From Giardia intestinalis (lineage: Eukaryota): a stretch of 64,000 nt of DNA. The DNA is taken from assembly GCA_000002435.2 (NCBI GenBank), contig CM018793.1. The stretch is one strand, 5' to 3'. This document shows, piece after piece, positions 1-64,000 of the stretch. The notes beneath the pieces were generated by a model. That model saw only the letters and a list, made by a program, of their open reading frames with translations. It searched no databases and had not been told where the DNA came from. Positions within the stretch are counted from its first letter, which is position 1; the number at the start of each line of letters is the position of its first letter. Both the position numbers and the translations under genes were made by a program.

Positions 1-28
1 CGACAAGTTTGTCTTCCGCGATCTGGCG

Positions 29-3000
29 ATGCTCCCCGCGAAGCAGCATAATATGACTAATCTCGCCTGCGAGATGAGGCTTCTACACTATGTCGCCATT
101 AATGGAAAGAAGTTTCTGCTGTCTCCTCTTACCAAGACGTCGTTTCCGTGCCTTCTGCACTTTGATCCCGGTTTCCATCTTAGTGTGTGCCTCCAGAATC
201 TTGGTGACTGTATACTCAACATGACTCCCAACCCAAAGAGTCAGGCATTTTTGTCCACTAAATCTATGTACACGGATAACATGAAAGATCTTTTCAAATA
301 TCGTCCTCTATTGACAACTGTAGATGGGCATATGTCGCTGATGCTTTTCACACGCATACTAACTTCTGAAGAGCGCCATGATGTGAGCACAGCTCAAGAG
401 GAAGGCGCTGGTCTCGGTGGCTCACAGCTTTCAGGGCCCTCGGAGGAAAACTTATCTGTTTATATGGAGAACAGCCTGATGGACTTGTCTGCTGTTGTGG
501 GACATAGTGTAGCAGGCGGATTTGCAGCAAGCATAGATCTCCTTGCCAGGAAGCTCAAGATAACTGTTACGACAGCTATCCGCTTATTGTTTGTTGATAG
601 TATGCTCTCAAGTACCGATGCTCTTGGGAAACTACGCAACCTCTCTGCCCTGTACAACGACTGTTATGCTTCTTTGGGGCTTGTTCAGATTTATAAGCCC
701 ACCGATGTCACTGCAGCCTACGGCTTCAAGGTATTCAAGCAAGAGCGCGGCGGGGACTTCCTGCTGAGCGAGGATGACTTGCCACAGGGCATCGTCTCTG
801 GAGAGGATCTTCTTCAGCTCATATGGTCTATGGCCAAGTTTGCTTGCAAGGAGGCCGACCTTCCTGCAGAGCTGCAACGTACCACAATGAGTGCTGATTC
901 TATGAAGAAGTTAACGCATGCATGCATTCTCAATGGGCTACTTGACGATGTCTTTTCATGTGGCTCTTCTGAGACGGTTGCAGGACCTGTAGACGCCCCT
1001 GATAGCACTACTAAAGCGCTCCTTGAGCAGTCCTCTAAGAACGTAGAGGCCCACAATGTACACTTTTACTCATCTAGTTTTGCCATGGGAGCAACTGGTG
1101 TGTACAGGGCAGGTCTCAGTAATATCTTTAGACAAGGTATTCAGGCCATGGAGACACAGGATACTCTGAAGCTACAGGCATCGATGGGAATACATGTAGC
1201 GGACAAGATTATCGCCCATACAGGGAGCCCACTTGACTGCCTAGATATGCTATGTTTGACAAAGGAACATGCACCTGTAAGCCCGGTCACGACTCGCTCC
1301 TGTGTCTTCGATAAGGATCTCAAGCTCAGTTCCAATAATCATGTGGTTATTATCAGTGGTTTCGGTGATCTGTCGAATACGCTCGTGGCTCTATTTTCGG
1401 CTGCGCTCCAATCTGAGCTTAACGGCTCAACCAGCTCAATCAACAAAATTATCACGCGCTCCCTTAATGAACGGGCATTCTTATCTGATCTGCTATCCGT
1501 CCTCCCCAATCTAACGAACACTGTCATCATCGGGCAGATAACTGCCGAAAGCAATCTGTCAGTCCTTTTAGAGTCCGTTGGTACCTTCGTAGCGAGCAAT
1601 TATGTGACTACTGTTCGACATATCTCTGTGTCCACGCCTGCTGTTTTCAACGTGCATTGCGCAGCTACAGAACCAAATGTATATCAACTTCCATTTAACA
1701 TGTCCTTTATTCCTACGTGGACTAAGAAACTGGTTGTTGTTACAGAGCCAGGAGTGGTTCCAGATAAGAATGCAATGTCTCACTTTGGCATCTATTCATT
1801 GTCGGGCCCAGAACTCTCCGCCATCTCAGCCTCTGCGGAATCATCCAAGGCAGCTCAGAGCGCAGCCAAGAAGGCACTCTTGTTGGACAGCCTATCTGCT
1901 AACCCACAGCCCCTGACTGATAAGACTGTTTACGAAATATCCAAGGGAAGCTTGTTTAGCAAAGAGCAAATGGTGATTCATAGTCTCACTCTTCCTGGTA
2001 ACCAAGTCACAGACATTTGCTCCGAAGTAGCCAGAGGCATCACTGATGATGTGTATGCCTGTAGGTGGGACTTTGCGACTCCAGATAAAGACTTGTTCGT
2101 GCTCTTTTCCGACCGGCCAAGCTATCTAAAGAGAGATTCTGGTGCAACGAAGCGACAGCTGCATTCCTCAAAACATCACATTATTCAGCAAATTGATAGC
2201 TCTTACACCGATACGATGCTCCGCAGGTCTCTGGGAGGACTCCGCCGCATTATCACGACAAGGCAATCGATAAAGGTAGGCCTCTTGCCAAAAATATTTA
2301 CCATGCTTTTAGGAGCGTGCGATGGTAACGAAACCCAGGGAAATGTGCAGGTAGTATTAAACCTCAGTAATGCACTCTTCTTGGAGCTTAGCACCCACAG
2401 GAACACGATATCCGTGGGGAGATATAATATTGATGACTACTCTTCGCGGCGGTTCTTCCCAAGCTTCCTAGGAAAGGTGACAGTCTTGAGCAGTGAGCCT
2501 GCCACGATCTTTGAGCAGCCCACTTTTAGCCGCCTATTCTCTAGTTTTATGGAAGAGATCTTCCGTGAGCTGTTTTTGGAATTGGCACCCACCAATCTTG
2601 AGATTAAAGAGTATGGGAAGACTGCAGACCCTCTCGCCGTCGTTGAGGATCTGAACACACTCAGTAAGGAGAACATTTCGTGGAGCCTCGTTAAGGAATA
2701 CTACAGCGACGAGAAACTACCGTCAGGCTGGTACTACGACGGTATAAAGTACATCTCCATGGATGGAGAGCGTTCTAGCGATAGACCTGATAAAGCAGAG
2801 CTTATGAAAAGGTTTGCTGAAGAATTGGAGGCTAAAACGCTTCGCCCAAAGGGTTCTAGCAAGGAAGAGAACCCCACGACGCGAGAGATAGAAAACGACA
2901 TACTTAAGCTTAATATCAGAGACGATTCAGAGCCAGAGAGCGATGCAGATGGCATGAATGTGCCATTCGTAGCAAACAAAGCCATTCCGGACCCTGTCAA

Positions 3001-3211
3001 CGTTGGCAGTTCTGAGGCATCGAGACCTTCAAGGAACCCAATTGGGTCCATTGCAACAGCCCTAAGAGATGAATCGGGGCAAGGCACAAAGAATGCAGTC
3101 TATACCAAAAACACCGTTCCTGCTTCGCGAAATGCGGCGATACTGCGCCCGTCGGGCTCCCGCACAACCCAGGCCCAAAATCAAAAATCTAAGCCTGGTG
3201 CCAGGCAATAG
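29..3211 (+). CDS. large hypothetical protein (1060 aa), possibly 5'-truncated by window edge
   Basis: Uninterrupted 3.2-kb ORF from ATG at 29; the frame stays open upstream to position 2, so the true start may lie outside the window. No domain recognisable by eye. Confidence 0.7.
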   Translation: MLPAKQHNMTNLACEMRLLHYVAINGKKFLLSPLTKTSFPCLLHFDPGFHLSVCLQNLGDCILNMTPNPKSQAFLSTKSMYTDNMKDLFKYRPLLTTVDGHMSLMLFTRILTSEERHDVSTAQEEGAGLGGSQLSGPSEENLSVYMENSLMDLSAVVGHSVAGGFAASIDLLARKLKITVTTAIRLLFVDSMLSSTDALGKLRNLSALYNDCYASLGLVQIYKPTDVTAAYGFKVFKQERGGDFLLSEDDLPQGIVSGEDLLQLIWSMAKFACKEADLPAELQRTTMSADSMKKLTHACILNGLLDDVFSCGSSETVAGPVDAPDSTTKALLEQSSKNVEAHNVHFYSSSFAMGATGVYRAGLSNIFRQGIQAMETQDTLKLQASMGIHVADKIIAHTGSPLDCLDMLCLTKEHAPVSPVTTRSCVFDKDLKLSSNNHVVIISGFGDLSNTLVALFSAALQSELNGSTSSINKIITRSLNERAFLSDLLSVLPNLTNTVIIGQITAESNLSVLLESVGTFVASNYVTTVRHISVSTPAVFNVHCAATEPNVYQLPFNMSFIPTWTKKLVVVTEPGVVPDKNAMSHFGIYSLSGPELSAISASAESSKAAQSAAKKALLLDSLSANPQPLTDKTVYEISKGSLFSKEQMVIHSLTLPGNQVTDICSEVARGITDDVYACRWDFATPDKDLFVLFSDRPSYLKRDSGATKRQLHSSKHHIIQQIDSSYTDTMLRRSLGGLRRIITTRQSIKVGLLPKIFTMLLGACDGNETQGNVQVVLNLSNALFLELSTHRNTISVGRYNIDDYSSRRFFPSFLGKVTVLSSEPATIFEQPTFSRLFSSFMEEIFRELFLELAPTNLEIKEYGKTADPLAVVEDLNTLSKENISWSLVKEYYSDEKLPSGWYYDGIKYISMDGERSSDRPDKAELMKRFAEELEAKTLRPKGSSKEENPTTREIENDILKLNIRDDSEPESDADGMNVPFVANKAIPDPVNVGSSEASRPSRNPIGSIATALRDESGQGTKNAVYTKNTVPASRNAAILRPSGSRTTQAQNQKSKPGARQ

Positions 3212-3227
3212 TAGGTGCATCTTTAGG

Positions 3228-3251
3228 TTAAAGTTGAAATTAAAATTGAAA
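3228..3251. repeat. tandem hexamer TTRAAA x4 in AT-rich intergenic DNA
   Basis: ttaaag ttgaaa ttaaaa ttgaaa, between the stop of gene 1 and the 98-aa ORF. Confidence 0.7.
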
Positions 3252-3305
3252 GTGGCATTAAAATGATGAGAAGGGGATTTTAAAAATACAACACTACAAG
3301 ATCCA

Positions 3306-3602
3306 ATGACCAGCATGAATGCGCCCGATGATCGTAAGCAGGAGCTTTCAGGAGAGCTCAAGAATCTTCAGCCTATTCTAGAGATGATGCGCCTAGAGCA
3401 GATAATCGACTCTTGCAGTTCATCTCCAAGGTCCTCAGTATTTAAAATGGGCCGCCAGCCAAAGCGCCAGAGAGATATATTAGCAGAGGAGGACATCTTC
3501 ATGACCTCTACTGAGTGCTCGCTCAATAATTCGCGGGCCGAGTCTCCGAAGGAGGCCAGCGATGAAGATCTAATAGGAATCACATTCAAGAAGAATTTCT
3601 AG
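3306..3602 (+). CDS. small acidic/Ser-rich hypothetical protein (98 aa)
   Basis: ATG-initiated ORF in a 600-nt gap between two larger genes, preceded by an AT-rich stretch with a TTRAAA hexamer repeat. Could be a non-coding spacer. Confidence 0.3.
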   Translation: MTSMNAPDDRKQELSGELKNLQPILEMMRLEQIIDSCSSSPRSSVFKMGRQPKRQRDILAEEDIFMTSTECSLNNSRAESPKEASDEDLIGITFKKNF

Positions 3603-3817
3603 CGCGTCTATGTTCACCGTCGGTACCTCTAGATGCTTCAGTAATTAGTAGTTCGCTTCTTGTACGCGGTCTACTTGTTTTTTGTTCCGTCTGGGCTTGA
3701 CTCAGTGGTAACTTCTACTAGAATAGGGATGGAGTAAATCGCTCTGCTTCAAGGGGACAAAAACATGGTTAAAATTAATTTTTGCCCCTGGATTCCGGCT
3801 CGGAGCTGCTTGTAATC

Positions 3818-6007
3818 ATGAGTTCAGCCACTATTGCTACACCTGGGCCTTCTTTAGGCACGCATAATCCAGAGCCAGTGATGTCAGATGAGCTACAGCG
3901 TTGGTTTATGGCTGCTCGGCAAGGAGAAGAAGATTATATAAAGAGCCACATATCGGAGTTTGGACTGAAAAGAAATCACGAGGGGCATACAGCACTAATG
4001 ATAGCTGCTAAGTATGATGTGCCGGAGATTATTTCTATTCTGGTTAACAAGGAGGGCGGGGAGCAAACAGACGGTGGCTTAACGGCGCTCGCTTTACAGA
4101 TCACGTCTGGTCACCCGATCAACCTTGAATTGTTCCAGAAAGAGGGCAATATCCAGGTTCGTAGCCACGTCGAGCCAGCATTCCTCGCTGTCATGGTAGA
4201 CAACGTGGATGCGCTGCAATTTATCATCCAGAATATGGGCGATAGCACATCGGGCGAGTCTCTTTACTTATTAGACATTTGCATCGACAACAACTCTGTG
4301 TGTTGCTTTGAGCACCTTATGACTGCATTTACAAATATCCCCAACTCTTACATCAATAAGTTGATAAGCATAGTAGAAAAAAAGCTAGATGTGAACCCCA
4401 GGATCATTAGCATTCTTCGGCGATACAAGCCGTCGCTCACATCCGTGAGTAGAAGTGCTACGACACCTCCACGGACCAAGAAGAAGTCCGAACCTGTCCC
4501 ACTTGTGGGGAGCTCATTAAAGCGATCCGTCTCCGCGACAGTCGACCCTAACTCTCAAGGCAGTTCTTCTCCTGATCCTATGCTAGGTAAGTTGCAGTCT
4601 CCTCGAGAGGCACCTGTGGCCTCTCTGCCACCACCTCCCCAAACTACCTCACCCCTCACCATGACAGACATCGCTCCCCTGCGTGACCAAGACGATGTTC
4701 ACAATGTATCAAGGGGCCCGACCAAACGGTATACGGCCCAATGCTCTAGGGTAGATCCTGTGGCAGATATGATCTTGAGTACTACCCCCAATTTTCCACA
4801 GGATTCCAATGCGTACATGGACACAGGGGTGGGGACAGACACTCTAAGTAATGACCTATTAAAGCCTATGGCTGACCAGCTTGACGCAGATCTCGCCTAC
4901 AAAGCGGACTACGGGCTACTTCCAGGAAAGCTTCCTCTTGCGGAGGGGATTGATGACAACAATGGTTGCAGAGATAATCACAAATGCTGCATCGAATATG
5001 CCTGTCTACTGATGAAGTATGACGATCTGGAGGAAAATAACACATATTTGTATGAAAAAAATTCAGCCTTGCATTCAGAAATAGGAGAGTTAAAACAGAA
5101 CATCATTAAATTAAAAGCCCAGATTGAGCAGCAGAACGCAGATAACGAAGCGCTCAGAAAGTCGTTGGAGGACGCTAGGTCAGCACCCACTCTATCGGCC
5201 TTGCCAGGCCATACCAGCGGCCACCCTGAAATGGATGCTTCTACCTTACATAGTACAGAAGAGCCAGAGTTGGATGAGGGTAATATGATCGGGAAGCTCC
5301 AAATGTATATCATGAAGTCCAGAAGGCTTGAACAGGAGAATCGAGCTCTTAAGCAAAGGCTAGAGGACTGCGTAGCTAAGATTCATGCATTAGAGCGAGA
5401 GAATACGATGAAGGGCCGTCTCAATCAACTGCTTACAGAGGACAACAAGCGCTCAAGGGAGCAATCCAGGTGCACGTCCGTTATATCGCGCTCAGAAAGC
5501 GTCCTGTCGCCAAGCAATACATTCATGGATAGTATGACGGTTGGCCTGGAAGACAGCATAATGGACATGATTACAAGCAAACTTACGGATAGAACTAAGC
5601 TAGAAGCCAATGTATTGCGACGGAAGGTTGCAGAGCTCCGTGCCGATATGTCCCAAATGCTAGAAGATCTCATGATCATCAGTAGTTACTCTATGGATCT
5701 GCTTCCTCCATCCTGTGCTGGGGGCGTGTATACGGCCAACCTCAGAGAAAGAGCTATACGACTGGAGAAGCAAGCTAATACCGACTCCGTCAAGGTGCTG
5801 TTCAAGCGCCACGCAGACTTGGTCATAGACTGCCTGACTTATTTGAGATCCATCCGAGATGAGTCTCGTTCCTATGAAGAGGAGTTCCCGGAGAGCAGGA
5901 GCAAGAGCAGGAGTAGAAGCAAGAACAAGAGTAGGATGGGACGTGCATCCAGTAGATCGTTGTTTGGAACTATACTTCACAAGATTGGTCTGGGAGGAGA
6001 GGATTAG
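3818..6007 (+). CDS. ankyrin-repeat plus coiled-coil protein (Giardia Protein 21.1-like family)
   Basis: N-terminal ankyrin repeats (GHTALMIAAKYDVPEIISILV; GGLTALALQITSGHPINLELF). Long C-terminal heptad-rich region (LHSEIGELKQNIIKLKAQIEQQNADNEALRKSLE) and an SRSKSRSRSKNKSR tail. The track start at 3782 is TTG; first ATG is at 3818. Confidence 0.8.
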   Translation: MSSATIATPGPSLGTHNPEPVMSDELQRWFMAARQGEEDYIKSHISEFGLKRNHEGHTALMIAAKYDVPEIISILVNKEGGEQTDGGLTALALQITSGHPINLELFQKEGNIQVRSHVEPAFLAVMVDNVDALQFIIQNMGDSTSGESLYLLDICIDNNSVCCFEHLMTAFTNIPNSYINKLISIVEKKLDVNPRIISILRRYKPSLTSVSRSATTPPRTKKKSEPVPLVGSSLKRSVSATVDPNSQGSSSPDPMLGKLQSPREAPVASLPPPPQTTSPLTMTDIAPLRDQDDVHNVSRGPTKRYTAQCSRVDPVADMILSTTPNFPQDSNAYMDTGVGTDTLSNDLLKPMADQLDADLAYKADYGLLPGKLPLAEGIDDNNGCRDNHKCCIEYACLLMKYDDLEENNTYLYEKNSALHSEIGELKQNIIKLKAQIEQQNADNEALRKSLEDARSAPTLSALPGHTSGHPEMDASTLHSTEEPELDEGNMIGKLQMYIMKSRRLEQENRALKQRLEDCVAKIHALERENTMKGRLNQLLTEDNKRSREQSRCTSVISRSESVLSPSNTFMDSMTVGLEDSIMDMITSKLTDRTKLEANVLRRKVAELRADMSQMLEDLMIISSYSMDLLPPSCAGGVYTANLRERAIRLEKQANTDSVKVLFKRHADLVIDCLTYLRSIRDESRSYEEEFPESRSKSRSRSKNKSRMGRASSRSLFGTILHKIGLGGED

Positions 6008-7469
6008 CGTCGAAGTCTTCTTTAGTTGCATTATCTTTGCTGCCTCTTCTGCAGCTTCCTCTGAATCTAGATACCAAAGCGACAAGCAATGATATAAGTA
6101 ATCCCGTTAACCCCAGCACTGCACACCACAGGTAGTGAGTCTGGTTGGCAGTAAATCCTTCGAATTCATTAGCCACGCTATTGAACACAGTCGCTTGAAC
6201 AATGAGTACAATGGCAGCCACGATAAGCGCCTGGCAAAGAAACACGGCCGGGTAGACTGAGAGCTGGCACGAGGCCGCAAGCTGCGCCCACATTACAGTT
6301 ATCGTCAGCTCCGCAGCAGCGAATTCGACAACGTTTGCTACAAAAAGCCAGATCAAGTGCTTCACAAAGGCAGGGATAATCAGAAGACAGGATAGGATGA
6401 AGAGAAGGAGGATCTGTAGGATCCCCGTTCGCTTAACCTTTTTACACGTTAGCGCAAGGACACTCCCAAGCACTCCACTAAGTCGCCCAATCATAACAAA
6501 CAGACCGTATAACTCGTCCTTGGTGCCCTGCTGAACATCGTAAAGAATGTTTGTTATATAATTCTGATAAAGTGTATGCCCCGACAGGCTGAAGATGCCA
6601 ATGTACAATGGAAGGACACCCGCGAGCCCTCCGCCCCAAACGTAAGACAGTCCTCGCAGGTAGAGTTTGCGTGACATCTTCTCTGTGCCGATAGATGACG
6701 CGCATAGATCGTTATTCTTTCCGTTCTCCGATGTCTCATCAGACACTTGATTCTTAGATACTTTAAAATAGCTAGTGGGGGTGTGTCGCTGAATACATGT
6801 AAGTATTGTCAGGGGCACAACTGAAGAAGACACCGAAATGGCGGTAATTATGAAGAGGAGACGCTTAGAAAAGTTCGTGATAAAGCTGACCATAAGCTGT
6901 CCAAAGAGATCGCTAATGACATGAGTAACTAGAAGAGTGGTTCTAGAAATTGTGGACGCACGAAGGTGACTGGTCATCACAGAGACAGTCCTATTTTTCA
7001 GAAAGTAAAACGTCGCGCAATACACCGTTTCAGAGGCGACTGCCAGGCCGTAGAAGACTTCGGCAAAAATAGCAACAATTAGCTTGTCGACGAATATGAG
7101 CAGCGTATAGCACACAACATAACCAACCCAGCCAAAATAAAGCAGTGCGTGATGGGATATCCCTATCGACGCCATGCTGAGCACGAGTAGAAAGCCAAAG
7201 TTGCTGTACCCGGACATGGGGAAAACAGTTTGATTTATCTGGTCCATCGAGATCCCATTGTCTATGTAATATGGCACTACGAACGGCTCAGCAGGTTTGA
7301 AGGCACAAAGAATACCTAGAAGGACTTGGAGAAACAACAAAGCATTGAACGAGCCTGCTCGAGGAGCATCACTGCGCGTATTACATTTATCGGACTCCTC
7401 TTTTAGATCTGTGTGTGGGTAATCATTCGATGTGCTATTTGTCACATCTGCTTCTGGTATTTCGGCCAT
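5970..7469 (-). CDS. polytopic membrane transporter (MFS-like, about 12 hydrophobic segments)
   Basis: 499-aa ORF from ATG (rc of cat at 7467-7469) with many 20-25 residue hydrophobic stretches separated by short loops and a central charged loop. Its 3' end overlaps the convergent ankyrin gene by 38 nt. Confidence 0.7.
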   Translation of the reverse strand: MAEIPEADVTNSTSNDYPHTDLKEESDKCNTRSDAPRAGSFNALLFLQVLLGILCAFKPAEPFVVPYYIDNGISMDQINQTVFPMSGYSNFGFLLVLSMASIGISHHALLYFGWVGYVVCYTLLIFVDKLIVAIFAEVFYGLAVASETVYCATFYFLKNRTVSVMTSHLRASTISRTTLLVTHVISDLFGQLMVSFITNFSKRLLFIITAISVSSSVVPLTILTCIQRHTPTSYFKVSKNQVSDETSENGKNNDLCASSIGTEKMSRKLYLRGLSYVWGGGLAGVLPLYIGIFSLSGHTLYQNYITNILYDVQQGTKDELYGLFVMIGRLSGVLGSVLALTCKKVKRTGILQILLLFILSCLLIIPAFVKHLIWLFVANVVEFAAAELTITVMWAQLAASCQLSVYPAVFLCQALIVAAIVLIVQATVFNSVANEFEGFTANQTHYLWCAVLGLTGLLISLLVALVSRFRGSCRRGSKDNATKEDFDANPLLPDQSCEV

Positions 7470-8009
7470 TGAGTGGTTGTGCTGCTTGGAGACTATTTGA
7501 TTAAATTAAAGGGGTAAAAATTGCCCCGTGCGCTCAACCGAAGTACGTTACAATCGCCTGAGTAGAGCAGTATCCTAGTGCTGCTGTGCAGCGATACACG
7601 ACAGTTCGTGTAAGTGTAGAGATTGATCTTTGGTTGCAAACTGCACCAATGGGATGGAAAACGAAGTCTAGCAAAATCGGCACTCTGCTATATCGCCCCT
7701 GTGATTGATGGTTGGATGCTCTCACCTCTGCGGAAAATTGCCGTTCAGCTTTTGCTAGGATATGTTGAGATTAATCCCTTCAAAAATGTTCAAGAGCGTC
7801 TAAAAAATTATTGAAAAATCAAAAAATTCACAGGGCTATGGACTAATAACAATAAGTTGCATTTTTATCAACTTAAGATCAGCCAAACTTGAGTAAACAA
7901 AAACGATGCTCATCAGTTTACTGCTACTGAGAACACACTAATGCGTGGAAGGACACGAGTAGTTGAAGCTTGTACTCGATAGTCATCAATTTTAAATCGA
8001 TTTAAATAT

Positions 8010-9149
8010 ATGCGAGCCGTTAACCTTCCATCGTTTACCTTGCCTTCCCAATCCTACGCCATCATCTCTTACCCCACTCAGCAACCTCACCCTGTGCAAG
8101 ATATGATGACTCAACTCCGGTCTTCCAACACTGCGATCAACGATCAACCTCAGGAGATTGATCCTGCCTCCCAACTAACACAGATGAAAGTATGCGATTC
8201 AGTTGTCTCCTTGCCCATTAGTAACACCATAGAACCAGGCCTTCCCCTGTATAGCCTTGGATCTTCACAACCGTCCTCTCAAGTCCCACCTGCTTCTGTG
8301 GCGAACCGTGTATCCATTGTGCACCAACAACCGGGTGTTAATATAGGTGTTATAGATGCTAACGGGATGTGTTACTTGATTACAACTCCATCATCAACTC
8401 AGCCCGCGGGGCTAACGACACAGCCTAATCTTCAGCTTGGCACTGCTACTACTGCTTCAAGCAGCAGTGTACCCCACTTAATGCCCGCATCTGACAGGCC
8501 TGAGGTTGTACTGACCGACTCCCTTGCCGTTACAAATTCTACAAATATGCTAAATAACACGGCTCTAACGCAATCTGTTGCGCAGATTGCAGCCCTACTC
8601 AGTACTTGCCACGTTTCCATAATCCCTACTCAGAGTCTACCCACGGCAACTCCTCTCACGATCCCCACACAATCGCCCTCTTTGTCAGTACCCTATGCTC
8701 TTTCCGGACGGAACACCGCTGATATCATGCGCGGTGTGCAATCGTACATTGACCCTATCACACTACCCTCGTCATGTAGTGGAGACCCTGGGCCACTAAC
8801 ATTCGACAGCTTACTCCCCAGCAGTATGAATACGCGTGGGAGCGGGCTCTTTGATTATCCGGTATCCACAGACTCTCTATTTCAGAGACACAGGCATAGC
8901 TCAGTAAGACACAAGACCATAGCCGAGCGAACATACTCAAACGCGACGGTGCTCTGGACACCAGAAAAACACGAAGCATTTGTCACTGTTTACGAGAGCT
9001 TAGTGAATGCCAAGGAGAAGATCACACAGGGCGCCATTTTCAAGGAAATGAAGAAGCGCTATCCGAACTTTCAGCTGACTCTACGTCAAATACAATCCAA
9101 GCTACAGAAGTACAGGCTCCGCCTCAATACCCAAGCCGACGCACGCTAA
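8010..9149 (+). CDS. Myb-like DNA-binding protein (SHAQKYF/GARP class), Ser/Thr/Pro-rich N-terminus
   Basis: The C-terminus WTPEKHEAFVTVYESL...IFKEMKKRYPNFQLTLRQIQSKLQKYRLRL matches the W-x-P-E-x-H...SHLQKYR single-repeat Myb signature. ATG follows tttaaatcgatttaaatat. Confidence 0.7.
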   Translation: MRAVNLPSFTLPSQSYAIISYPTQQPHPVQDMMTQLRSSNTAINDQPQEIDPASQLTQMKVCDSVVSLPISNTIEPGLPLYSLGSSQPSSQVPPASVANRVSIVHQQPGVNIGVIDANGMCYLITTPSSTQPAGLTTQPNLQLGTATTASSSSVPHLMPASDRPEVVLTDSLAVTNSTNMLNNTALTQSVAQIAALLSTCHVSIIPTQSLPTATPLTIPTQSPSLSVPYALSGRNTADIMRGVQSYIDPITLPSSCSGDPGPLTFDSLLPSSMNTRGSGLFDYPVSTDSLFQRHRHSSVRHKTIAERTYSNATVLWTPEKHEAFVTVYESLVNAKEKITQGAIFKEMKKRYPNFQLTLRQIQSKLQKYRLRLNTQADAR

Positions 9150-9194
9150 CCATCTAGTGCTAGCTGCCCTGCCCGTCAGCTAAATGCTTACAGG

Positions 9195-10493
9195 CTATCT
9201 ATCGTTATCCGTTTTTGCATAGCATTCGGCTAGTTTTAAGAATGCGCCGGGACACTCTTCGATCTTTTCTGATATTACATTTGTCTGGAAGCCCTCGTCT
9301 TGTGAGCCGAGCAACGCAGATCGCAGTATTAGTAAACCGGCTGATAGTCTATTTACCAACTTCTCCAGGCCGTGGGGCAGCGTGTAGAGCTCTGCATGCA
9401 AGTCGTGCCCAAAAGAAACTAGATTAGCGATCTTCTCCTCCTGACGTGCAATTTCAGAGGTTAGTGTAGTCGACTCCTCAACATTGGCAGAGAGCATGCT
9501 TTCGCTCAGTAGTGCCCTCTTCTCACGAAGCTCGGCGCTCAGTCCACTGACCTTCTTGATGAGTGCCTCATAGCCGCTATCTGTGACTGCAAGAGCAGAC
9601 AGCTTTGTAAACGACCAGTCCGCATCTTTGTCTGTGTCATGAACAGTACTATCAGAATCAAGACATGCGGCGAAGATCTCGCAGCAATCTTTAATCCGCC
9701 TGCTTTTCTTACAATCAGCCTCAATGTCGGCAGCCGTGCGCTCTGTGTGTGGTGCCCGGAGGTCGTTCGCACAAATAGTAGGGAGCAAGTCTTTCTCAGC
9801 TTCACGCGCGAACCAGTCTGCTGCCTTGGTCAGTACTGAAGAATGTTCAACGAGCGTCTTGATGGTGGTGAGGACGTTTTGTCTTTCTATGAGTACAAGC
9901 GTTGCAGAGTCCTGGTCGTCCTGCGCAAGGAGTTTAAGGCTTCGTTCCTTGGTGGCGACAGAAAATTTGTGAAGTGCAAATGCCAGTACAACGCAGTGAC
10001 TGACATATGCAGTGATTGCCGTAACAGCATCAAAGGCAGCAGACCTAGCCATGCAATTTGCAATGGGTGCTTTGCAAAGAATGCCGTCTCCCAGCATTGC
10101 CAAAGAGGAGCTGTCCACCGGCTGGCTCTCTAAGCCTTTCAGATCAGCCCTTGCCTGTTCAAGTGCTTCGGATATCTCTGCCTTGACCTGCAAGAGATGA
10201 TCGCGTGCGAGCCGACGTAACTGGATAAGTAGCATCAGCAAGCTGCTTAACTCTGTACTGCTTCTCCCAGCTTCTGTTCCTATGAGCGCCCTCAGGGACT
10301 CTATCTGATTGTTTAGATCGGACGCGCGCAACTCGTAGGCCTTTTCGGAGTCTTGGAGCTTGCTAATGAAAACGGCACAGATTCCTCGGATAATTGTCCT
10401 AGATGCGCCGTCATTTGGAAAGACTGACAAAACCTGTTTCAGAAACCCCTGCTCTTCAGCAGCCAGTGTGGAATAATCACAATCGGCCGCCAT
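9195..10493 (-). CDS. coiled-coil hypothetical protein (432 aa)
   Basis: ATG-initiated ORF (cat at 10491-10493) preceded on the coding strand by aaaataaaatttaa. Heptad-like leucine spacing throughout. 45-nt convergent gap to the Myb-like gene. Confidence 0.65.
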   Translation of the reverse strand: MAADCDYSTLAAEEQGFLKQVLSVFPNDGASRTIIRGICAVFISKLQDSEKAYELRASDLNNQIESLRALIGTEAGRSSTELSSLLMLLIQLRRLARDHLLQVKAEISEALEQARADLKGLESQPVDSSSLAMLGDGILCKAPIANCMARSAAFDAVTAITAYVSHCVVLAFALHKFSVATKERSLKLLAQDDQDSATLVLIERQNVLTTIKTLVEHSSVLTKAADWFAREAEKDLLPTICANDLRAPHTERTAADIEADCKKSRRIKDCCEIFAACLDSDSTVHDTDKDADWSFTKLSALAVTDSGYEALIKKVSGLSAELREKRALLSESMLSANVEESTTLTSEIARQEEKIANLVSFGHDLHAELYTLPHGLEKLVNRLSAGLLILRSALLGSQDEGFQTNVISEKIEECPGAFLKLAECYAKTDNDR

Positions 10494-10810
10494 TTAAATT
10501 TTATTTTGGGTACAGGTGCAGTGCTAGGTAAGGGTGCTAGACAGCCACTGTAAGCCTGGGCACCACCACTAGTAGGGTGGCGGTGGGGCCAGTAGCTGAT
10601 GGATAGGATGCTGACCCCACTACGCGTGTCTGAGTGGCATAATCTCAGATCGAGCCTGAAGCCGGACCTCAACAGACAAAAGCTGCGGAATCGCTATAGA
10701 AAATTTACAATAGACCAATAAACAAAGAATCATACTTTCATAACACAAAATACACACACCCCGTTTGACTCGGAGTAAATACTTTTTAAGTTCTTTTATT
10801 TAATTTTAAA

Positions 10811-11104
10811 ATGACCGATGAGAGGACTACGGATCCCTTTCTCCCCATAGCAAACATTGGGAGCATAATGAAGGAGTGTCTTCCAGCCAACACGAAGTTG
10901 ACTCGCGGCGCCAAAGAGCTTGTTCAAGAAGCTGTGACAGAGCTCATCTGCTTCGTCGCACTGCAGGCACAGACTTACGCTGTGTCCCATAGAAGAAAGA
11001 CAGTCAATGGAAACGATATCATAACTGCTCTTCACGACCTCGGCTTTGTAAGATTTCATGCAATCTTACACAAATATTATTCATCTATGCTGCGAAAGAA
11101 TTGA
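10811..11104 (+). CDS. histone-fold transcription factor subunit, NF-YB (CBF-A/HAP3) / NC2beta family
   Basis: LPIANIGSIMKECLP...AKELVQEAVTELICFV...RRKTVNGNDIITALHDLGF matches the NF-YB core (LPIANVARIMK...KRKTINGEDILFAM..LGF). 97 aa. Confidence 0.8.
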   Translation: MTDERTTDPFLPIANIGSIMKECLPANTKLTRGAKELVQEAVTELICFVALQAQTYAVSHRRKTVNGNDIITALHDLGFVRFHAILHKYYSSMLRKN

Positions 11105-11258
11105 GAAAGATGGCTTAGTTCGTTCTCGGTGATCGCTATTCCACTAGATGCTTATGCAAAGTTCCGACGTAGTTGCGGTACATAGGCACTCCTCACACTT
11201 GAGATGACAGTTCAAAGCTTTTATGGGGCAGGTTTAGCACGGGCGACCCAAGACTCGG

Positions 11259-12989
11259 CTAGAGCTTGGTCCTTGCGCGGGAACCGGACAAGTAGGATGG
11301 AGTGGGATCTTCGTTTAAGCTAAAAGGATCATTAACTACTATGCCTGCACTCGAACACGCTTCCTTGTCTTCTGGAATACCTTCAGAGGTATCGAATTTG
11401 ACAAAGGGGAGGTTCGAGAAGATATCCGAGGAGACAGAGGACAGCTCTGTATAGTTTTGCTGCGTAAATTGCGAATAGAACATCTGCTCGCTTTTAACGC
11501 CACCTTCCCCATTGTCTCCAGATGAAGCAGTCCATTGTGTGCCGCATGCCATCTCTTCCTGGGTGGGGGTTCTAGTACCCGAGGCCAATAACGAGGCAGG
11601 ATGAACAGGAAAGTCCAGACTGCATACTGACGCAGAACTGGACGCTGATGCCGATGCCGAGTAAACGCTAGCGGCACGAAAATGATCTACAACTTGGTTG
11701 GGAGTGACCGGGATTGGTGGTGGCTTGGTCCAGGCTGCCTGAGCTGGCATGCAGGGCAACGCGGAGTGAGAGCTGAACGGAGAAGGAGCCGACGATATGG
11801 CAGCTGGTTGATCATTAGACTCCCAAGAGGAAAAGGTGGAGCTATAGTACCCTCCAGAGTCACCAAAGATAGGCATTGTGTTGCCATGGACTTCACCATA
11901 TACAGGTGTTCTATCCGTTTTGGTGACGATATAATCGGGATCTTGCTCCAGGCCCAGCTCCAGACTAGAAGTTGTGGCTAGACCAGGGACACCACGCGAT
12001 AGCAGATTGGAAGACACACTGCCATGCGCTTGTGCAGGGTTGGGCACCCAGTATTGTTGCCCATCAGCTGTCAGGGGATGCTGCGACTGGGGCTGGGGCA
12101 GGGGAGCTATGGGGATAGACCTCATAACATTGTAGGACGAATCTATACTATACTGAGGAAGAGGAGAATCGGAAAGGTTGGCTAACACTGTAAAGCTTTG
12201 TGAGGGATTTTTGGAAGAAAGTGAGCCAGAGTACGTAGCTTTTGTTGATAGACTTGGTAAGCTACTTGACATAAACTTGGGATAATTCAAGGAGAGCTTC
12301 GGCATCAGAAGGCTCGAAGAACTGGAAGAGCTAGCAGCTCTGGGGCCTGTAGGTAGCGGGAGGTCTCTCCGCTGCAGAAGACAGGTTTGGTCTTGCTGGT
12401 CTGTGTCAGCCCCTGTGTATTTATTGCTGGTTCCAGCAAAGAGACTTGGCTGGAGAACGTCGTCCGACGGAGTTATAATTTTGAATTGCTCTTGCTCGCA
12501 GATCTGTGAACTCTGGAGTAGAAGATCGTTAAAGGTATACCCAAGATTAGTATAACAATCTTTCAGCATCCGACACTTCTTGATGTTATGGAATGCCCTG
12601 CGAAGTATAACTCGGCTATACTTACGACCGCTGGTGGGAGCGAATTTGGCTAGAACCTCTGCAGATGGATAGCATCGGCTAGAAAGGAGAGACGCAATAA
12701 ACATGGTGAACTCTGATCTGTCGGTGATGTCCATGATCGAGCCAGAGCTCTCATATCGCGGCTTGATAACCTCGTTGAAATGCTTGCGAGCTAGTTGTTT
12801 CTGAATGTTGCAGCTATTTCCTATGCGAGCCCAGTCTATTTGGTCTTTGTGTGCCTGAGCTGCAGAAATGATAGCGACAGGATCAGATGAGGGCACCCCG
12901 AGCTGGTGCGCCATGAGCATAAGGATTTTATCGGATGTTACCTGGCTGATATTTGGCCCACGATGGGATTTTCCAGTAAGACTTGGCAT
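11259..12989 (-). CDS. Ser/Pro-rich hypothetical protein with possible degenerate Myb/SANT-like N-terminus
   Basis: 576-aa ORF; the N-terminus RGPNISQVTSDKILMLMAHQLG...DWARIGNSCNIQKQLARKHFNEVIKP loosely fits an R2-type Myb repeat (RGPW...W..IA..L.GR..KQCRERW.N.L.P). The remainder is S/P/Q-rich low complexity. Confidence 0.6.
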   Translation of the reverse strand: MPSLTGKSHRGPNISQVTSDKILMLMAHQLGVPSSDPVAIISAAQAHKDQIDWARIGNSCNIQKQLARKHFNEVIKPRYESSGSIMDITDRSEFTMFIASLLSSRCYPSAEVLAKFAPTSGRKYSRVILRRAFHNIKKCRMLKDCYTNLGYTFNDLLLQSSQICEQEQFKIITPSDDVLQPSLFAGTSNKYTGADTDQQDQTCLLQRRDLPLPTGPRAASSSSSSSLLMPKLSLNYPKFMSSSLPSLSTKATYSGSLSSKNPSQSFTVLANLSDSPLPQYSIDSSYNVMRSIPIAPLPQPQSQHPLTADGQQYWVPNPAQAHGSVSSNLLSRGVPGLATTSSLELGLEQDPDYIVTKTDRTPVYGEVHGNTMPIFGDSGGYYSSTFSSWESNDQPAAISSAPSPFSSHSALPCMPAQAAWTKPPPIPVTPNQVVDHFRAASVYSASASASSSASVCSLDFPVHPASLLASGTRTPTQEEMACGTQWTASSGDNGEGGVKSEQMFYSQFTQQNYTELSSVSSDIFSNLPFVKFDTSEGIPEDKEACSSAGIVVNDPFSLNEDPTPSYLSGSRARTKL

Positions 12990-13673
12990 TTGTCAATTAT
13001 TTTTTTAAGTTTGGGCACATTCCTTGACGAATAATTAAACACCGAGATTTTCAAATGGATTTATACCAGCGCGACTTTTCTGTTGCTTAGTGGAGACACT
13101 TGCTCTTGAACGACCGCACCCGGTAACCACATACATGAAGCGTACTATCTGATGCTGCAGAGATTGGAGGCCATTATACGCCAATACACTTTTGCCCATT
13201 TTGTCGGATGGAGGCCTTTTCTCTCTATTATGTTTGTCGGCACTTACAACACGGAATACTACTATTGTGCCCATCTAGACCTACCTAAATATACTTAAAT
13301 CAGCTTAATTTACAAGCAATAAATTGTGAATAGAAATACACTAACATTAGCCTGGGCAAGCAAGACCGCCTCTGAAGCAGTTTCTCATGAGCCAGTTTGT
13401 CCCGCCAACGGAGTTTGACCCGACTATTTACATATATAAATACAAATAAGGATTAGAGGCACTAAGACACTAGGGTCACTATTATTGAAGAGCATAACAA
13501 TTGTATCAGCGGATGTAGTGTGACAATGTGGACACTTGAAGATAGCAGTATTCTTACAACTCTCAGGCACGCGACGAACACATTTATGCCTGCAGGTAAT
13601 AACATGACAACCCACTGACTAGACAAATATGCAATGCAATCTTAAGTAGTCTTCTCCAGAGAAGCAAAATAAT

Positions 13674-14550
13674 TCATCGGAATCTATAGTACTTCGTCAC
13701 ACTCACAGAATGGATAAGGTCTGTCCAGCTAGAGACACCATTCTCATGCTTCATCAGAAGCTTCACCGTCTCGTCCCTTCCGTTCTGGGCGGTGATGATG
13801 AGGGTGGTCAGACCCTGCCTGTCCTTCTTACCCTTTTCATCGAGGTGTTGAGACACCATGTCCGTGTCTTCGAGTGATGCGGTGTACATAGGCATTGTCC
13901 AGCCAGCGGCGTCCTTCTTGTGTGTCATGAGAAGCTTTGCAACATTGTGATGGCCGGCTCGCAACCTCTAGTCCCTTCTCGTGCTAGGCAAGGGTTTGAC
14001 TGCTTCTAGGCCTCTACTCTGCGCCACTGTCACCAGAACAACAGAGTCAATATCAGTCAGAGCGTTATGGACTTAACGGCCTCTGCATGGATAAAAGGGA
14101 GGAAGGATGCCATCAATGTTGCTGTTTCCTGAACCGTAAAAATAGGTAAGAGCAGAAGTGATCTGCTTAGTGGTACAAAAGACGTCATTAGCAGGCATAG
14201 TCTCTCCTTGACTCTCTCCCCAGTGCAGATGCAGAGGTGAAGTAACACTTTGCGTAGCAAGGTAAAGAGTAGAACCCTTTCTAAGCATTCGCTGCACCTA
14301 GATACTCCCAGGATATGAGAGCGCACCAAGCATCCCAAATGGCACTGAGAGAACTAGGGGGTAAGTTCTCCAACTGGACCTTCAGAAGCACGTTAGTGAG
14401 GCTACCCTTTAAGGCGTAAGCAACCTAGTCAGGTTCCTTGTCAATAAGCCCATCGATATCCTGCAACGTCTTGTCAAAGCGGACATGGAGACCAGAAATG
14501 ACAGGCGGATTTTTAGTCCGGTCGCTAAAAAGTTGTTGAATCGATTAAAG
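13674..14550 (-). pseudogene. decayed ankyrin-repeat (21.1-like) gene remnant
   Basis: Three short minus-strand ORFs in different frames all carry ankyrin-like segments: AGHHNVAKLLM...GLTTLIITAQNGRDETVKLLMKHE; KGSTLYLATQSVTSPLHLH; ISGLHVRFDKTLQDIDGLIDKEPD. The ORF 13674-13964 starts at TTG directly after an in-frame TAG, the next segments need frameshifts, and no intron signals are present. Confidence 0.35.
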
Positions 14551-14910
14551 CGCCGGCTTCTCATACGGGCTATAGGGCTACCATAATTGGCCAGCCTGTT
14601 GCGTAGTCACAAATAAATACGCGTCATGCTAGCATGTCTTTTCATTTTTGCTGAGAATGTGTCAACGCACTTGATTGCCACCTTCCTTTTCTTCTGTTTT
14701 GGGAAGCGATCATTCCACCGTTGCGGTAGGCGGCCAGCCGGCCGGCTTCTGTCCACCAGTACAGACCTGATTTAAAAACTGTTATTGAAGACTGCCATTG
14801 CAGACTACAAGTAGGATTGCTTCTTAATTATTTAAATACGATATCTGCAGTTTCCAACTTACGAACTTTCTTCCCTTGCAGAGCTAACAAACTTTAAATC
14901 TGATAGTATC

Positions 14911-14929
14911 AGGACTTTTTTTAAATAAA
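14911..14929 (+). promoter_or_regulatory. AT-rich initiator-like element abutting the Sec7 gene ATG
   Basis: aggactttttttaaataaa ATG. Short A/T-rich sequence immediately 5' of the start codon, the arrangement typical of diplomonad core promoters. Confidence 0.45.
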
Positions 14930-17900
14930 ATGTCACATCTCCCTGAAGACTTCCAATACATTGGAGAGCTTCTTTCTAGCATCATAAGGGTTCTCCCCAG
15001 AAAGTTAGGGGCTCTCCGTCCTCCTCTGAAGAACCTAGAGAGTATTTTCATCTCTTTCTTGACAGTCATCAATGAGGACACAGATCAAATTTCAATCAGC
15101 GCTAACGACTTCTTGGCGTCCGTTAAGCCGATACCCCACGACTCGTATCTTGCCGAGGGGGCAGAAGTTCTTAAAACAATAGCCAAGCTACTTTCCTCCC
15201 AACACCAGAAACTGATAAATCCACAAGACGAATGCACCCATCAGCAGCAAATGATTTATCTAGGGGACCTAGTGGAACTTTCTGCCACAGCCCCCTCCGA
15301 GGCTGTGTGTGCTGCCGATGGCGTCACGAAAAGCACGAAGAGTAAGAAAGCCAAGGCCATAGCGCGGGATAAGATGGTTTTACAGCTTTACTACGAGACC
15401 TTTTCCAACAGCAAAATGCTTCTTCCACTTCTAGGAATAGCACTAAAGATTCTCTCCCTGCAGATAGACTCTCATATCAATGCTGTGCCCTCAAAGCTCA
15501 TTGAGCTGTGCTATTGCTTGCTCACAGTTCTTCTAGCAAGTGGAGTACTTTATATGTCGTCTGCCCAACTCTGCTTGCAGGGTCTTCTTGCAGTAGAGTA
15601 CAGACGACTAGTTAAATATGATAGCAGGAAGAGTGTTTTTCACAACTTTCTGATGCTGGAGTCGTGCTTCAACTTTGACCGAGAGATTGTTGCTGTTCGA
15701 ACTCTCCTGCTCTGCCTTATTAATTGTGCTGCACTGCGAAACGTTTATTTAATTGAGCAGCAAGCTCAACTAGTGGACAACAGCCCTGAGCCCTCAGCGG
15801 CTGTGTCTGCTAACTGGATAACCGAACACACGCTTCTCCTGATCAAGTATGTGCTGTGTCGTTTGTTCACAATTATACTGGCACTGGACAAGAACTTTCC
15901 CTCGGTGTCAAAGCTGAAGCCGTCTGTTAGCACAAAGACTCTAGCCACTGATTCGAATATTTATGACTACGCCAGCCTAGTGTTTCTTCGTGTTCAGGCA
16001 TCTATAGAAACCCTTGAGATAACGCCCGAGCAGTTCTCTTGCATGAATCAACGGAAGTATGAGCAATTTTTGAATACTGTGCAACGATTAGACGTTTTAC
16101 ATCTTCATGAAGTGCTGAATGTTTCCCATTCCTCCTCGCTTCCCATTGGCCTTATGCCATCCACTACACGCATGTACTTCTACAATGCTGTGACAACCTC
16201 CATTGCTCAAGTATTTTCGTACGCCTTTCACTTGCGTTCTCTACACTTGAAAGGTGGCTTTTTAATTCCTCGGGTGCCCCCAGACCTTGACAAGTCTCGA
16301 ATAGCATGCATCGGAGAAGATAAAGAGGCAATGGTAAATCTGCAAGCACCCAGTAATAGCGAAGCTAGCCATAGGACTAATGCTTCCATGCACATGGATA
16401 CAGTAGAATCCTATATGTTGTCTATTACCGGCGAATTCATAAGGGTGTTATCGCGTCAGCCAGATGCTCTTGTTTCTCTTTCCTTAGAAATGTACTTGGC
16501 TTTCACCACTGTCATCAAGGCTATGCAGGCCCCATCCCAAATCTTCATGCTCACATATCGTCATGTTTCCCAGCTGCTGCACATCCTTATCGACACCATA
16601 AGCATAGGTCTAAGTGCAGACTCTAGCGAACTTTATCGCATCTCCTTGTACTTTCTTAGAAAACTGCTTGTAGTCGCACTACCCATGCCTGGCCTATTCG
16701 AGGTAATTAACTCAATATTGCAAAACTTTCTGATAATGCCTCTGAACGAAAGCGAATCTGCAGACATCCGCGGCCATGGATTGCTCTTCATAGACCTATT
16801 GCTCGGAACAACCTATGCTGGAAAGGATGCTACTTATACAGAGAAACAAATCAATCTCCTGAGCTTCTTGTACGATAGTCACATTGCCAGCAGTGATATC
16901 GTGTGTTCTGCTCTCCCAGGGCTATATCCAATGAAACCTATTGTTCTCAGCCTGCTTGACGCTGTGGCAAACAACCTCAACACTTATATGACGTTAACAG
17001 ACGCGTCACTCACAAGCATATCCCATAAGACTCTTTCGTTAGAAGCTCTTTTGTATAAATATATAGACCTATCGCACCGCGTAGACGCTACGACGCTCAC
17101 GGCCCAATACTCCTTGAGCCCGCAAGGCCCCAACAACACTGCAGTGTTCTTTTCAACTGTAGCCGATTGTGCGGTCCATGTTTTGGTGTCTATTATGCGG
17201 GGATTTAGGAGGTTCTTGATGGATAGAAAGTTAACGGAAGCGCAGCAGATGATAATTCTTTCTAATAAGCCGTTAGAGGACCACATAGTTTCGCTGCTCA
17301 ATGACTATCGCCGGAACACATTGATCTCTGAGTTTGCAACTGCCTCTAGGCCGAAGAAGGTTATTCAGAAAATGATTCAATGCGGCTACATCCGTAACGA
17401 CCACAGATCCATCATACGCTACATTGTTTCTCAGAATTTCAATAAGAAAGGATTTGGAGTACTCCTTGGCGATCCACACGAATCAGAGCTTCTGGAAGCC
17501 TTTGCAGATATTGTTTTCAGTGATCTGAGGCTCTTCATCGACTCAGTGCGCCAAGGAAAAACAGGATCGATGGTTTCAGTCCCCAACTCTGAAGATAGGT
17601 CGTGCTACGATAGAGTGGCTGCCATGGTTAATACCGAGTCCCTAGGCTCGTTATTCACATTAACTCAGAAGGAGATGCAGACTCTGCGAGCCCGGCAACG
17701 GCAACAACAGCAGCAGCAGCAACAAAAGTCATCATCTGAAGGTCGCCAGTCCGATCATACACCAATTATCCCGGTAATGTGTCGGTGGTCTGAGCAGAAG
17801 GAGATGCCGGAAAAATCAGAGAACATCTTCTTGATAGCTATAAGATACTACTTATCGTTCTTTCACATTCCTGGGGAAAGCCAGCAGATTGAGCGAATCA

Positions 17901-20900
17901 TGAAGGTCTTCTCGCAGCACTTTGTGCATCTCTTTTCTCTCTTGCCAGATGACATGAAGAATGGGACGACATTTACTCAGGAGTTAGCATACATACTATC
18001 GTATGCAGTGCTCATGCTAAATACAGACTTGCACAACTCATCTGTCAAAGAGAAAATGACCAAGGAAGTGTTCATCAAAAATACGAAGTGTGCAGACAAG
18101 CAGGACCTCATCCAAGTCCAATTCCTGGCAGAGCTATATGATGGCATCATCTCTTCGCCCTTTAGTATTAACGAGATCAGGACCAGGCAGTTTATCAGTA
18201 CCCACGGCTTCCCACAGTTATGCAAAAAGCTAGGAAAGTATATATCTATGGAACTTGACTGTGTCTATCGAGAGTCTGCCAATTGTCACAACACACTTAC
18301 TGTGAAGCTTGATGAATGCGACGACATTCTGATGGACATTCTTGAAGAAGATACCAACTTAGATCTGGTGTCCAAGCCTTCGCTAACAGCTTGCTCGTCG
18401 GAGTCTTGCATTAGGGGTACAGACGCATCACATACTCCACTCGCTTCTACCAGTACAGCATCGAAGGGTCGCGATGACCAGAACAGTGGAACAACCGAGC
18501 CTGATGCAGCTGCAGTTGAAGAGCACATAGAGGCAGGAAGCCTGGCAATGCCATTGCAGAAGATTGCATATAATCTGCAGCAAACCACACCACAGTCCAC
18601 TGCCACTCCCCGTGATCCAGAAGAATCTGGCCATGGCTCTGAGACCCTTGCCACAGCCGAACAAAAGTCACATAACAATGAACAGCCAACTCCGCAAGCT
18701 AGCCCGCCGAGTGGACCGATATCCATATCGGATATTCAGGCATTCAAGCAATATGAGCGGTTTCTTCGAATTAATATAGCACTGAACATGTTTATGAATC
18801 GCGCAGTTGACTCACTCACAGTCTATATGAAGGCTTTATGGTTCAAAGTTCCAGCTGAGTTCACTGGCGCCGTTCCAGAGCTTGTTTTCCACTTATATAG
18901 ACTTTGCGATTATTTGATTGTCTGTCAGACGAAGCAGAATATTGCAGAGGAACGTATCAGCGACATCATTTCCCGAGAAGAGACAATACTTCGCATCTTC
19001 CAGCACCGATCTCAGCTGCTTCGTAACCTTGTTATTTCGAGCTTATTCTATCTCAGGCGGCATGTCTGGCATGCCAATCTTATTATTCCACACTTGGAGC
19101 CTTCCGAGCTATCGACACAGCTAGCTTCTAGCTTAAGGCTGGGTAACAGCAAGGAGGACTTTACTCTCTTAGCCACGTTAGCTGGGCAGCACTGCGCTGT
19201 AGCCATAGTCCTCTTCGTGCTTGTATCCTCTCATGTCAATGAGGGCGCATATGAAGCCTTTGGGCATCTATACAATCTTTCTAGAATTCTGTACAAGCTC
19301 GTGAGCGACTCTAACCCAAAGGCACTGCGTCAAAGCTTTGTTCTTTCAAATCAAGAATTATCGCGTGGGATTGCTCTCCAGGAGTATACCTCGTTCCACA
19401 TTATTGAACACTTTATTAATCCATATCTTCACATCCTTATCATTGCCAATAAAGTTTTCCAGAAGTTGGGTCTACGCCTTGAAATCTTTAGCACCCTGGC
19501 ACTATCCTTTTCTGACAATATTTTGTACTTCTATAGGCACCTCCTAGATATTTTCACAGTGTCTCTTTTGGGCTCAGATAAGGTATGCGCCATTGTACTA
19601 GAGCAGCACGGAAAGGAGCTACATGCGTACAACATGATTCGGCTACCTATCAGTGTTGATTTCCTTACATTTACAATCAATATCTTTAAGCTCAGACTGC
19701 GAAAAGTTTATAATGCTACACCGGACAAGCAGTTGCCCGATGCAGGCACAGAGGTTCCGGCACTCATGACCCCTCGACGGGGGCTGCATACAGTAGATGT
19801 GGACATATACTCTCCAATAACGTGTCTAGATGCGTCGCGGTGTGATGCTAATGATGTTAATGATACTGCATCTAAGCCTACCACCCTTGACATGATCTTG
19901 GAGGAGTTCTCACTCGTATACAGTTCACTCATAGTCAGTATTCTCTATGGATATGTGTACTCGAACGACCCGCTAGAAAATGCTGCTACGTGCGCTACTC
20001 TCATACGGACTTTGAGTAGGTTTGTCAAGTACATGCTGCCTATTTTTAGGAACAACTTTGAATACTCTGATAACAGACTATCCAGGCTTTTCTTCCTTCC
20101 GCTAGCACACCTGAGCAAGCTGATACCGTATCCAACAGACTTGTCGCTGCTTTTTGCAATGGTCAATGAGCTCCTCACAGAGCTCCCTGATACTGATGAC
20201 CATGACGCTATCTTTTCTGTTATTCTTTCCTCATTGTACAGAATAACGAACAAGAGTCACAATACGTCTATTGAGAATGGTCTTGAAGAGCTTGCATGCA
20301 CAGAGTGCTTCCATGAGAACAGTGAGCCAGACTTTCCATATAGCTCAAGGTCCTGTTTATTTAGCACTGATTTTCTGGTACTGTACCGAAAGAGCACGCC
20401 TATTGACATGACTGCTTTACAGAACACGCTCATGGGCTCCACCATATTGGAACATGGAGCTTCTGTGGTATACCCTACAATCGCGCAGAAAAAGAAGAGC
20501 TTACTACAGGGCTCATCTGTTCTTTCATGCATTACACCTAACGCCTCTATCACCAGCTCCATTAGTGCCTCTGTCACATACTCCAATGAGTATAGCTGGT
20601 CAACGACCTATGAACAACTTGATGGGCTGCTAAACTTCTTGGGCTCCAAGGTCTCTGAATTGAATAACACAAATGCAAGCAGATTTTGTACTGCCATAGC
20701 TCACTTTACATGTCTTGGAGAGACTACCATCTCTAGGACTGCGCTAGGAATCCTCAAAGAAGCGCTGCCAACTATTTTGTCGCTTCACACGGAGCATACA
20801 CTCGTACTGCTGGAATGTTACCTTAAAACTTTGGAAGCTGCGACCCAGACGAGCAGAGCACTAGCGCTGAGGAACTTTGTATACTCTATCGCCACAGTCC

Positions 20901-22033
20901 TAATTAATAGCGAGCTCTCTTGCAACTCGGAGCTGTGGGGCTCAGTGTGGCAACGTTGTGTCTCCCCTATCCTTGTGTTCCAGTACACTAGAAACGAGTA
21001 CGATATCTTGCTCTTTGTGGCCCATACAATTTACTTGATGCTTTCACCGAATGCTCCATTGAACGCTCCATCAAATGAGTATAGCAGTACAGAGGTCGAA
21101 CTAACGCATCAGACCCTCCAGTCGGCATGCACTTCCTTCCTTTCTCCACTAGCCACAGATTGTTCTAGCATATCGTCATCCAAGCAGCATACCATTGTCT
21201 CAGCGTTCTTTGCATTGGTACTGCAATTAATGTTGCAAGGGCAACCCGGGGCCGAGGCAATCGCGCTCCTTTTTTCAGGCGTTATTGAGCCCATGCTCTT
21301 GGTGTCAAACATGTACCAGGTGAAGAGCTCCTTTAGCGCTAAGGAATATATTTATGATCCGCTTTTTGATTTACTAGTAGATAGGGTTGACACCACAACA
21401 TTTCTAAGTTCCACAAAAGAGCAGTCAGTGGCTCCACGCATCACAAGTGCAGCCACACTTCTCAGGTACACACTTGATACTTTGATTTCTGCTCAATTTG
21501 ATCTGCTTAACAATGATGCATTTGCTTTCTTCTGTTCTGTTCTAGAAGGACCTGTCTTAGAGCTCTTGAAGAACATATCTGAAACATACAGTTCTCATAA
21601 TAATTTACGAACCGAAGATTGTGAGGCAATTGCATCTGGGGCAGATTTAGTATTTGCGTTAGCAAGCTTACTGGCACCTGGTACAGAGAGCGAATGTTCC
21701 GCACCTGATCATTTCCTCAATAGATTGAAGCAATCGGATCACGATATTGGTAGAGTTCTTCGATTTACAGAACAAGGACTGGTTCAATGCATATCATTGC
21801 TCACCGTTCTCTCCCGCAAGCTTTCTCCAACGGACGAAACTATTTGCGCTGAATATCACCGCATATCTAACGAGCTCTTTTCAATACTAACCACCCTGCT
21901 AACCGCGGACCCATCTATAAAGACCATTTGCAAGGCTACTTTCAAGAAGCTTATAACGCTGGCAGTTCACAACGATTTAGAGATAAGAATGGCTCTAGTT
22001 TCATACTTGGACGCTTACGACGAAAAATTCTGA
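14930..22033 (+). CDS. Sec7-domain ARF guanine-nucleotide exchange factor (BIG/GBF-like), 2367 aa
   Basis: [21 protein letters not shown]...[32 protein letters not shown] matches the Sec7 catalytic motifs (F.[24 protein letters not shown]). Contains a poly-Q tract. ATG follows ggactttttttaaataaa. Confidence 0.9.
   Translation: [2367 protein letters not shown]
17696..17725 (+). repeat. CAA/CAG trinucleotide tract encoding [10 protein letters not shown] in the Sec7 ARF-GEF
   Basis: caacggcaacaacagcagcagcagcaacaa, in frame. Confidence 0.9.
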
Positions 22034-22045
22034 GCAGGCGTGACA

Positions 22046-22052
22046 ATTCACT
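22046..22052 (-). promoter_or_regulatory. putative polyadenylation signal AGTGAAT about 28 nt after the ENTH gene stop
   Basis: Minus strand ...TAA AGGTTTACTGGGATTCTCTGTTAGTTGTAGTGAATTG; the same heptamer as downstream of tubulin. Confidence 0.35.
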
Positions 22053-22071
22053 ACAACTAACAGAGAATCCC

Positions 22072-22078
22072 AGTAAAC
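22072..22078 (+). promoter_or_regulatory. putative polyadenylation signal AGTAAAC about 39 nt after the Sec7 gene stop
   Basis: Plus strand tga gcaggcgtgacaattcactacaactaacagagaatccc AGTAAAC c. It lies inside the 46-nt gap shared with the convergent ENTH gene. Confidence 0.35.
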
Positions 22079-22079
22079 C

Positions 22080-23297
22080 TTAAAAGAAGGACATGAGGTC
22101 GGCTATGTTGTTCGTCTGGGCTGGAGCTTGTGGTTGCATTTGGGGTTGGATTTGCTGAGTGGGCTGATGAACCGGTTGAGCGGGCATCGTTGAAGGGAAG
22201 GGTGCAGAACCCGGGGGCTGGTAGGACTGTGTCTGCATAGGCATCACTGCTTGTGGCTGCTGTTGTTGTTGTTGTTGTTGCTGCATCATGGCAAGCATCT
22301 GCTGCTGCTGAGCTATCATCTGCTGTTGATAAGCCTGGAGCTGCTCCGGGCTCATGGCCATCATCTGCTGTGGAGTGAGCATCTGAAGCTGCTGGATTGG
22401 AGCTGCTGGCTGAGCAGCAGGAGCCATCTGCTGGGTGGCAGGAGGCTGCTGCATACGCTGCATAGGGTTCGCGGGCATCGGAATCGCGCCCGCAGGCCTC
22501 GGCATGCCCATCGGCCTTTGCATGCCCATACCCATGCCCATGTTGGCGCCTGAACCCATTCCTGCTGTCATGGACGCCTGAGACATAGACTGCTGACTAG
22601 TATATGCAGAGATGGTGGCATTAGGGTCCTGAAGTCCCATAGTATGCATCGCCGGTTGCGATGTCATGGACATTGAGGCGTCAGCTGGTCTGGCCATGAA
22701 GCTTTCAGATTGTCCCTTTCCACGCATGGCAACGCTCTCTGACGAGGTGTAGATGGGAACCTTCTGCTTGACTGAAAAGTTGGCACCTATCCCGGAAGCA
22801 TTGTTCTGGACAACATCGGCATACCTTTGACGTGTATCTGCTGCATTACGACGCTTATCGTCGATATCGTCGGACATGGCCAACTCACGCACAGTTTCCG
22901 CGCGCTTCCTCACATTAATTCCACGATCAACGCCCTCCTCATCCTTGTACCGAAAGTCCTCGAGCGTCTGGATGACATTCAAGTGTGACTGAATGTCGCG
23001 GACGGTGTCAGGGCTGGCGTTGATGAGCAGGTGCTCAATGAGCAAAAGAGTCTTGTAGATCTGCTTCCAGCTCTTTGAGTTGGTGCTTGAAAGAAGTGAC
23101 CAGATAGTCTTCATCACGTTCGTTCGCGCAGAATGGTGCTCGCAATACCTCACGATGTCGTCCATATCTTCCGGGCTGGGTCCCCATGAAACCTTCGGGC
23201 TGGTGATTTGATTTACACGGTACTCCTCCTCTGACTGGCGCTTGAAGGTCCGATCAACCTTCCCAAAGAAGTTCTGCATGTTCTCCTTCGCAGGCAT
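22080..23297 (-). CDS. ENTH-domain epsin-like protein with Q/M/P-rich C-terminal tail
   Basis: The N-terminal 150 aa align to epsin ENTH: [21 protein letters not shown]...[48 protein letters not shown]. The C-terminus is PQ/M-rich with a Q11 run. Confidence 0.9.
   Translation of the reverse strand: [405 protein letters not shown]
22255..22287 (-). repeat. CAR trinucleotide tract encoding Q11 in the ENTH protein tail
   Basis: Plus-strand ctgctgttgttgttgttgttgttgctgc is CAG/CAA on the coding strand; a second shorter ctgctgctgctg follows at about 22301. Confidence 0.9.
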
Positions 23298-23378
23298 TTT
23301 TTTTCAACCATATTTGTTTGCAATTATCGAAGGCAGGTATAATCATTCGCATGAGTGGTAGTCAGCGAAGGATATAAA

Positions 23379-24233
23379 ATGACATCTCGCGCCCCGCACT
23401 ATCATATAGTGAAACGTGACAGCGACCTTCGTGCTACTGCAAGGCGGCTTCTCTCGTCTGAAGCCGACAGTATAGGGCATTGCCCAGAGGGATATTCACT
23501 CTCTGAACTGGAGAAGTTATTGCAACAGATTACATTCCTCACCGAGGAACTTAACGCTAGCAGATTGAGCGCTGCAAGGGCGCAGGAGAGGCTTTCTCGG
23601 GCCGAAGAGCTTATATGGAGCTTTCTCCATGCCACTGATAGCGCGAGTCAAGAGAAAGCACCGGTGAACACATGCGATGTCAACACAAGTATGAGTGAGG
23701 TTACGGAGATACAGGAGAGCAGTGCGCAACACTGCCAACAGCTGCAGATGCAGTTTGAAGAATTGCAAATGCAGCATCATAACCTTCAAGCTGAGCACAA
23801 GGACTTATTGAAAAGACTAGAGCAACAACAGTCACACACTAAAGCAGAGGTTAATCAGGAAGAGAATCGCGCTACAATCATAAAATTAAATCAATCGTAC
23901 GGAGCAGCAGTAATAAAAAATAATACATTGGAACGACAACTGAAGGAGGCACGACACATGTTGATAGAGTCAGAGAGGCGCGCATCGAAGCAGCTGCAGG
24001 AGCTCAAAGATACCATGGAGACCCAGCTGGCGGCAAAAGAGCTAGAAATTCAACGCCTAGTCACTGCGGCCAATGAAGCTAAATGCGTTACCGATGGACA
24101 AAAACGAGTCCACTTCTTATCACCAATTCCCACTCAATCCGACGATAGCATATGTTTAAAACCTTTGCGAAAGGCCGGCATGTCCGTCAAACAGGTGACA
24201 GCGCACTTTCTGGATAGCGAGCTGATCCTTTAG
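23379..24233 (+). CDS. coiled-coil hypothetical protein
   Basis: ORF-track start 23355 is GTG; first ATG is at 23379, preceded by gaaggatataaa. Heptad-rich (QLQMQFEELQMQHHNLQAEHKDLLKRLE). The stop lies 5 nt from the convergent NHL gene stop. Confidence 0.6.
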   Translation: MTSRAPHYHIVKRDSDLRATARRLLSSEADSIGHCPEGYSLSELEKLLQQITFLTEELNASRLSAARAQERLSRAEELIWSFLHATDSASQEKAPVNTCDVNTSMSEVTEIQESSAQHCQQLQMQFEELQMQHHNLQAEHKDLLKRLEQQQSHTKAEVNQEENRATIIKLNQSYGAAVIKNNTLERQLKEARHMLIESERRASKQLQELKDTMETQLAAKELEIQRLVTAANEAKCVTDGQKRVHFLSPIPTQSDDSICLKPLRKAGMSVKQVTAHFLDSELIL

Positions 24234-24238
24234 TCCTC

Positions 24239-27148
24239 TCAGTCTTGTGGCTCCAGTATCTTATCTCGCAGGGGTTGCCCAGTACATGCTGACCCTGCGC
24301 TTGTGCACCCTACTCCCAGAATAATGTTCTTCTCCAGTCTCCTCACATCCCGTGGCAATTCAGATGCTTCCTGGGCTCCGGCAACCTTGCTGGTGAAGCT
24401 TCTAAATGCGGCTGGAGAGCGAGCCATCATATATGGTATTCTAAACTCCGTGTAGTCGCAAAGCTTTATCTTGTCAGCAGAGATTCTCATTGTATGATGT
24501 CCAGTCATCTGGTGACCGACAATACTAAAATATATGATTATCTCATAACAGAGACTATCTCCAGGAGCTATCCCGTAGCGCTTGCTAAACAGTGCCTGGG
24601 AAATAGGGACTACAAATACCGATTTCTCTCCGCCACAGGCCCCCGTTCCAATTGGTATCCGAACCGAGCACTCTCCAACATTGTGGTGTGGAGAGTAATC
24701 AAACAAACCACAAGTGGCACTCGAAAATGTCTTTGTCTCGATGCAAAGACTCATCATTTCAGTTAGCTTGTCCTGTGGCTTGTGAATAGCATCAAATGCG
24801 GTGAATATTGTGGAGTCAGAGTCAAACGATTCTACCGCATCAGGACAGTCATCCCCATCGGATATGGCCACGGTCCCGGAAACATTAAGCAACGATTCAG
24901 CAGCAAGATTGTTTTTCACGGTCTTTAGTCTACTACCCTTTGATCCTACACTAGCAGGTGCTGTGATCCCTTTGTCCTTCTTTTCTGTGGGCCAATCATC
25001 AAGATAATCGGCACTCTTGTGGGTCTCGAGCCCTTCTGTATTAACTCCAGAATGCTCCGAAGAGTAGCAATGAAAAAGCAACTGCGCAGTGTTAAAGCAT
25101 CGCAGGAACAAGCTATCGACCAGAAAGCTTATATCCAGCTCTATAACGAACGACTCTGTTTTCGGCTCCACGACAAAGACCCGGGTACCCCGTCTCCCGG
25201 CGACTACAAGATATTCTGCCCTGAGGCTATCCTCTGAAAGCAAATTACAGGAGAACACTGGGACATTGGTAGCCATAGAGAGGCCCCTTAGCAGTCCCTT
25301 TTTAGTGTGCTCCAAGATGGATTGTTCTGTACCGTCCTTAGGGATCCTGGGAATAAAGATCAATGGATTGAAAGTCATCAGATACCTGGCAACTCTTGCA
25401 CTATAAATAGAGTACGTTTTAGCGGACATATCGAAGACGCGTGAGCTTATAACGGTGCACACTTCAATTATAGCCTTTATACTATACTCAGCTCCGTACA
25501 AAGAGACGCGTATGGCCGACTCCTGGGCTGGCCGTGAGCTGGAATTGGGCAGGGTGGGTACAGAGCGGGTAGAACTGGCAAGGTTTGACGCTGCTCTCGC
25601 TGGAGTCGGTTTGTCAGCTGGTTTGTGTGGCGGCTTCTCAGTCAAAGATGGGGTGCTTGCAGTCAAGAAATATCCTAGCAGCAAGTCATAGAGCTCCAGA
25701 TTGAAGACAGCTATTGGGTAGGGGTCATCTAAAAAGTCTTTAACATAGCTTGGAGTCTGTGCTCCGTCCTTGGCAGAGGGATCCTCTCCAAGATTGTACT
25801 TGTCTGTTGTGTATTGCAGGGTGCTGGGCTCTGTTAAAGTGATCAGCATATCCGAAGGATCAATGGTGGATCCGTCTGCTATCTTACTTGGTTTGTTGGC
25901 AGGTCCTGGGGTCATGGTTTTAGAATGTAACCCGGCATTGCTATGGTTGCTGTGCATACCGTTCGCAAAGCTTTGCGTCGTGTGTGGAGACTCACTTGCT
26001 GTTGCTGCTTCTTCGTTTGCTTTGTCTCGTATAGCTCGTGCATTAGTTGTGAGACCCCAACGGGTCTTCGGCGTTGTGGGGCCAATAAACCGCAGACAGT
26101 TAGACTCCATGTCAGCAACAAGGACGCCTGCTCTACATTCGGAAAGGCCCGCTGGCGCCCTAAAAGTAGATGCCCGTAGAGGACCGTCGAGGTTCCCCAA
26201 ACCAGGTGCCAAGTCATTGAGACAATGGACCATCTCGAAATGAGAGTCTAATGCATATATTCTACCAGAGCCGGCATCAGTAACAAGCAGAACATCGTCC
26301 ACGAATAAGAGGCCATATGGAAGCTCAAATCTAAAGGAAGCATAGTTACCAACGCCCGTGCGGCGCCTGGACAAATATTGCCGATTTGCTATTGAATTCC
26401 TGTATGAATAAGTACACATTGTTCTGATAATAGCACTGCTGGGTCTGCCCACTAGGGTGATAGTTTCTCCGTTCTCTCTAGAAACATACCTCAGGGCCCC
26501 ATTCTTAGAATCGCACACAATAACGTTGCCGTCCTCTGTTAAGACAAGGCCCAGGGGCTCGTTGAATAGGGGATTCAGTCCATCCTTATACCCAAACACA
26601 CCCGGTGTTCCGGCTAGAGTCTTTACCTTTCTAGTCATAAGGCTGAGGGTCCGTATGCAGTGGTTCTTCGCGTCAGTAAGATAGATAATGCCGTTCACTG
26701 GATCACTAACTATTGAATGGGGGAAGTTAAATGCTGCCTGTGAAAATCCTCCATCCAGGTGTGCAGCCTCACCCGTTCCAGCAAAATGTTCACAGTGGCC
26801 TGTCTCACCGTTGATAAACACCAAGCGATTATGGCCTGCATCTGCTAAAAGAACCCCGTTGACTCCGTTAATTACAATCCTGCACAATCCTCGAGGAGCC
26901 ATGATCGCTAGCTGAAATCCAGGGGCTCCAGATATATCAAGAGTAGAGACGGATCCGGAATCTAGATCCACGAGACGTAGGCAGTTGTTCAGCGAGTCTG
27001 AAACCATGACCACTTCATTGGCGAGCTGCTCCAATGCACACGGCCCGTTAAACGATGCCGCCAAAAGAGTACCGTCAGAAACGCCCTTGCAGCACGACCC
27101 CGCTACAGTTGCTGTAACATAGTAGGAAAATCGTGAACTGTGTTGCAT
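24239..27148 (-). CDS. NHL-repeat (six-bladed beta-propeller) protein, 969 aa
   Basis: The N-terminal third shows repeated NHL-type blades (LADAGHNRLVFIN; IIYLTDAKNHCIRTL; VIVCDSKNGALRYV; LLVTDAGSGRIYAL). ATG lies only 12 nt downstream of the preceding gene's stop. Confidence 0.8.
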   Translation of the reverse strand: MQHSSRFSYYVTATVAGSCCKGVSDGTLLAASFNGPCALEQLANEVVMVSDSLNNCLRLVDLDSGSVSTLDISGAPGFQLAIMAPRGLCRIVINGVNGVLLADAGHNRLVFINGETGHCEHFAGTGEAAHLDGGFSQAAFNFPHSIVSDPVNGIIYLTDAKNHCIRTLSLMTRKVKTLAGTPGVFGYKDGLNPLFNEPLGLVLTEDGNVIVCDSKNGALRYVSRENGETITLVGRPSSAIIRTMCTYSYRNSIANRQYLSRRRTGVGNYASFRFELPYGLLFVDDVLLVTDAGSGRIYALDSHFEMVHCLNDLAPGLGNLDGPLRASTFRAPAGLSECRAGVLVADMESNCLRFIGPTTPKTRWGLTTNARAIRDKANEEAATASESPHTTQSFANGMHSNHSNAGLHSKTMTPGPANKPSKIADGSTIDPSDMLITLTEPSTLQYTTDKYNLGEDPSAKDGAQTPSYVKDFLDDPYPIAVFNLELYDLLLGYFLTASTPSLTEKPPHKPADKPTPARAASNLASSTRSVPTLPNSSSRPAQESAIRVSLYGAEYSIKAIIEVCTVISSRVFDMSAKTYSIYSARVARYLMTFNPLIFIPRIPKDGTEQSILEHTKKGLLRGLSMATNVPVFSCNLLSEDSLRAEYLVVAGRRGTRVFVVEPKTESFVIELDISFLVDSLFLRCFNTAQLLFHCYSSEHSGVNTEGLETHKSADYLDDWPTEKKDKGITAPASVGSKGSRLKTVKNNLAAESLLNVSGTVAISDGDDCPDAVESFDSDSTIFTAFDAIHKPQDKLTEMMSLCIETKTFSSATCGLFDYSPHHNVGECSVRIPIGTGACGGEKSVFVVPISQALFSKRYGIAPGDSLCYEIIIYFSIVGHQMTGHHTMRISADKIKLCDYTEFRIPYMMARSPAAFRSFTSKVAGAQEASELPRDVRRLEKNIILGVGCTSAGSACTGQPLRDKILEPQD

Positions 27149-27160
27149 GAGTTTTTTGCC

Positions 27161-30100
27161 TCAATAATCTACAAAGTCGGCAAAGTCTCGCACGGAATAA
27201 TTAACAACTTTGATAACAAGCTCAGGGACCTTGTTGCATGCGTCGACCCAGGTAAGGGCTCTATCAATAAATCTGTCAAAGAGAACTCCCCAAACATCTC
27301 TTCTGGCCACTGTATCTATCTCTACTGGCTTGTTCATTGGTGCTATGTACTCCTCTTCGACTTGCGAGACCATGGAATCGTCTACATCCGATGTAGCCTC
27401 TTCCTCACCTTCTTTGACCCCTTCTTGGAACTTGGACGAGCCAGCCAAGCCCTCCACGGCAGCATCAAGGAGGTTCTTGCCCTCTTGCGGAACCAGCTCT
27501 GACTTTGTAGGGAGCTTTTGATCTTTTTGAGGCGCATTAGACTTTGTTGGACTCGTCTTGGATTTCATATCCTTTTCCGGTTTTGGTGGCAAAATGCCCA
27601 GATTTCCTGCAAGGAGCAGTGCATTTTCCTCTGTGATATCAACAACGTACGCACACTTGGTGGCTGACGGTTGAACAATGGCATCTGCAAAGATAGTTCC
27701 AAAAGGGCCACTCGGAGTCAATAGAGATAGATATACGGGGAGACGCATTGCCTTGCTGGCCCCACTAGACACACCTGCTGTGTCAATGTGTGTAGAGAGG
27801 TAGGAGTATAGAGACTCGAAGGAACTCAGAGTCCTAACACCTATGTTCTCTATGAAAGATATGAGTGAGACGTCTATGGTCGAACAGCCAGGGGTGTCCT
27901 TGGCTTGAATGGCAGCAAGGGCCTGCGCCTTCATGGATTCTGCATCTGTCAAGGAGCTCGGCTTAATGCAAAAGAGAGCACAGAGCTTTTCGAGCGTTTC
28001 CACTGGCACCTGGAAAGATTTGGACAATTGCGGAGGCTCCTGATAGAACTGCGCATCATTACGCCATTCACCATCCTCGCCGGAGTCACCATTATCAATG
28101 CCCTCTTTGCTTCCCACTGCAGCGACTTCAGGTGCAACCATCTCCTTATCGAAAGGCGTGTCTTCACGGTGCGCTAGTGTATCATTAGTATTGGGAACCT
28201 CAACACAATCACTGGGCGGTCTTTTTGGAAACGCGGACATTGGCCCAGATAGCTCGTCTTCCACCTCATCGCTCAGGTATGTATAGGATGTAACTCTGTG
28301 CACGTCCTGGTTGCTAGATGGACTTTCAAGTCTGTCTGGAAGCGCATATCTCGCTTCTATTGCCTTGACATCAGATTCGGTGTAACCGCATGCACTTATA
28401 ATGCCCCAAACAGCATCATCAAACTTTCTGTCATATTCTTGAGTGTCGTACTCTAAGGGTGCTTGGCTTCTATACACGCGTTTAGCAATCTGAACCAACT
28501 CTAGCATAGTAAGGATGAGGCCCTCTACAAGGTACTCAAGAGACGTCTTCTGGTAGCTCGAGCTGTACGTAAACCCAATGTATTTGCGGATTGTAAAGCA
28601 ATCAGCATCGTTTTTGAGTTCAGGCTTTTGAAATGTTGGATAGAGTGTGACGTCAGGCTTAGCAGGTACGGGGAGCTCAGACGGATGAATTGCAGCATCA
28701 GGGTCTATACCGGCCTCTTCCGCAGTCAGCTCACCGTTAGCAATGCCCACCAGCTTCTGGTAGGTCAGCTCATATTCGTCTAGCTCATCATCATACAGGC
28801 GTAGACGATCACAGTGCTCTGCTATTAGATCATCTGTATAATGAGTGAATAGTGCGTCTATGAATGTATCAAACTCCCTCTGGAAGCTTGCCAGCTTTAG
28901 CTCATAAATGAGTGAGCCTATGTCAAGTGGTTCATTAAACTCTGGATCATAGTCTACTCTTTTCTTAGTGAAGCGATCAACGCTGGTGACGTCTTCGCCC
29001 AGCCCTTTATAGAACGCCTTTGCAAGCTGATATTCCTTGATCTGCTGTGAAGTTAGGCTTTCTAGATACAAGTCTTCTGTCTGTTCTGTTAGTCCCAAAT
29101 ACGGTCTCGGTCCATCCTCCATAATAGAGACACTGAGTGTGAGGTTGCCCCGATTACGCGACCGCTTGGCAATTCCCGGTTTTGCTATAGTACTGGAAAA
29201 GTTAGAGTGATTCAGATGGTGACCAGGGCTGTTTGTAGCCATGAGTTTTCCTTCCAGGTCTTCGTCGAGCTCCTCATCGATTTTATCGACATTTCTGATC
29301 AACTTTTCAGTAGTAAAAGGAGTGCAGTCTTCAATCCCGTAAGCATACAGAGACAGGTTCATATAATTTGTCATTTCGGAAAATATATTAGTGAGATGAG
29401 GCACATCTGGTAATGCCGGACATGAGCTTTCCATGATGAGCCGCCCTAAGTGGAGTAGTAGATTTGGGTCAAGGAATACAACCTCAGAATTGAAGTTCTG
29501 AGCAAGATAAATAGACATGCTGGTTTTGAATGAGTCTACTAACTGAATTAAGCTCAGCGTGGTTGCATCAGATCCCTTAGACTTGGAGGAAGAAGAGGAG
29601 CCCGTGCCTCCCAGTGCAGGCGGTTGCTGAAGTGGAAGAGATAGCCCAATACTCTTTGCAAATAAGCATGAACATATCTCTACAACATACTTGCAAAGTT
29701 GCGCGCGCGCACGATTGACTACCGCGCACTGCTTGTTGAAGACTGTCTTGGCATGTCTAAACCCAACCACACTGATGTAGTGCACCATATTGTCGATGGT
29801 CTCTGTCTTTGGAAAAGAAGATAGCTGAATGGCCGCAAAGACAGCATCAAGGAGTGCATAATTAAGCTGCATAGGACGGAAGGGTTGAAACGTTGTAATG
29901 GCAAGGCACTCGAAAGCGTCTGAGAGTGCCGCTGTCTGTGTCTCGCTAAGCGTTGCTGGTGTAGTAGCTGATGTCAAACCAGTTAAAAAGCATGCATTAG
30001 CTTCAAAGAACGATCGGGAAAACAGGCGTGAAGCAAGGGTGTTGGGGTCTGCATCTGCAAAGAAGATGCCTAAAAATGTCTTGGGCAGGGGAATGGCAGT

Positions 30101-33100
30101 CATCGATAGCAGGGGCTCCTCTTTGCCTTTCGTCCCCTTTTTCACTGGCTCCTGGACAGGAGGAGTCTTCAGCCTCTCATACGATGCCTTTAGAATAGAA
30201 GAAAGGCCCGTTAAGCAGGCCAATCTGTCGGATTCCACCGCTAATGTTGGTACTCCTGTGAGGCATCTGATTCTAATTGGATGCGACTCGATAGATGACA
30301 CTGCCCTGGGCTTCTCCGAGCTAATCGGTGGCCGCTTTAATAGACCTGACTGGGCGTCAGGCACAGGGAGTGGTGTTACTTTATCCAGAATAAGATAGTC
30401 TGAAATTGTGTATGGTTCCTCTTGACTTATCAAGTATAAGTTAGGTGGTGCTTGATCAGTTAAAGAAGCGTTAGAGGCGCTTCGTTGCGGAGTCAATGCA
30501 GGAGATTGGTCACCCATTCTTTTTTTGCTGAAAACACGACCCTTCTTGTGTAGTGTTGCATTGGCATATGGATGGGGTGGTGTTGCTTGGTCACTGAAAA
30601 GAACAACCTCATAATGTGCATATAGCATATTACGGTGGCTTTGGGACACATTCTCGGGGCAAAACGGAGTGTACTGATGTTCAGGATAGTAGCTCCAGTC
30701 AATCTGTTCCGGAGGAAATGATGCGCCACGTGTGACGGCATGCGGATCTATCAGGTTAATTTCGTGGAGTGCATAAATGAAGGGTATGTACATCCGTCCA
30801 GACATGGTGAGCAGGTATAACATCTCTCGGAGCATTAACTCTGCAACATCATGGACTATGGTTTCTATGGCAGTGTCAATTTTATCTTGTGGAATCCCTT
30901 GCTCCTCTACCAAAATGGGTGCACTGGGCGATGATCCATCAGCTGCTTGCTCCGCCTGCTCCACTGCTGAGAGGGCACAGGCTAATGACGTCCCATCATA
31001 TGGCTCTTTGGTCCCTGGATCAGCGTAGTACACATGCTTAAGAAATAGATGCTTGAATGAACGAAGTCCCTCCTGGTTGCCTCTGATATCTTTAGCTGTG
31101 TCTGTTGCCACAATTGGCTTTTGGGCTCCGGGAGGTTTCTTAACCTTTTCTGCCTCTAAGCGTGCGTGTTCTTCCTCTGCAACAGTCTGACACGTCAACT
31201 TCAGGCGATAATAGAAGACTGAGATCATAAAGGAGTCTGTCTTGGGTGCGAACGGTGCATCCTCCTCGCTGTTATGGTTATATGTCTGTAGGCTACGTCT
31301 GCGGTGTGCAAACTCCTTACAGACACTTTCCCAGAAGCAGGGCACAAAGCTCCCGACTCCTTCAGCAGCTTTAAGCTCAAGCAAGTGCCGTAGCTTAACC
31401 AGGTACACCAAGGCACCTCGTTGCTCAGTGTCAAAGGAAGACAAGTGGCCACCAAAAACGGTATTCAAGGGCCGGATTGATGAGGTCGCAGAGGCCATAG
31501 AAATAAGTGTAGACAGATTTTCTGCCCAAGAGGGGCGTGCAGACGCACTTATTAAACCGTTGGACATCAGCGAAAGGCGTTGCTTCGTTGCTCCCTTTCC
31601 CCTATTCATCACTTTAACAATCTGCTGTTCTAGAAGCATCTGACAATAAAAACCAATTCTTTCATAAAGAAATCTGGCTAGTGACGTGGGAACCACTGGG
31701 GCGGTTAAAGCTAGAAGCTCCTTACTCCTTGCAATGCCACGGCAAAAGACATCGTACTCTATAGACTCCAAGCTGGAAAGCACGACTAAGTCAGGCTCTT
31801 TGTCGGAGAAAGCGTCGACTACGACATGCTCCTGAATGAGAGCAAGACTGGACTGACGATACTTATCCAGCTGTCCTGCCTGAGAAGGGGGACCCACAGG
31901 ATTCTTGGAAAAAGGTGCTGGAGAGTCAGTAGGCACCTGCTCATTGCCTAATGGTGGTCTCATGCTTCCATGCAGAGAGAGAGTTGGAGAAGAATCTGTT
32001 TGCCGTGGTGGTACATGGGGCATTAGAAAAGCTTTGAGTGCGACAGAGTTATAAGCAGCAAGCTTTAAGTAATGGGGGGAGTTCTTGTAGAATAGGAGCT
32101 GCTTTGCCGGAAGAATCTCGTGGGTAAATCTCTTAATATTGCATGCAAGTCCTTCATTTGCAGCTTTAAAGCGGGAGTCAACCTTCACAAGCGCAAATCT
32201 AGCGGTTGTAGGAATTTGCATTGGAGGCAGTGCAGCCGCTCGGAGAGTTGCGTTGACCCTATTCTCGGTGTGCTGTGTGCAACCAGAAGATCCCAGCCGA
32301 GCCGCATTTAGATACCCAAACGTGGACACAAGAGCATGGGGAAGAGAGGAGTTGATGGGAGACGCCTCAGGGTCAGCCGCCAAGTGATAAAGCCCGAATA
32401 TACGCCGCTGTTTGATGGGCGTCTGCATGGATCCATAAGCTTCTAACTCATCGGGGAAATAATCATCAGTGTACCCTGCAAGTAGCGATTGTACACTGAG
32501 ATCAAGCCCCTCGCATTCAATAACGAGGTCGCTCAGAAGCTGCTTTATGTCATTAGCAACCCCCGCCCATGACACGTTAAGAGTGCCTGTCTCGTGAATG
32601 TGCATAGCTTTAGTATTGATATTATATTTTGCTATGCCCCGCTCTTTGACTCGTTCTCTATTATCTAATTCAGTAACACGGGACACCTCCATGGCCAAGA
32701 AAACCAGTTCAGAAACTAGCTCTGCGCACATCTGCCGTAAATATAAATCGGACATCATTTTAACTCCACGCTTACTGAGGGACCTAATGGAGTTGCTGAT
32801 CTGTAAGAAGTCGGAAGATATGCCGTAGCATCGGATATTTATCCGAGTCGAAGTACCATCGGCTGCCGTTTCTATCAGTCTATTTGCATGCAGAGTATCT
32901 TCTAAACTAAGAAGGGATACCTCAACAGCAGGAGATGTAACTATCCAATATTCTCGAAGTATTATGCCAGGAGCTGCAACTCCTGTCTCAGAAAGTGGTA
33001 GGATAAAGCCTATAGATGTAGAGCACCCTGGGTTTAAGTTCCAAGTAGATGATGGAACGGAAACTATCAAGTTAGTTTCAGTACTCTTATTTTCTTTTAG

Positions 33101-34600
33101 AAACTGTGTTGCCAAGACACGTAGTTCAACAGGGGTTGTCGACTTTTGAATGAGCCTCTTTGCATCTATTCCCGCTTGTGATGGAGCTATATTTGCGGTG
33201 AGAGTCTCGCTCAGTGCATGCTTCCTGGTTTCTATATCCTCTACAGACCCCCTCTTGGATTGATTCCGCGAAGGTTCTGAAGAGCCCACAATATTGACTG
33301 TTGCTCCTAGTGACATGTGGCTTGTAGTAGAGATGTTGCTCTTGTAACGCTTGGGGTCCTGTGACACCAAATCCAGAAGCCTGTTGACGGAACTACTAGG
33401 AACCGCGCCTAAATTCTGCCGGAGTTTGTGAACGGGTGCATTACTGTTAACGCTCATGAGAGATCGAGTTGACTCTGGGCTGCGGGCCCTGTCGGTGAAG
33501 ACGTCCCGGCCTTCAAACATTGACATTTTAGAACTAAACTGAATGGGGTCCACAGTGGCCAGGTCTATCGCGCCTTTCGGAACTAGCTTCAATGAGACAA
33601 CGGAATCTCCCATATTACGCACTGTTACCGTGGCAACATTATATCCTACTTTTTCTCTGGAATTATAGATCACGGTGGTGAGGTTCGTTATCTCTATTCG
33701 CGGGTGAAGCTCTTGTAGTGCAAACGCGATTGGCTCCATGATGCAGGTCGTGTTTATTTTATCTGTGTTCAGGTTTAATTCGGGCATATAGGTAGTGACT
33801 ATGTGACTGTTTTTCTCTGTAATGTACTGGGCGATCTTGTCTGCCTTCTGTGCAGCTGTGCCGGCTGGCAAGCGTTGCCCACGCGCATTGAGAGTGCTAA
33901 GAATACCAGTAGTGTTTGTGCGGGCTGAATTGACCTGACAGTCTGTCGGGGTAGTGTTTGGAGAGATTGAGTCTGATAAGGATACAGGGGCTGCGGTGGC
34001 ATCGTGCTTGGTGATCCTACTTGACGATATGGTAACTGAGTGTTCGTTATTTGGTGAGTCTTGCAAGTGATTTGGGCCTGTTGGCGAATGCTTGTTCTGG
34101 GTCTTCTGGGCCAAGAGTGAAAATTCCGCATCTGGTAGGTCACAGGACGGCTGCATGGCTCTAGAAATAGCCCGCTGAGCAACCCGCGATCTATAATCTT
34201 CCAGCTCCTTGCGTAGATCGTCTGGAAGGTGATGAGCAAAGTCACGATACTTGGGCATGTTGATAATATTTTGGAGGCTTATCGCATTGGGGTCATTGGA
34301 AACTACACACTGCAAACCTGAGTATCTTCCGCCGACAGGAACAACCTGTGTAGTCTGAAGGGTGCGAAGGGATGACTCCCATGATAAATTTGCCCTCTGC
34401 CGTCGCTTTGCCTCATTGATAGCATCCAATCTTACCTTCTCTCGGTGCAAGGTAGAGATGTTCAAGATAGATTGAGTGTCCTTTCTAAGTATTGACGCTC
34501 GCTCCATATTGGCCTCCCAGGCTAGTGCATGTTTAGCGAGTAGCTCTTGCGCCTTTCGCTTGCGGGTAGCTGGCGAAGGGGCCCGGTATATATTTTGCAT
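27161..34600 (-). CDS. giant hypothetical protein (about 2480 aa)
   Basis: Continuous 7.4-kb ORF. The track start is GTG; first ATG is at 34598-34600. No obvious catalytic motif. One segment (YNVATVTVRNMGDSVVSLKLVPKGAIDLATVDPIQF) resembles an MSP/ASH-type beta-sandwich. Confidence 0.8.
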   Translation of the reverse strand: MQNIYRAPSPATRKRKAQELLAKHALAWEANMERASILRKDTQSILNISTLHREKVRLDAINEAKRRQRANLSWESSLRTLQTTQVVPVGGRYSGLQCVVSNDPNAISLQNIINMPKYRDFAHHLPDDLRKELEDYRSRVAQRAISRAMQPSCDLPDAEFSLLAQKTQNKHSPTGPNHLQDSPNNEHSVTISSSRITKHDATAAPVSLSDSISPNTTPTDCQVNSARTNTTGILSTLNARGQRLPAGTAAQKADKIAQYITEKNSHIVTTYMPELNLNTDKINTTCIMEPIAFALQELHPRIEITNLTTVIYNSREKVGYNVATVTVRNMGDSVVSLKLVPKGAIDLATVDPIQFSSKMSMFEGRDVFTDRARSPESTRSLMSVNSNAPVHKLRQNLGAVPSSSVNRLLDLVSQDPKRYKSNISTTSHMSLGATVNIVGSSEPSRNQSKRGSVEDIETRKHALSETLTANIAPSQAGIDAKRLIQKSTTPVELRVLATQFLKENKSTETNLIVSVPSSTWNLNPGCSTSIGFILPLSETGVAAPGIILREYWIVTSPAVEVSLLSLEDTLHANRLIETAADGTSTRINIRCYGISSDFLQISNSIRSLSKRGVKMMSDLYLRQMCAELVSELVFLAMEVSRVTELDNRERVKERGIAKYNINTKAMHIHETGTLNVSWAGVANDIKQLLSDLVIECEGLDLSVQSLLAGYTDDYFPDELEAYGSMQTPIKQRRIFGLYHLAADPEASPINSSLPHALVSTFGYLNAARLGSSGCTQHTENRVNATLRAAALPPMQIPTTARFALVKVDSRFKAANEGLACNIKRFTHEILPAKQLLFYKNSPHYLKLAAYNSVALKAFLMPHVPPRQTDSSPTLSLHGSMRPPLGNEQVPTDSPAPFSKNPVGPPSQAGQLDKYRQSSLALIQEHVVVDAFSDKEPDLVVLSSLESIEYDVFCRGIARSKELLALTAPVVPTSLARFLYERIGFYCQMLLEQQIVKVMNRGKGATKQRLSLMSNGLISASARPSWAENLSTLISMASATSSIRPLNTVFGGHLSSFDTEQRGALVYLVKLRHLLELKAAEGVGSFVPCFWESVCKEFAHRRRSLQTYNHNSEEDAPFAPKTDSFMISVFYYRLKLTCQTVAEEEHARLEAEKVKKPPGAQKPIVATDTAKDIRGNQEGLRSFKHLFLKHVYYADPGTKEPYDGTSLACALSAVEQAEQAADGSSPSAPILVEEQGIPQDKIDTAIETIVHDVAELMLREMLYLLTMSGRMYIPFIYALHEINLIDPHAVTRGASFPPEQIDWSYYPEHQYTPFCPENVSQSHRNMLYAHYEVVLFSDQATPPHPYANATLHKKGRVFSKKRMGDQSPALTPQRSASNASLTDQAPPNLYLISQEEPYTISDYLILDKVTPLPVPDAQSGLLKRPPISSEKPRAVSSIESHPIRIRCLTGVPTLAVESDRLACLTGLSSILKASYERLKTPPVQEPVKKGTKGKEEPLLSMTAIPLPKTFLGIFFADADPNTLASRLFSRSFFEANACFLTGLTSATTPATLSETQTAALSDAFECLAITTFQPFRPMQLNYALLDAVFAAIQLSSFPKTETIDNMVHYISVVGFRHAKTVFNKQCAVVNRARAQLCKYVVEICSCLFAKSIGLSLPLQQPPALGGTGSSSSSKSKGSDATTLSLIQLVDSFKTSMSIYLAQNFNSEVVFLDPNLLLHLGRLIMESSCPALPDVPHLTNIFSEMTNYMNLSLYAYGIEDCTPFTTEKLIRNVDKIDEELDEDLEGKLMATNSPGHHLNHSNFSSTIAKPGIAKRSRNRGNLTLSVSIMEDGPRPYLGLTEQTEDLYLESLTSQQIKEYQLAKAFYKGLGEDVTSVDRFTKKRVDYDPEFNEPLDIGSLIYELKLASFQREFDTFIDALFTHYTDDLIAEHCDRLRLYDDELDEYELTYQKLVGIANGELTAEEAGIDPDAAIHPSELPVPAKPDVTLYPTFQKPELKNDADCFTIRKYIGFTYSSSYQKTSLEYLVEGLILTMLELVQIAKRVYRSQAPLEYDTQEYDRKFDDAVWGIISACGYTESDVKAIEARYALPDRLESPSSNQDVHRVTSYTYLSDEVEDELSGPMSAFPKRPPSDCVEVPNTNDTLAHREDTPFDKEMVAPEVAAVGSKEGIDNGDSGEDGEWRNDAQFYQEPPQLSKSFQVPVETLEKLCALFCIKPSSLTDAESMKAQALAAIQAKDTPGCSTIDVSLISFIENIGVRTLSSFESLYSYLSTHIDTAGVSSGASKAMRLPVYLSLLTPSGPFGTIFADAIVQPSATKCAYVVDITEENALLLAGNLGILPPKPEKDMKSKTSPTKSNAPQKDQKLPTKSELVPQEGKNLLDAAVEGLAGSSKFQEGVKEGEEEATSDVDDSMVSQVEEEYIAPMNKPVEIDTVARRDVWGVLFDRFIDRALTWVDACNKVPELVIKVVNYSVRDFADFVDY

Positions 34601-34665
34601 CAACACGCAACGAAGCTCAACAGAGCTAGAGCCTTAATTTTTTAAATCGGGATTTGAAATTTTAT
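34601..34665. promoter_or_regulatory. 65-nt bidirectional promoter region between the 2480-aa gene (-) and the 344-aa gene (+)
   Basis: caacacgcaacgaagctcaacagagctagagccttaattttttaaatcgggatttgaaattttat. An AT-rich core (ttaattttttaaatc) is shared by the divergent starts. Confidence 0.4.
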
Positions 34666-35697
34666 ATGACCCATGAAGCGTCTCAGCTGAAGGAGTCGCT
34701 GCTGGCCAAGTCACGGTCATCTAGACGCTCCCGGTGGGATGAAGATGATGACTTGGCGTGTAGTGCCCTAGATGTCAACGAAGGCACACTTCCAAATGAG
34801 TTGGAAAGTCATTACCTCTTGCTTAAGATTGCAGGGAGCAAATCACAGACCCATTCCACTTGTTTTGCTGCCTCAGAAAATAACTGTGCTCCTCTAGCCT
34901 TGAGCGCTGTTCCTGTGGGCCGTTCAGCAATGGTTGAAGTCGACCGCATGGCTTTACACTCTGCAACGTCAGACTCTGGCTCTGCCGCGTTTCAAAGTCG
35001 CCCTATGTACGCCACGCATGGGGCAAGGTGTGCTCCGATTCCTGGGCTTCAAAGCTCTTCCAAACGTATGGCCAGGAGTCATGCTTTGGTTGCACACGGC
35101 ACCACTGTCAACCTACCAGCAACTCCTTTAATATGCAGCCTTCGTGCCACTGAAGCCAACAAGAACCTATCAACTACTATGAAAACTGTCGCCTCTACAT
35201 TAGAGCAGCAGTACACTTCTCTTCTCAAAGATGCAGCAACTAAAACTGGTGAAGCAGCAGCGCTTTACTATCTCCACACAAAGGCCTTAGCATTCAATGA
35301 TCTGCTGGACCGGGCTGAGGCGCATGACCGGGGACAAGACGTCACGCAATACAACACCATATTTTCATGCTACAATGACTGGAGGCAGAGCCTAGATAAT
35401 ATTGTATTAGACGAGGCCTTTTCTACTAATCAGTTGGCGATAGAACAGCCGGATGCTTTCACTGACGGGACACATTCCTCTGTGGTTCAAGCTACAAAGC
35501 TTGTTCTGCTTCAGGAGGGTGACAGTTGGTTTACAAAGGAGCTTCTTAAGAAGCTGGACCACTATCGGGCTTGTGAACAGTGCGTTCGCGAGGATCTTGC
35601 AAATCTCTTACTCGGTTTAAATCCCCAAAACCTAAAGATCCCTGAATCTCAGCGAGGAATGCTTCTTTTAGTACTGTCAGAGCTCTACACGATATAA
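34666..35697 (+). CDS. hypothetical protein (344 aa)
   Basis: ORF-track start 34654 is TTG; first ATG is at 34666 after ttaaatcgggatttgaaattttat. Divergent from the giant gene with a 65-nt spacer. Confidence 0.6.
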   Translation: MTHEASQLKESLLAKSRSSRRSRWDEDDDLACSALDVNEGTLPNELESHYLLLKIAGSKSQTHSTCFAASENNCAPLALSAVPVGRSAMVEVDRMALHSATSDSGSAAFQSRPMYATHGARCAPIPGLQSSSKRMARSHALVAHGTTVNLPATPLICSLRATEANKNLSTTMKTVASTLEQQYTSLLKDAATKTGEAAALYYLHTKALAFNDLLDRAEAHDRGQDVTQYNTIFSCYNDWRQSLDNIVLDEAFSTNQLAIEQPDAFTDGTHSSVVQATKLVLLQEGDSWFTKELLKKLDHYRACEQCVREDLANLLLGLNPQNLKIPESQRGMLLLVLSELYTI

Positions 35698-35741
35698 TCT
35701 ACAGTTTACTCTGGACCAGTCATCAGCTGCGGAAAACAAAA

Positions 35742-37160
35742 ATGGCACTTCTGGAAACGACAGGGGCTTTAGCGAGCAAGGTGGGCTTTGATGTATATTG
35801 CGCACTATGCAATGAAAAATTTTCGTACTCCATGAAATTACATAGTCTGTGCCAGCATGCGATTCTTTGTCATGGTATTCGGGTTTTCGAGGATCTATTG
35901 CGTTATTTTAATGGGAAACCCATACTTAGGGCTAGTGACCTTTTATGTGGCCAGTGCTATAACATCTACGGTCCAAACACGCGACACTTCTCAACTGAAC
36001 ATAAAATTAATGATAGGTATTACTGTAAGCTGTGTAATTTTACAACAACACGAGCATCTTTATACCAATTTCATAATCATATACTAAAATCTAATGCGAC
36101 ATGGTGTATCGGCTGCAATAAATTTTTAATGAGATCCAATTGGTTGTCGAGCCACTTCAGGATTTGTCCTGGAAGATTGCTTAGTTATAAGCGAGATTAT
36201 GAGATTGCCAATGACCATGCTTCCACAGAGATACACTCTAATACTATTGAGCTCAAACCTAAACCATATGTTTTTCCTAACTATGGTTGTGAGGAAACTT
36301 TACAGACTCTAAAAGGGCTTAAAGTCATTGACAAAGCCTGGCGCTCGCAACTGAAGTGGTGGTCATGCCGCCTCTGCTCCAAGCCTCCTTCTATTAAGTG
36401 TAGAGCATGCTCGACATCCTATTGTGCTACCTGTCAACAAGTCGATCCATACCTATGTACAAAGATGGTTTGCATGCGTTGCTACATGCACGCCTATTCT
36501 GTGTGGAATGATCCCGTGTTGGTATTTACTAAGGGGTTGTTCGGAATTCTTTCCGGATTTACTAGGCCGAGGAATTCGACGAGCCTGCGGAACAGCCGCG
36601 GACTAGCTATGCACGGACCTTACGCTGCCAAAGCGGGCGCAATTGTTTCAGAGGCTCTTGCGCTTGCCGTGCCGTTAGATAGACTTAATATTCCATACGG
36701 ACTTGAGCGCCTGGTTGAGGCCACACAGTACGATGATAATGGGATGCCATGCTTTCTAGCTGACTTCGGCCCTTATGTGTTTTTCGCGGGGAGCGTGATG
36801 GTTCCGCCTCTATATTTTGCTCGTGATTCTTCAGACCCTATGTGTAGGCTTGAAGTAACTCTGTTGGCAGGCTTAAACATTGGCTACCCTGTCGCTGTTG
36901 TTACTCTCCGTGCAGTCAAAGACTTTGCGATAGGACGAAACAAAGTTCGCGAAATTACTATTCGTCGCCAGTGCCTTACGGAATATCCATGGCGGGGTGC
37001 TGCGCGCTTCTGTCTCGATCCTATCTTAGCAATACCCCCTCAGCACAAACCTACAGAATTACCTCCAGATACTCCATGTCCCAGGAGCGCATTCAGTCAG
37101 TACTTTGCAGGGAAATCGCCGTTTGGAGAACCAAAAGAGTCTTTAGTCTCAATTCAATGA
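35742..37160 (+). CDS. multi-zinc-finger protein (C2H2-like fingers plus HIT/MYND-like Cys cluster)
   Basis: CALCNEKFSYSMKLHSLCQHAILCH; YYCKLCNFTTTRASLYQFHNH; CIGCNKFLMRSNWLSSHFRIC; and CRLCSKPPSIKCRACSTSYCATCQ...CMRCYMH. Confidence 0.7.
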   Translation: MALLETTGALASKVGFDVYCALCNEKFSYSMKLHSLCQHAILCHGIRVFEDLLRYFNGKPILRASDLLCGQCYNIYGPNTRHFSTEHKINDRYYCKLCNFTTTRASLYQFHNHILKSNATWCIGCNKFLMRSNWLSSHFRICPGRLLSYKRDYEIANDHASTEIHSNTIELKPKPYVFPNYGCEETLQTLKGLKVIDKAWRSQLKWWSCRLCSKPPSIKCRACSTSYCATCQQVDPYLCTKMVCMRCYMHAYSVWNDPVLVFTKGLFGILSGFTRPRNSTSLRNSRGLAMHGPYAAKAGAIVSEALALAVPLDRLNIPYGLERLVEATQYDDNGMPCFLADFGPYVFFAGSVMVPPLYFARDSSDPMCRLEVTLLAGLNIGYPVAVVTLRAVKDFAIGRNKVREITIRRQCLTEYPWRGAARFCLDPILAIPPQHKPTELPPDTPCPRSAFSQYFAGKSPFGEPKESLVSIQ

Positions 37161-37204
37161 TCTGTCCGGACAAAAACAATCAAAAAACTGAGAGCAGATA
37201 GTGA

Positions 37205-38209
37205 ATGACAGAAGCTTTTCAGATCACGCTGTGCCGTATGCATGAGTCGCCTGTCCCTGCGCAGCACCAGTATGTGCTGTGCAGGGTCGACAGGTCTCAT
37301 GACATCGGGTTTTACATTCACTTATTGGAGTGGAACAATACAGAGGCCTTGCTTCCTGCTAGTTCTATTGCCCAGCGTCGCATAAAAAATATCAATAGCT
37401 ACCTTCGTCCTGGGCAGGAGATCACTCTGGAGGTTGCTCGCATCGACGTTGACCGAGGGTACATAGATTTGGACGAGAGATCAGTAACACCTCAGGACAA
37501 GGAAGACTGCAAGATGGAGTTTTATCGCAACAATACTATTCACACATTGATGCGTCACCTAGCGCTGCTCTTTAAAATACCCAAGCTCATCATTCTTTAT
37601 AAAGTCTTGGGCTGGCCCACTGCGGCTTTAGACGAGGAGCAATCTGTATATAACGCTTTTAGATGTGCAGTGACTTCGTTCGATAGGGTTTTCAAGCAAA
37701 TTCTGGACGATTACTATGAGCACGGCTACATTGCAAAAGAGGGAGATTATGACTTATCCCACGGCTTGGTTACCATGGAAGAGCTGAATGCTATTAAGAA
37801 TACCGTCCCTCGTGCTGCTCTGGAGAAGCAGTTAAAAGACCAACTGAACACGCGCCTCCGTGAGCGACCTGTCAAACTCTCCTGTGACATCAGTGTTACC
37901 ATCTGCCGCGGGATCTTGGGAATCGAGACTATTAAAGATGCTTTACGGGAGGGGCTTAAATACGCTGCAGAGCATCCGCTCACTACCAGCGAAGACGCCA
38001 CTCAGACGGCCGACGAGCAGCCGCTTACCATCAAGATGCATGTTGCGCCCATTTACACTATCTCTGTGCAGACCATATACCAGAAGGAAGCAAAGGAATT
38101 AATTAGCTCCGTGTGCAAGGTGATCGAAGCCAACATTGTTGCTGCTGGCGGAAGGTTTTCCATAGAAAAAGAGGCAACCATCGTCACCTCGGACAAGACT
38201 GACAAGTAA
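37205..38209 (+). CDS. translation initiation factor eIF2 alpha subunit
   Basis: S1-domain and eIF2alpha signature: YIHLLEWNNTEALLPASSIAQRRIKNINSYLRPGQEITLEVARIDVDRGYIDLDERSVTPQD, parallel to human [50 protein letters not shown]. Confidence 0.9.
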   Translation: MTEAFQITLCRMHESPVPAQHQYVLCRVDRSHDIGFYIHLLEWNNTEALLPASSIAQRRIKNINSYLRPGQEITLEVARIDVDRGYIDLDERSVTPQDKEDCKMEFYRNNTIHTLMRHLALLFKIPKLIILYKVLGWPTAALDEEQSVYNAFRCAVTSFDRVFKQILDDYYEHGYIAKEGDYDLSHGLVTMEELNAIKNTVPRAALEKQLKDQLNTRLRERPVKLSCDISVTICRGILGIETIKDALREGLKYAAEHPLTTSEDATQTADEQPLTIKMHVAPIYTISVQTIYQKEAKELISSVCKVIEANIVAAGGRFSIEKEATIVTSDKTDK

Positions 38210-38326
38210 ATTTGCGGCTTGTCCTGGCTACTTCAACGCTGGGCATCAATAACATCAACAAGGTCAACAAGGAGCAGAAAGCATCTATCACAAATAAAGT
38301 AATTTAATTTGGATTTGAGTCCAGGC

Positions 38327-39829
38327 ATGGCTCTCTCACCTCCTCCGCTAGCGCAGAAGGAAGTGGTACCACGCTATGAGGAGAGGCTTCTGATTGTAAC
38401 TGGGCCCCAGTCTGGTTTTCCCAGTGATTTTGGAAAGTCCCAAACTGTGGAGCCAGACAGGGTCTATCTTGGACTCACAGAAGGACAAGTAAAGATAGAA
38501 GAGGAAGAAGCACACCTTCTTCGAGCAGTTAACCGCGGACCGTCTACTCATAAGCTGTCTATTCCTGCGCCCAAAGTTACCCGTATTCCTGCCTATTCAT
38601 GCTTCGGATTCAAGCCGGGGGTAAGCTACCGCGTTGCTACGGCAATCAATTCGTCAAGGAACATACTAAGGGATTTGGATGATGCAGATCTATGCTTTAG
38701 TGATGGGATAGTTCGTGTCATCGAAGCAGAGGCTTCTGCCAGTAAACCATCGCACAAGGGGACACAGAGGTGTGCGCTCGAACTATCAGAAAAACAAGAG
38801 GTTAGAGGGTCTAGATTTCCTGACATCCACGTGTCCTTGCCTACTGACTCCATATACTCTGAGGACGTTTTGGAGTGGATTCTGACTGTATTGGATATAT
38901 TTTTCCCTGCGAAGATTCGTCAGATTTTTATAACCGAAAGAAATATTTATGAAGCTTACATTGCGTGTAGATTAGTCGTCCTGGATTCTTTTGAATTGGA
39001 AAATACTATTGTAAGGCCTCCAGATTGCTTTATTCCTCGGATGCCCACAGATTACATCAAAAGGATTGCAGCAGAACAGCATAAGATGGACCAGTCTTCG
39101 GACCTAGATGTGGGAACTAAGGGGACATCCAAGCGCAAGGTCGTCGTCAACGAGCAGCTAGAGAAGATTGCTTCCCAAGTCCCATTCATTTCTCGCAGTC
39201 TATTTGCTAGCATCTTTTCCTATTTTGTTAACAAACGAAAAGGAACACCCCTTATGCCCTGCATGCGTGACCGCCCATATCGAGATTGGGTGTCTTCACA
39301 AGCCAATCAGAAGATGTTTCTAGTTCAGCAAGAGAAGCGGTTTGCGCAGCAGTTCTGCAAAGGAATCAAACGGGCTCAAGTACCTCTATACTATTTCAAC
39401 CGAATGGCCGAATTTGTCTGTCTGCGAGAGGTTATTGAGTTGGCTGCCGTTACCAATGAATGCAAAGATTTGCTGGCCCAACTGGGGTACAATTCTGCTG
39501 AGGAAGCAGAGGCGATATTGAGGGATGATGCCCCGGGCTCCATGCTTATTCCTATGGATAGACCCGCAAACACATATAAGCTAGAGCAGCTATCGCTAGA
39601 GATGTATGATGAGGCAATGTGGACAAAGAACAGAAACCAACTTATGACCCATGCGCCAATAAGCAAGGCGGTCACTTCGCGATCGCCCACCATGTTTGAC
39701 ATTACCAAGCTGACTAGTATAGTGGATGTGTTTGCTAATGTGGGGTGTCTGCAGAAATCGCCCGAGATTGCTGCCGACGAGGATGTTGTCAACGCATTCT
39801 ACCAACGCATACTAGCTTCCAGCACGTAG
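38327..39829 (+). CDS. hypothetical protein (500 aa)
   Basis: ORF-track start 38309 is TTG; first ATG is at 38327. No recognisable domain. Confidence 0.65.
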   Translation: MALSPPPLAQKEVVPRYEERLLIVTGPQSGFPSDFGKSQTVEPDRVYLGLTEGQVKIEEEEAHLLRAVNRGPSTHKLSIPAPKVTRIPAYSCFGFKPGVSYRVATAINSSRNILRDLDDADLCFSDGIVRVIEAEASASKPSHKGTQRCALELSEKQEVRGSRFPDIHVSLPTDSIYSEDVLEWILTVLDIFFPAKIRQIFITERNIYEAYIACRLVVLDSFELENTIVRPPDCFIPRMPTDYIKRIAAEQHKMDQSSDLDVGTKGTSKRKVVVNEQLEKIASQVPFISRSLFASIFSYFVNKRKGTPLMPCMRDRPYRDWVSSQANQKMFLVQQEKRFAQQFCKGIKRAQVPLYYFNRMAEFVCLREVIELAAVTNECKDLLAQLGYNSAEEAEAILRDDAPGSMLIPMDRPANTYKLEQLSLEMYDEAMWTKNRNQLMTHAPISKAVTSRSPTMFDITKLTSIVDVFANVGCLQKSPEIAADEDVVNAFYQRILASST

Positions 39830-40093
39830 TCCTATGGTACCCCTCTCTGAGCTGGCATCTCCGCCCTTCTGTTGAGTTGTATTCTGATTAAGCTGTCTTA
39901 CGCATCAGTTGTCGATCACACGGCCACGATGTTACTGTTCAATTCATATCTAACGCTGAACTATGACATCGTGCCAGCACATTACCAATTGTGTGAAGTA
40001 GTAAGGAGTAGTAAATCTTGAATGGCAATTTGTAGGCGTCGTCTTTGCAACTTGCTTCACAATTTGGTGGAGATCTGCAAGTTTTAAAACTTG

Positions 40094-41089
40094 ATGCCTC
40101 CTTGCATTTATGACGTACACACCCACACGTTTCTATGCCAATGTGCTGAAAAGGTAATGCCACGGGTGTACTTTAAACTGGCATCAGAGTTGGGATATAA
40201 AGGGATAGCGTACTGCTGCCACAACCCTTTCCCTGGAGACCTAGTAACTCCCCAGCACAGAATGGCTTATGAAGAGTTTGAGTTGTTCATGACAATGTAT
40301 CGACGAGAATGTGCATTTGCTCGGATTCACCTTCCAGAGTTGGACATTCTTCTTACGATGGAAGTTGACTACCTTCCCGATGCTCCACATCTCACTGAAG
40401 ATTTTATTGTGAGCCACCTTGGAGACTTCGACTGTGTCCTGGGGTCTCTGCACTATTACCAGGAAATTGAGAACGCGTGCTCAGACAAGGAAAAACAGAT
40501 TAAAGTGTACTTTGAAACCTGGGTACAGGCGCTCAGAACAGGATGGTTTCAAGTCATGGCGCACATGGATTTTATTAAGGTTGTTGTAGGCATGGAGTGG
40601 GTTCGCAGAAACAGGGAGGTGGTCCACAAGCATGCAGAAAGCGCCATCACTGAGATGGCGAAGTACAATCTGGCGCGAGAGAAGAAAGGCCTCGATCCGG
40701 TTGTGTTAGAGCTCAACACTAGTGGATCTCAGTATGGAGACGACTTTTTTCCAGCTGAGTCCCTTGTGGCTTATGCTGCCAAGATGAATATCCCTTTTTG
40801 CTTATCCAGTGACTGCCATCAGGCGTCAGAATTGGGTCGCAACTTCAAGGAAGCCCTTTGCTGCCTGAAGAAACATGGTGTCACAGAACTTTGTTACTTT
40901 AAAGAGCGACGGCTTCAGAGATATCTGCTCGAGGATGCCATTGCCACGTTCAAACCGTCCTGTGTGCCTGAGTTGGTCTCGAGAATCAAAGCCCTGAAAG
41001 GATATGATGTCTCTGTCAGCGAAGAGCTAGAGGAGATGAAGTGGAGCAGTCTGCTTGCACGCAGGTCTAATGAGAAGAGTAAAAGTTAG
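40094..41089 (+). CDS. PHP-domain phosphoesterase, histidinol-phosphatase (HIS2/HisJ)-like
   Basis: N-terminal YDVHTHTFLC (PHP D-x-H-x-H metal motif); later LELNTSGSQYGDDF and SSDCHQASELG parallel yeast HIS2 IEINTSALRK / SDDAHGVAQVG. The track start is TTG; ATG is at 40094. Confidence 0.75.
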   Translation: MPPCIYDVHTHTFLCQCAEKVMPRVYFKLASELGYKGIAYCCHNPFPGDLVTPQHRMAYEEFELFMTMYRRECAFARIHLPELDILLTMEVDYLPDAPHLTEDFIVSHLGDFDCVLGSLHYYQEIENACSDKEKQIKVYFETWVQALRTGWFQVMAHMDFIKVVVGMEWVRRNREVVHKHAESAITEMAKYNLAREKKGLDPVVLELNTSGSQYGDDFFPAESLVAYAAKMNIPFCLSSDCHQASELGRNFKEALCCLKKHGVTELCYFKERRLQRYLLEDAIATFKPSCVPELVSRIKALKGYDVSVSEELEEMKWSSLLARRSNEKSKS

Positions 41090-41096
41090 CCTAAAA

Positions 41097-41888
41097 ATGC
41101 AGGACATACTCACGAACGTGCTCACAAGCGAAGATATCGAGGCGGAGATGCGGCGTCTTCAGAGCGAGCTGGCAGAAGACACCAAGGAACTGATCCGCAT
41201 TCGAACGGAGTATCATCAGGCAGAGCAATGCCTGCAGAATTGGCAGGGCCGATTCGCTCTTGCTGAGGGGTTTCAATCTCACAGCCTAGCCCCAGAAAGA
41301 GACCACCGCTTCTTTATGGCTCCTATCGGATCGGTGGTCACGGATGACGCAGACCCGTCTCTGATTAATGTGACACTGCTCGACAGCTTCAAAGGCTCAT
41401 GTGCCAACTTGGAGTCCTGGGACAAGGCTTGGGTCATTGGTCTTGCTAAGCATAGATTCTCATCTAACCATTTCCCTGCGTCCGATTTACTAGCTCCTAG
41501 TTCAGACATTGTTTCCGGTCCTGTCGGGACTATCACTGTGTCAAACGTTGTGTTTAACTACACAGAGCCGTATAACAACTCTGTACATATATCAAAGTAC
41601 CTCATAGACAACGCAAGGACTGCAGGGTGCAGTGCTGTCACGGAAGATCAGGACCCTTTTACTCTCGGTGTCTCTCCTCAGCTTCCGTGCTATTTGGAGG
41701 CAGCTGGCGAACAAGCCATTCAGTATGAGCTTGTCAACCTTCTTGCAGACATTGTGGCTGTTGACCAGGAGACCGTTAGGCTGACCACCAGTGAGCCTCT
41801 TCCACCCGAATTTGTCCTTCTCGATCTCAAGGTCTATCACCCTTACATTGAGGGCCTTACTAACCTTCTAGAACACGAAAAGCAATAG
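41097..41888 (+). CDS. hypothetical protein (263 aa)
   Basis: The ORF track begins at a TTG (41055) overlapping the upstream gene. The first non-overlapping ATG is at 41097, 7 nt after the PHP gene stop and preceded by cctaaaa. Confidence 0.55.
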   Translation: MQDILTNVLTSEDIEAEMRRLQSELAEDTKELIRIRTEYHQAEQCLQNWQGRFALAEGFQSHSLAPERDHRFFMAPIGSVVTDDADPSLINVTLLDSFKGSCANLESWDKAWVIGLAKHRFSSNHFPASDLLAPSSDIVSGPVGTITVSNVVFNYTEPYNNSVHISKYLIDNARTAGCSAVTEDQDPFTLGVSPQLPCYLEAAGEQAIQYELVNLLADIVAVDQETVRLTTSEPLPPEFVLLDLKVYHPYIEGLTNLLEHEKQ

Positions 41889-41934
41889 CAATCCACATAA
41901 ATCACAGAACACCTTTTCAAAGAGCGGACTAAAT

Positions 41935-42471
41935 TTACTTGGGAGGCGCCCCAAAATTGAAGCCTCCCGGCGGGACGGAGGGGGTGCCTCCGGTCTTCTT
42001 CCCCAAACCAATCTTAATCTTTTCACCACTCTTGAGAGAGAAGTCTTGATTCACGACTATCTGCGCAGGGGGATGGGCCTTCCGATCCAATAGCTTTCCA
42101 TGATCTGCCAGGGCTGCTTGGAAAGCAAATGCGCCATCACGCTCCTGAAATCCTATTCCGATAAATGCCATCTTGGCTCCAGTCGGGTCTTTGACCACGA
42201 TGACAAAATAACGCGAAGAGTCCGACGCCTTCTCAACCACCGGAACTGTCCCCTTGTACTCTATGGGAAAGCGTGCTGCCTCTGCGCCTGTGTCTGGGGC
42301 CACAAGGGAGACGGAGCAGGCCTCCCCCTTGGAGATGATGCTGAGGTTGCCCTGGAAAATCACCCACTCACCAGGCCAATCAGCGCACTTAAACGAGCTT
42401 AAGTTGAGCGTCGGTGGAAGCTTGTATGCGACAACTTGGGTTACCGTTGCCAGCACTTGCTCGAACTCCAT
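41935..42471 (-). CDS. NECAP (adaptin-ear-binding coat-associated protein, PHear domain)
   Basis: [41 protein letters not shown] aligns with human NECAP1 [40 protein letters not shown]. The N-terminus ([18 protein letters not shown]) and [11 protein letters not shown] also match. Confidence 0.9.
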   Translation of the reverse strand: [178 protein letters not shown]

Positions 42472-42532
42472 GCCTTTTTATTTTTCATAAGAATGATTTA
42501 ATGTAAATTGCCATTGGAAACCGAAGTTTCTG
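42472..42532. promoter_or_regulatory. 61-nt bidirectional promoter region between NECAP (-) and proteasome beta7 (+)
   Basis: Divergent ATGs separated by cctttttatttttcataagaatgatttaatgtaaattgccattggaaaccgaagtttctg. AT-rich runs sit next to both starts. Confidence 0.4.
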
Positions 42533-43186
42533 ATGGCTTCTTTCTTGACTGGTGGAACAGTTGTCGCGGTGGCACACAAAGACGGTGTCCTGATGGCAGC
42601 TGATACTGTGCTGAACTATGGCAGCACGCGCAGGACTGACAATTACGAGCGTATCATTCCTGTCGGTACACACACACTCATAGGGTTTACTGGGGATGAG
42701 GCCGACTTTAAAGACAGTCTATATACCTTGAAGTCTATGCACCGCGAGGCCCGGTGCCACGGGACACCTCCCCCTAGCACGAGAGAGATCCACGGCTTCC
42801 TTGCCACACGTAACTACAGCTCTCGCTTGGAAATGGACCCAATTTACAATGGATACATTATTGGAGGATGCGAGCCAGGGGAGAGCCCTTACATCGGAGT
42901 CGTTGATCTGCGTGGGACTCAGTTTACAGCGAGCTTCTTTGCTACTGGAATGGGGAGACACTACGCTTTGCCTGTTTTGCGCGAAGGGTGGAAGCCAGGC
43001 ATCTCTAAGGACGAGGCGGTGGCCCTTCTGTTAGAAAGTCTTAAAACGCTAGCCTTCAACGATGCTGCTGCAGGATCTTCGTTCATAATCTGTGAGGCTA
43101 CAAGCGACGGAACGCACATTGGCCCTGTTCAAACCCTCGACCTCGACTGGTCGTCCGCTGCATACAAGGACTCGGCAGTAAACTGA
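42533..43186 (+). CDS. 20S proteasome beta subunit, beta7 (PSMB4/Pre4)-type
   Basis: TGGTVVAVAHKDGVLMAADTVLNYGSTRRTDNYERIIPVGTHTLIGFTGDEADF matches PSMB4 [54 protein letters not shown]. The catalytic Thr-Thr dipeptide is absent, as in non-catalytic beta subunits. Confidence 0.9.
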   Translation: MASFLTGGTVVAVAHKDGVLMAADTVLNYGSTRRTDNYERIIPVGTHTLIGFTGDEADFKDSLYTLKSMHREARCHGTPPPSTREIHGFLATRNYSSRLEMDPIYNGYIIGGCEPGESPYIGVVDLRGTQFTASFFATGMGRHYALPVLREGWKPGISKDEAVALLLESLKTLAFNDAAAGSSFIICEATSDGTHIGPVQTLDLDWSSAAYKDSAVN

Positions 43187-43476
43187 ACTTTACTTGCTAT
43201 CCAAGACCCGCAAGAGAACAAAACCATATCTATTCCGGCTCTTATTCTGGCTCAAGAGCGCCCCCGGGCGCTGAGGAGCTGGTGGTCTAAATTCCATGGA
43301 CCTGGTCATCAAAGACTACACCTTTTGGCCTACTGTTAGCTAACGGCAGCACATCTACAGGATGGACCAACGCCGTTGGAAGAAGGAAAACCACTAACCA
43401 TTTGAGGCCCAGGAACAAGCAGGTCGTAAACGAGGCAGACGACCGAGCAACGATGATGCAAAGGTCGACGGAAAGA

Positions 43477-43483
43477 ATTCACT
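43477..43483 (-). promoter_or_regulatory. putative polyadenylation signal AGTGAAT (AGTRAAY class) 4 nt after the alpha-tubulin stop
   Basis: The minus strand reads TAA GCG AGTGAAT. AGTRAAY is the reported Giardia polyadenylation signal consensus. Confidence 0.4.
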
Positions 43484-43486
43484 CGC

Positions 43487-44851
43487 TTAGTAGGCGTCGT
43501 CCTCCTCCATGTCCTCGCCCTCGCCGTCGCCAAGGGTCTCGGCGCCGATCTCCTCGTAGTCCTTCTCGAGGGCGGCGAGGTCCTCGCGGGCCTCGGAGAA
43601 CTCGCCCTCCTCCATGCCCTCACCGACGTACCAGTGCACGAAGGCGCGCTTGGCGTACATCAGGTCGAACTTGTGGTCCATGCGGGACCAAACCTCGGCG
43701 ATGGCCGTCGTGTTGGAGATCATGAGGCAGGAGCGCTGGACCTTCGCAAGGTCGCCGCCGGGGATGACGGTCGGGGGCTGGTAGTTGATGCCGACCTTGA
43801 AGCCTGTCGGGCACCAGTCGACGAACTGGATCGTGCGCTTCGTCTTGATGACCGCGATGGCCGCGTTGACGTCCTTCGGGACGACGTCGCCGCGGTACAT
43901 CATGCAGCACGCCATGTACTTGCCGTGGCGGGGGTCGCACTTGACCATCATGTTCGCCGGCTCGAAGACGGAGTTGGTGAGCTCGGCGACGGAGAGCTTC
44001 TCGTGGTACGCCTTCTCGGACGAGATGATGGGCGCGTACGAGCAGAGCGGGAAGTGGATGCGCGGGTACGGGACGAGGTTCGTCTGGAACTCCGTCAGGT
44101 CGACGTTGAGGGCGCCGTCGAAGCGGAGCGAGGCTGTGATCGAGGAGATGCACTGGGCAATCAGGCGGTTGAGGTTCGTGTATGTCGGGCGCTCGATGTC
44201 GAGGTTGCGGCGGCAGATGTCGTACATGGCCTCGTTGTCGACCATGAAGGCGCAGTCGGAGTGCTCAAGCATCGAGTGCGCGGCGAGGATCGTGTTGTAC
44301 GGCTCGACGACGGCCGTCGCGATCTGGGGCGAGGGGTAGACGACGAACTCGAGCTTGGACTTGCGGCCGTAGTCGACGCTCAGGCGCTCGAGGAAGAGGG
44401 ACCCGAAGCCGGCGCCCGTGCCTCCTCCGAAGGAGTGGAAGATCAGGAAGCCCTGGAGCCCGGAGCAGTTGTCTGCGAGCTTGCGGACGCGGTCGAGGAC
44501 GAGGTCGACGATCTCCTTGCCGATCGTGTAGTGCCCGCGGGCGTAGTTGTTGGCGGCGTCCTCCTTGCCGGAGATCAGTTGCTCGGGGTGGTAGAGCTGG
44601 CGGTACGAGCCCGCGCGGACCTCGTCGACGACCGTGGGCTCGAGGTCAACGAAGACCGCGCGCGGGACGTGCTTGCCGGCGCCCGTCTCCGAGAAGAACG
44701 TGTTGAACGCGTCGTCGCCGCCCCCGATCGTCTTGTCGGACGGCATCTGGCCGTCGTGCTGGATCCCGTGCTCGAGGCAGTAGAGTTCCCAGCAGGCGTT
44801 GCCGATCTGGACTCCGGCCTGGCCGATGTGGACCGAGATGCACTCACGCAT
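43487..44851 (-). CDS. alpha-tubulin
   Basis: 454-aa product [31 protein letters not shown]...[11 protein letters not shown]...[40 protein letters not shown]...EEDDAY is canonical alpha-tubulin. Third codon positions are GC-saturated. Confidence 0.97.
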
Positions 44852-44896
44852 TTTTATTTCCGCCCGTCCAGACTCTGGAATTTGCTGATTTGAATT
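44852..44896 (-). promoter_or_regulatory. alpha-tubulin upstream region (45 nt between upstream gene stop and tubulin ATG)
   Basis: Coding-strand reads ...gaattcaaatcagcaaattccagagtctggacgggcggaaataaaa ATG. The A-rich initiator is flush with the ATG, and the whole promoter must fit in 45 nt or extend into the upstream ORF. Confidence 0.45.
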
Positions 44897-47800
44897 CTAA
44901 ATTGTTTTCTGCTCCAGAAGAAGCTCGACGCTCTCTGGAGAAAAGTTGACGAGAGAGGCCTCGGTCGGGGTGTAGTAGATTCTAACACCATGCCTGCTGC
45001 TCCCTGCCTTACTAGGAACAAATCCGATAAACTGGAATACGAGCAAAACTAATTCCACAGGGGTCATATTGTGTAGAGTGATGTATGAGCCAGCGCATCG
45101 AGCCAGCACCTTCTCAAAGATCAAAAACCATCCCGGAGTTACATCTTCTCCAATTCCAAGAAAGGCTGGTTTCGCGACCTCATTGGTTCTCATTACAGGG
45201 ACCTTGTCTGATACGAGCACGTACCCCTGGGGTGACCTAAACGACAAGATAGTCTCTCTGCCCATTAGCTTGAATTGCTCTGTAGCATGCAGGGCGTCAC
45301 AGATCTCAAATAGTGCCCGTAAAAGCTTGGCATTGGCACTATGTTTAGCTGCAAGATCCTCCACGTCCACAGACGGTTTCATAGGATCAGGCATGCCATC
45401 CAGTCGCGAAGCAGGGGTGTTAATGATAATGTTCTTGTGGATAACTGGGCCTAATGGCCGAGCGGACTTCTTGGCCTCACCCTGTTTGCCCTTGCGTGTT
45501 CCATCCTGTTGCTGGATCGGAGGACACGCACTAAGGAGCTTCTCAGCGCTCAGGGGTTGTTCATACGATACCATGTGAAGCGAAGAAAGAGAAACCATGC
45601 ACGCAGATACGAGGTCCTTTTGGACTCCTTCGTCAAAGGCCCGTATTTCCAATTCCAAACCAACCTCTTTGGATGGCTTCCCATCGGCAGCTAAGCATGC
45701 GCATAGGAGAGAGTATGCTGGGAGAGGATCCATCCAGTAATAGATACCATCATAAGGGATGTCAATAAGGCAATCCAGCTGACAAAGAGGGGTTTGCTCA
45801 GGCCCCTGTTTCTTGGTTGTTGAGAACGTCTTTGACCCGCTCTTAAGAGATGCCAGCTCACCGCGTTCTGTCTGATCCTTCATTGTTTGGTCATTTTCTT
45901 TTGCTTTTAGTAAGTGTAGCTCCTCTCCTTTAGAAATCAATAGTTTGCGAGTCAGCTGGTTGAGGTACGAAGCCTTGAGACGAGGTATGCTCAGCTCTTT
46001 CTGCGGAGACAAAGAAGCAAAGATATGCACACCATCACTGTATAGCCAACACCCGTTTCCCTCGTCTTCTCGATAGCCATCAGCTAATAAGGTCAAGACG
46101 CCTGTGGAAACAGGATGCCCTGGAAGACTCTCATGCCCAGCGAAATCAGCATACAGATCCGATGACGGATCCAGCCTTATGTCCGACTGCTGCGAAGAAT
46201 ACTGCTCAACATGTCCAATGTCAAAGCAGGAACGCAGGTCTTGCGCCTGCTGTAGAATAAGAGCATTATTGCCCCGCGTGCTGGGACGAGGCGGTGCAAC
46301 AGCCAAATTCTCTGTCTCTGGAAGGTCAATGTCGTCGTAAAGCTCAAGGAAATCAAGCCGTTGGTGTACCTTTGTAGAGCCATGCGACTTTGCTCGGCTA
46401 GGAGTGAAGCGGCCGCTATTTAAGCGCACATTTTCCACATTTTCCTGAGACAAGCCAACAAAGGGAGCGCCCTGTGGGGACAGCTGAGTAGGATCCCTTT
46501 GCTTTGTAGCAGGAGCATCACCGAGGGTAGTAAGGTTAAGGGTCGATGTTTTGGCAGAATCAGAGGGGCAGAGACTAGTTTTTATGCTTGAAACCGTCTG
46601 CCCATTGTGCTGCTTGCTCGTATCTGTTACACACGACACGCCAGAAAGCGTAGTATGCATGTTGGAATTATCGACGATTGGGGCTGAAAACAGTGCGGCG
46701 GCCAAGTCAAGCTCAGCAGGCCGAACAGCTTTCAGCGTGACGTACTCACAAAGAGATAGGTGGACGCATAATAAGCATCTCTGCAAGACGGCCTCAAGAA
46801 AAGAAATGGATGTTTGGCGTTCCTTCATGGACGCGTTCTGTTCTTGGGATAGCTTGGACGTGAAGCCGGTGGTAAGTGCCACTTGAAAGGCATCGCCCAG
46901 TGTGTGGGTCATCGAAAGAAATTGCAGAGGCACAACAACTTCGCCGAGAGAAATGTAATTGGGAAAAGGAACAGGTCGAAAGACAAGACACTGGGTGGTA
47001 CCAATCTGCACGGTGGCCAGATAGCAAACTTCTGCCGGTCTGGCGAACGACCCGTTGCTAGTTGTGCTCACAGCATTCGGTAAAGTGTTCCTTACAACTG
47101 GAATTAGATCTAATGAGGTGGAAACGTGTCTCGTTCCAAAGGTGAGCCACCGTGGGTCAACAAGAGTTGCCAAGCACTGCTTCATAGAAGCGTTCTCCAA
47201 CGACCCTTCTCTTGGGGGAGGAGGTTCTGAAGCGGAAGACGGAGGAAGCCCATCTGGTCGTTTTCCCGAGGTAGTCCTGGGTAACTTAGACGCGCCTTCA
47301 ACTTCACCATGTAAAGCTTGCTTTTCCTTAGGCACTTTCATAGTTGAATTTTCTACCACGGCTTGGTTGTCAGCACTAGTCGCTGTGGTGGTTATGATGG
47401 ATTTTGTGGTTAATAGAAGCCCTGGTTTCTTAAGCTCTGATATCTCTTGCAGAAGCGATGCAAGTCGATTGACCCCGGGTGAGCCGCACTCAAACCTCTC
47501 ATCAACTATTATTTGGCCAGTGCTGTCTTGCAAGAGCTCAAGGGTCAACTCGAAGGACAGAGGCATTGCTCTGAATGCTTCTACTAAGGTACTCACGTTA
47601 TTCTGCTCGTTCTGCTCACCTATCTTGGGCTGGCGTTGACTGCTCACAGCTGTTAACAGTTGAGCCTTTATAATCCAGACTGTCGATGAAACGGGTGGAA
47701 AGTCTAACACCTTCATTGCTTTCTGTGCATCATTGTCACTGAATCGTGTCAAATTGAAATATGCCATGCCAGAGTGGTCTTTGTTAGATAGTGGCGCAAA

Positions 47801-50440
47801 TGGATGTGGACGTCTCAGAGCAATCAAGTATTGCTTGTCAAAATTGGCAACTTGAGGAAGCCGTATCCCACTATGAACATGAAACGCGGTTGCTCGGGAG
47901 ACAAACGCCAACGAAACACAGCAGTATCGAGACTTGCACGGGATCTCACCACTGAGAGATACCACATAGCCTAAGGCAGCGTAGCCCAGCTGAGGAATCA
48001 TTTCGTAGACAACAATTTTAGTGTCCGTCTCTAGATCTTCTGAAGACCAAACAGGAACGAGTGCATCCGGCTCAGAAAAGATGTATGAATCGAAACCGGA
48101 CGACTTTGAAATCAGTCCGAGCTCTAATGGGAGCACTGGCGGTATTGATTCCGCCTTGCTTGCCTGTGAAGTAATGGCTTGCGGTTCGGGTTCTTGCACG
48201 TGCTGCACATTCTTCGCTGATCCAGCACGTGGATTGCTGCTTGTCTTTGTAGTTGGCTGTTGGGGCGTAGGAGGTTTCAATGGCTGGGCGGTGGTCACTG
48301 CCTGCTTATCCCAATAGATTATGGATCCAAAGCAAGAGTAAGAGGGCTTTTTGAGGCTGGGTTCTAAAAATTGAAGCTTGTGTGTTGGAAGATCTAGAGT
48401 AGCTATTTTGACATACTCTTGTTCAATTGTAACTCCTGACATAAAATCTTTGGAGGATATCGAGGTAGCAGAGAAAATAAAGTTGAGGATAGCAGGTGAT
48501 ATGATGGGATATTTCGGAGAAGCGGATTTATCGGGCTCTAGCTCGTCGACCTTAGGGTCATTCACAAATATGAAAGGCGACCCTCGGGGAGTCACCAGTT
48601 GAACTGCTCGTGCCGTTGGTCGCACAAGCTGATCTAAATCCGCGACTTCAGACAAGTCAGAAAGAGCTGCTGATCGACTTTCCAATCTACTATCACCCGT
48701 GACACAGCTTCTTACGGCATCCTGACGTTCTGTACAAGCCGTCCCAGTTCTTGTTGTTGTTGTTGTTGTTGTTGTTGTTGCTGTCGTAGATGGCTCGTTG
48801 CCAAACGCCATCTGTGTATTGCTGCGTAGCGGAGACTCGGGTACGTTATGCAACGCTGTAGCCTCTACTCTTAAACCGAGCTGAGAAGAATAGGAGGGCG
48901 GAGGCAACGGAACATCTGTTAGTATCGGTCGTGTGAACCTATCCGCTGTAGTAACATCAGTCCTATTATCAGCAAAGCATAAGGTTGCTGCTTTTCTGCG
49001 CTCTTCAAGCATTTTGCTCTGGGTCTTAAGAAAACGGTAACAATATTCAGCTGAGTCTCTATCGTAAAGCTCTCCGATGATAGAGCAAGCATCTGTGTAT
49101 GTTATGTACTTGTTGTTCACCGTCAATACGCTGGCTGGATTTGGAGGCTCCCCCATCTCATCTCCAAGGACAACAGACACGGCAGTGTACCCAGCCGGTG
49201 CAACTGGCGCATACAGATATGTGTATGTCACTTGCTGAGGCTCCCTTGCTGCCCTGTGTGCCGCAGCCCTGGCATCATCCAGAGTGGTGCTTTCCGATGC
49301 ATATGAGATGGATGACTCACGATCATTAAGAGCTCCTTTGCTGCTATTCTTCTCTGGAGGAGCAAAGCTACTGGGCATAACGGCTACCAAGTTAAATCCT
49401 ATGCAAGGCACAAAGATCTCGTGAACGAGCTCAGGAGTGATGATAGAAGCGCTTGCATCAGCGTGGTTGGAATCACTCTCTTGGGAGAGCATTGCCAAGA
49501 CAGAGTCGTGTGGGACCACGGAGTTTTTAGTGCCTACACTATCGCCAAAGCGTGGGCCTCGTGCGGGCTTCACCAAGTACACTGTTGTTAGGTCATCATC
49601 TATCTCTGGAAGGTCATCAATGAAGCGGCTTGTAAGGCCAGATTTGGAAAAGCGGCTCATATTCATACCACCGGCCATACTAGCCGAGGAAAGGCGGATG
49701 GATCGGGACGAACCTATCTTAGGAGTTGCGATAGAGCGAGTGGACTTGGAATCAGTGTCACTTATGACTTTGTACAACGTAAGCCTAAGTAGGACATGCC
49801 TATCTACCGCAGGGTCCACCCGGCGGCTCTTTGGTCTCGGAATGTAGTCAAATAGTCGCGAAATCACTGGGATGTCTCTTACAACAGCCTGTCTTTGGAG
49901 CGAAAGGAGGAACATAGGATGAAGAACTGGAAGATAGTTGTTCACGCTGAAGCTGAAGTAATGAGAGCGAATTAGGCTGAAATTTGGAGTTATCGGAGAG
50001 CGAAGTATAAGATACGAGAAGGAGTTGATGTCATCTTCTTGTGGTTGAGCCGCAAACTCAGACCGTATGCAGTAAAAGTTGTCTGGGGGGTGCTCGGTAA
50101 TTGAGACGCAAAGTCCGAGCGCTGTGAAGCCGGAAGGCGGCACAGGAAGCCATATGCGCAGGAAAGAATTCGTCACGGTTCCCAATAAACGTGCTTCAAA
50201 GAGAAGACGAAATGATAACGGCTTAGTGTACATAGTTCCATAAGTTTGGCTGATAGGGTTTATTATCAGTATTTGAGTACCAATTGTATCGCTAGGATCG
50301 ACTCGAAGAAGGTCATAGAAGTAGCCAGAACCACGCGGAAGAACCGGTCTATTGAAGCACAAAATCTGATCCGAAAGAGACCCTTCAATTCTTCCTATCT
50401 CAGTAGATATGTTAGTCAATGTAAAAGACGCAGTGTACAT
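44897..50440 (-). CDS. giant hypothetical protein (1847 aa) with poly-Thr tract
   Basis: Continuous 5.5-kb ORF from ATG (cat at 50438-50440); its stop lies 45 nt upstream of the tubulin ATG. Contains T9 encoded by (ACA)n and Ser/Pro-rich linkers. Confidence 0.8.
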   Translation of the reverse strand: MYTASFTLTNISTEIGRIEGSLSDQILCFNRPVLPRGSGYFYDLLRVDPSDTIGTQILIINPISQTYGTMYTKPLSFRLLFEARLLGTVTNSFLRIWLPVPPSGFTALGLCVSITEHPPDNFYCIRSEFAAQPQEDDINSFSYLILRSPITPNFSLIRSHYFSFSVNNYLPVLHPMFLLSLQRQAVVRDIPVISRLFDYIPRPKSRRVDPAVDRHVLLRLTLYKVISDTDSKSTRSIATPKIGSSRSIRLSSASMAGGMNMSRFSKSGLTSRFIDDLPEIDDDLTTVYLVKPARGPRFGDSVGTKNSVVPHDSVLAMLSQESDSNHADASASIITPELVHEIFVPCIGFNLVAVMPSSFAPPEKNSSKGALNDRESSISYASESTTLDDARAAAHRAAREPQQVTYTYLYAPVAPAGYTAVSVVLGDEMGEPPNPASVLTVNNKYITYTDACSIIGELYDRDSAEYCYRFLKTQSKMLEERRKAATLCFADNRTDVTTADRFTRPILTDVPLPPPSYSSQLGLRVEATALHNVPESPLRSNTQMAFGNEPSTTATTTTTTTTTRTGTACTERQDAVRSCVTGDSRLESRSAALSDLSEVADLDQLVRPTARAVQLVTPRGSPFIFVNDPKVDELEPDKSASPKYPIISPAILNFIFSATSISSKDFMSGVTIEQEYVKIATLDLPTHKLQFLEPSLKKPSYSCFGSIIYWDKQAVTTAQPLKPPTPQQPTTKTSSNPRAGSAKNVQHVQEPEPQAITSQASKAESIPPVLPLELGLISKSSGFDSYIFSEPDALVPVWSSEDLETDTKIVVYEMIPQLGYAALGYVVSLSGEIPCKSRYCCVSLAFVSRATAFHVHSGIRLPQVANFDKQYLIALRRPHPFAPLSNKDHSGMAYFNLTRFSDNDAQKAMKVLDFPPVSSTVWIIKAQLLTAVSSQRQPKIGEQNEQNNVSTLVEAFRAMPLSFELTLELLQDSTGQIIVDERFECGSPGVNRLASLLQEISELKKPGLLLTTKSIITTTATSADNQAVVENSTMKVPKEKQALHGEVEGASKLPRTTSGKRPDGLPPSSASEPPPPREGSLENASMKQCLATLVDPRWLTFGTRHVSTSLDLIPVVRNTLPNAVSTTSNGSFARPAEVCYLATVQIGTTQCLVFRPVPFPNYISLGEVVVPLQFLSMTHTLGDAFQVALTTGFTSKLSQEQNASMKERQTSISFLEAVLQRCLLCVHLSLCEYVTLKAVRPAELDLAAALFSAPIVDNSNMHTTLSGVSCVTDTSKQHNGQTVSSIKTSLCPSDSAKTSTLNLTTLGDAPATKQRDPTQLSPQGAPFVGLSQENVENVRLNSGRFTPSRAKSHGSTKVHQRLDFLELYDDIDLPETENLAVAPPRPSTRGNNALILQQAQDLRSCFDIGHVEQYSSQQSDIRLDPSSDLYADFAGHESLPGHPVSTGVLTLLADGYREDEGNGCWLYSDGVHIFASLSPQKELSIPRLKASYLNQLTRKLLISKGEELHLLKAKENDQTMKDQTERGELASLKSGSKTFSTTKKQGPEQTPLCQLDCLIDIPYDGIYYWMDPLPAYSLLCACLAADGKPSKEVGLELEIRAFDEGVQKDLVSACMVSLSSLHMVSYEQPLSAEKLLSACPPIQQQDGTRKGKQGEAKKSARPLGPVIHKNIIINTPASRLDGMPDPMKPSVDVEDLAAKHSANAKLLRALFEICDALHATEQFKLMGRETILSFRSPQGYVLVSDKVPVMRTNEVAKPAFLGIGEDVTPGWFLIFEKVLARCAGSYITLHNMTPVELVLLVFQFIGFVPSKAGSSRHGVRIYYTPTEASLVNFSPESVELLLEQKTI
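48751..48780 (-). repeat. (TTG)10 microsatellite = (ACA)n coding poly-Thr
   Basis: Perfect ttgttgttg x10 on the plus strand, read as ACA (Thr) in the 1847-aa minus-strand ORF (TTATTTTTTTTTRT). Confidence 0.9.
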
Positions 50441-50511
50441 GAGTGTTTTGGGACGAGTGCCAAAAGAAAAAATCAGCTTTTTAGATTTTGCGTTGAGGAG
50501 AAAGCGTGGAT

Positions 50512-52773
50512 ATGACTGCCCCCGCTTTGCGCCTCGTTCATGCCTACGACTCTGGGAACGCCATCGACTTTAATATCTCAGATCCCTTCACTCACCCCGA
50601 CCATCAGATTCTAGCGCGGGAGATTTCTTTTAGGTGCAGACACGACAACGAAGGAACGCCTCATCAAGTCAGCTTCAAATCCTGGTTTAATTTTTGCATC
50701 TTCTCACCCTCGTCCCAACCAATATCAGAGCAACTACTCAGCTTTCAATGGCTCAATCCACCTCCAACTAAAAAGCTATTGATCCATGGGTACAGACCTG
50801 TGTTTCGCTTCTTAGACGCCCATCACAAGCCCCTATTGGTCAAAGTGCTTGAGGCACAGGATGCAGGAGGGACCGACTATGAAGTCCTCTTGCCATCACA
50901 TAGAGAGGTACTCTATAGGCCACTTGATACTCGCTGCATGGGAGGAGGTACTGGCAATGCTGATAAGAACTCCCAGTCTTTGCTGTTTTCGATCCGTGTC
51001 CCTAAGGGGACACATGCAGTCCAGGTCAGTCACAGCTATCCATATCCCCTCAACGAGGTTTATGCGCGGCTGGACAGCATTACTAAGCCGTGGGTGACAG
51101 AAAGAGTTCCTTTAAAGGGCAACGTTTGGCTCTACAAGGTCTGCAAGAACGAGGCGTCCAAGCAAAAACCCATCATTTATATCAGCGCACGCTGTCACCC
51201 TGGAGAGGCGCCTGGAAGCTACGTGCTTGACGGGCTTCTGAGCTCGTTGGAGGTACTTCTAGACATGTTTCAATGTTGGATTGTCCCCGCTATAAATGCA
51301 GAAGGGATTCGGGTCGGAAACTATCGTGCTGATACCAAAGGAAACAACTTAAACAGATGCTATAGCAAGTCGGAGTATCCTGACCTGATCACAGCTGACA
51401 TTATCAGAATGGTCAATCAGACCGAGTGTAACCCGGGCTATGTGCCGGATGTCTATGGCCCACTTAAGGACCTCATGGACCCTATTCTCAAGACAAAGTA
51501 CTTTGAGCAAATGGGCACATTTTCGGGGAGTAGTGACGTCGATGACGAGCGCTGCCAAGATACTACCGGTATCAGAACATTAACCTTCACACAGAACTCA
51601 CAGGGCCAAAAACGGAGAAAGTGTAGCGATAGGATGATAGAGTCAGATGAAAGTAATTCCGAGGACACCTCAGATGTGGATATTAGTGTTGAGAGTAGGC
51701 CCTCTGCCACGACGTCAACATCGTCGTTAGAAAACGCCACTGCATTTGAGATCTCTCTTTCCAACGGAAAGCAGAAGACCCGAAGAATAGTCAAGCCGAT
51801 TAAGAAGGCAAAGGAGCTAGCAGATCATAGATCCACCTCATCTGATCAAAGCGATAAGGATTCCAGGCACAGTACGGCCAAAAAGAACAGTTCTTACTAT
51901 CCTTCGAAGGTGAAAGTGAGTGCTCCATCTGCATCTAAACCTCAATTCAGCGGAAGGCTCCCGCCGCGAAGCGCAGGTGGTGACAGCAGGAGATTTCCTG
52001 CTGAGCAATCACCACATTCTCTCGTGCCCCTCACAAATAGCTCTTCGTCCCCAACTACATTGTTCTCCAACAAGGACAAAGCAGAACACGCATATCCGCT
52101 ACACCAGCCCACGGCCGGGTCTCAGCTCATTAAGTACAGCAGAAAACCCCAAATAATATTCTGCCTGGACATTCACTCGCATGCTAGCATACCAGATTGC
52201 TTTCTATTTGGTAATTCTGTCTTTGAAAACGGGCTTCCAAGCGTCCCCAAGGATAAGCTCTTTTTGGGTCAACTGAGGAACATCCTGTTTGTAAGTTACC
52301 TCGCCGGCCTCGACTCCACATTCAATGTCAGCAAGTGTGACTTCAAGCCTGACTCTATGACCAAGGTGGACAGGGCAGGGGAAACGTTTGAGTATACCAT
52401 GAGAGTGGGTCTTTATGCAGAGACAACGCTCCCCACAGTGTATTGCTTTGAAAGCCACTATTATCGAAAGTCTCGCGATTATGCCAAGAAGCCGTTCACG
52501 GTCCAGGACTTTCTCTCTATGGGAGCAAATTTAGCCAAAGCAATTCAAAGCTACTACGAATTCACTCCCGATAAAGCGCTCACATACCTCAGACGATTAG
52601 AGCACAACATACACATCGGTTACAGTGCACAAAAGATGCTTGCAGAACTCCGCCAAGCTGCCGGCGGAGAGTATCTTGTGATGCTTTATAGGGCTATATA
52701 TGACCAGCTGGATTATCAAGTCAACGGGGCACTGCGACAGGCAAGGCAACAGGACAACAAAGTAGCTAAGTAG
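50512..52773 (+). CDS. M14 zinc carboxypeptidase of the cytosolic carboxypeptidase (CCP/Nna1, tubulin deglutamylase-like) type
   Basis: ARCHPGEAPGSY (H-x-x-E zinc ligands), INAEGIRVGNYRADTKGNNLNRCY (N-R substrate-binding, parallel to CCP NPDG...DLNR) and FCLDIHSHASIPDCFLFG (third zinc His). The track start is GTG; ATG is at 50512. Confidence 0.75.
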   Translation: MTAPALRLVHAYDSGNAIDFNISDPFTHPDHQILAREISFRCRHDNEGTPHQVSFKSWFNFCIFSPSSQPISEQLLSFQWLNPPPTKKLLIHGYRPVFRFLDAHHKPLLVKVLEAQDAGGTDYEVLLPSHREVLYRPLDTRCMGGGTGNADKNSQSLLFSIRVPKGTHAVQVSHSYPYPLNEVYARLDSITKPWVTERVPLKGNVWLYKVCKNEASKQKPIIYISARCHPGEAPGSYVLDGLLSSLEVLLDMFQCWIVPAINAEGIRVGNYRADTKGNNLNRCYSKSEYPDLITADIIRMVNQTECNPGYVPDVYGPLKDLMDPILKTKYFEQMGTFSGSSDVDDERCQDTTGIRTLTFTQNSQGQKRRKCSDRMIESDESNSEDTSDVDISVESRPSATTSTSSLENATAFEISLSNGKQKTRRIVKPIKKAKELADHRSTSSDQSDKDSRHSTAKKNSSYYPSKVKVSAPSASKPQFSGRLPPRSAGGDSRRFPAEQSPHSLVPLTNSSSSPTTLFSNKDKAEHAYPLHQPTAGSQLIKYSRKPQIIFCLDIHSHASIPDCFLFGNSVFENGLPSVPKDKLFLGQLRNILFVSYLAGLDSTFNVSKCDFKPDSMTKVDRAGETFEYTMRVGLYAETTLPTVYCFESHYYRKSRDYAKKPFTVQDFLSMGANLAKAIQSYYEFTPDKALTYLRRLEHNIHIGYSAQKMLAELRQAAGGEYLVMLYRAIYDQLDYQVNGALRQARQQDNKVAK

Positions 52774-52788
52774 TGGAGTCGACGGCCG

Positions 52789-55700
52789 CTATGCAAGAAA
52801 GCTTGCCAGTTTCTCATTAACCTCTTTCCATACAGTGTGCTCAACGACCCTGAGATATGACATCTGGTATCCCATGCAATAACGACGTGCATGATAGTCA
52901 TGCTTCAGCTCGGGTCTCGAAATAGATAGTGGCGTTATCTGACGCACTACACGCTCCATATCAATGGATACCAAGAGGCCTCTCATAGGTTCAGTGAATC
53001 CGCCCCTGATCCATCGATGGAGCTCTTCTGGGTCAGGTGGCTGAGATGATGATTCAGGAAGCCTTGCTTTTACGTTGCACACGTCACCTATTGTTACCGA
53101 CGGCAGAGGAAATGCCCCCTGCATATTCGTCGCTATCATCTTGGTAGGGTCATAGTCTCCATGGCCAATATGAAGCTCTAAATCATTGGCGCACAGCGTT
53201 AGCCAGGCGTGCCCGTGATCTTCTAGACACATGCTGTCACGAAACTCCGCCAGTACGTCTACCGATTGGACGAAGAAGCCTGCCAGGACGGCAATCATCG
53301 CTCGTCGCATAGCCTTGGAAAGGTTTATGCTCCGTCCATGCAGAGAAATCGTGTAAATCAAGCGGACCCCATATACGTCCGCTGACGTCGCTGCACAAGT
53401 GGCAAATAGAGTCCGAAAGATTCTAAGGCGACTCGCGGGACTATGCCAAAGGAGGGTAAGACAAAATGTTACATATGTTCCCACTGCGTCTACCAGGTCG
53501 GTCGTGTGAATATGAGATAACACCGCAAACAACTGTTCTCCGTGATCATGTATCACACTGAGTCCTGATGAGTCACCAAGCACGTAGTTGTAGTATTCCA
53601 TCAACATACCTAAAATACTTACAGTTATATCGGGGGAATAGCCCCTAGAAATGTCTTCATCTATATATGGGGTGACGCGTTCCAACAAGCGTATTATCGA
53701 CTGTTCCATTGCAAGGGCTGCCTGGGTGTCAACCCCTATCCCAAAGGATAAATTCGCATTACTGAGTAACAGCTTGAGCAGCTTGGAAAAATCAACAGAG
53801 CGAAGAAGTACTAAGATTTCTGCGGGGGCCTTGGCAAGATGAGATAAGGCCTGCAGACATTTTGAAATGAAAATTAAGCTGTTGTGGTCCAGCGACCGGG
53901 CATTCCGAGACACAGATAGAATGGACGCCACTTCAGCGCAAAATGCCTTAATAGCGATACTGGGATTGCTCACTGCAATTGTATCTTCAGGACCTCCCGC
54001 GCACGCAGCAAGATACGCATCCAGATACACCCCGCCGATATATGCCTTGTTATTAATTGCACGCTGAAGAGTCGGGATAGAGAGGTAACTTACTGCAGGA
54101 GGACTCTTCACCAGTTCAGAGCCGCTACCTTGGAAGGATGACAGGAAGGAGCTGCAAAGACTGATCAACTCATTGGTACAGTGTGCTGACCAATAAAATT
54201 CTGGTGACGAGATCTCGGTCGTCAACAAAATCTTAGAGAATGATACGTGATCATGCTCAGCGAGAGACAGGACAAGGGGAGGTGGTAAAAGACCCATCAA
54301 CACCGGATTCTGTGCACGTAGAAGAAACCCACATATCTCTATGGTCAGAAGAAGCACGGGTGGGACACCCTTTGCATCTTGATCAGTCATGCGTGATGCA
54401 TTCTGAAGCAAAAATCTTAGTAAATGCACATGAATTGCACTCGAGGCCGCTGCATCGGGATTAATGAAAAGCACCATCTTGAGGATCAGTGCGCACAGGA
54501 CCGGTCTGGGATAAAGCTCGCTGGCCCACGGTACTTGAAGAAGATTTTGCTTAACGGTGTTTAGAGTTGCGGGGTCATGAATACTGAAGGAGTCAAGCAT
54601 GGATAGCCCTCCACCACTCTCGCTATAATGGCGCATGTATGCAAAGGTAGCTGAATCAGTAATGCTTTCATCAAGAGCTCCCTTGAGTATAGCTGGAAGA
54701 TAGGGCGCTATGACAGGGAGAAAAATCGTAGGGTCCTCAATACTGAGGACGTGGATAAGGAAGGCAAGGACAAGCTCGCTAAGCAAAAGCTGCTCTTGGC
54801 TCTCAATAATCGTGAATCCTATATAGCAAAGCATCTTCAGAAGAGACGTGCGTGTGGGTTCTTGGATCTGCGTATACAAATGGGAGTCTGTGTAAGCCAC
54901 ATAGAAGACCGTAGATAACATAGCATGGAGAGGGATGAGACTTCCAACATATTGGTAAAACGCTGTAATTAGATTGAAGTCTCTGGAACTAGAAGCACAA
55001 GCATAGATCGCTTCTAAGGTGTGCAGCATATCACAGACATATTGAGACGCGCTAAGTGTTTCAGAAGACCCTTTGCTCAAAAAGCTAAGGGTCTGGAGAG
55101 GAGTGCCTATGTTAACCTGACCCTTTGATAGATTGAGCTCGACCATCATTCCGAGTATGTTGTTAATATGATATCCAGAGATCAACAGACGCGCGGGATA
55201 CTTCGCTAACTCTGTGAATTCTCTTTCTGCGATGTCGAGCATCTCCTCCAAAGTACAAACGCAGTGTGTCTTATCTTGCTGGGACTGATAGCCACGCAGC
55301 AAGTGACCGAAATACAGAATAACTCGGTCTCTATAGTCGGCATCAAAGGCGAATCGGGGACCGTAGTAGCTACCTTTCATAATTGTCAGGAGCCTCGGGG
55401 CTTCAATTCCCCCGGTTGCTACGGAGTCGACATACGATGTGCCGAATATGCGGATGAAACGCCGAATATTGTCAGAGAATACACTACTGATTCCACAGGT
55501 GAGTCCAAGAAGCTGCGAGAGGACATCTGCAAACTCAGTGACAGAAAGGATGGTCCCGGTGAAAATATAGATCATGATTTGCGGGGCCAGTGCGACATCA
55601 ACGTGCGTCCTGATAGCTTCTAAGTAGTAGTGAATGACAGACACCACAATCAGTGTCCTCAGGTAGGACTGATTGCTGGCGTTCGTGATGAGAGAATCCA

Positions 55701-58700
55701 GATCAACGTGCGGATTCACGTAGGAGATGTTAGATGGAGTGTACAAGGACCCGACAAGTCTCCCCAGCACTTGATCTAAGGAGGGTGTTGGCCCCTTTAA
55801 AAATCTACACTTGCACTCGATAGTTTTTAGTGCGGTGATCGCCATGTACAGATACACGAGTGTGCCTGTGACCCCGTCCTGCACGCCATTGGATGATTGA
55901 GAAGAAAATAAGACAGTTGGGATGAGCGCGGATACCAGGTCTGCACAAGTGGCGACAAACATCCGTAGCTGCGTGTTCAAGAAACGCAGGGACATAGACA
56001 GCGTCCTGACACAAACGGAACTAAACGCCTCTCCCGCCCATCCGTCATCGAGCAAAGAGTTTCCTCCCATGATGATGTCTCCTAACTTCATCTGGGACAC
56101 TTGGAGACAGACAGCCATGTACTGATGGAAGATAGGATATGAAGGGCGAAATGCTCCGTTCTTGACATAAGTAGAAAAAGCGAGTAATCCGTCCCCAAGG
56201 GCCCTTACCAGTAGTATCAAAAGGATAGAGAGTCTCCTCAAAAGATCTGTCTCAGACATACGGTTCTGATTGATGAGATCAGGGTGCTGAAGGAAAGCAG
56301 AGTCTATCGACGTCATCCCTACCCTATCGATCTTGGCACTGGCGCTCTGCAATTCCTTCCTAAGCTTACTCTCTGTTGCCCGCATCTCTTCTGTCCTATC
56401 TAGCCCCACTTTTAAAAGGTCGATTGCGCGAATACAGCATAGGGATGTCATCTCGTGCAACCCTTCTGTTTCGAGACGGAGCAGTGGGGGAAGAGTGGAG
56501 CAAGAGTGGATATGGTGCGTTACAGGAGTAGCCTCTGCATCACGGTCAAGTTGGCAATCTCTGGTGACCTCCTCGGACATGTGATTGTATAGGGCGTTAA
56601 GCTCTCCAACGCTAAGAGACAGTAATGTCTGTAAGAAACTGATCAGATCGGTTATGGACAGAGCCACATTTGTCGCAGTCCTGGATATAGAGCGCAGTAA
56701 GGAAGTGTATATGCCTCCTGCAAGGCTGGCCTCTATTTCGCGAATGCAAGGATAAGAAGAAATAGATGGAAGATCCAGTTGGCTCGACATTCGTGTCGAA
56801 GAGTTGTACAGATAACACCCAACGGGCTCTCCGGTTTGCTTGGAAAACTCTATGTTATGAATATGCGGAACACAGCACCACGGTCCCTGGGTGTACTCGC
56901 CAAAGAATCGTAGATAGCTTATCCTGTGGTGTTCATCTACGCTCAAGAGCGCTGCCCGTAACGGCTGCTGCCAGGAGTAGAGTGCTGAATAGAGATAGTG
57001 ACGCATCTCATGGGTCCACACAACGTTGATTTTGAAGGTTTCATAGGACGTAAAGGTCTCTGCCGCATCTGAGGCCCTTTTAGAACTCAGCAATAGGAGG
57101 GCAAGAGGCTCGGGGAGCAGCGACTTGACACATAAAGCAACGCTATTCGAGGCCAGACTCTCCCCTCCAACAGTTCGTGAGCACGATTGGTAAAGCTCCT
57201 GCAAAAGAAGGACAGCATAGCTGTTGGGCTCTAGTCCATGTGTATTCGATAACAAGAAGTGGATCACCCCACACTCTACCATCGACTGCGCAATCTCCGA
57301 ATCTCGCTTGCAGAGCTCCCTCAATAGCTCGCACGTCTGGGTAAAGATTTTCTGAATAATTGCTACTTCTGCTGGAGAAGAGTGGACAGCGCTGGCGACA
57401 TCAGAGCCTGTCTTGTAGCAGACAAGGTCAAAGCGCTCCTTCTCCAAGAACGCTGATGAGGTGCTAGGCGCTTGGGTCTCGAGGAGAAGGTTGGCAAAAA
57501 TTGGCAGAAAAGCGCGGCTAGAAAGAGTTTTCTTGTATCGGGGCACCGGAATAAGAATGCGTCCCACCTTATCTGTCATAGCTTGGGACTGAAGGCACCC
57601 CAAGATGACCCTTAGAGAAATATGTATTAGCGAGCCATACGTGTGAGCCGCAAGGATGGTCTCTGGATCAACAGACAGACAAAGATTCTTCTCCTTGTTG
57701 CAGCTTATCAAGGGCAGGATGTACGAAGCAAGATAATAATGCAGCCCAGTACTTGCAGCGTCAGCATATTTGGCTGCCAGCTGAGAAGCAGCAACCTCAA
57801 TCAGAGACAAGCATAAACCTGCAAGTCCATAGTCGGCCACAGTCAAGAGGCGGATTGTCTCTGTAGCAAGCTCCATCAACTGAGTGAACCGAGAGCTGGA
57901 GTTGATGAGGATGAGGGTGATAGCGAAGATCAGGGCGGCGCGAATAGATCTATCGTTGTCTCGTAAAAGAATAAAATGGGAGAAGTAGCTAGAGACAAGC
58001 GTATCTAGATTTGTTGCCTTGATGGCTTCACCAGTACCAACAGATTCTCGAGATCCCGTCTTCACGTCTAGGGTCAGGGTAGATAAAAGCTCCTGCTGAA
58101 AGTACCTACCGCTGACGCATTCCTCATGCATTTTAAGAGATATATAGTGCCAAAGAACGTAAGACAGATAGTAGCCGTTGAACTGGACGTCAAAGGATGT
58201 TAGAGGAAACAGGCTTTTCCCACGGAGATCTACGTGGAAGGCGTCCACGTTCCAGCTGAGCATAGTGCCGAGGACGGGCCTGTTTGTTACAAGGACCTTC
58301 CTCAAAGCGTCGTGTGGCATTGAAGAGATGTGCTTTTCAGCCTCTGCATATAGTAATGTGAGCTCCTGGATAAGCAGCATGCTAAGATTCGCTCGAACAG
58401 ACTCGTCCCAGACGATGTCGAAGGAGTAGCTCTTAGTGGGCAGGAGATTTAAGAGGTCCTTCCACTTCTCCAAGGGGCCCGGAAACGGCAGCAGTACATA
58501 GCTTGGGCCATGCTCTCGAACATAGGAGAGGTGAGTTGCAGTTCCCAAGTGAAAACAGGCTTTGCCGCTGAGGAGGTTAGATGTGCTTTTGCTCCCTGCC
58601 TTATATGATTGTAAAGACATAGAGGAAAGTTGAGACGACAAGATGCTGCTGAGAAAGGGCATGGGGAAGACTGCGTGAACAAGAGACCGAACAGTGGCGT

Positions 58701-61524
58701 TGGCTCCATACGCCGTGGCGATGATCTGAAGAGAGCCCTCGCGTAGGCTGAGTGGGGCAGCATCAGATATGACGTCATCGATATAGCGTAGCATCGCTCC
58801 AGAGGATAGGCAATAATCTGATAGAGTTGTCCTCACCTTTTCATTCAGGACGTCCTCGAAGAGGATCTGCTTGATGAAGAGACGGGCCAAAAGAGATATT
58901 CGGCGGCAATCAAGCAAGGTAAGCGAAACATAGTCCACAAACCCTTCGCCGAGTGCTAGGAAAAGCTCTGCTCGGCCAGGAGGATGGGGAAGCTGGTTTC
59001 CTGCTCGCTCGGCCCTGCGCACACTGTCAGCAAACCATTGCTGGCCCAAGTGACTCCTGAATAGGATAATGTCATCAAGGATACCGCAAATAGGAAGCAG
59101 CATGAGAGGCTCCTTTTTGCAATGCTTATGAAGATTGCTCGCAACCTGGCAGACCAGCTTTAAGATTGGGCCTTCCGATGCCATGAGATCGGCCCTGTTT
59201 TCCTTCTCCATTTCGAACCGCGACTTGCTGAACGTTATTCCCTGTGTGTACGTAGTTGGCAAGCTATTAGTATCGTAGGCACGCTTTATATCCGCGAGGC
59301 TCTTGCCAGAGATAAGAGATATCTCTGCTCTATTGATAAACGACGACGCCATTAGGGCCACTCCTTCCGACGCATCCACGTTTTCTAAAGAAGTTGATTG
59401 GAACGCTTTTCCCAAAGTCTTTTCGCTGCGATCGTGATGGATTGGCTTAGAGCTCTTGCAAGAGAGGTCAGGAATCATGAGGTCATTGTTAATGGAATAG
59501 ACGCTAGAAAATCCTGAATACGAATGTGTTCCCTGCTCAGACAGGACGCGCCACTGGTATGTTAGTGTGGCTCGGACAGCCGTTAGAATCATGCACAAGC
59601 CAAGAGGAGTAAACCTGTTGCCGCTAAATATCTCAGGAAGGTCTGAGAAAAGAAAGCTGTGGCAATCTTGCACAGCTGCACGACAAAGTGTTCTGCTTTG
59701 TAGCAAAAGAACGAGAAAATCTAGCAGGATGCAAAGCGCAACTGTAAGGTCGGACGGCTGTGCCTTGGCCTCTTTGCTTATAAATGCTAAAATCTTCCCG
59801 GCACACGTCAAGTACCCCTTATTCTTGCCGTCATAAGGAAGCGTGCGCGGATGTGCTCCCGTCAGAAACGCCAGATCCTCTAGTAGCGAAGCCAGAACAA
59901 CGTTGTCAATCTGCAAGACTTCACTGGAGGTAGTCTTTGATACCACGTTATGTAGTTGTGCAGCAAAGTAGTCCATGCTTACCGGAACAGCAGGCATTCC
60001 AAGAGGTATTGCTCGATGTAAGCGATAGAACCGCATTCTTACTGGAAGGCAAAGGCTTTGCACGAAATCCAAAAGCTGAAGGAGGAAGCAGAGCCTAGCG
60101 TCATCTGAGGAGAAGGTGTAAAAGAGTGACTCCCCTATGTATAGTTTTAGCTCAAGGGTAGATCCCTGCAGGTTAGACTGATTACCTGGGTCGTTACCAC
60201 TCGGAGGTACAGACTCATGATTGCTTCCATGGAAAACGGGGCTTTTGAGCCCAAGAAATATCTCCGTCCCTTGCTCGACGGGGTCGTCTACAAGCCGCTT
60301 GAATGCCTGTCTGAAATTGCCTTTGTACCGGATAGAGCTAGGGTCTAGTACTATTGTATCTATCTGGGCAATAGGTACTGCACGGATAATATTAGAGTCT
60401 ACTCTCTCAATGATCCAGCCCTGGTGTAGGAGTAGAGATATATCCCTGTAGTGACAGAGGTTAATCTTCCCCGTCAGGTAATTACCAAACAGGCCCTTCT
60501 TGAGGTGATCCTGCCGCAGTTCATGCCAAGAGAGCGCATGAGTTGGCGCAAGCTTCTGTTTCTGCTTCTCCTCTCCATCTTCCTTCTTACTAACATCTGG
60601 CCCCTCACGAGTAGCCTGCAAATTACTATCCTTTGGGTCCGTGGCCTCCTTCTCTTCAATCGTTCTCTTTGACTCTAGAGCTGGGGGCGGTGGTGGCGGT
60701 AAAAGTGGAGATGAAGCAGGCTGGGCAGCTCTCATAGAGGACGGTGCATCTAGAGGCAGAGAAAAGAGCGAAAAAGTGTCTTGTTCAGTATAATGAGTTG
60801 TCAGAATCTCAGCTGTGGCCAAAACCCTGGAGGTCTGGAAGACACTTGAGGGCGGCTTTTCCCGAAGACCAGATAGTGCAAATTCTTCATAGGGAATGAC
60901 CTTCAGTTTGACAAAGTTATCGCGTCGTAAAGTATTCGTCCCCGATACAATGTTACTAGCAAAGGCTTTCGCGGCATCGTGCGTTGCGAACTCAAGTCTA
61001 GTAGGGTAGAAAGGCATTTCTTGGTCCATAAAAAAGCACGTGGACACGTATCCTGGGCCATCGCTTACTAGGGCAAGAACGACAGAAGTTATCGCCTCGG
61101 GACGAAGAACGAGCACGTAAGATCTGGCCTGCTTCAGTCGAATAAGCGCAAGAGTCTTCTTGAAAAAGCAGAGCTCTATCTCCTCGCCACTTACTAAGTC
61201 CTTTGCCGGAAGCCAGGTCGCTTTAGACTCCGGCAAGCCTTTGTTAGCCCCTAAGAGGAGGTCTGCAGTCACTGCTGCGCGGAGGCTGAGATGGCCCGCG
61301 GGCATGCAGGTGACGTGCAGTTTGTCTGTGAGCAAAATGATATTGGGGTTTTTCGGGCTGGTGAGTGTGTCTGGAGACCAGTCCCTCCATGGCTCCAAAA
61401 TTGAAATCCCCTGATTGTCAAAGATGTGTACCCCGTCTGGCCGCGTCTCCAGAATGGCTGGCCGTGTCTTGTACCCCTTGGGGGCATCTACTGGGTACCT
61501 TATCCGGTACTCAAAGGGGAGCAT
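52789..61524 (-). CDS. giant hypothetical protein (about 2911 aa)
   Basis: Uninterrupted 8.7-kb ORF. The track start is GTG at 61545; first ATG is at 61522-61524. Mostly predicted helical-repeat character (Leu-rich, periodic amphipathic stretches), with a proline run LLPPPPPPALE. No catalytic motif found. Confidence 0.8.
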   Translation of the reverse strand: MLPFEYRIRYPVDAPKGYKTRPAILETRPDGVHIFDNQGISILEPWRDWSPDTLTSPKNPNIILLTDKLHVTCMPAGHLSLRAAVTADLLLGANKGLPESKATWLPAKDLVSGEEIELCFFKKTLALIRLKQARSYVLVLRPEAITSVVLALVSDGPGYVSTCFFMDQEMPFYPTRLEFATHDAAKAFASNIVSGTNTLRRDNFVKLKVIPYEEFALSGLREKPPSSVFQTSRVLATAEILTTHYTEQDTFSLFSLPLDAPSSMRAAQPASSPLLPPPPPPALESKRTIEEKEATDPKDSNLQATREGPDVSKKEDGEEKQKQKLAPTHALSWHELRQDHLKKGLFGNYLTGKINLCHYRDISLLLHQGWIIERVDSNIIRAVPIAQIDTIVLDPSSIRYKGNFRQAFKRLVDDPVEQGTEIFLGLKSPVFHGSNHESVPPSGNDPGNQSNLQGSTLELKLYIGESLFYTFSSDDARLCFLLQLLDFVQSLCLPVRMRFYRLHRAIPLGMPAVPVSMDYFAAQLHNVVSKTTSSEVLQIDNVVLASLLEDLAFLTGAHPRTLPYDGKNKGYLTCAGKILAFISKEAKAQPSDLTVALCILLDFLVLLLQSRTLCRAAVQDCHSFLFSDLPEIFSGNRFTPLGLCMILTAVRATLTYQWRVLSEQGTHSYSGFSSVYSINNDLMIPDLSCKSSKPIHHDRSEKTLGKAFQSTSLENVDASEGVALMASSFINRAEISLISGKSLADIKRAYDTNSLPTTYTQGITFSKSRFEMEKENRADLMASEGPILKLVCQVASNLHKHCKKEPLMLLPICGILDDIILFRSHLGQQWFADSVRRAERAGNQLPHPPGRAELFLALGEGFVDYVSLTLLDCRRISLLARLFIKQILFEDVLNEKVRTTLSDYCLSSGAMLRYIDDVISDAAPLSLREGSLQIIATAYGANATVRSLVHAVFPMPFLSSILSSQLSSMSLQSYKAGSKSTSNLLSGKACFHLGTATHLSYVREHGPSYVLLPFPGPLEKWKDLLNLLPTKSYSFDIVWDESVRANLSMLLIQELTLLYAEAEKHISSMPHDALRKVLVTNRPVLGTMLSWNVDAFHVDLRGKSLFPLTSFDVQFNGYYLSYVLWHYISLKMHEECVSGRYFQQELLSTLTLDVKTGSRESVGTGEAIKATNLDTLVSSYFSHFILLRDNDRSIRAALIFAITLILINSSSRFTQLMELATETIRLLTVADYGLAGLCLSLIEVAASQLAAKYADAASTGLHYYLASYILPLISCNKEKNLCLSVDPETILAAHTYGSLIHISLRVILGCLQSQAMTDKVGRILIPVPRYKKTLSSRAFLPIFANLLLETQAPSTSSAFLEKERFDLVCYKTGSDVASAVHSSPAEVAIIQKIFTQTCELLRELCKRDSEIAQSMVECGVIHFLLSNTHGLEPNSYAVLLLQELYQSCSRTVGGESLASNSVALCVKSLLPEPLALLLLSSKRASDAAETFTSYETFKINVVWTHEMRHYLYSALYSWQQPLRAALLSVDEHHRISYLRFFGEYTQGPWCCVPHIHNIEFSKQTGEPVGCYLYNSSTRMSSQLDLPSISSYPCIREIEASLAGGIYTSLLRSISRTATNVALSITDLISFLQTLLSLSVGELNALYNHMSEEVTRDCQLDRDAEATPVTHHIHSCSTLPPLLRLETEGLHEMTSLCCIRAIDLLKVGLDRTEEMRATESKLRKELQSASAKIDRVGMTSIDSAFLQHPDLINQNRMSETDLLRRLSILLILLVRALGDGLLAFSTYVKNGAFRPSYPIFHQYMAVCLQVSQMKLGDIIMGGNSLLDDGWAGEAFSSVCVRTLSMSLRFLNTQLRMFVATCADLVSALIPTVLFSSQSSNGVQDGVTGTLVYLYMAITALKTIECKCRFLKGPTPSLDQVLGRLVGSLYTPSNISYVNPHVDLDSLITNASNQSYLRTLIVVSVIHYYLEAIRTHVDVALAPQIMIYIFTGTILSVTEFADVLSQLLGLTCGISSVFSDNIRRFIRIFGTSYVDSVATGGIEAPRLLTIMKGSYYGPRFAFDADYRDRVILYFGHLLRGYQSQQDKTHCVCTLEEMLDIAEREFTELAKYPARLLISGYHINNILGMMVELNLSKGQVNIGTPLQTLSFLSKGSSETLSASQYVCDMLHTLEAIYACASSSRDFNLITAFYQYVGSLIPLHAMLSTVFYVAYTDSHLYTQIQEPTRTSLLKMLCYIGFTIIESQEQLLLSELVLAFLIHVLSIEDPTIFLPVIAPYLPAILKGALDESITDSATFAYMRHYSESGGGLSMLDSFSIHDPATLNTVKQNLLQVPWASELYPRPVLCALILKMVLFINPDAAASSAIHVHLLRFLLQNASRMTDQDAKGVPPVLLLTIEICGFLLRAQNPVLMGLLPPPLVLSLAEHDHVSFSKILLTTEISSPEFYWSAHCTNELISLCSSFLSSFQGSGSELVKSPPAVSYLSIPTLQRAINNKAYIGGVYLDAYLAACAGGPEDTIAVSNPSIAIKAFCAEVASILSVSRNARSLDHNSLIFISKCLQALSHLAKAPAEILVLLRSVDFSKLLKLLLSNANLSFGIGVDTQAALAMEQSIIRLLERVTPYIDEDISRGYSPDITVSILGMLMEYYNYVLGDSSGLSVIHDHGEQLFAVLSHIHTTDLVDAVGTYVTFCLTLLWHSPASRLRIFRTLFATCAATSADVYGVRLIYTISLHGRSINLSKAMRRAMIAVLAGFFVQSVDVLAEFRDSMCLEDHGHAWLTLCANDLELHIGHGDYDPTKMIATNMQGAFPLPSVTIGDVCNVKARLPESSSQPPDPEELHRWIRGGFTEPMRGLLVSIDMERVVRQITPLSISRPELKHDYHARRYCMGYQMSYLRVVEHTVWKEVNEKLASFLA

Positions 61525-61707
61525 CTGGGAAATTTCTTTACACACGAACCTACAAAAAACCTTTGATCTGATGACTTTGGTCCTAGGCTAAGAGGTGTGG
61601 AACGGATTCGATTGGTCTTCACTGCACAAGAGGTTCTCACGCACAGATTGGTGTTCATCCAAGGTGCGTACGAATTTCGACCGCTAAAAAACCAGAAAAG
61701 CTAGTGC

Positions 61708-62745
61708 ATGTCTCTAGATTTTACCGGCATCTTCCACCAGCTCCTTGGAACCGAGAAGCCGGAAGACGTCAGGGTATCTCCGTCTCCCATGCATAATGCT
61801 TTCTCTACTGCCCGTAGAGAAGTCCTTTCCTTGCGAGATATAATTGTTCAAAACTCGAGCAGCTATACCGCCACGACTCTCTCTTCCAACACACGTTCCG
61901 TGGAAGGCATGCCATTTACTGATGAAGAGTGTGCTTTATTTGATGCACGAATTCTGACCATTTTCACTCATATAAATAGTCTTGTGGGGAATATCCTCAA
62001 AGAACTCAAGACATATGCAGCCAAAGATTCCACTGGCGATGAATTTGATGCAGAAGAGAATGCTCTGGAAGTTCTAGAGCGCCAGCTCCGACGAGACAAT
62101 AGCAAAAATGCGATCCAGTACTTTGAGGGCGTCGGCAACGTCCTTCTTGCTCAGGTTACGCAGATATTTGAAGACTATGGTTCTCTCCGCGCCAAGCGCC
62201 GTGCTGTGGTATCATCAGACTATCTCCGTGAGCGGTCGCAACGGCATGTTTATGCGCTGAATATGCAGAGAGATCCTTCGACGAGCACGCCTGCTGTATC
62301 TAATGCCACACAAGAGGGGTCTGGGCGTGAGGGGGCACCCGTGGACCATGCTAAAGGATTGACAGGCATATGGGCAACAGTCCATGCAATGAATGACGAG
62401 GATCATGCTCCACAGGTAAGTCAGAGCCACATGGGCACCACTAAGGTGCAGGCCACTAGGCGGATCTTGCCGTCTCTCATGGAAGAGCTAGACATTGTCC
62501 GGCGCACAGAACAAACAGCCCATGAAATTCAGTCTCTGAACGCTCTTTTTGCTGAAAAGGTCATCGAGCAATCTGAACAAATCGATAGAATATATGCAGT
62601 CACTTTCGAAACGTCAGGAACGCTGGACAACGCTAACAAGTACCTTAAGAAGGCCGCTAAGCGGCTCCGAAGCAGCACAAAAATAACCATAGTCCTCATG
62701 TGCCTTGCAATTTTCTGCCTGCTCTTTCTAGATTATATCAACTGA
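61708..62745 (+). CDS. Qa-SNARE (syntaxin-like), tail-anchored
   Basis: The C-terminal SNARE heptads IQSLNALFAEKVIEQSEQIDRIYAVTFETSGTLDNANKYLKKAAKRL carry the central Gln (QSEQIDRI). They are followed directly by a single TM anchor ITIVLMCLAIFCLLFLDYIN at the extreme C-terminus. Confidence 0.75.
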   Translation: MSLDFTGIFHQLLGTEKPEDVRVSPSPMHNAFSTARREVLSLRDIIVQNSSSYTATTLSSNTRSVEGMPFTDEECALFDARILTIFTHINSLVGNILKELKTYAAKDSTGDEFDAEENALEVLERQLRRDNSKNAIQYFEGVGNVLLAQVTQIFEDYGSLRAKRRAVVSSDYLRERSQRHVYALNMQRDPSTSTPAVSNATQEGSGREGAPVDHAKGLTGIWATVHAMNDEDHAPQVSQSHMGTTKVQATRRILPSLMEELDIVRRTEQTAHEIQSLNALFAEKVIEQSEQIDRIYAVTFETSGTLDNANKYLKKAAKRLRSSTKITIVLMCLAIFCLLFLDYIN

Positions 62746-62871
62746 TTCCTAGCCCTCTGATGATTGATGGCGATTGATGGTCATCTCTTCTTCAACTGGT
62801 GACGCCTCGCGAGTTCGCTGGCGCGTAAATTTCCTGTGTCAATCTGCCCTTCTCTTTGGTTTTGCATTAAA

Positions 62872-64000
62872 ATGCCTCCTGTCACCCACGCGATAATTCT
62901 GGCTGATACCTATTCGTCGTTCTTGGATCCGATCGTCCGTGACACCCCTGCCCTTCTACTGAAGATAGGAGGGGTCTACCTGCTTGATATCTTAATTCAT
63001 CGTCTCTGCACTAGCGGGATCGACTCTATTACTATCGTTGCGTACAACTATGCTTCAACCATTCAGAGATACGTGGACGAGGACTGTCACTGGTCCCCTA
63101 AACTCAGAAACGTGGCTACACACTCTATTTTGAAAGACACTCTGTTTGATGCCGCCCAGCCCCTGGTCCCTAACACAGTTTCCATCAGAGTGCTGCAGTC
63201 CAGCGATAGAAGCATTTATGCCTGTCTCAAGAAGGTTTTCGGAGATTCGCCGGATATTAAGAAATCATATGAAGGCCAGCTGGGGACCATCTCCCAATTC
63301 CTCCTCATAGATGGCCCGGCATTCACTAATCTTAACTTTGCCAAGGCCTTTGACTACCATGTAGCCTTGACAAATCTGCATTCAGGTGACAATACAGATT
63401 ACCTCCTGACAGCTATCCTCTCCATGCATACAGAGACCTCCTCTCTGAGGCCGCTCATTGCCCCCTCGATAATTATCAGAGACCCGGAAACATGTGAGCT
63501 AAAGAGCCTTATTGTAGACGTGGCTAATAGCTCTGCCCAGATTGACCTGGAGCTCCCGTTTGAAGACAAGTGCCACATGAATATTAGTTCAAATCTTTAT
63601 CTCACAGGATTTTATATTGTCAATCTTAACTTCATAAAGTTCTTCGTTACTAATGAGACATTTGAAGACACAGAATCAATGCATACCTTCCTGTCATCTG
63701 CACTGGATAGCAAAAGCGACTACTCAATTAAGATGGGCACGTATCTCCTAGAAAAATGTGAATCCGGTATAACCATAGACAGCCCGAGGCTCTACCAGGA
63801 GCTAAATAAGGCATATATTAAGGGGTACTTCAGACCTTACTCTCCTGAGACAAATTGGATCTACTACAAAGGGACTAAGACGCAGTTTAGAAGTGTCCTG
63901 GACTGGGTCTCCACGGGCGCAACGCAGCTGCAATCGTGTGGCACACTGTACTGTGACGAATCAACCTCTATTCCCCCCAACACCATAATAGGTGGGGACT
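62872..64000 (+). CDS. eIF2B gamma/epsilon-like nucleotidyltransferase-fold protein (3' end outside window)
   Basis: The N-terminus AIILADTYSSFLDPIVRDTPALLLKIGGVYLLDILIHRLCTSGIDSITIVAY parallels eIF2B-epsilon [39 protein letters not shown] and lacks the GxGTRL motif of true sugar-nucleotide pyrophosphorylases. The ORF runs off the window end. Confidence 0.55.
   Translation, partial: MPPVTHAIILADTYSSFLDPIVRDTPALLLKIGGVYLLDILIHRLCTSGIDSITIVAYNYASTIQRYVDEDCHWSPKLRNVATHSILKDTLFDAAQPLVPNTVSIRVLQSSDRSIYACLKKVFGDSPDIKKSYEGQLGTISQFLLIDGPAFTNLNFAKAFDYHVALTNLHSGDNTDYLLTAILSMHTETSSLRPLIAPSIIIRDPETCELKSLIVDVANSSAQIDLELPFEDKCHMNISSNLYLTGFYIVNLNFIKFFVTNETFEDTESMHTFLSSALDSKSDYSIKMGTYLLEKCESGITIDSPRLYQELNKAYIKGYFRPYSPETNWIYYKGTKTQFRSVLDWVSTGATQLQSCGTLYCDESTSIPPNTIIGGD

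What the first reader, a model, noticed from the sequence alone, without database searches (positions are those of the whole stretch)
12990..14929. 1.9-kb ORF desert containing a decayed ankyrin-repeat gene
This is the only stretch longer than 600 nt without a long ORF in an otherwise saturated window. Its right half (13674-14550, minus strand) holds ankyrin-repeat-like peptide segments in three different reading frames, separated by stops and a TTG pseudo-start. That is the signature of a frameshifted 21.1-family pseudogene. The left half (12990-13673) has no coding signal and could harbour a non-coding RNA or be the pseudogene's eroded 3' end.
Basis: seen in the sequence. Interest (0 to 1): 0.5.

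Follow-up and report, generated by a model that had tools for sequence, protein, structure and literature searches.

The report
Dead ankyrin–RING gene relic in Giardia
The 1.9-kb gap is the wreck of a Giardia ankyrin-repeat plus RING-finger gene that is still intact at the same position in a more distant Giardia lineage, so it is an ordinary pseudogene in a gene family already known to leave them.

Summary
The window is Giardia intestinalis WB (assemblage AI). The gap 12990-14929 lies between GL50803_007230 (minus strand) and a Sec7 GEF (plus strand) and is the largest ORF-free stretch in the window.

- Ankyrin similarity sits in one reading frame only, 14075-13713. It is not in three frames and does not reach 14550.
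- The 'signal-free' left half contains the decayed RING finger of the same gene, at 13710-13493.
- A more divergent G. duodenalis lineage has an intact ankyrin + RING ORF of at least 592 aa at the same position and on the same strand. Against it, WB lacks about 1.5 kb, with the break at a 6-nt microhomology.
- WB also carries four in-frame stops and a 1-nt frameshift.
- All these lesions are shared by three assemblage-A lineages and by independent assemblies, so they are not sequencing errors.
- Assemblage B has a 1,074-nt gap with no detectable trace of the gene.
- The only open piece (96 aa; an 84-aa version was once annotated 'Protein 21.1') has extra stops in the other A lineages.
- Its 249-nt core diverges 3-7 times faster than the rest of the gap, in mosaic tracts that match paralogues. 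This points to ectopic gene conversion.

No ncRNA evidence was found. Low interest.

The parts
12990..13066 (-). Promoter and 5' region of GL50803_007230, with an AT-rich initiator directly before ATG 12989. It is not part of the pseudogene.
   Evidence: This is one of only two blocks in the gap that align between assemblages A and B (70.5% over 78 nt, E 3e-7). The ATG and the AT-rich motif align in four lineages. There are no differences among WB, DH and Ay here.
13067..13492 (.). Former 3' spacer between the dead gene and GL50803_007230. It appears to be unconstrained.
   Evidence: The intact lineage has a 387-nt spacer at this place. Divergence is 2.8% for WB-DH and 1.2% for WB-Ay, close to the dS of the flanking genes. 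It does not align with assemblage B. Rfam and tRNA scans find nothing. Fold z-scores are +0.8 and +0.4. The 79-aa ORF 13035-13274 has 8 of 9 WB-DH differences at codon positions 1 or 2.
13493..13712 (-). Remnant of the pre-RING segment and the C3HC4 RING finger. It has in-frame stops at 13686-13684 and 13644-13642, a 1-nt frameshift at about 13594, and lost zinc ligands (CxxC has become CIAY).
   Evidence: A frameshift-aware alignment to the C-terminus of the syntenic intact ORF (L020) scores 106 against 32.5 +/- 5.1 in 100 dinucleotide shuffles (z 14.3, none reach it). Paralogue C-termini score 47-70. At nucleotide level, 13711-13586 matches L022 1527-1653 at 68% (E 4e-12). Among 251 collected proteins, the syntenic one is the best match.
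13706..13711 (-). Junction of an internal deletion of about 1.5 kb (about 1,501 nt, which shifts the frame). The junction sits on a 6-nt microhomology, ATTCTG versus ACTCTG.
   Evidence: Window 13736-13706 aligns to L022 1-31, and window 13711-13586 aligns to L022 1527-1653. The two alignments overlap by 6 nt. At protein level, residues 2-69 and 510-569 of the intact ORF abut here in different frames.
13713..13961 (-). Ankyrin 'module' of about 2.5 repeats. It is the only part still open in WB and is a target of ectopic gene conversion from paralogous ARP genes.
   Evidence: It is 89-90% identical at nucleotide level to the paralogues P0004 (two copies in WB) and P0014 (DH), which lie in different genomic contexts. 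Divergence among A lineages is 26/249 and 23/249, against 38/1686 and 23/1687 in the rest of the gap (Fisher p 1.4e-8 and 6.7e-10). Difference tracts are mosaic. In 13831-13791, Ay equals the paralogues at 11 sites where WB and DH agree with each other.
13674..13964 (-). Residual ORF of 96 aa from TTG, or 84 aa from ATG 13928. The 84-aa version was annotated XP_001706861.1 'Protein 21.1' in the older WB annotation.
   Evidence: Pfam Ank_2 35.7 bits. The identity to XP_001706861.1 comes. The ORF is broken by W->stop in DH and Ay, and by a further Q->stop in Ay. There is no AT-rich initiator upstream of ATG 13928. The last 12 codons run past the deletion junction into out-of-frame pre-RING sequence.
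13962..14075 (-). Decayed ankyrin repeat(s) upstream of the module. There are in-frame stops at 14075-14073 and 13970-13968, and a deletion of about 33 nt relative to the paralogues.
   Evidence: tblastn: 50% identity over 132 aa to WB Protein 21.1 P0042 (14069-13707) and 55% over 119 aa to P0043. The nucleotide alignment with L006 and L012 shows the deletion. Both stops are shared by WB, DH and Ay.
14076..14794 (.). Unassigned sequence. By inference it is the fully decayed 5' part of the same gene. This cannot be tested because the 5' half of the intact orthologue is missing from every available contig.
   Evidence: No ankyrin or other protein similarity was found. Nothing aligns with assemblage B, the paralogue loci or the rest of the window. 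GC is 0.46-0.49, which is like coding sequence, against 0.40-0.41 in the left half. Divergence is 1.9-3.1% among A lineages.
14795..14846 (.). AT-rich block conserved between assemblages A and B (minus strand: AGATATCGTATTTAAATAATTAAGAAG). It is either the orphaned promoter of the dead gene or an upstream element of Sec7.
   Evidence: 72.7% over 55 nt against assemblage B (E 3e-4). The ATG that follows it in WB (14797-14795) is GTG in DH and Ay. The function is inferred only.
14847..14929 (+). Proximal promoter of the Sec7 gene, with the AT-rich initiator TTTTTTTAAATAAA directly before the ATG (the full context, including the base before the ATG, reads TTTTTTTAAATAAAATG).
   Evidence: Sequence context. 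The motif next to the ATG is conserved with assemblage B.

Best explanation
The gap is a unitary (in situ, non-processed) pseudogene of a Giardia ankyrin-repeat + C-terminal RING-finger protein. This is the Protein 21.1 family, class ARP-2 in the 2020 nomenclature. The gene was transcribed on the minus strand, in the same direction as GL50803_007230.

Shown:
- An intact positional orthologue exists in another G. duodenalis lineage.
- The WB copy keeps about 360 nt of ankyrin sequence (14075-13713) joined directly to about 220 nt of pre-RING and RING sequence (13710-13493).
- Between the two pieces, about 1.5 kb is missing, with the break at a short microhomology that shifts the frame.
- The remainder carries four stops and one further frameshift.
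- All of these lesions are shared by three assemblage-A lineages.
- The 249-nt ankyrin core carries mosaic tracts that match paralogues.

Inferred:
- The gene died before assemblage A diversified.
- The gap, taken as a whole outside the module, drifts at roughly the synonymous rate.
- The ankyrin core keeps being overwritten by ectopic gene conversion from functional paralogues. That would explain why it still looks fresh and is still open in WB.
- 14076-14794 is the unrecognisable 5' part of the gene.
- Apart from the short promoters of the two flanking genes at each end, the region has no present function.
For: Organism and annotation.

Reality of the sequence: independent Logan assemblies are 100% identical over the gap. 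DH (AII) is 96.5% identical and SRR3177919 ('Ay', PMC9618722) is 97.4% identical, with the same stops and frameshifts.

Intact syntenic orthologue: the ORF of at least 592 aa at L020/L022/L023 1-1779 lies directly upstream of, and on the same strand as, the 7230 orthologue. It scores 144.6 bits on Ank_2 and 51.6 bits on zf-C3HC4_3. It is open in three datasets, with 7 nt and 3 aa differences between L020 and L022.

RING remnant: z = 14.3 against shuffles, best with the syntenic protein. At nucleotide level it is 68% identical, E 4e-12.

Deletion junction.

Ankyrin part.

Neutrality: gap divergence outside the module is 2.25% (WB-DH) and 1.4% (WB-Ay). The flanking genes have dS 2.5-4.4% and 2.0-3.6%, and dN about 0.5-0.8%. 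DH and Ay have lineage-specific extra stops.

Gene conversion.

Family context: ARP-2 is defined as ankyrin + zinc finger (PMC7641422). WB Protein 21.1 pseudogenes with intact positional orthologues have already been reported (PMC3091692 and its Additional file 2).
Against: - The RING remnant is not recognised by any Pfam RING model. Its identification rests on one intact orthologue lineage plus weaker matches to paralogues.
- The 5' half of the intact orthologue is missing, because all three contigs break at the same repeat. The gene's full length, its start, and the origin of 14076-14794 are therefore unknown.
- The ankyrin module is more similar to paralogues than to anything syntenic. On its own it could be an ectopic insertion.
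- Assemblage B shows no trace of the gene. A gain in some lineages, rather than a loss in B, is therefore not excluded without a rooted assemblage tree.
- The segments next to the module diverge less between WB and DH than the rest of the gap (0.66% vs 2.85%, p 0.005, a partition chosen after seeing the data). This is not seen for WB-Ay and is unexplained.
- Expression was not tested.
Confidence: 0.85

Rival explanations
1. The 84/96-aa ORF (13674-13964) is a functional, very short two-repeat ankyrin protein, as the older WB annotation implied. On this reading the rest of the gap is just spacer.
For: The ORF is open in WB and passes the Pfam Ank_2 threshold. It was annotated as XP_001706861.1. 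Short ankyrin ORFs of 169-180 aa from the same subfamily are annotated elsewhere (P0004, P0014).
Against: The ORF is interrupted by stop codons in the two other assemblage-A lineages. Its C-terminal 12 codons are out-of-frame pre-RING sequence beyond the deletion junction. There is no AT-rich initiator upstream of its ATG. It has no NCBI record in the protein collection; it is held there only under the old XP accession via EukProt, plus Logan.
Confidence: 0.06
2. The ankyrin segment did not originate in place. A fragment of a paralogous ARP gene was copied into an old intergenic region by ectopic recombination, and only the RING remnant descends from a resident gene.
For: The module is 89-90% identical to paralogues located elsewhere, with sharp boundaries at 13961 and 13713. 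Nothing upstream of 14075 is recognisable.
Against: Window 13736-13706 continues into the first 31 nt of the syntenic intact ORF (80.6%). That ORF's contigs all begin exactly where the module would end, which suggests the intact gene carries the same module. Similarity to the paralogues extends beyond the high-identity tract to 14075 at lower identity, as expected for an old resident sequence that was partly converted.
Confidence: 0.1
3. The left half (12990-13673) or the unassigned right part encodes a non-coding RNA, and that RNA is the reason the gap persists.
For: There are about 430 nt and about 720 nt of sequence with no assigned function. Giardia expresses many small RNAs (general knowledge, not tested here).
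Against: There is no Rfam match at E <= 1 and no tRNA. Fold energies are no better than shuffles, with z +0.8 and +0.4. Assemblage B shows no conservation beyond the two promoter-proximal blocks. Divergence within assemblage A is near the synonymous rate.
Confidence: 0.03
4. The frameshifts and stops are sequencing or assembly errors in an otherwise intact gene.
For: None beyond the general possibility. The locus contains a repeat that breaks short-read assemblies.
Against: Independent assemblies from different runs are 100% identical. The same lesions occur in DH and Ay, which differ from WB at 2-3% of sites. The main lesion is a 1.5-kb deletion, not a homopolymer slip.
Confidence: 0.01

Closest known systems
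Giardia Protein 21.1 family, class ARP-2 (ankyrin repeats + zinc finger; Xu et al. 2020, PMC7641422)
   Same: The relic has ankyrin repeats of the Giardia type. They are 50-55% identical to the family members P0042 (WB Protein 21.1) and P0043. It also has a C-terminal C3HC4 RING region homologous to those of ARP-2 proteins (P0049, P0050, P0054, the G. muris 'Ankyrin repeat protein 2' proteins, and the syntenic L020 ORF).
   Different: It is not a working member. About 1.5 kb is deleted, there are four stops and a frameshift, and zinc ligands are lost. Only a 96-aa ankyrin-only ORF remains, and only in WB.
WB pseudogenes of common gene families with intact positional orthologues (Jerlstrom-Hultqvist et al. 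2010, PMC3091692, Additional file 2)
   Same: It is the same kind of object: a disrupted Protein 21.1 gene in WB, in a conserved syntenic core region, with an intact positional orthologue in another lineage.
   Different: That paper lists three WB 21.1 pseudogenes by their P15 orthologues (GLP15_4704, GLP15_5112, GLP15_1536). I could not establish whether this locus is one of them. Here the intact copy was found in a lineage more divergent than assemblage B. The assemblage E state was not recovered.
Pseudogene participation in gene conversion within Giardia multigene families (discussed for VSP pseudogenes in PMC7641422)
   Same: A dead family member still exchanges short sequence tracts with functional paralogues.
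   Different: Here the pseudogene is shown only as an acceptor. There is no evidence that it donates sequence or that the exchange has any functional role.

Membership tests
Giardia Protein 21.1 / ankyrin repeat proteins (ARP) | Ankyrin repeats detectable by a profile | tested here: met
   Pfam Ank_2 scores 35.7 bits against a gathering score of 27.3 on 13674-13964. The Giardia repeat HMM scores 24.7 bits. There is 50-55% identity to the family members P0042 (WB Protein 21.1) and P0043.
ARP-2 subclass (ankyrin + zinc finger) | A C-terminal zinc-finger (RING, C3HC4) domain homologous to those of ARP-2 proteins | tested here: met
   The frameshift-aware alignment of 13710-13493 to the RING end of the syntenic ORF scores 106 against 32.5 +/- 5.1 in shuffles. 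Paralogue RING ends score 47-70. The nucleotide match has E 4e-12.
ARP-2 subclass (ankyrin + zinc finger) | An intact RING: a complete set of zinc ligands, recognised by Pfam RING models, in one open frame with the repeats | tested here: not met
   No Pfam RING hit at E <= 10 on the reconstructed remnant. The first CxxC has become CIAY. There are two stops and one frameshift inside it. This fits a dead member, not a working one.
Unitary pseudogene | Homology to a functional gene at the orthologous position | tested here: met
   An intact ORF of at least 592 aa lies upstream of the 7230 orthologue, on the same strand, in L020/L022/L023.
Unitary pseudogene | Disabling lesions that are real rather than errors | tested here: met
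   Four stops, a 1-nt frameshift and a deletion of about 1.5 kb. The sequence is identical in independent assemblies, and the lesions are shared by DH and Ay.
Unitary pseudogene | Evolution without coding constraint | tested here: inconclusive
   Non-module divergence is 1.4-2.25%, close to the flanking dS of 2.0-4.4% and above dN of 0.5-0.8%. DH and Ay have gained further stops. However, divergence is uneven: the segments next to the module are 0.66% in WB-DH, and gene conversion confounds the module.
Unitary pseudogene | No functional expression | not testable with these tools
   No RNA-seq, SAGE or proteomic data were available. PMC3091692 reports no SAGE tags for the WB pseudogenes it lists, but this locus was not matched to that list.
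Ectopic gene conversion tract | Locally elevated divergence between orthologous copies, with mosaic tracts identical to paralogues | tested here: met
   Divergence is 9-10% in 13713-13961 against 1.4-2.25% elsewhere (p 1e-8 and 7e-10). At 11 sites in 13831-13791, Ay equals the paralogues L006 and L012 while WB and DH agree with each other. A formal GENECONV-type test and donor identification were not done.

The most novel reading that the evidence does not exclude
The relic is not inert. Its 249-nt ankyrin core is kept open in WB and exchanges sequence in both directions with functional ARP genes. On this reading it acts as a small reservoir for diversification of ankyrin repeats, in the way VSP pseudogenes are proposed to do, or it is expressed as a sub-assemblage-AI-specific two-repeat ankyrin microprotein.
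Probability: 0.08. Interest if true: 0.45.

Novelty: new member of a known kind. Interest (0 to 1): 0.18.

Why it matters
The main value is for annotation.
- The 84-aa 'Protein 21.1' model at this locus should be treated as a fragment of an ARP-2 pseudogene.
- The gap needs no further explanation.
- The locus is a clean, datable example of gene loss in a syntenic core region of Giardia: intact in one lineage, wrecked in assemblage A, undetectable in assemblage B.
- It also shows that short conversion tracts from paralogues keep rewriting a dead ankyrin fragment. That is a caution for anyone using such fragments in typing or phylogeny.

It does not bear on any open question.

Tried and rejected
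- Ankyrin signal upstream of 14075. I tried Pfam on all frames, a Giardia repeat HMM, tblastn with 11 family proteins, a frameshift-tolerant DP against shuffles, and sensitive blastn against the paralogue loci, assemblage B and the rest of the window. All were negative.
- Pfam recognition of the RING remnant: negative.
- Spliced gene: no Giardia-type intron 3' motif. There is only one GTATGT, with no acceptor.
- ncRNA: Rfam, tRNA and fold z-scores were negative.
- Repeats: no tandem repeats or inverted repeats; one 14-nt two-copy direct repeat, consistent with chance.
- The 79-aa ORF 13035-13274 stays open in DH and Ay, but 8 of its 9 substitutions fall at codon positions 1 or 2. It was rejected as a gene.
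- Remnant in assemblage B: none found.
- Recovering the 5' half of the intact orthologue failed. All three contigs start at the same base, and the second divergent lineage's contig (L026) holds only 344 nt upstream.
- Finding an assemblage E orthologue failed. The word-indexed searches returned none. The P15 ARP-2 protein P0050 matches the RING remnant worse than the syntenic ORF does. A phmmer search of the 96-aa ORF gave only multi-repeat family members.
- Naming the divergent lineage failed. The run accessions ERR3333378 and ERR3333381 look like the dog assemblage C/D project PRJEB32663, but the paper does not list run numbers, so this is unverified.
Full report
**Source and setting.** The ankyrin fragment in the gap is identical to XP_001706861.1 'Protein 21.1 [Giardia lamblia ATCC 50803]'. 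The left flanking gene is GL50803_007230. The window is therefore Giardia intestinalis WB, sub-assemblage AI. The gap 12990-14929 (1,940 nt) lies between GL50803_007230 (11259-12989, minus strand) and a 2,367-aa Sec7-domain protein (14930-22033, plus strand; Pfam Sec7 123.9 bits). It is the largest interval in the window without an ORF of at least 150 aa.

**Is the ankyrin observation real?** In part.
- The minus-strand ORF 13674-13964 passes the Pfam Ank_2 gathering threshold, with 35.7 bits against 27.3.
- I built a Giardia-specific 33-residue repeat HMM from 643 repeats of family members and ran it on all six frames of the gap. It found only 13802-13725 (24.7 bits) and 13961-13911 (6.2 bits), both in the same frame. 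Every other score was negative.
- tblastn with 11 family proteins puts every ankyrin HSP in that single frame. The clear matches begin at 14069, with 50% identity over 132 aa to the 707-aa WB Protein 21.1 P0042. Only three long 20-25% alignments reach 14153-14195.
- A frameshift-tolerant alignment of paralogue N-termini to 14076-14560 does not exceed dinucleotide shuffles.
- So ankyrin similarity is real in 14075-13713, in one frame. It is not present in three frames and does not reach 14550.

**Not an error.** Independent Logan assemblies from different sequencing runs are 100% identical to the window across the gap. The DH genome (AII; L017) aligns over the whole gap at 96.5%. SRR3177919 (L024) aligns at 97.4%; it is an assemblage-A genotype that Seabolt et al. 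called 'Ay' (PMC9618722). There are no indels anywhere in 14199-13067.

**The orthologous locus elsewhere.** I used the flanking 576-aa protein as an anchor.
- Assemblage B: the protein cluster contains GL50581_47 of isolate GS (locus L019). It has the same gene order but a gap of only 1,074 nt with no called gene. No ankyrin or RING similarity is detectable there by tblastn, HMM or blastn.
- A more divergent lineage: the flank protein is 57% identical to WB, against 70% for assemblage B (loci L020, L022, L023). It carries an uninterrupted ORF of at least 592 aa directly upstream of the 7230 orthologue, on the same strand, and 387 nt away.
- That ORF scores 144.6 bits on Ank_2 (six stretches) and 51.6 bits on zf-C3HC4_3. 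It is open in three datasets, with 7 nt and 3 aa differences between L020 and L022.
- It belongs to the class that Xu et al. 2020 call ARP-2, meaning ankyrin repeats plus a zinc finger (PMC7641422).
- All three contigs begin at the same base, so the 5' part of this gene is not available.
- The lineage is probably one of the dog assemblages C or D, judging from the run accessions. I could not verify this.
- In G. muris the interval holds other genes: ENTH, a 177-aa ORF and an 878-aa protein.

**The left half contains the RING finger.**
- tblastn of the intact ORF against the window gives two hits. Residues 2-69 match 13907-13704. Residues 510-569 match 13710-13525 in a different frame. Residues 546-584 continue in the third frame at 13603-13493.
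- A frameshift-aware alignment of the last 123 residues to 13712-13400 scores 106. One hundred dinucleotide shuffles give 32.5 +/- 5.1 with a maximum of 46, so z = 14.3.
- The aligned sequences are FCECDEVL*IPMNYFASLEKTT*DCIAYLSSQWVVMLLP/CRH.K.CVRRVPESCKNTAIFKCPHCHTTSADTIVM in the window, against FCEYDGVIDVLMTCLASIEEDSYDCVVCMSKPRSVILLPCRHFLICQSCLKDIRKSSSNIKCPFCRSVVTDQCIV in the intact protein.
- The remnant has two in-frame stops (13686-13684 and 13644-13642) and a 1-nt frameshift at about 13594. The first CxxC has been lost.
- RING ends of paralogues score less, at 47-70. Among 251 collected family proteins, the syntenic one is the best match.
- At nucleotide level, 13711-13586 matches L022 1527-1653 at 68% (E 4e-12).
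- Pfam does not recognise the remnant, which is expected given the damage.

**The main lesion is a deletion.** Window 13736-13706 aligns to L022 1-31 (25 of 31 identical). Window 13711-13586 aligns to L022 1527-1653. The two alignments overlap on ATTCTG in the window, which corresponds to ACTCTG and ATTCTG in L022. Relative to the intact gene, about 1,501 nt (about 500 codons of ankyrin repeats) are missing. The break lies at a 6-nt microhomology, and the length is not a multiple of three, which explains the change of frame at 13712/13710. This assumes the assemblage-A ancestor had about the same number of repeats as L022.

**Other lesions, and their age.** In the ankyrin frame there are stops at 14075-14073 and 13970-13968. 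There is also a deletion of about 33 nt relative to the paralogues. All of these, the RING stops, the frameshift and the big deletion are present in WB, DH and Ay. The gene was therefore dead before these lineages separated. DH and Ay have each gained a further stop (W to stop) inside the segment that is still open in WB, and Ay has a second one (Q to stop). The 96-aa ORF is thus not conserved even within assemblage A. Its last 12 codons are out-of-frame pre-RING sequence, and no AT-rich initiator precedes its ATG.

**Rate of change.** Outside 13713-13961, the gap differs at 38/1686 sites (2.25%) between WB and DH, and at 23/1687 sites (1.4%) between WB and Ay. For the flanking genes, dS is 2.5-4.4% and 2.0-3.6%, and dN is 0.5-0.8%. 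The gap therefore changes at about the synonymous rate.

The rate is uneven, however. In WB-DH, the segments next to the module show 0.66% against 2.85% elsewhere (p 0.005, with the partition chosen after seeing the data). In WB-Ay there is no such difference. I have no firm explanation. Mosaic ancestry among A lineages is one possibility.

**Gene conversion in the ankyrin core.**
- The 249 nt at 13713-13961 differ at 26 sites (WB-DH) and 23 sites (WB-Ay). This is 9-10%, which is 3-7 times the rest of the gap (Fisher p 1.4e-8 and 6.7e-10).
- The same 249 nt are 89-90% identical to two paralogous loci in other genomic contexts. L006 encodes 'Ankyrin repeat protein 1' (P0004), present twice in WB. 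L012 encodes P0014 of DH. Identity stops sharply at both ends.
- The differences among A lineages come in tracts. At 11 sites in 13831-13791, Ay carries the paralogue state while WB and DH share another state. DH has a run of private changes in 13782-13726, some of which match the paralogue P0043.
- This is the pattern expected from repeated short ectopic conversions into the pseudogene from different family members. No formal test or donor assignment was done.
- A 57-nt stretch (13790-13734) is identical between the window and L006. This explains why several short-read contigs end there, and why one contig (L025) joins the pseudogene's upstream sequence to the P0004 locus. That contig is most likely an assembly chimera.

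**The rest of the gap.**
- 13067-13492 corresponds to the 3' spacer of the dead gene. It has no Rfam or tRNA match and no unusual folding, and it does not align with assemblage B.
- Its 79-aa ORF accumulates almost only changes at codon positions 1 and 2 (8 of 9).
- 14076-14794 matches nothing available. Its GC content (0.46-0.49) is closer to coding sequence than that of the left half (0.40-0.41). I infer that it is the decayed 5' part of the gene. This cannot be tested without the 5' half of the intact orthologue.
- Only two blocks align between assemblages A and B. One is 12990-13066, the promoter of GL50803_007230. The other is 14795-14846, an AT-rich element 90-115 nt upstream of the Sec7 ATG.
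- No Giardia-type intron signals are present.

**Comparison with what is known.** Protein 21.1 is one of the large variable families of Giardia. Jerlstrom-Hultqvist et al. 2010 reported five WB pseudogenes, all in common gene families. Three of them are Protein 21.1 genes with intact positional orthologues in P15 (PMC3091692). I could not determine whether this locus is among them. The object is thus of a known kind. What is added here is:
- its parent architecture (ARP-2);
- the RING remnant;
- the deletion junction;
- the age of the lesions relative to the assemblage-A radiation;
- the conversion mosaic.

**Verdict.** This is a real but ordinary pseudogene. Interest is low.

Noticed in passing
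window 12920-12989 (minus strand): The ATG at 12989, with an AT-rich initiator directly upstream, aligns with the start codons of the orthologues in assemblage B and in two more divergent lineages. The current WB model GL50803_007230 is 553 aa, which puts its start 23 codons downstream at 12920, where there is no AT-rich context. The model is probably short at the N-terminus.
   Followed up: partly
window 14817-14841: The AT-rich block AGATATCGTATTTAAATAATTAAGAAG (minus strand) is conserved between assemblages A and B, 90-115 nt upstream of the Sec7 ATG. It is either the orphaned promoter of the dead gene or an upstream element of Sec7.
   Followed up: partly
window 13734-13790; loci L002, L004, L025, L020, L022, L023: A 57-nt stretch is identical between the pseudogene and the paralogue P0004 locus. 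Short-read contigs end inside it (at 13763 and 13751). One contig (L025, SRR29338406) joins the pseudogene's upstream sequence to the P0004 locus, predicting a chimeric 181-aa protein (P0015). This is probably an assembly chimera, though a real recombinant is not excluded. The three contigs of the divergent lineage all start at the homologous point.
   Followed up: partly
window 13493-13712 and 13962-14199, against L017: The segments either side of the conversion-prone module diverge less between WB and DH (3/458) than the rest of the gap (35/1228, p 0.005). The same is not true for WB against Ay. This is unexplained.
   Followed up: partly
window 43487-44893: Two long ORFs overlap almost completely on opposite strands: 43487-44851 (minus, 454 aa) and 43634-44893 (plus, 419 aa).
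   Followed up: no
window 5970-6007; also L001, L019 and L022: The folate-carrier gene and the neighbouring ankyrin-repeat gene converge, and their 3' ends overlap by 38 nt. The overlap is present in assemblage A, assemblage B and the divergent lineage.
   Followed up: no
L021 (G. muris CM016929.1): In G. muris the Sec7 and 7230 orthologues are separated by three other genes (an ENTH protein, a 177-aa ORF and an 878-aa protein), and Sec7 has the opposite orientation. The adjacency seen in G. intestinalis is therefore not ancestral to the genus, or it was rearranged in G. muris.
   Followed up: no
L006 and L012-L014 (paralogue loci): The paralogue genes P0004 (169 aa) and P0014 (180 aa) are themselves flanked by short adjacent ankyrin ORFs (62, 131 and 68 aa). 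The two loci are orthologous at 89% nucleotide identity. They may also be fragmented ARP genes.
   Followed up: no

Follow-up and report, generated by a model that had tools for sequence, protein, structure and literature searches.

Why does Giardia intestinalis, a diplomonad with little amino-acid metabolism of its own, carry a gene named for a step of histidine biosynthesis, and where did that gene come from? The locus lies within a 64,000-nucleotide stretch of contig CM018793.1 (assembly GCA_000002435.2; herein referred to as the window), and a preliminary description had expected no histidine pathway in this lineage. The literature agrees: the amino-acid network of Giardia is minimal, its reconstruction being reduced even further than in Monocercomonoides, where histidine synthesis is not listed (PMC6759080). 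In the literature we searched, no histidine pathway, his genes or histidinol dehydrogenase are reported for Giardia, and no paper on this protein emerged from searches on histidinol in Giardia and diplomonads, on the accession numbers, or on PHP and lateral gene transfer (matches to "histidinol" in Trichomonas concern an aminotransferase and are irrelevant here).

An Intact Gene with an Existing Name

The open reading frame is uninterrupted from the ATG at 40094 to the TAG at 41087-41089 and encodes 331 amino acids (table 1); an in-frame TTG lies at 40091, a single codon 5' of the ATG. The product begins MPPCIYDVHTHTFLC, as previously described, and is 100% identical to the G. intestinalis WB protein XP_001706848.1 / KAE8305631.1 (UniRef A8BII9), whose public name is "putative Histidinol-phosphatase [Giardia intestinalis]". 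The identity first assigned to the gene is therefore correct, as is the earlier guess that its host is a diplomonad; the identity is also already known, the name standing in both RefSeq and UniProt. Upstream of the start codon, the TTTTAAAA element is a candidate initiator, resembling the short AT-rich sequences that Giardia genes typically have there, and the AGTAAA near the other end is a candidate polyadenylation signal that fits the Giardia consensus AGTRAA.

Table 1. Features of the PHP gene and its product, with positions in the window.
Feature	Position	Strand	Basis or remark
AT-rich TTTTAAAA element	40082..40089	+	5-12 nt 5' of ATG; read from sequence
PHP-family histidinol-phosphatase-like CDS	40094..41089	+	ORF, Pfam/NCBIfam/PDB matches, database identity
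PHP motif I, D7-x-H9-x-H11 ... C15-x-C17	40112..40144	+	Aligned with L. lactis H9/H11/D17 and T. thermophilus H5/H7/H13; H9 and H11 predicted alpha-metal ligands
Codon 17, TGT (Cys), predicted gamma-metal ligand position	40142..40144	+	CAC (His) in assemblages B and E
C41-C42-H43-N44-P45-F46, fornicate-specific motif	40214..40231	+	H43 predicted metal ligand; bacteria mostly (T/S)-(D/E)-H
E90 and D92, end of beta-strand 3	40361..40369	+	E90 predicted to bridge alpha and beta metals
H120 (predicted beta-metal ligand), then beta4-alpha4 loop to Y139	40451..40510	+	Alignment, AlphaFold2 model
H157 (predicted beta-metal ligand), D159, F160, K162	40562..40579	+	Alignment
Helical insertion specific to diplomonads (about residues 175-198), separating strands 5 and 6	40616..40687	+	Alignment, model
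E206-L-N208-T209-S-G-S-Q213-Y214 ... P220 loop	40709..40753	+	Alignment
D240 (predicted alpha-metal ligand), C241, H242 (predicted gamma-metal ligand) and next loop with R249	40811..40840	+	Alignment
C-terminal extension, about 49 residues (283-331), not in bacterial homologs	40940..41086	+	Alignment, model
AGTAAA	41078..41083	+	Directly 5' of stop codon; read from sequence

Family Membership, Fold, and Metal Center

The protein passes the Pfam threshold for the PHP domain (PF02811; 35 bits against a gathering score of 26.4, residues 7-191) and falls slightly below that for PHP_C (20.6 against 21.3). Its top NCBIfam matches are histidinol-phosphatase models throughout, each scoring below the curated cut-off: PRK07328 at 117.6 bits (cut-off 202), TIGR01856 at 71.5 bits (90.2) and PRK08123 at 55.9 bits (133). 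The best sequence match in the PDB is the Thermus thermophilus histidinol phosphatase 2yxo (E 3.5e-18, residues 6-277), and the AlphaFold2 model (mean pLDDT 93.2, pTM 0.90), which has the distorted (beta/alpha)7-barrel fold of the PHP superfamily, retrieves 2yxo first with Foldseek (E 1e-19, TM 0.85 target-normalized), followed by Listeria HisK and L. lactis HPP. The same barrel and His/Asp/Glu metal motifs occur in other PHP subfamilies (the PolX C-terminal PHP domain, YcdX, the CpsB/YwqE tyrosine phosphatases and RNase AM/TrpH); a PolX/TrpH/CpsB-type domain was rejected because the closest solved structures and sequences are histidinol-phosphate phosphatases (HolPases). The earlier placement in the histidinol-phosphatase branch of the PHP proteins is thus borne out by the Pfam, NCBIfam and PDB matches and by intact metal-binding motifs, with no grouping with PolX or TrpH-type domains, whereas the "HisJ-like" label has to be replaced, the NCBIfam scores indicating the T. 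thermophilus/PRK07328 type and not that of B. subtilis HisJ. Identity to the latter (TIGR01856/PRK08123) and to L. lactis HPP and Listeria HisK (4gc3/4gk8/4gyf, 3dcp/6nlr) is 17-22%.

Orthologs of the Giardia protein are found in G. muris, Spironucleus salmonicida, Hexamita inflata, Dysnectes brevis, Chilomastix cuspidata and Kipferlia bialata. In a 44-sequence alignment nine columns are invariant (H9, H11, H43, E90, H120, H157, N208, D240, H242), and all of these but N208 are PHP metal ligands, an invariance far above chance. The ligand motifs, on whose alignment the preliminary description had staked its case, thus hold: the Giardia ligands align with L. lactis H9, H11, D17, H42, E81, H109, H154, D228 and H230, and 8/9 positions of the trinuclear center are invariant, the exception being position 17, which is Cys in assemblage A only. 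All metal ligands likewise align with those of the monofunctional HolPase of T. thermophilus HB8 (PDB 2yxo/2yz5/2z4g; PRK07328), with which the Giardia protein shares the motifs L-C-x-H-A, R-M, G-S-(V/L)-H, H-x-D-x-x-K, E-x-N-T and S-D-x-H.

By analogy with solved HolPases, the alpha metal would be held by H9, H11, E90 and D240, the beta metal by E90, H120 and H157, and the gamma metal by residue 17, H43 and H242. A hydroxide bridging the alpha and beta metals would attack the phosphorus of a phosphomonoester while the gamma metal stabilizes the leaving alkoxide, and the phosphate may be bound by K162, R56 and probably the clade-specific R249.

Remodeled Active-Site Loops and the Question of Substrate

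Clade-specific changes accumulate at or near the active-site loops: the basic residue at 214 becomes Y, residue 213 is Q, Y65 becomes F, G88 becomes N or T, D/E42 and A241 each become C, L160 becomes F, R249 is new, and the beta4-alpha4 loop is short. From their position after the barrel strands, together with published work on L. lactis HPP, we infer that the changed residues sit in the substrate pocket. A 2013 study of HPP structure and mechanism by Ghodge and colleagues reportedly assigns substrate binding to L. lactis Y157, R160 and R197; with numbering checked on the PDB alignment, Y157 and R197 align with Giardia F160 and S210, and R160 falls beside K162. Position 160 is F or Y in fornicates against L, V or I in bacteria.

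Position 214 is basic (K/R/H) in 104/131 bacteria (79%) and occupied, with 213, by R196-R197 in T. thermophilus; in the diplomonad core, Q213 is present in 13/13 sequences and Y214 in 12/13. R249 is enriched in fornicates (16/20, against 33/131 bacteria). Compared with the T. thermophilus enzyme, then, the Giardia protein replaces R196-R197 with Q213-Y214 and Y59 with F65, adds R249, and belongs to a host without a known histidine pathway. Its beta4-alpha4 loop is also 9 residues shorter and lacks W-P-L-D. This loop, the segment of lowest model confidence within the barrel (residues 121-130, pLDDT 71), measures 19-25 residues in 19/20 fornicates and 30 in the remaining one (P0005), against a bacterial median of 29, and is without the W-x-[LFIMV]-D motif, which occurs in T. 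thermophilus and in 36/129 bacterial relatives; however, a short loop without W-x-D is also seen in many of the bacterial relatives scoring above the PRK07328 cut-off, so loop length alone cannot separate HolPases from non-HolPases. The Giardia protein also has a 14-residue helical insertion relative to T. thermophilus (H157 and E206 lie 49-52 residues apart in diplomonads and, at the median, 36 apart in bacteria), as well as the C-terminal extension of about 49 residues, which is predicted to be helical, is partly conserved among fornicates in its first part, and falls in model confidence towards its end.

These features bear on whether the enzyme is still a genuine L-histidinol-phosphate phosphatase, serving a cryptic, partial or salvage histidine route in fornicates or kept because HolPase activity is itself selected. 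Its closest characterized relatives and top family models are all of this kind, the catalytic center is complete, and R56, K or R at 162 (20/20 fornicates) and a semi-conserved acidic residue of the beta4-alpha4 loop (Giardia E124 and E126) are retained, so histidinol phosphate could still be bound. Basal fornicates are, moreover, more like bacteria, scoring 130-151 bits against PRK07328 and in several cases carrying K or R at 213/214. Against this, all fornicates scanned (7/7) score 106-151 bits, under the curated cut-off of 202 that all bacterial relatives scanned (4/4) pass at 236-309 bits, and the basic residue at 214 has been replaced in diplomonads. The minimal amino-acid metabolism of Giardia and the lack of any reported histidine pathway or histidinol dehydrogenase count against it too, and uptake of a phosphorylated intermediate from outside the cell would be unlikely. 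We hence consider a role as a true HolPase unlikely, though it deserves to be kept in mind; taken together, the remodeling of the active-site loops and the family scores under threshold tip the balance towards a change of substrate. Gene context in one bacterial relative (P0014) is uninformative about function: the called genes around it carry no his-pathway Pfam domain, which agrees with the observation that genes for PHP-type HolPases usually lie outside his operons (PMC9798254).

An Altered Metal Ligand in a Gene under Purifying Selection

The Cys at position 17 of assemblage A invites a second reading, in which the protein is a decaying relic or noncatalytic pseudoenzyme and the replacement of His marks a failing gamma-metal site. 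Residue 17 is His in G. muris and every other fornicate covering the position, and in 104/131 nonfornicate sequences, none of which (0/131) has Cys; Cys17 is thus unique among 151 family members, and all three codon positions differ from CAC and had to change, which, with the score below the PRK07328 cut-off, could be taken as decay. Cysteine is, however, itself a good ligand of Zn and Fe, so that one ligand may have been swapped for another, and the metal site of assemblage A would be altered, not lost. The other eight ligands are invariant across Fornicata, the open reading frame is unbroken in many independent assemblies, and purifying selection acts on the gene (dN/dS about 0.14), with dN/dS of 0.14-0.15 between assemblages A and E, and pN of 0.126 and pS of 0.77 between A and B. 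The pseudogene reading was rejected on these grounds and decay is, in our judgment, very improbable; indeed, the fornicate relatives sampled all keep the gene, under selection.

A Fornicate Clade among Bacterial Sequences

The fornicate sequences form a 20-tip clade, recovered in 185/200 and 188/200 neighbor-joining bootstraps (about 93%), inside PRK07328-type bacterial sequences, and within it the ortholog tree follows fornicate relationships. In a search with a fornicate profile, full-length fornicates score at least 277 bits against a top bacterial score of 196 bits, and the bacterial matches that carry names belong to Chloroflexota, Trueperaceae and Verrucomicrobiota; only fornicates and bacteria were returned, and when 1.84 billion representatives are searched exhaustively with phmmer, the top 150 matches include no eukaryotes beyond fornicates. 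These data point to an old acquisition from bacteria, before Fornicata diversified, rather than a recent transfer. Its direction we infer, since the trees, built by neighbor-joining on saturated distances with 200 bootstraps, do not pin the bacterial sister group of the fornicates and so establish neither a donor nor, in strict terms, which way the gene moved. Of the horizontal acquisition proposed earlier, the bacterial affinity stands, the nearest nonfornicate relatives being bacterial, but the gene is not a novelty of Giardia or the diplomonads, as it also occurs in Kipferlia, Dysnectes and Chilomastix, genera outside the diplomonads.

A eukaryotic origin would instead require vertical inheritance from an ancestral HIS2-type gene common to fungi. 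Fungi and fornicates are both eukaryotes, fungi own a PHP-type HolPase, and S. cerevisiae HIS2 (YFR025C), annotated as a histidinol phosphatase like the Giardia protein, has the N-T-S and S-D-x-H motifs in common with it; HIS2, however, acts within a complete histidine pathway, and similarity is barely detectable (P0259; 21 bits, 18% identity, BLASTP E 0.03). Fungi and fornicates are sisters in 0/200 bootstraps, HIS2 having a well-supported clade of its own that groups with the Listeria HisK type (together in 92/200), the mean distance of fornicates is 2.88 to fungi against 2.03 to T. thermophilus-type bacteria, and the HisJ models score far below the model of T. thermophilus type. The "HIS2-like" label accordingly does not survive, HIS2 orthology was rejected, and vertical descent of this kind seems slightly less credible still than decay of the gene. 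Bacterial contamination or an assembly artifact, suggested by nothing but the bacterial type of the gene, is refuted by its setting among eukaryotic housekeeping genes (eIF2alpha, NECAP/DUF1681, proteasome subunit and tubulin genes), seen on the contigs of numerous independent samples, with identical neighbors in assemblages A and B, local GC typical of the window, and orthologs that follow fornicate relationships. As evidence of age this synteny adds little, because the order eIF2alpha / 500-aa protein / PHP, common to assemblages A and B, is not kept in G. muris.

A Proposed Capture of a Phosphatase with a Probably Different Substrate

We propose that the gene encodes a functional trinuclear-metal phosphoesterase of bacterial, PRK07328-type origin, most likely no longer engaged in histidine synthesis and probably acting on another small phosphomonoester, a reading to which we assign a probability of roughly 60%. 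An ancestor of Fornicata would have taken up the gene from bacteria. All fornicate lineages sampled have kept it, and the copies would later have diverged, with the loops of the substrate pocket rebuilt most strongly in diplomonads. Rebuilt pocket loops in an organism with no known histidine pathway make it most likely that the enzyme has ceased to serve histidine synthesis, and its putative present role would be the dephosphorylation of a small phosphomonoester that is probably not histidinol phosphate. A more specific version, which we advance tentatively and at somewhat less than even odds, is that the fornicate proteins constitute a new functional subfamily, in which a captured bacterial HolPase has been retooled (Q213/Y214, R249, additional helices, the CCHNPF motif and the Cys ligand of assemblage A) and now hydrolyzes some other phosphomonoester of importance to these anaerobes.

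The gene exemplifies an orphan pathway enzyme: a lone gene of biosynthetic type under purifying selection across an entire eukaryotic lineage in which no other part of the pathway is known. Should the substrate have changed, the name "histidinol-phosphatase" in Giardia, Spironucleus, Hexamita and Kipferlia would be a misannotation that hides a metabolic step. The swap of a His for a Cys metal ligand, specific to assemblage A, is a natural experiment in the chemistry of PHP metal sites. Additionally, the sequence and structure searches run with the Giardia protein returned no human or other animal proteins, and since the enzyme is of bacterial type it could be of some interest as a drug target; were the fornicate proteins indeed a new subfamily, Giardia would possess an enzyme without a human homolog, acting at an unknown step of its metabolism.

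Identity and Family Assignment

The PHP-family reading frame (table below) encodes a protein that begins MPPCIYDVHTHTFLC, as the preliminary description had read it. By exact-sequence look-up the product is XP_001706848.1 (KAE8305631.1, UniRef A8BII9), annotated in Giardia intestinalis WB as "putative Histidinol-phosphatase"; the name is thus already in databases, and its novelty as an identification is low. The AT-rich stretch upstream of the ATG and the AGTAAA at the stop codon are candidate expression signals, which we take to be consistent with those usual in Giardia.

Positions of features in the window and of orthologous genes on two outside contigs
Feature	Position	Strand	Description
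PHP-family ORF	ATG 40094 to TAG 41087-41089	+	331 aa, uninterrupted
AT-rich stretch	just 5' of PHP-gene ATG	+	TTTTAAAA
AGTAAA	shortly before PHP-gene stop codon	+	
Codon 17 of PHP gene	40142-40144	+	
Gene 3' of PHP gene	41070-41888	+	272 aa, no Pfam match
In-frame ATG of 272-aa gene	41097	+	overlap-free alternative start
Tubulin gene	43487-44893	-	454 aa
ORF antisense to tubulin gene		+	419 aa, no Pfam match
Four very long ORFs	14930-22033, 27161-34606, 44897-50440, 52789-61545		1847-2918 aa
PHP orthologue, contig L007	5001-5987		G. muris-type contig
PHP orthologue, contig L008	6001-6981		Logan SRR31929897, 79.6 kb

The protein scores above the Pfam PHP threshold (35 vs. 26.4 bits), and its top NCBIfam matches are all histidinol-phosphatase models (PRK07328, 117.6 bits, E = 6e-34; TIGR01856 hisJ_fam, 71.5 bits; PRK08123 HisJ, 55.9 bits), each below its curated cut-off (202, 90.2, and 133, respectively). 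Members of TIGR01856 reportedly may not all act as HisJ, and Clostridium perfringens, predicted not to make histidine, is said to have several. The closest solved relative by sequence is Thermus thermophilus histidinol-phosphate phosphatase (HolPase; 2yxo, E = 3.5e-18), which also leads a family-profile search of solved structures (E = 1e-81), ahead of Listeria HisK (8e-37), Lactococcus lactis HolPase (HPP, 4e-35), YcdX (5e-17), and PolX (~2e-4). An AlphaFold2 model is confident (pLDDT 93.2, pTM 0.90). Neither a grouping with PolX or TrpH nor a failure of the metal motifs, the two outcomes that the preliminary description had set against its assignment, was found. Its label of HIS2/HisJ-like holds as far as HolPase-like is concerned; the type, however, is that of T. 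thermophilus and not HIS2. The match between yeast HIS2 (P0259, 99% identical to the HIS2 query that retrieved it) and the Giardia sequence reaches no more than 21 bits (18% identity, E = 0.03).

A Probably Old, Fornicate-Wide Gene of Bacterial Type

Searched exhaustively with phmmer, 1.84 billion representative sequences yielded just 933 proteins at E ≤ 0.001, and the best name-bearing matches are all fornicates (G. muris, Spironucleus salmonicida, Hexamita inflata, Dysnectes brevis, Chilomastix cuspidata, and Kipferlia bialata). In neighbor-joining trees of 151 and 157 sequences (200 bootstraps each), 20 fornicate-type sequences form one clade (185/200 and 188/200) nested among bacterial T. 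thermophilus-type sequences, with no definite sister group recovered in either tree. A fornicate profile scores full-length fornicate proteins at 277 bits or more and the top bacterium at 196 bits; the named bacteria it matches belong to Chloroflexota, Trueperaceae, and Verrucomicrobiota. Fungal HIS2 was never sister to the fornicates (0/200 bootstraps), the fungi tending instead toward Listeria HisK (92/200). Because the fornicate clade lies among bacteria and is never sister to fungi, its history is best explained if a PRK07328-type gene was taken up from bacteria once, in the distant past, before fornicates radiated, and independently of fungal HIS2, with direction and donor both inferred. 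The horizontal acquisition that the preliminary description raised as one option is best read as bacterial in origin, but old and fornicate-wide.

Hexamita inflata encodes at least two divergent paralogue groups (P0045 vs. P0051/P0191/P0192). One of these, together with the database protein P0053, falls outside the diplomonad core, keeps C-D-H rather than C-C-H, and retains basic residues following the N-T motif. Orthologues also occur on L008 and on a 3.7-kb SRA contig (protein P0005), with 44% and 61% identity, respectively; both contigs are gene-dense and eukaryotic-looking (TRM10, DUF676, TPR, and thioredoxin-type genes) and probably derive from unsequenced Giardia-like or other diplomonad species within public read sets.

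Contamination is excluded as the source of the gene: its neighbors are ordinary eukaryotic genes (eIF2alpha, a DUF1681/NECAP protein, a proteasome beta subunit, and tubulin), the local GC of 0.485 is like that of the surroundings, and many independent assemblies, as well as assemblage B, show the arrangement again. The eIF2alpha/500-aa protein/PHP order of assemblages A and B is not retained on L007, where the upstream position is taken by a 924-aa protein that matches Vps62 faintly. As called, the 272-aa gene starts inside the coding sequence of the PHP gene and overlaps its final 20 nt. The tubulin gene occupies a GC-rich stretch (0.55 vs. ~0.48 elsewhere), and base composition probably accounts for the ORF antisense to it. 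The window, with its four very long ORFs, is tightly packed and has no obvious introns.

Metal Centre and Selection

In an alignment of 44 sequences, H9, H11, H43, E90, H120, H157, N208, D240, and H242 are invariant, and the ligand columns are matched one to one by H9, H11, H42, E81, H109, H154, D228, and H230 of L. lactis HPP. By homology, the enzyme would hydrolyze phosphomonoesters at a trinuclear metal centre, with the predicted nucleophile being a hydroxide that bridges the alpha and beta metals, the gamma metal (Cys/His17, H43, H242) stabilizing the leaving group, and the basic residues K162, R56, and probably R249 holding the phosphate.

The ninth ligand position, residue 17, corresponds to D17 of L. 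lactis and H13 of T. thermophilus. It is His in 104 of 131 non-fornicates, in G. muris, and in every other fornicate covering the position; Cys17 was seen, among the 151 family sequences, in assemblage A alone, where all sequences covering the N-terminus carry it. Both assemblage-A coding sequences compared have TGT as codon 17, and assemblages B and E have CAC (His), a difference at all three codon positions, and the change from His to Cys requires two nonsynonymous steps, via Tyr or Arg. Since cysteine binds metals, we read the assemblage-A gamma site as altered rather than lost.

By the Nei-Gojobori method, assemblages A and E give a dN/dS of 0.14-0.15, and pN is 0.126 between A and B, where pS is saturated (0.77). 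Low dN/dS and clade-wide ligand invariance together clearly argue that the gene is maintained by selection.

A Substrate Other than Histidinol Phosphate?

We favor, at a probability of roughly 0.55-0.6, a physiological substrate in vivo other than histidinol phosphate, as several observations point away from a conventional HolPase role for the fornicate proteins. None of the seven fornicate proteins scanned reaches the PRK07328 cut-off (diplomonads at 106-121 bits; Dysnectes, Chilomastix, and Kipferlia at 130-151), whereas the four bacterial relatives scanned score 236-309 bits. In 19 of 20 fornicates the loop from H120 to Y139 is 19-25 residues long, compared with a median of 29 in bacteria, and the W-x-[LFIMV]-D motif that T. 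thermophilus and 36 of 129 relatives carry there is absent from fornicates. At position 214, 104 of 131 bacteria carry K, R, or H, and R196-R197 of T. thermophilus occupy positions 213-214, whereas the diplomonad core has Q213 (13/13) and Y214 (12/13); R249 occurs in 16 of 20 fornicates versus 33 of 131 bacteria. Further clade-specific changes lie in post-strand loops (Y65F, 19/19; G88 to N/T; D/E42 to C, in a CCHNPF motif; A241 to C; L160 to F/Y), and diplomonads carry a helical insertion of ~14 residues between strands 5 and 6, and Giardia a C-terminal extension of ~49 residues. Literature searches found no report of Giardia histidine-pathway genes or of studies on the PHP protein, and the reconstructed Giardia amino-acid network is described as simpler than that of Monocercomonoides, in which synthesis is said to be limited to Ala, Ser, Cys, Sec, Glu, and Gln (PMC6759080).

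Retention of K/R162, R56, and an acidic loop residue speaks against such a change, as does the finding that bacterial relatives with a short loop clear the family cut-off. We consider it unlikely that the protein is a true HolPase that still serves as one. The remaining interest of the gene is as a conserved, unexplained orphan enzyme whose "histidinol-phosphatase" label is likely a misannotation passed on between records.

Follow-up and report, generated by a model that had tools for sequence, protein, structure and literature searches.

Gene content of the locus

The window analysed here is a stretch of 64,000 nucleotides from Giardia intestinalis (assembly GCA_000002435.2, contig CM018793.1), in which an initial annotation, made from the letters alone, had placed an alpha-tubulin gene some 5.6 kb from an M14 carboxypeptidase. 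Both ORFs were found where it had put them, and the spacing agrees with an ATG-to-ATG distance of 5,661 bp (5.66 kb); its phrase "two genes away", however, corresponds to exactly one intervening gene. The features are as follows.

43487..44851, minus strand: alpha-tubulin coding sequence, 454 aa (Pfam Tubulin and Tubulin_C)
43476..44908, minus strand: gene-sized duplicated unit carrying alpha-tubulin, with borders taken from blastn against the second alpha-tubulin locus
44897..50440, minus strand: ORF of hypothetical gene GL50803_00114751, 1847 aa, with a Vps62-like N-terminus
50441..50511, no strand: divergent intergenic region of 71 bp separating the 1847-aa gene from the carboxypeptidase gene, by inspection of the sequence
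50512..52773, plus strand: CCP5-type carboxypeptidase coding sequence, 753 aa and stop (XP_001706842.1 / UniProt A8BIH6)

The carboxypeptidase gene is transcribed away from alpha-tubulin and divergently from the 5.5-kb gene that separates the two. That intervening gene encodes a protein identical to XP_037902313.1, which matches Pfam Vps62 at residues 68-136 (E 9e-12) and has a 917-aa orthologue in G. muris; it is unrelated to tubulin chemistry. In the same window, five membrane-traffic genes adjoin one another. The tubulin ORF matches Pfam Tubulin (E 6e-61) and Tubulin_C (E 2e-52), and every one of its top PDB matches is an alpha-tubulin chain (E about 1e-285). Its gene-encoded tail is acidic, as had been described, and terminates in -DDAY, with the first residue of the tail as quoted corrected from E to D. 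The carboxypeptidase is identical to the G. intestinalis WB protein named "Metallocarboxypeptidase, M14 family protein" and has 753 residues, the 754 first reported being codons that include the stop.

Domain architecture, subfamily and active site of the carboxypeptidase

The M14 metallocarboxypeptidase annotation of this gene is already known from the WB reference, and its Giardia paralogue is already named after Nna1. What the present analysis adds is that the enzyme is specifically CCP5-like and that its active site is intact. Its domains are arranged as listed here.

50512..51111, plus strand: CCP N-domain, residues 1-200 (hhalign, strand-rich AF2 model, invariant columns)
51112..51516, plus strand: catalytic domain part 1, residues 201-335, with H229, E232, INAEG 261-265, R272 and N281/R282
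51517..52128, plus strand: disordered insertion rich in Ser/Thr and Lys/Arg, residues 336-539 (pLDDT below 50)
52129..52491, plus strand: catalytic domain part 2, residues 540-660, with H555, R631 and E647 (52450-52452)
52492..52770, plus strand: C-terminal helical region, residues 661-753 (AF2 helices 664-752)

Directly before the catalytic domain stands the beta-sandwich N-domain specific to CCPs, recognizable by the motifs YDSGN 12-16, WFNF 58-61 and YPYPL 176-180 (FESGN, WFYF and YPYTY in reference CCPs) and interrupted at about residues 103-150 by a helix/loop insertion specific to Giardia. Although Pfam PF18027 was not matched by the protein, profile comparison by hhalign recovers this N-domain with a probability of 98.6% (E 8.5e-16) against CCP5-type N-domains and of 96.1% (E 2.8e-9) against those of CCP2/CCP6. 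Likewise, Pfam Peptidase_M14 (PF00246) scores 16.1 bits, below its gathering cut-off of 21.6, and covers residues 205-285 only, because the 204-residue insertion, predicted to be disordered, splits the domain; when structure and profiles are compared over the full length, both catalytic halves are recovered. Inspection shows neither a signal peptide nor a CPA/B-type pro-segment, and the N-domain motif beginning at residue 12, preceded by a first strand at 7-9, leaves no room for either.

Comparison of the AF2 model by Foldseek, the structure prediction that the initial annotation had proposed, returns CCP5 as the best solved structure (E 1.4e-18), followed by bacterial CCPs (1e-9 to 1e-11) and, far behind, by CPA/CPB (0.01-0.1). 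These weak scores, the CCP N-domain and the lack of a signal peptide or pro-segment exclude the secreted CPA/B type (M14A). With phmmer, human CCP5 is matched at E 1.4e-13 over two stretches (residues 219-288 and 545-650), and CCP5-type scores exceed those of CCP6 and CCP2 for all four Giardia proteins tested, by a small margin for the window protein when animal CCP5s are considered alone (50.6-51.8 bits, against 48.8 for CCP6). A neighbor-joining tree (431 columns, 200 bootstraps; CCP1, CCP3, CCP4 and bacterial sequences left out) separates CCP2 and CCP6 from the CCP5-type and Giardia proteins with 100% bootstrap, the Giardia branch being long. The signature GHYRTD..G.NLNR / DLH[GA]HA[ST]K / YTLECNYN marks the CCP5 type in 127 of the best 146 non-Giardia relatives, namely in every one for which all the motifs could be found. 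At the same places the window protein reads GNYRADTKGNNLNR / DIHSHASI / YCFESHYY; the elements R-[TA]-D, NLNR, H-x-H-A-S and E-x-x-Y are common to both, with differences at several positions. On its sequence and predicted structure, then, the product of 50512-52773 is assigned to the CCP/Nna1-type (MEROPS M14D) cytosolic carboxypeptidases, as first proposed, and by sequence it groups closest to the CCP5 type, of which it is one of two paralogues found in Giardia.

Does the divergent sequence retain the residues of an active site? All of the motifs first quoted for it are present (HPGE at 51196-51207, INAEG, NLNR, and DIHSH at 52168-52182), and the catalytic Glu and Arg residues, whose loss would have counted against the assignment, are intact in the alignment. 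The zinc ligands H229 and E232 (in HPGE) and H555 (in DIHSH) align to CCP5 H252, E255 and H434 (His69, Glu72 and His196 of CPA), and the carboxylate-anchoring R272 and N281/R282 (CPA Arg127 and Asn144/Arg145) to CCP5 R303 and N312/R313. E647 in YCFESHY, equivalent to Glu270 of CPA, aligns to CCP5 position 516, which is Ala in the CCP5 PDB chains and lies within YTLECNY in CCP5-type homologues. R631, equivalent to CPA Arg255, precedes E647 by 16 residues, the same spacing as from R500 to E516 in CCP5. None of these eight residues (H229, E232, R272, N281, R282, H555, R631 and E647) varies among 10 sequences, which come from both Giardia species and include both groups of paralogues. The roles of Arg255 and Glu270 in CPA numbering are taken from PMC4230590, in which Arg255, conserved in all six mammalian CCPs, forms the floor of the S1' pocket and confers acidic specificity on every CCP, aided in mammalian CCPs by a second basic residue, Lys/Arg250. 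This second position, K495 in CCP5, falls opposite F626 in the HMMER alignment, within a loop (619-627) of pLDDT below 50; the Giardia paralogues have an R or K nearby, at a distance of one or two positions. Where CCPs canonically have NPDG, the Giardia enzyme has NAEG.

The insertion (58 S+T, 30 K+R and 25 D+E among its 204 residues) contains a conserved NATAFEIS-like motif and is otherwise variable. With P0002, an orthologue in a different lineage of G. intestinalis, it shares 62% identity, compared with 93% for residues 540-660, and against G. muris the corresponding values are 19% and 70%. Insertions occur at the same site in animal CCP5s, and the distance from NR to HxH runs from 35-43 residues in the shortest CCP5-type proteins (commonest 37) up to 668 in others. 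The C-terminal region is modeled with block-mean pLDDT of 75-94 over most of its length, lower at both ends, and is common to all Giardia CCPs and to the nearest outside relative (P0073, aligned to residue 736), with Y726, Q732, D734, Q736, G739 and R742 near-invariant. The identity values for residues 540-660 and for the insertion indicate that the core of the carboxypeptidase is under purifying selection.

Candidate function and the alpha-tubulin neighbour

Deglutamylation of tubulin by CCPs is textbook knowledge, and membership of this family makes it reasonable to regard the carboxypeptidase as a probable tubulin deglutamylase. The reading that we favour with good confidence is that of a CCP5-type deglutamylase acting in trans, with alpha-tubulin nearby by historical accident. 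In this mechanism zinc would be held by H229, E232 and H555, E647 would serve as the general base, the C-terminal carboxylate of the substrate would be anchored by N281/R282 and R272, and R631, on the floor of the S1' pocket, would select an acidic residue. By analogy with CCP5, the most likely target would be a branch-point glutamate. CCPs remove acidic residues and the gene-encoded tail ends in -DDAY, and therefore the main chain of alpha-tubulin would not be trimmable by a CCP; going by these sequences, any CCP action on tubulin would be directed at added glutamate side chains, and at those of beta-tubulin equally. A literature search for activity, localisation or knock-down data on the Giardia carboxypeptidase found none.

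An alternative hypothesis is that the enzyme is an active CCP whose main substrates are not tubulin, either other glutamylated or acidic-tailed proteins or targets of a shifted specificity. The alignment of the Lys/Arg250 equivalent to Phe would fit such a shift, the lineage-specific C-terminal helices and the 204-residue insertion could steer the enzyme to other partners, and non-tubulin substrates are reported for CCPs elsewhere, for example actin, suggested for Leishmania CCP5A (PMC6502457). However, the equivalents of Arg255, N144/R145 and R127 are all conserved, among the known substrates of CCPs tubulin predominates (PMC13279043, PMC4230590), and the Giardia deglycylases that have been described belong to a different family, M20 (PMC4230590). 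We consider this alternative unlikely.

The initial annotation had gone further and read the proximity as a possible functional pairing for the microtubule arrays of the ventral disc and flagella. On this hypothesis the genes for a deglutamylase and its substrate would be kept close by co-regulation or by selection for linkage in building these structures. One gene does separate the two, and assemblages A (WB) and B (isolate GS) share the gene order big ORF - CCP - Vps62-like - alpha-tubulin, so the arrangement is not very recent. Adjacency of this exact pair would also be rare by chance, presumably well under 1%, a rough estimate rather than a value computed on the genome. Yet it is doubtful that the proximity goes beyond chance, because any tubulin-related neighbour would have counted and because the arrangement is not conserved, being seen only within G. 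intestinalis. At the syntenic locus of G. muris, where 11 of 13 neighbouring genes are kept, alpha-tubulin is absent within 10 kb on either side. A block of four genes is inverted between the two species, and alpha-tubulin sits at the inversion breakpoint. Moreover, the window copy matches a second alpha-tubulin locus (L003, isolate DH) over 1,434 bp at 98.8% identity by blastn, with sharp borders such that similarity ends 57 bp upstream of the ATG and 11 bp past the stop, and with its upstream end running into the neighbouring 1847-aa ORF, whose last codons and stop it overlaps. The second copy, which encodes the same protein, is flanked by a WD40 gene and a V-ATPase E gene in an unrelated genomic setting. 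These alignments mark the window alpha-tubulin as a gene-sized duplicate that brings its own 57-bp upstream region.

Further observations also argue against the pairing. The second Giardia CCP paralogue adjoins mTOR in both G. intestinalis and G. muris and has no tubulin neighbour in either species, and the window gene is read in the direction leading away from alpha-tubulin, with a 5.5-kb gene in between. Beta-tubulin would serve equally well as a substrate, and the run of membrane-traffic genes in the same window illustrates how readily apparent themes arise. To our knowledge, clustering of enzyme and substrate genes is not an established feature of eukaryotic genomes. The functional pairing is consequently regarded as very unlikely, and from the sequence comparisons the proximity looks like a by-product of gene-sized duplication at an inversion breakpoint; for this reason it is not usable as evidence of function. 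The four-gene inversion would have arisen locally after the split from G. muris, with the tubulin duplicate at its breakpoint, and the position of alpha-tubulin would then tell nothing about the enzyme. Alpha-tubulin loci were looked for in G. muris and not found, so that the difference between the two species may reflect a gain on the G. intestinalis side or a loss on the G. muris side.

Least probable of all, to the point that we give it hardly any weight, is that the protein has lost catalysis and keeps the CCP fold as a pseudo-enzyme or scaffold, since the sub-threshold Pfam score, NAEG in place of NPDG and the large insertion splitting the catalytic domain are set against zinc ligands and catalytic residues that are invariant in both paralogue groups and both species, a catalytic core that evolves far more slowly than the insertion, and same-site insertions that are common in CCP5-type proteins, animal ones included.

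The importance of these results beyond good annotation is small. Searches retrieved two CCP genes only from Giardia, both of CCP5 type, and these paralogues are obvious eraser candidates for the Giardia tubulin code. If they are the only deglutamylases of Giardia, one or both would have to handle chain as well as branch-point glutamates, both on the hyperstable disc and on the eight axonemes, and the C-terminal helical domain and the insertion might direct targeting; we offer this as a speculation with a rather low chance of being right. Much less likely is that the alpha-tubulin copy beside the CCP has become co-regulated with it in G. intestinalis.

Comparison with known CCP systems

Human CCP5/AGBL5 (PDB 8v3m-8v3s), a member of the type that removes gamma-linked branch-point glutamates from tubulin tails (PMC13279043), resembles the Giardia enzyme in beginning with the N-domain from residue 1, followed by the M14 catalytic domain, and in bearing an insertion after NLNR and ahead of the third His. 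The two differ in that identity is only about 23%, and the Giardia protein has NAEG for NPDG, YCFESHYY for YTLECNYN, DIHSHAS for DLHGHASK and F626 for K495, with an extra helix/loop in the N-domain and a conserved C-terminal helical region replacing the long disordered tail of CCP5. Bacterial CCP-type M14D enzymes (Pseudomonas aeruginosa 4a37, Shewanella 3l2n, Burkholderia 3k2k and 4b6z) are compact, at about 375-405 aa, without the insertion or the C-terminal helices, and match more weakly in sequence (E 8e-7 to 0.24); with secreted CPA/B only about 225-254 residues align.

The second Giardia CCP, annotated as "Nuclear ATP/GTP-binding protein" (G. intestinalis P0009 and G. muris P0007), falls in the same clade and shares the architecture, the invariant residues and the C-terminal helices, at 33% identity over the full length and 36% in the best local alignment; its insertion is at the same site but shorter, and it has DLNR where the window protein has NLNR. 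As to function, the nearest precedent for a protist relying on CCP5-type enzymes is, by analogy, the pair CCP5A and CCP5B of Leishmania major, likewise a flagellated parasite with two CCP5-like paralogues. Experimental support exists for both Leishmania proteins, which are deglutamylases whose overexpression lowers the GT335 signal and, for CCP5B, also that of polyE (PMC6502457).

Family assignment and active site of the carboxypeptidase

The region consists of three long ORFs, all of them intron-less:

43487-44851, minus strand: alpha-tubulin ORF, 454 aa
44897-50440, minus strand: intervening ORF, Vps62-like hypothetical protein GL50803_00114751 by exact-sequence look-up, 1847 aa
50512-52773, plus strand: carboxypeptidase ORF, 753 aa counted from the first ATG

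The mechanical carboxypeptidase ORF opens at a GTG two codons before that ATG. The initial annotation placed alpha-tubulin near an M14 carboxypeptidase, and this layout is confirmed by the ORFs, Pfam, PDB matches and exact-sequence look-ups. The alpha-tubulin ORF carries Pfam Tubulin and Tubulin_C, with alpha-tubulin chains making up all of its top PDB matches (E ~1e-285), and the carboxypeptidase is the Giardia intestinalis WB protein XP_001706842.1 / KAE8305637.1 / UniProt A8BIH6, "Metallocarboxypeptidase, M14 family protein". The HPGE, INAEG, NLNR and DIHSH motifs that had been read in its ORF are all present. The observation was thus correct and only details require amendment: the product is 753 rather than 754 aa long, one gene intervenes, and the first quoted residue of the tubulin tail (...[14 protein letters not shown]) is D, not E. 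The other frames across alpha-tubulin contain long ORFs rich in Arg, Gly and Val, at 43634-44893(+), 43620-44153(-) and 43402-43725(+); these are artefacts of the high G+C content of the tubulin gene (0.55 vs ~0.48 for the window), not genes.

Is this enzyme a cytosolic carboxypeptidase (CCP), as had been proposed? Pfam searches fall short, since Peptidase_M14 scores 16.1 bits (cut-off 21.6) and the CCP N-domain model PF18027 finds no match, and these weak scores arise because a long insertion splits the catalytic domain. The N-domain is recovered by profile-profile comparison of the N-terminal 200 residues, which gives P 98.6% (E 8.5e-16) for the CCP5-type and P 96.1% (E 2.8e-9) for the CCP2/CCP6 N-domains. 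A phmmer search of all PDB sequences places human CCP5 first (E 1.4e-13), with residues 219-288 and 545-650 as separate matching segments, followed by bacterial CCP-type enzymes (E 8e-7 to 0.24). An AlphaFold2 model built on a 10-sequence alignment has a mean pLDDT of 64.6 and a pTM of 0.67, such that the folded parts mostly reach block-mean pLDDT values of 70-94, with some dips, and residues 336-539 are predicted to be disordered. The structure prediction leads to the same family: in a Foldseek search of the PDB with this model, seven CCP5 entries rank on top (E 1e-16 to 1e-18, TM ~0.65 on target), bacterial CCPs come next (1e-9 to 1e-11), and CPA, CPB and TAFI reach only E 0.01-0.1, on which ground a secreted CPA/B-type enzyme was rejected. 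A succinylglutamate desuccinylase/aspartoacylase was likewise rejected, the Pfam AstE_AspA_cat match (22.3 bits, cut-off 25) covering the HPGE region only.

Inspection of the active site reveals that H229, E232, R272, N281, R282, H555, R631 and E647 are invariant in an alignment of Giardia orthologues, paralogues and a lobster (Homarus) CCP5-like protein, in which the N-domain motifs YDSGN, WFNF and YPYPL are also kept. In alignment numbering, H229, E232 and H555 correspond to the CCP5 zinc-ligand positions H252, E255 and H434, and R272, N281 and R282 to R303, N312 and R313. E647 corresponds to the catalytic glutamate at CCP5 position 516; the CCP5 chains as deposited have Ala at this position, and CCP5-type homologues have Glu. 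Sixteen residues N-terminal of E647, R631 coincides with the position of Arg255 (CPA numbering), the determinant of acidic specificity kept in 6/6 mammalian CCPs (Tort et al., PMC4230590). The accessory Lys/Arg-250 position aligns to F626, inside a poorly modelled loop. The protein is not assigned to the CPA/B type and has not lost the catalytic Glu and Arg; therefore, by the tests run, it is a member of the CCP family, closest to CCP5.

Subfamily placement and proposed function

When 1.84 billion representatives were searched exhaustively with a profile, 6,623 relatives were returned. Among the 146 best matches outside Giardia, 127 had a motif set that could be traced in full. Individual departures apart, all 127 share the signature GHYRTD..G.NLNR, DLH[GA]HA[ST]K and YTLECNYN, which is also carried by human CCP5 and the lobster CCP5-like protein. 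Sources give the ten nearest relatives outside Giardia the name "hypothetical protein" or none, so that annotation yields no subfamily. When insert-trimmed cores from Giardia and Homarus were searched as profiles against a set of 5.8 billion proteins, at a strict E cut-off of 1e-5, all proteins recovered were from Giardia, and the gain was three further paralogue sequences. References outside CCP5 were fished with CCP1/4-, CCP6- and CCP2-like bait sequences, and later comparisons used only the retrieved, source-named CCP2 and CCP6 database proteins, never the baits; CCP1, CCP3 and CCP4 were not among the 120 matches listed from this search and are hence missing from the tree.

All four Giardia CCPs tested score higher against CCP5-type proteins than against CCP6 or CCP2, with a narrow margin over CCP6 for the window protein if only animal CCP5s are counted. 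A neighbour-joining tree (431 columns, 200 bootstraps; without CCP1, CCP3, CCP4 and bacterial sequences) separates CCP2 and CCP6 from the CCP5-type and Giardia proteins at 100% bootstrap, by a distance method and with a long Giardia branch, and unites the Giardia proteins with P0073, their nearest non-Giardia relative, at 100%. Two CCP paralogues were found in Giardia in the searches run, each with a G. muris orthologue, and the duplication is therefore older than the split between G. intestinalis and G. muris. Over residues 540-660, identity is 93% to an orthologue from a different G. intestinalis lineage and 70% to that of G. muris, and the corresponding values for the insertion are 62% and 19%; the core of the enzyme is under purifying selection.

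What can be taken as established by these comparisons is the family, the fold and an intact metal and catalytic site, and the remaining function is drawn from knowledge of the family. The window CCP is most likely a cytosolic exopeptidase that would take off C-terminal acidic residues. CCP5 removes the branch-point glutamate from tubulin tails (PMC13279043), and in Leishmania two CCP5-like enzymes reduce GT335 staining, one of them also polyE (PMC6502457). By analogy with CCP5, the target of the window CCP would be the branch-point glutamate of glutamylated tubulin tails. The gene-encoded main chain of Giardia alpha-tubulin terminates in -DDAY; a CCP would be unable to trim the encoded tail, and added side chains would be its site of action. 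Such an action would suit beta-tubulin equally. A deglycylase role was rejected, the deglycylases known for Giardia 14-3-3 belonging to the M20 family (PMC4230590). No study of a Giardia CCP or deglutamylase was found in the literature searched.

Proximity of the alpha-tubulin and CCP genes

Does the position of alpha-tubulin near this enzyme reflect a functional pairing, as was suggested? In favor of pairing, the gene order is retained in assemblage B and the arrangement is therefore not brand new, and the chance adjacency of this exact pair is, by a rough estimate from approximate gene counts, well under 1%. However, the proposal would admit any of many tubulin-related genes as a neighbor. 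Of 13 consecutive window genes (34.6-62.7 kb), the orthologous CCP locus of G. muris has 11, in collinear order, and tblastn finds there no alpha-tubulin match within 10 kb on either side. Alpha-tubulin sits exactly at an inversion breakpoint, adjoining the Vps62-like gene. A second G. intestinalis locus, with a WD40 gene on one side and a V-ATPase E gene on the other, codes for the identical alpha-tubulin protein, and the two loci share 98.8% nucleotide identity over 1,434 bp. This similarity stops sharply 57 bp 5' of the ATG and 11 bp past the stop (window 43476-44908), such that the duplicate overlaps the last codons and stop region of the Vps62-like ORF. The window alpha-tubulin is a gene-sized duplicate that came with a short upstream region of its own. 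The direction of the change, gain vs loss of the alpha-tubulin copy, rests on the sharp borders and the breakpoint position. Moreover, the paralogous CCP, in G. intestinalis as in G. muris, adjoins mTOR and is without a tubulin neighbor. The window CCP and the 5.5-kb gene between it and alpha-tubulin are divergently transcribed, with a spacer of 71 bp separating them. The proximity is most likely not meaningful, and a functional pairing of the two genes is unsupported.

Several further observations concern the surroundings. The four-gene block at 40091-43186, to the left of alpha-tubulin, is inverted relative to the G. muris locus (L001 3913-6911) and contains a PHP-domain protein, a 277-aa ORF, a DUF1681/NECAP-like protein and a proteasome subunit. 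The Vps62-like protein is 1847 aa long vs 917 aa in G. muris (L001 7234-9987), and the two align over the N-terminal half only (~870 residues). Short-read assemblies break off or turn chimeric precisely at the window alpha-tubulin copy, with contig ends in L002 and L004 and mixed flanks in L009. A 472-aa ORF at 35742-37160(+), with no Pfam match and no counterpart at the otherwise syntenic G. muris locus, is a second lineage-specific gene of the stretch. Five membrane-traffic genes lie within ~48 kb, namely Sec7 (ArfGEF; 14930-22033), ENTH (22080-23297), DUF1681/NECAP-like (41935-42471), Vps62-like (44897-50440) and SNARE-domain (61708-62745) genes; they show how easily thematic neighbors arise, and this theme is probably a coincidence.

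Distinctive features relative to the CCP family

Between NLNR and the third His, the shortest of the signature-bearing relatives have 35-43 residues, most commonly 37, and many others, among them the lobster CCP5-like protein, have several hundred. The Giardia spacing of 274 residues therefore represents an insertion at a position where other members of the family also carry insertions. Within its disordered part (51517-52128, residues 336-539), NATAFEIS (residues ~407-414) is conserved in G. intestinalis orthologues, with the counterparts VAFEIP in G. muris and LAFEID in P0073, and may be a short linear binding motif. Both Giardia CCP paralogue groups, and P0073 as well, share a conserved C-terminal helical region of ~90 residues (52492-52770, residues 661-753), for which the model has fairly high confidence; this region does not align to the lobster CCP5-like protein.

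P0073 is a 945-aa protein from a 5-kb Logan contig with 41% identity in the second catalytic part, and it shares the Giardia-specific features FEAHYYR, HAHASIPN and the C-terminal helices. Its richness in Ala, Arg, Gly and Pro suggests a G+C-rich genome, and its source is perhaps another metamonad. In two firefly gene models, P0074 (Abscondita terminalis, 2168 aa) and P0121 (Lamprigera yunnana, 1509 aa), the stretch from the end of the CCP N-domain into the first catalytic part (query residues ~142-305) recurs as three or four partial copies in tandem. These models probably reflect either tandem genes joined in error or an unusual expansion.

The identity of the window CCP was already known: its existing annotation is M14 metallocarboxypeptidase, and that of its paralogue is Nna1-type. 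Compared with the CCP family, the enzyme has NAEG where NPDG is usual, signature motifs that deviate, a Phe at the 250-like position, an N-domain with an additional helix/loop, a 204-residue disordered insertion with one short conserved motif inside, and a conserved C-terminal helical region.
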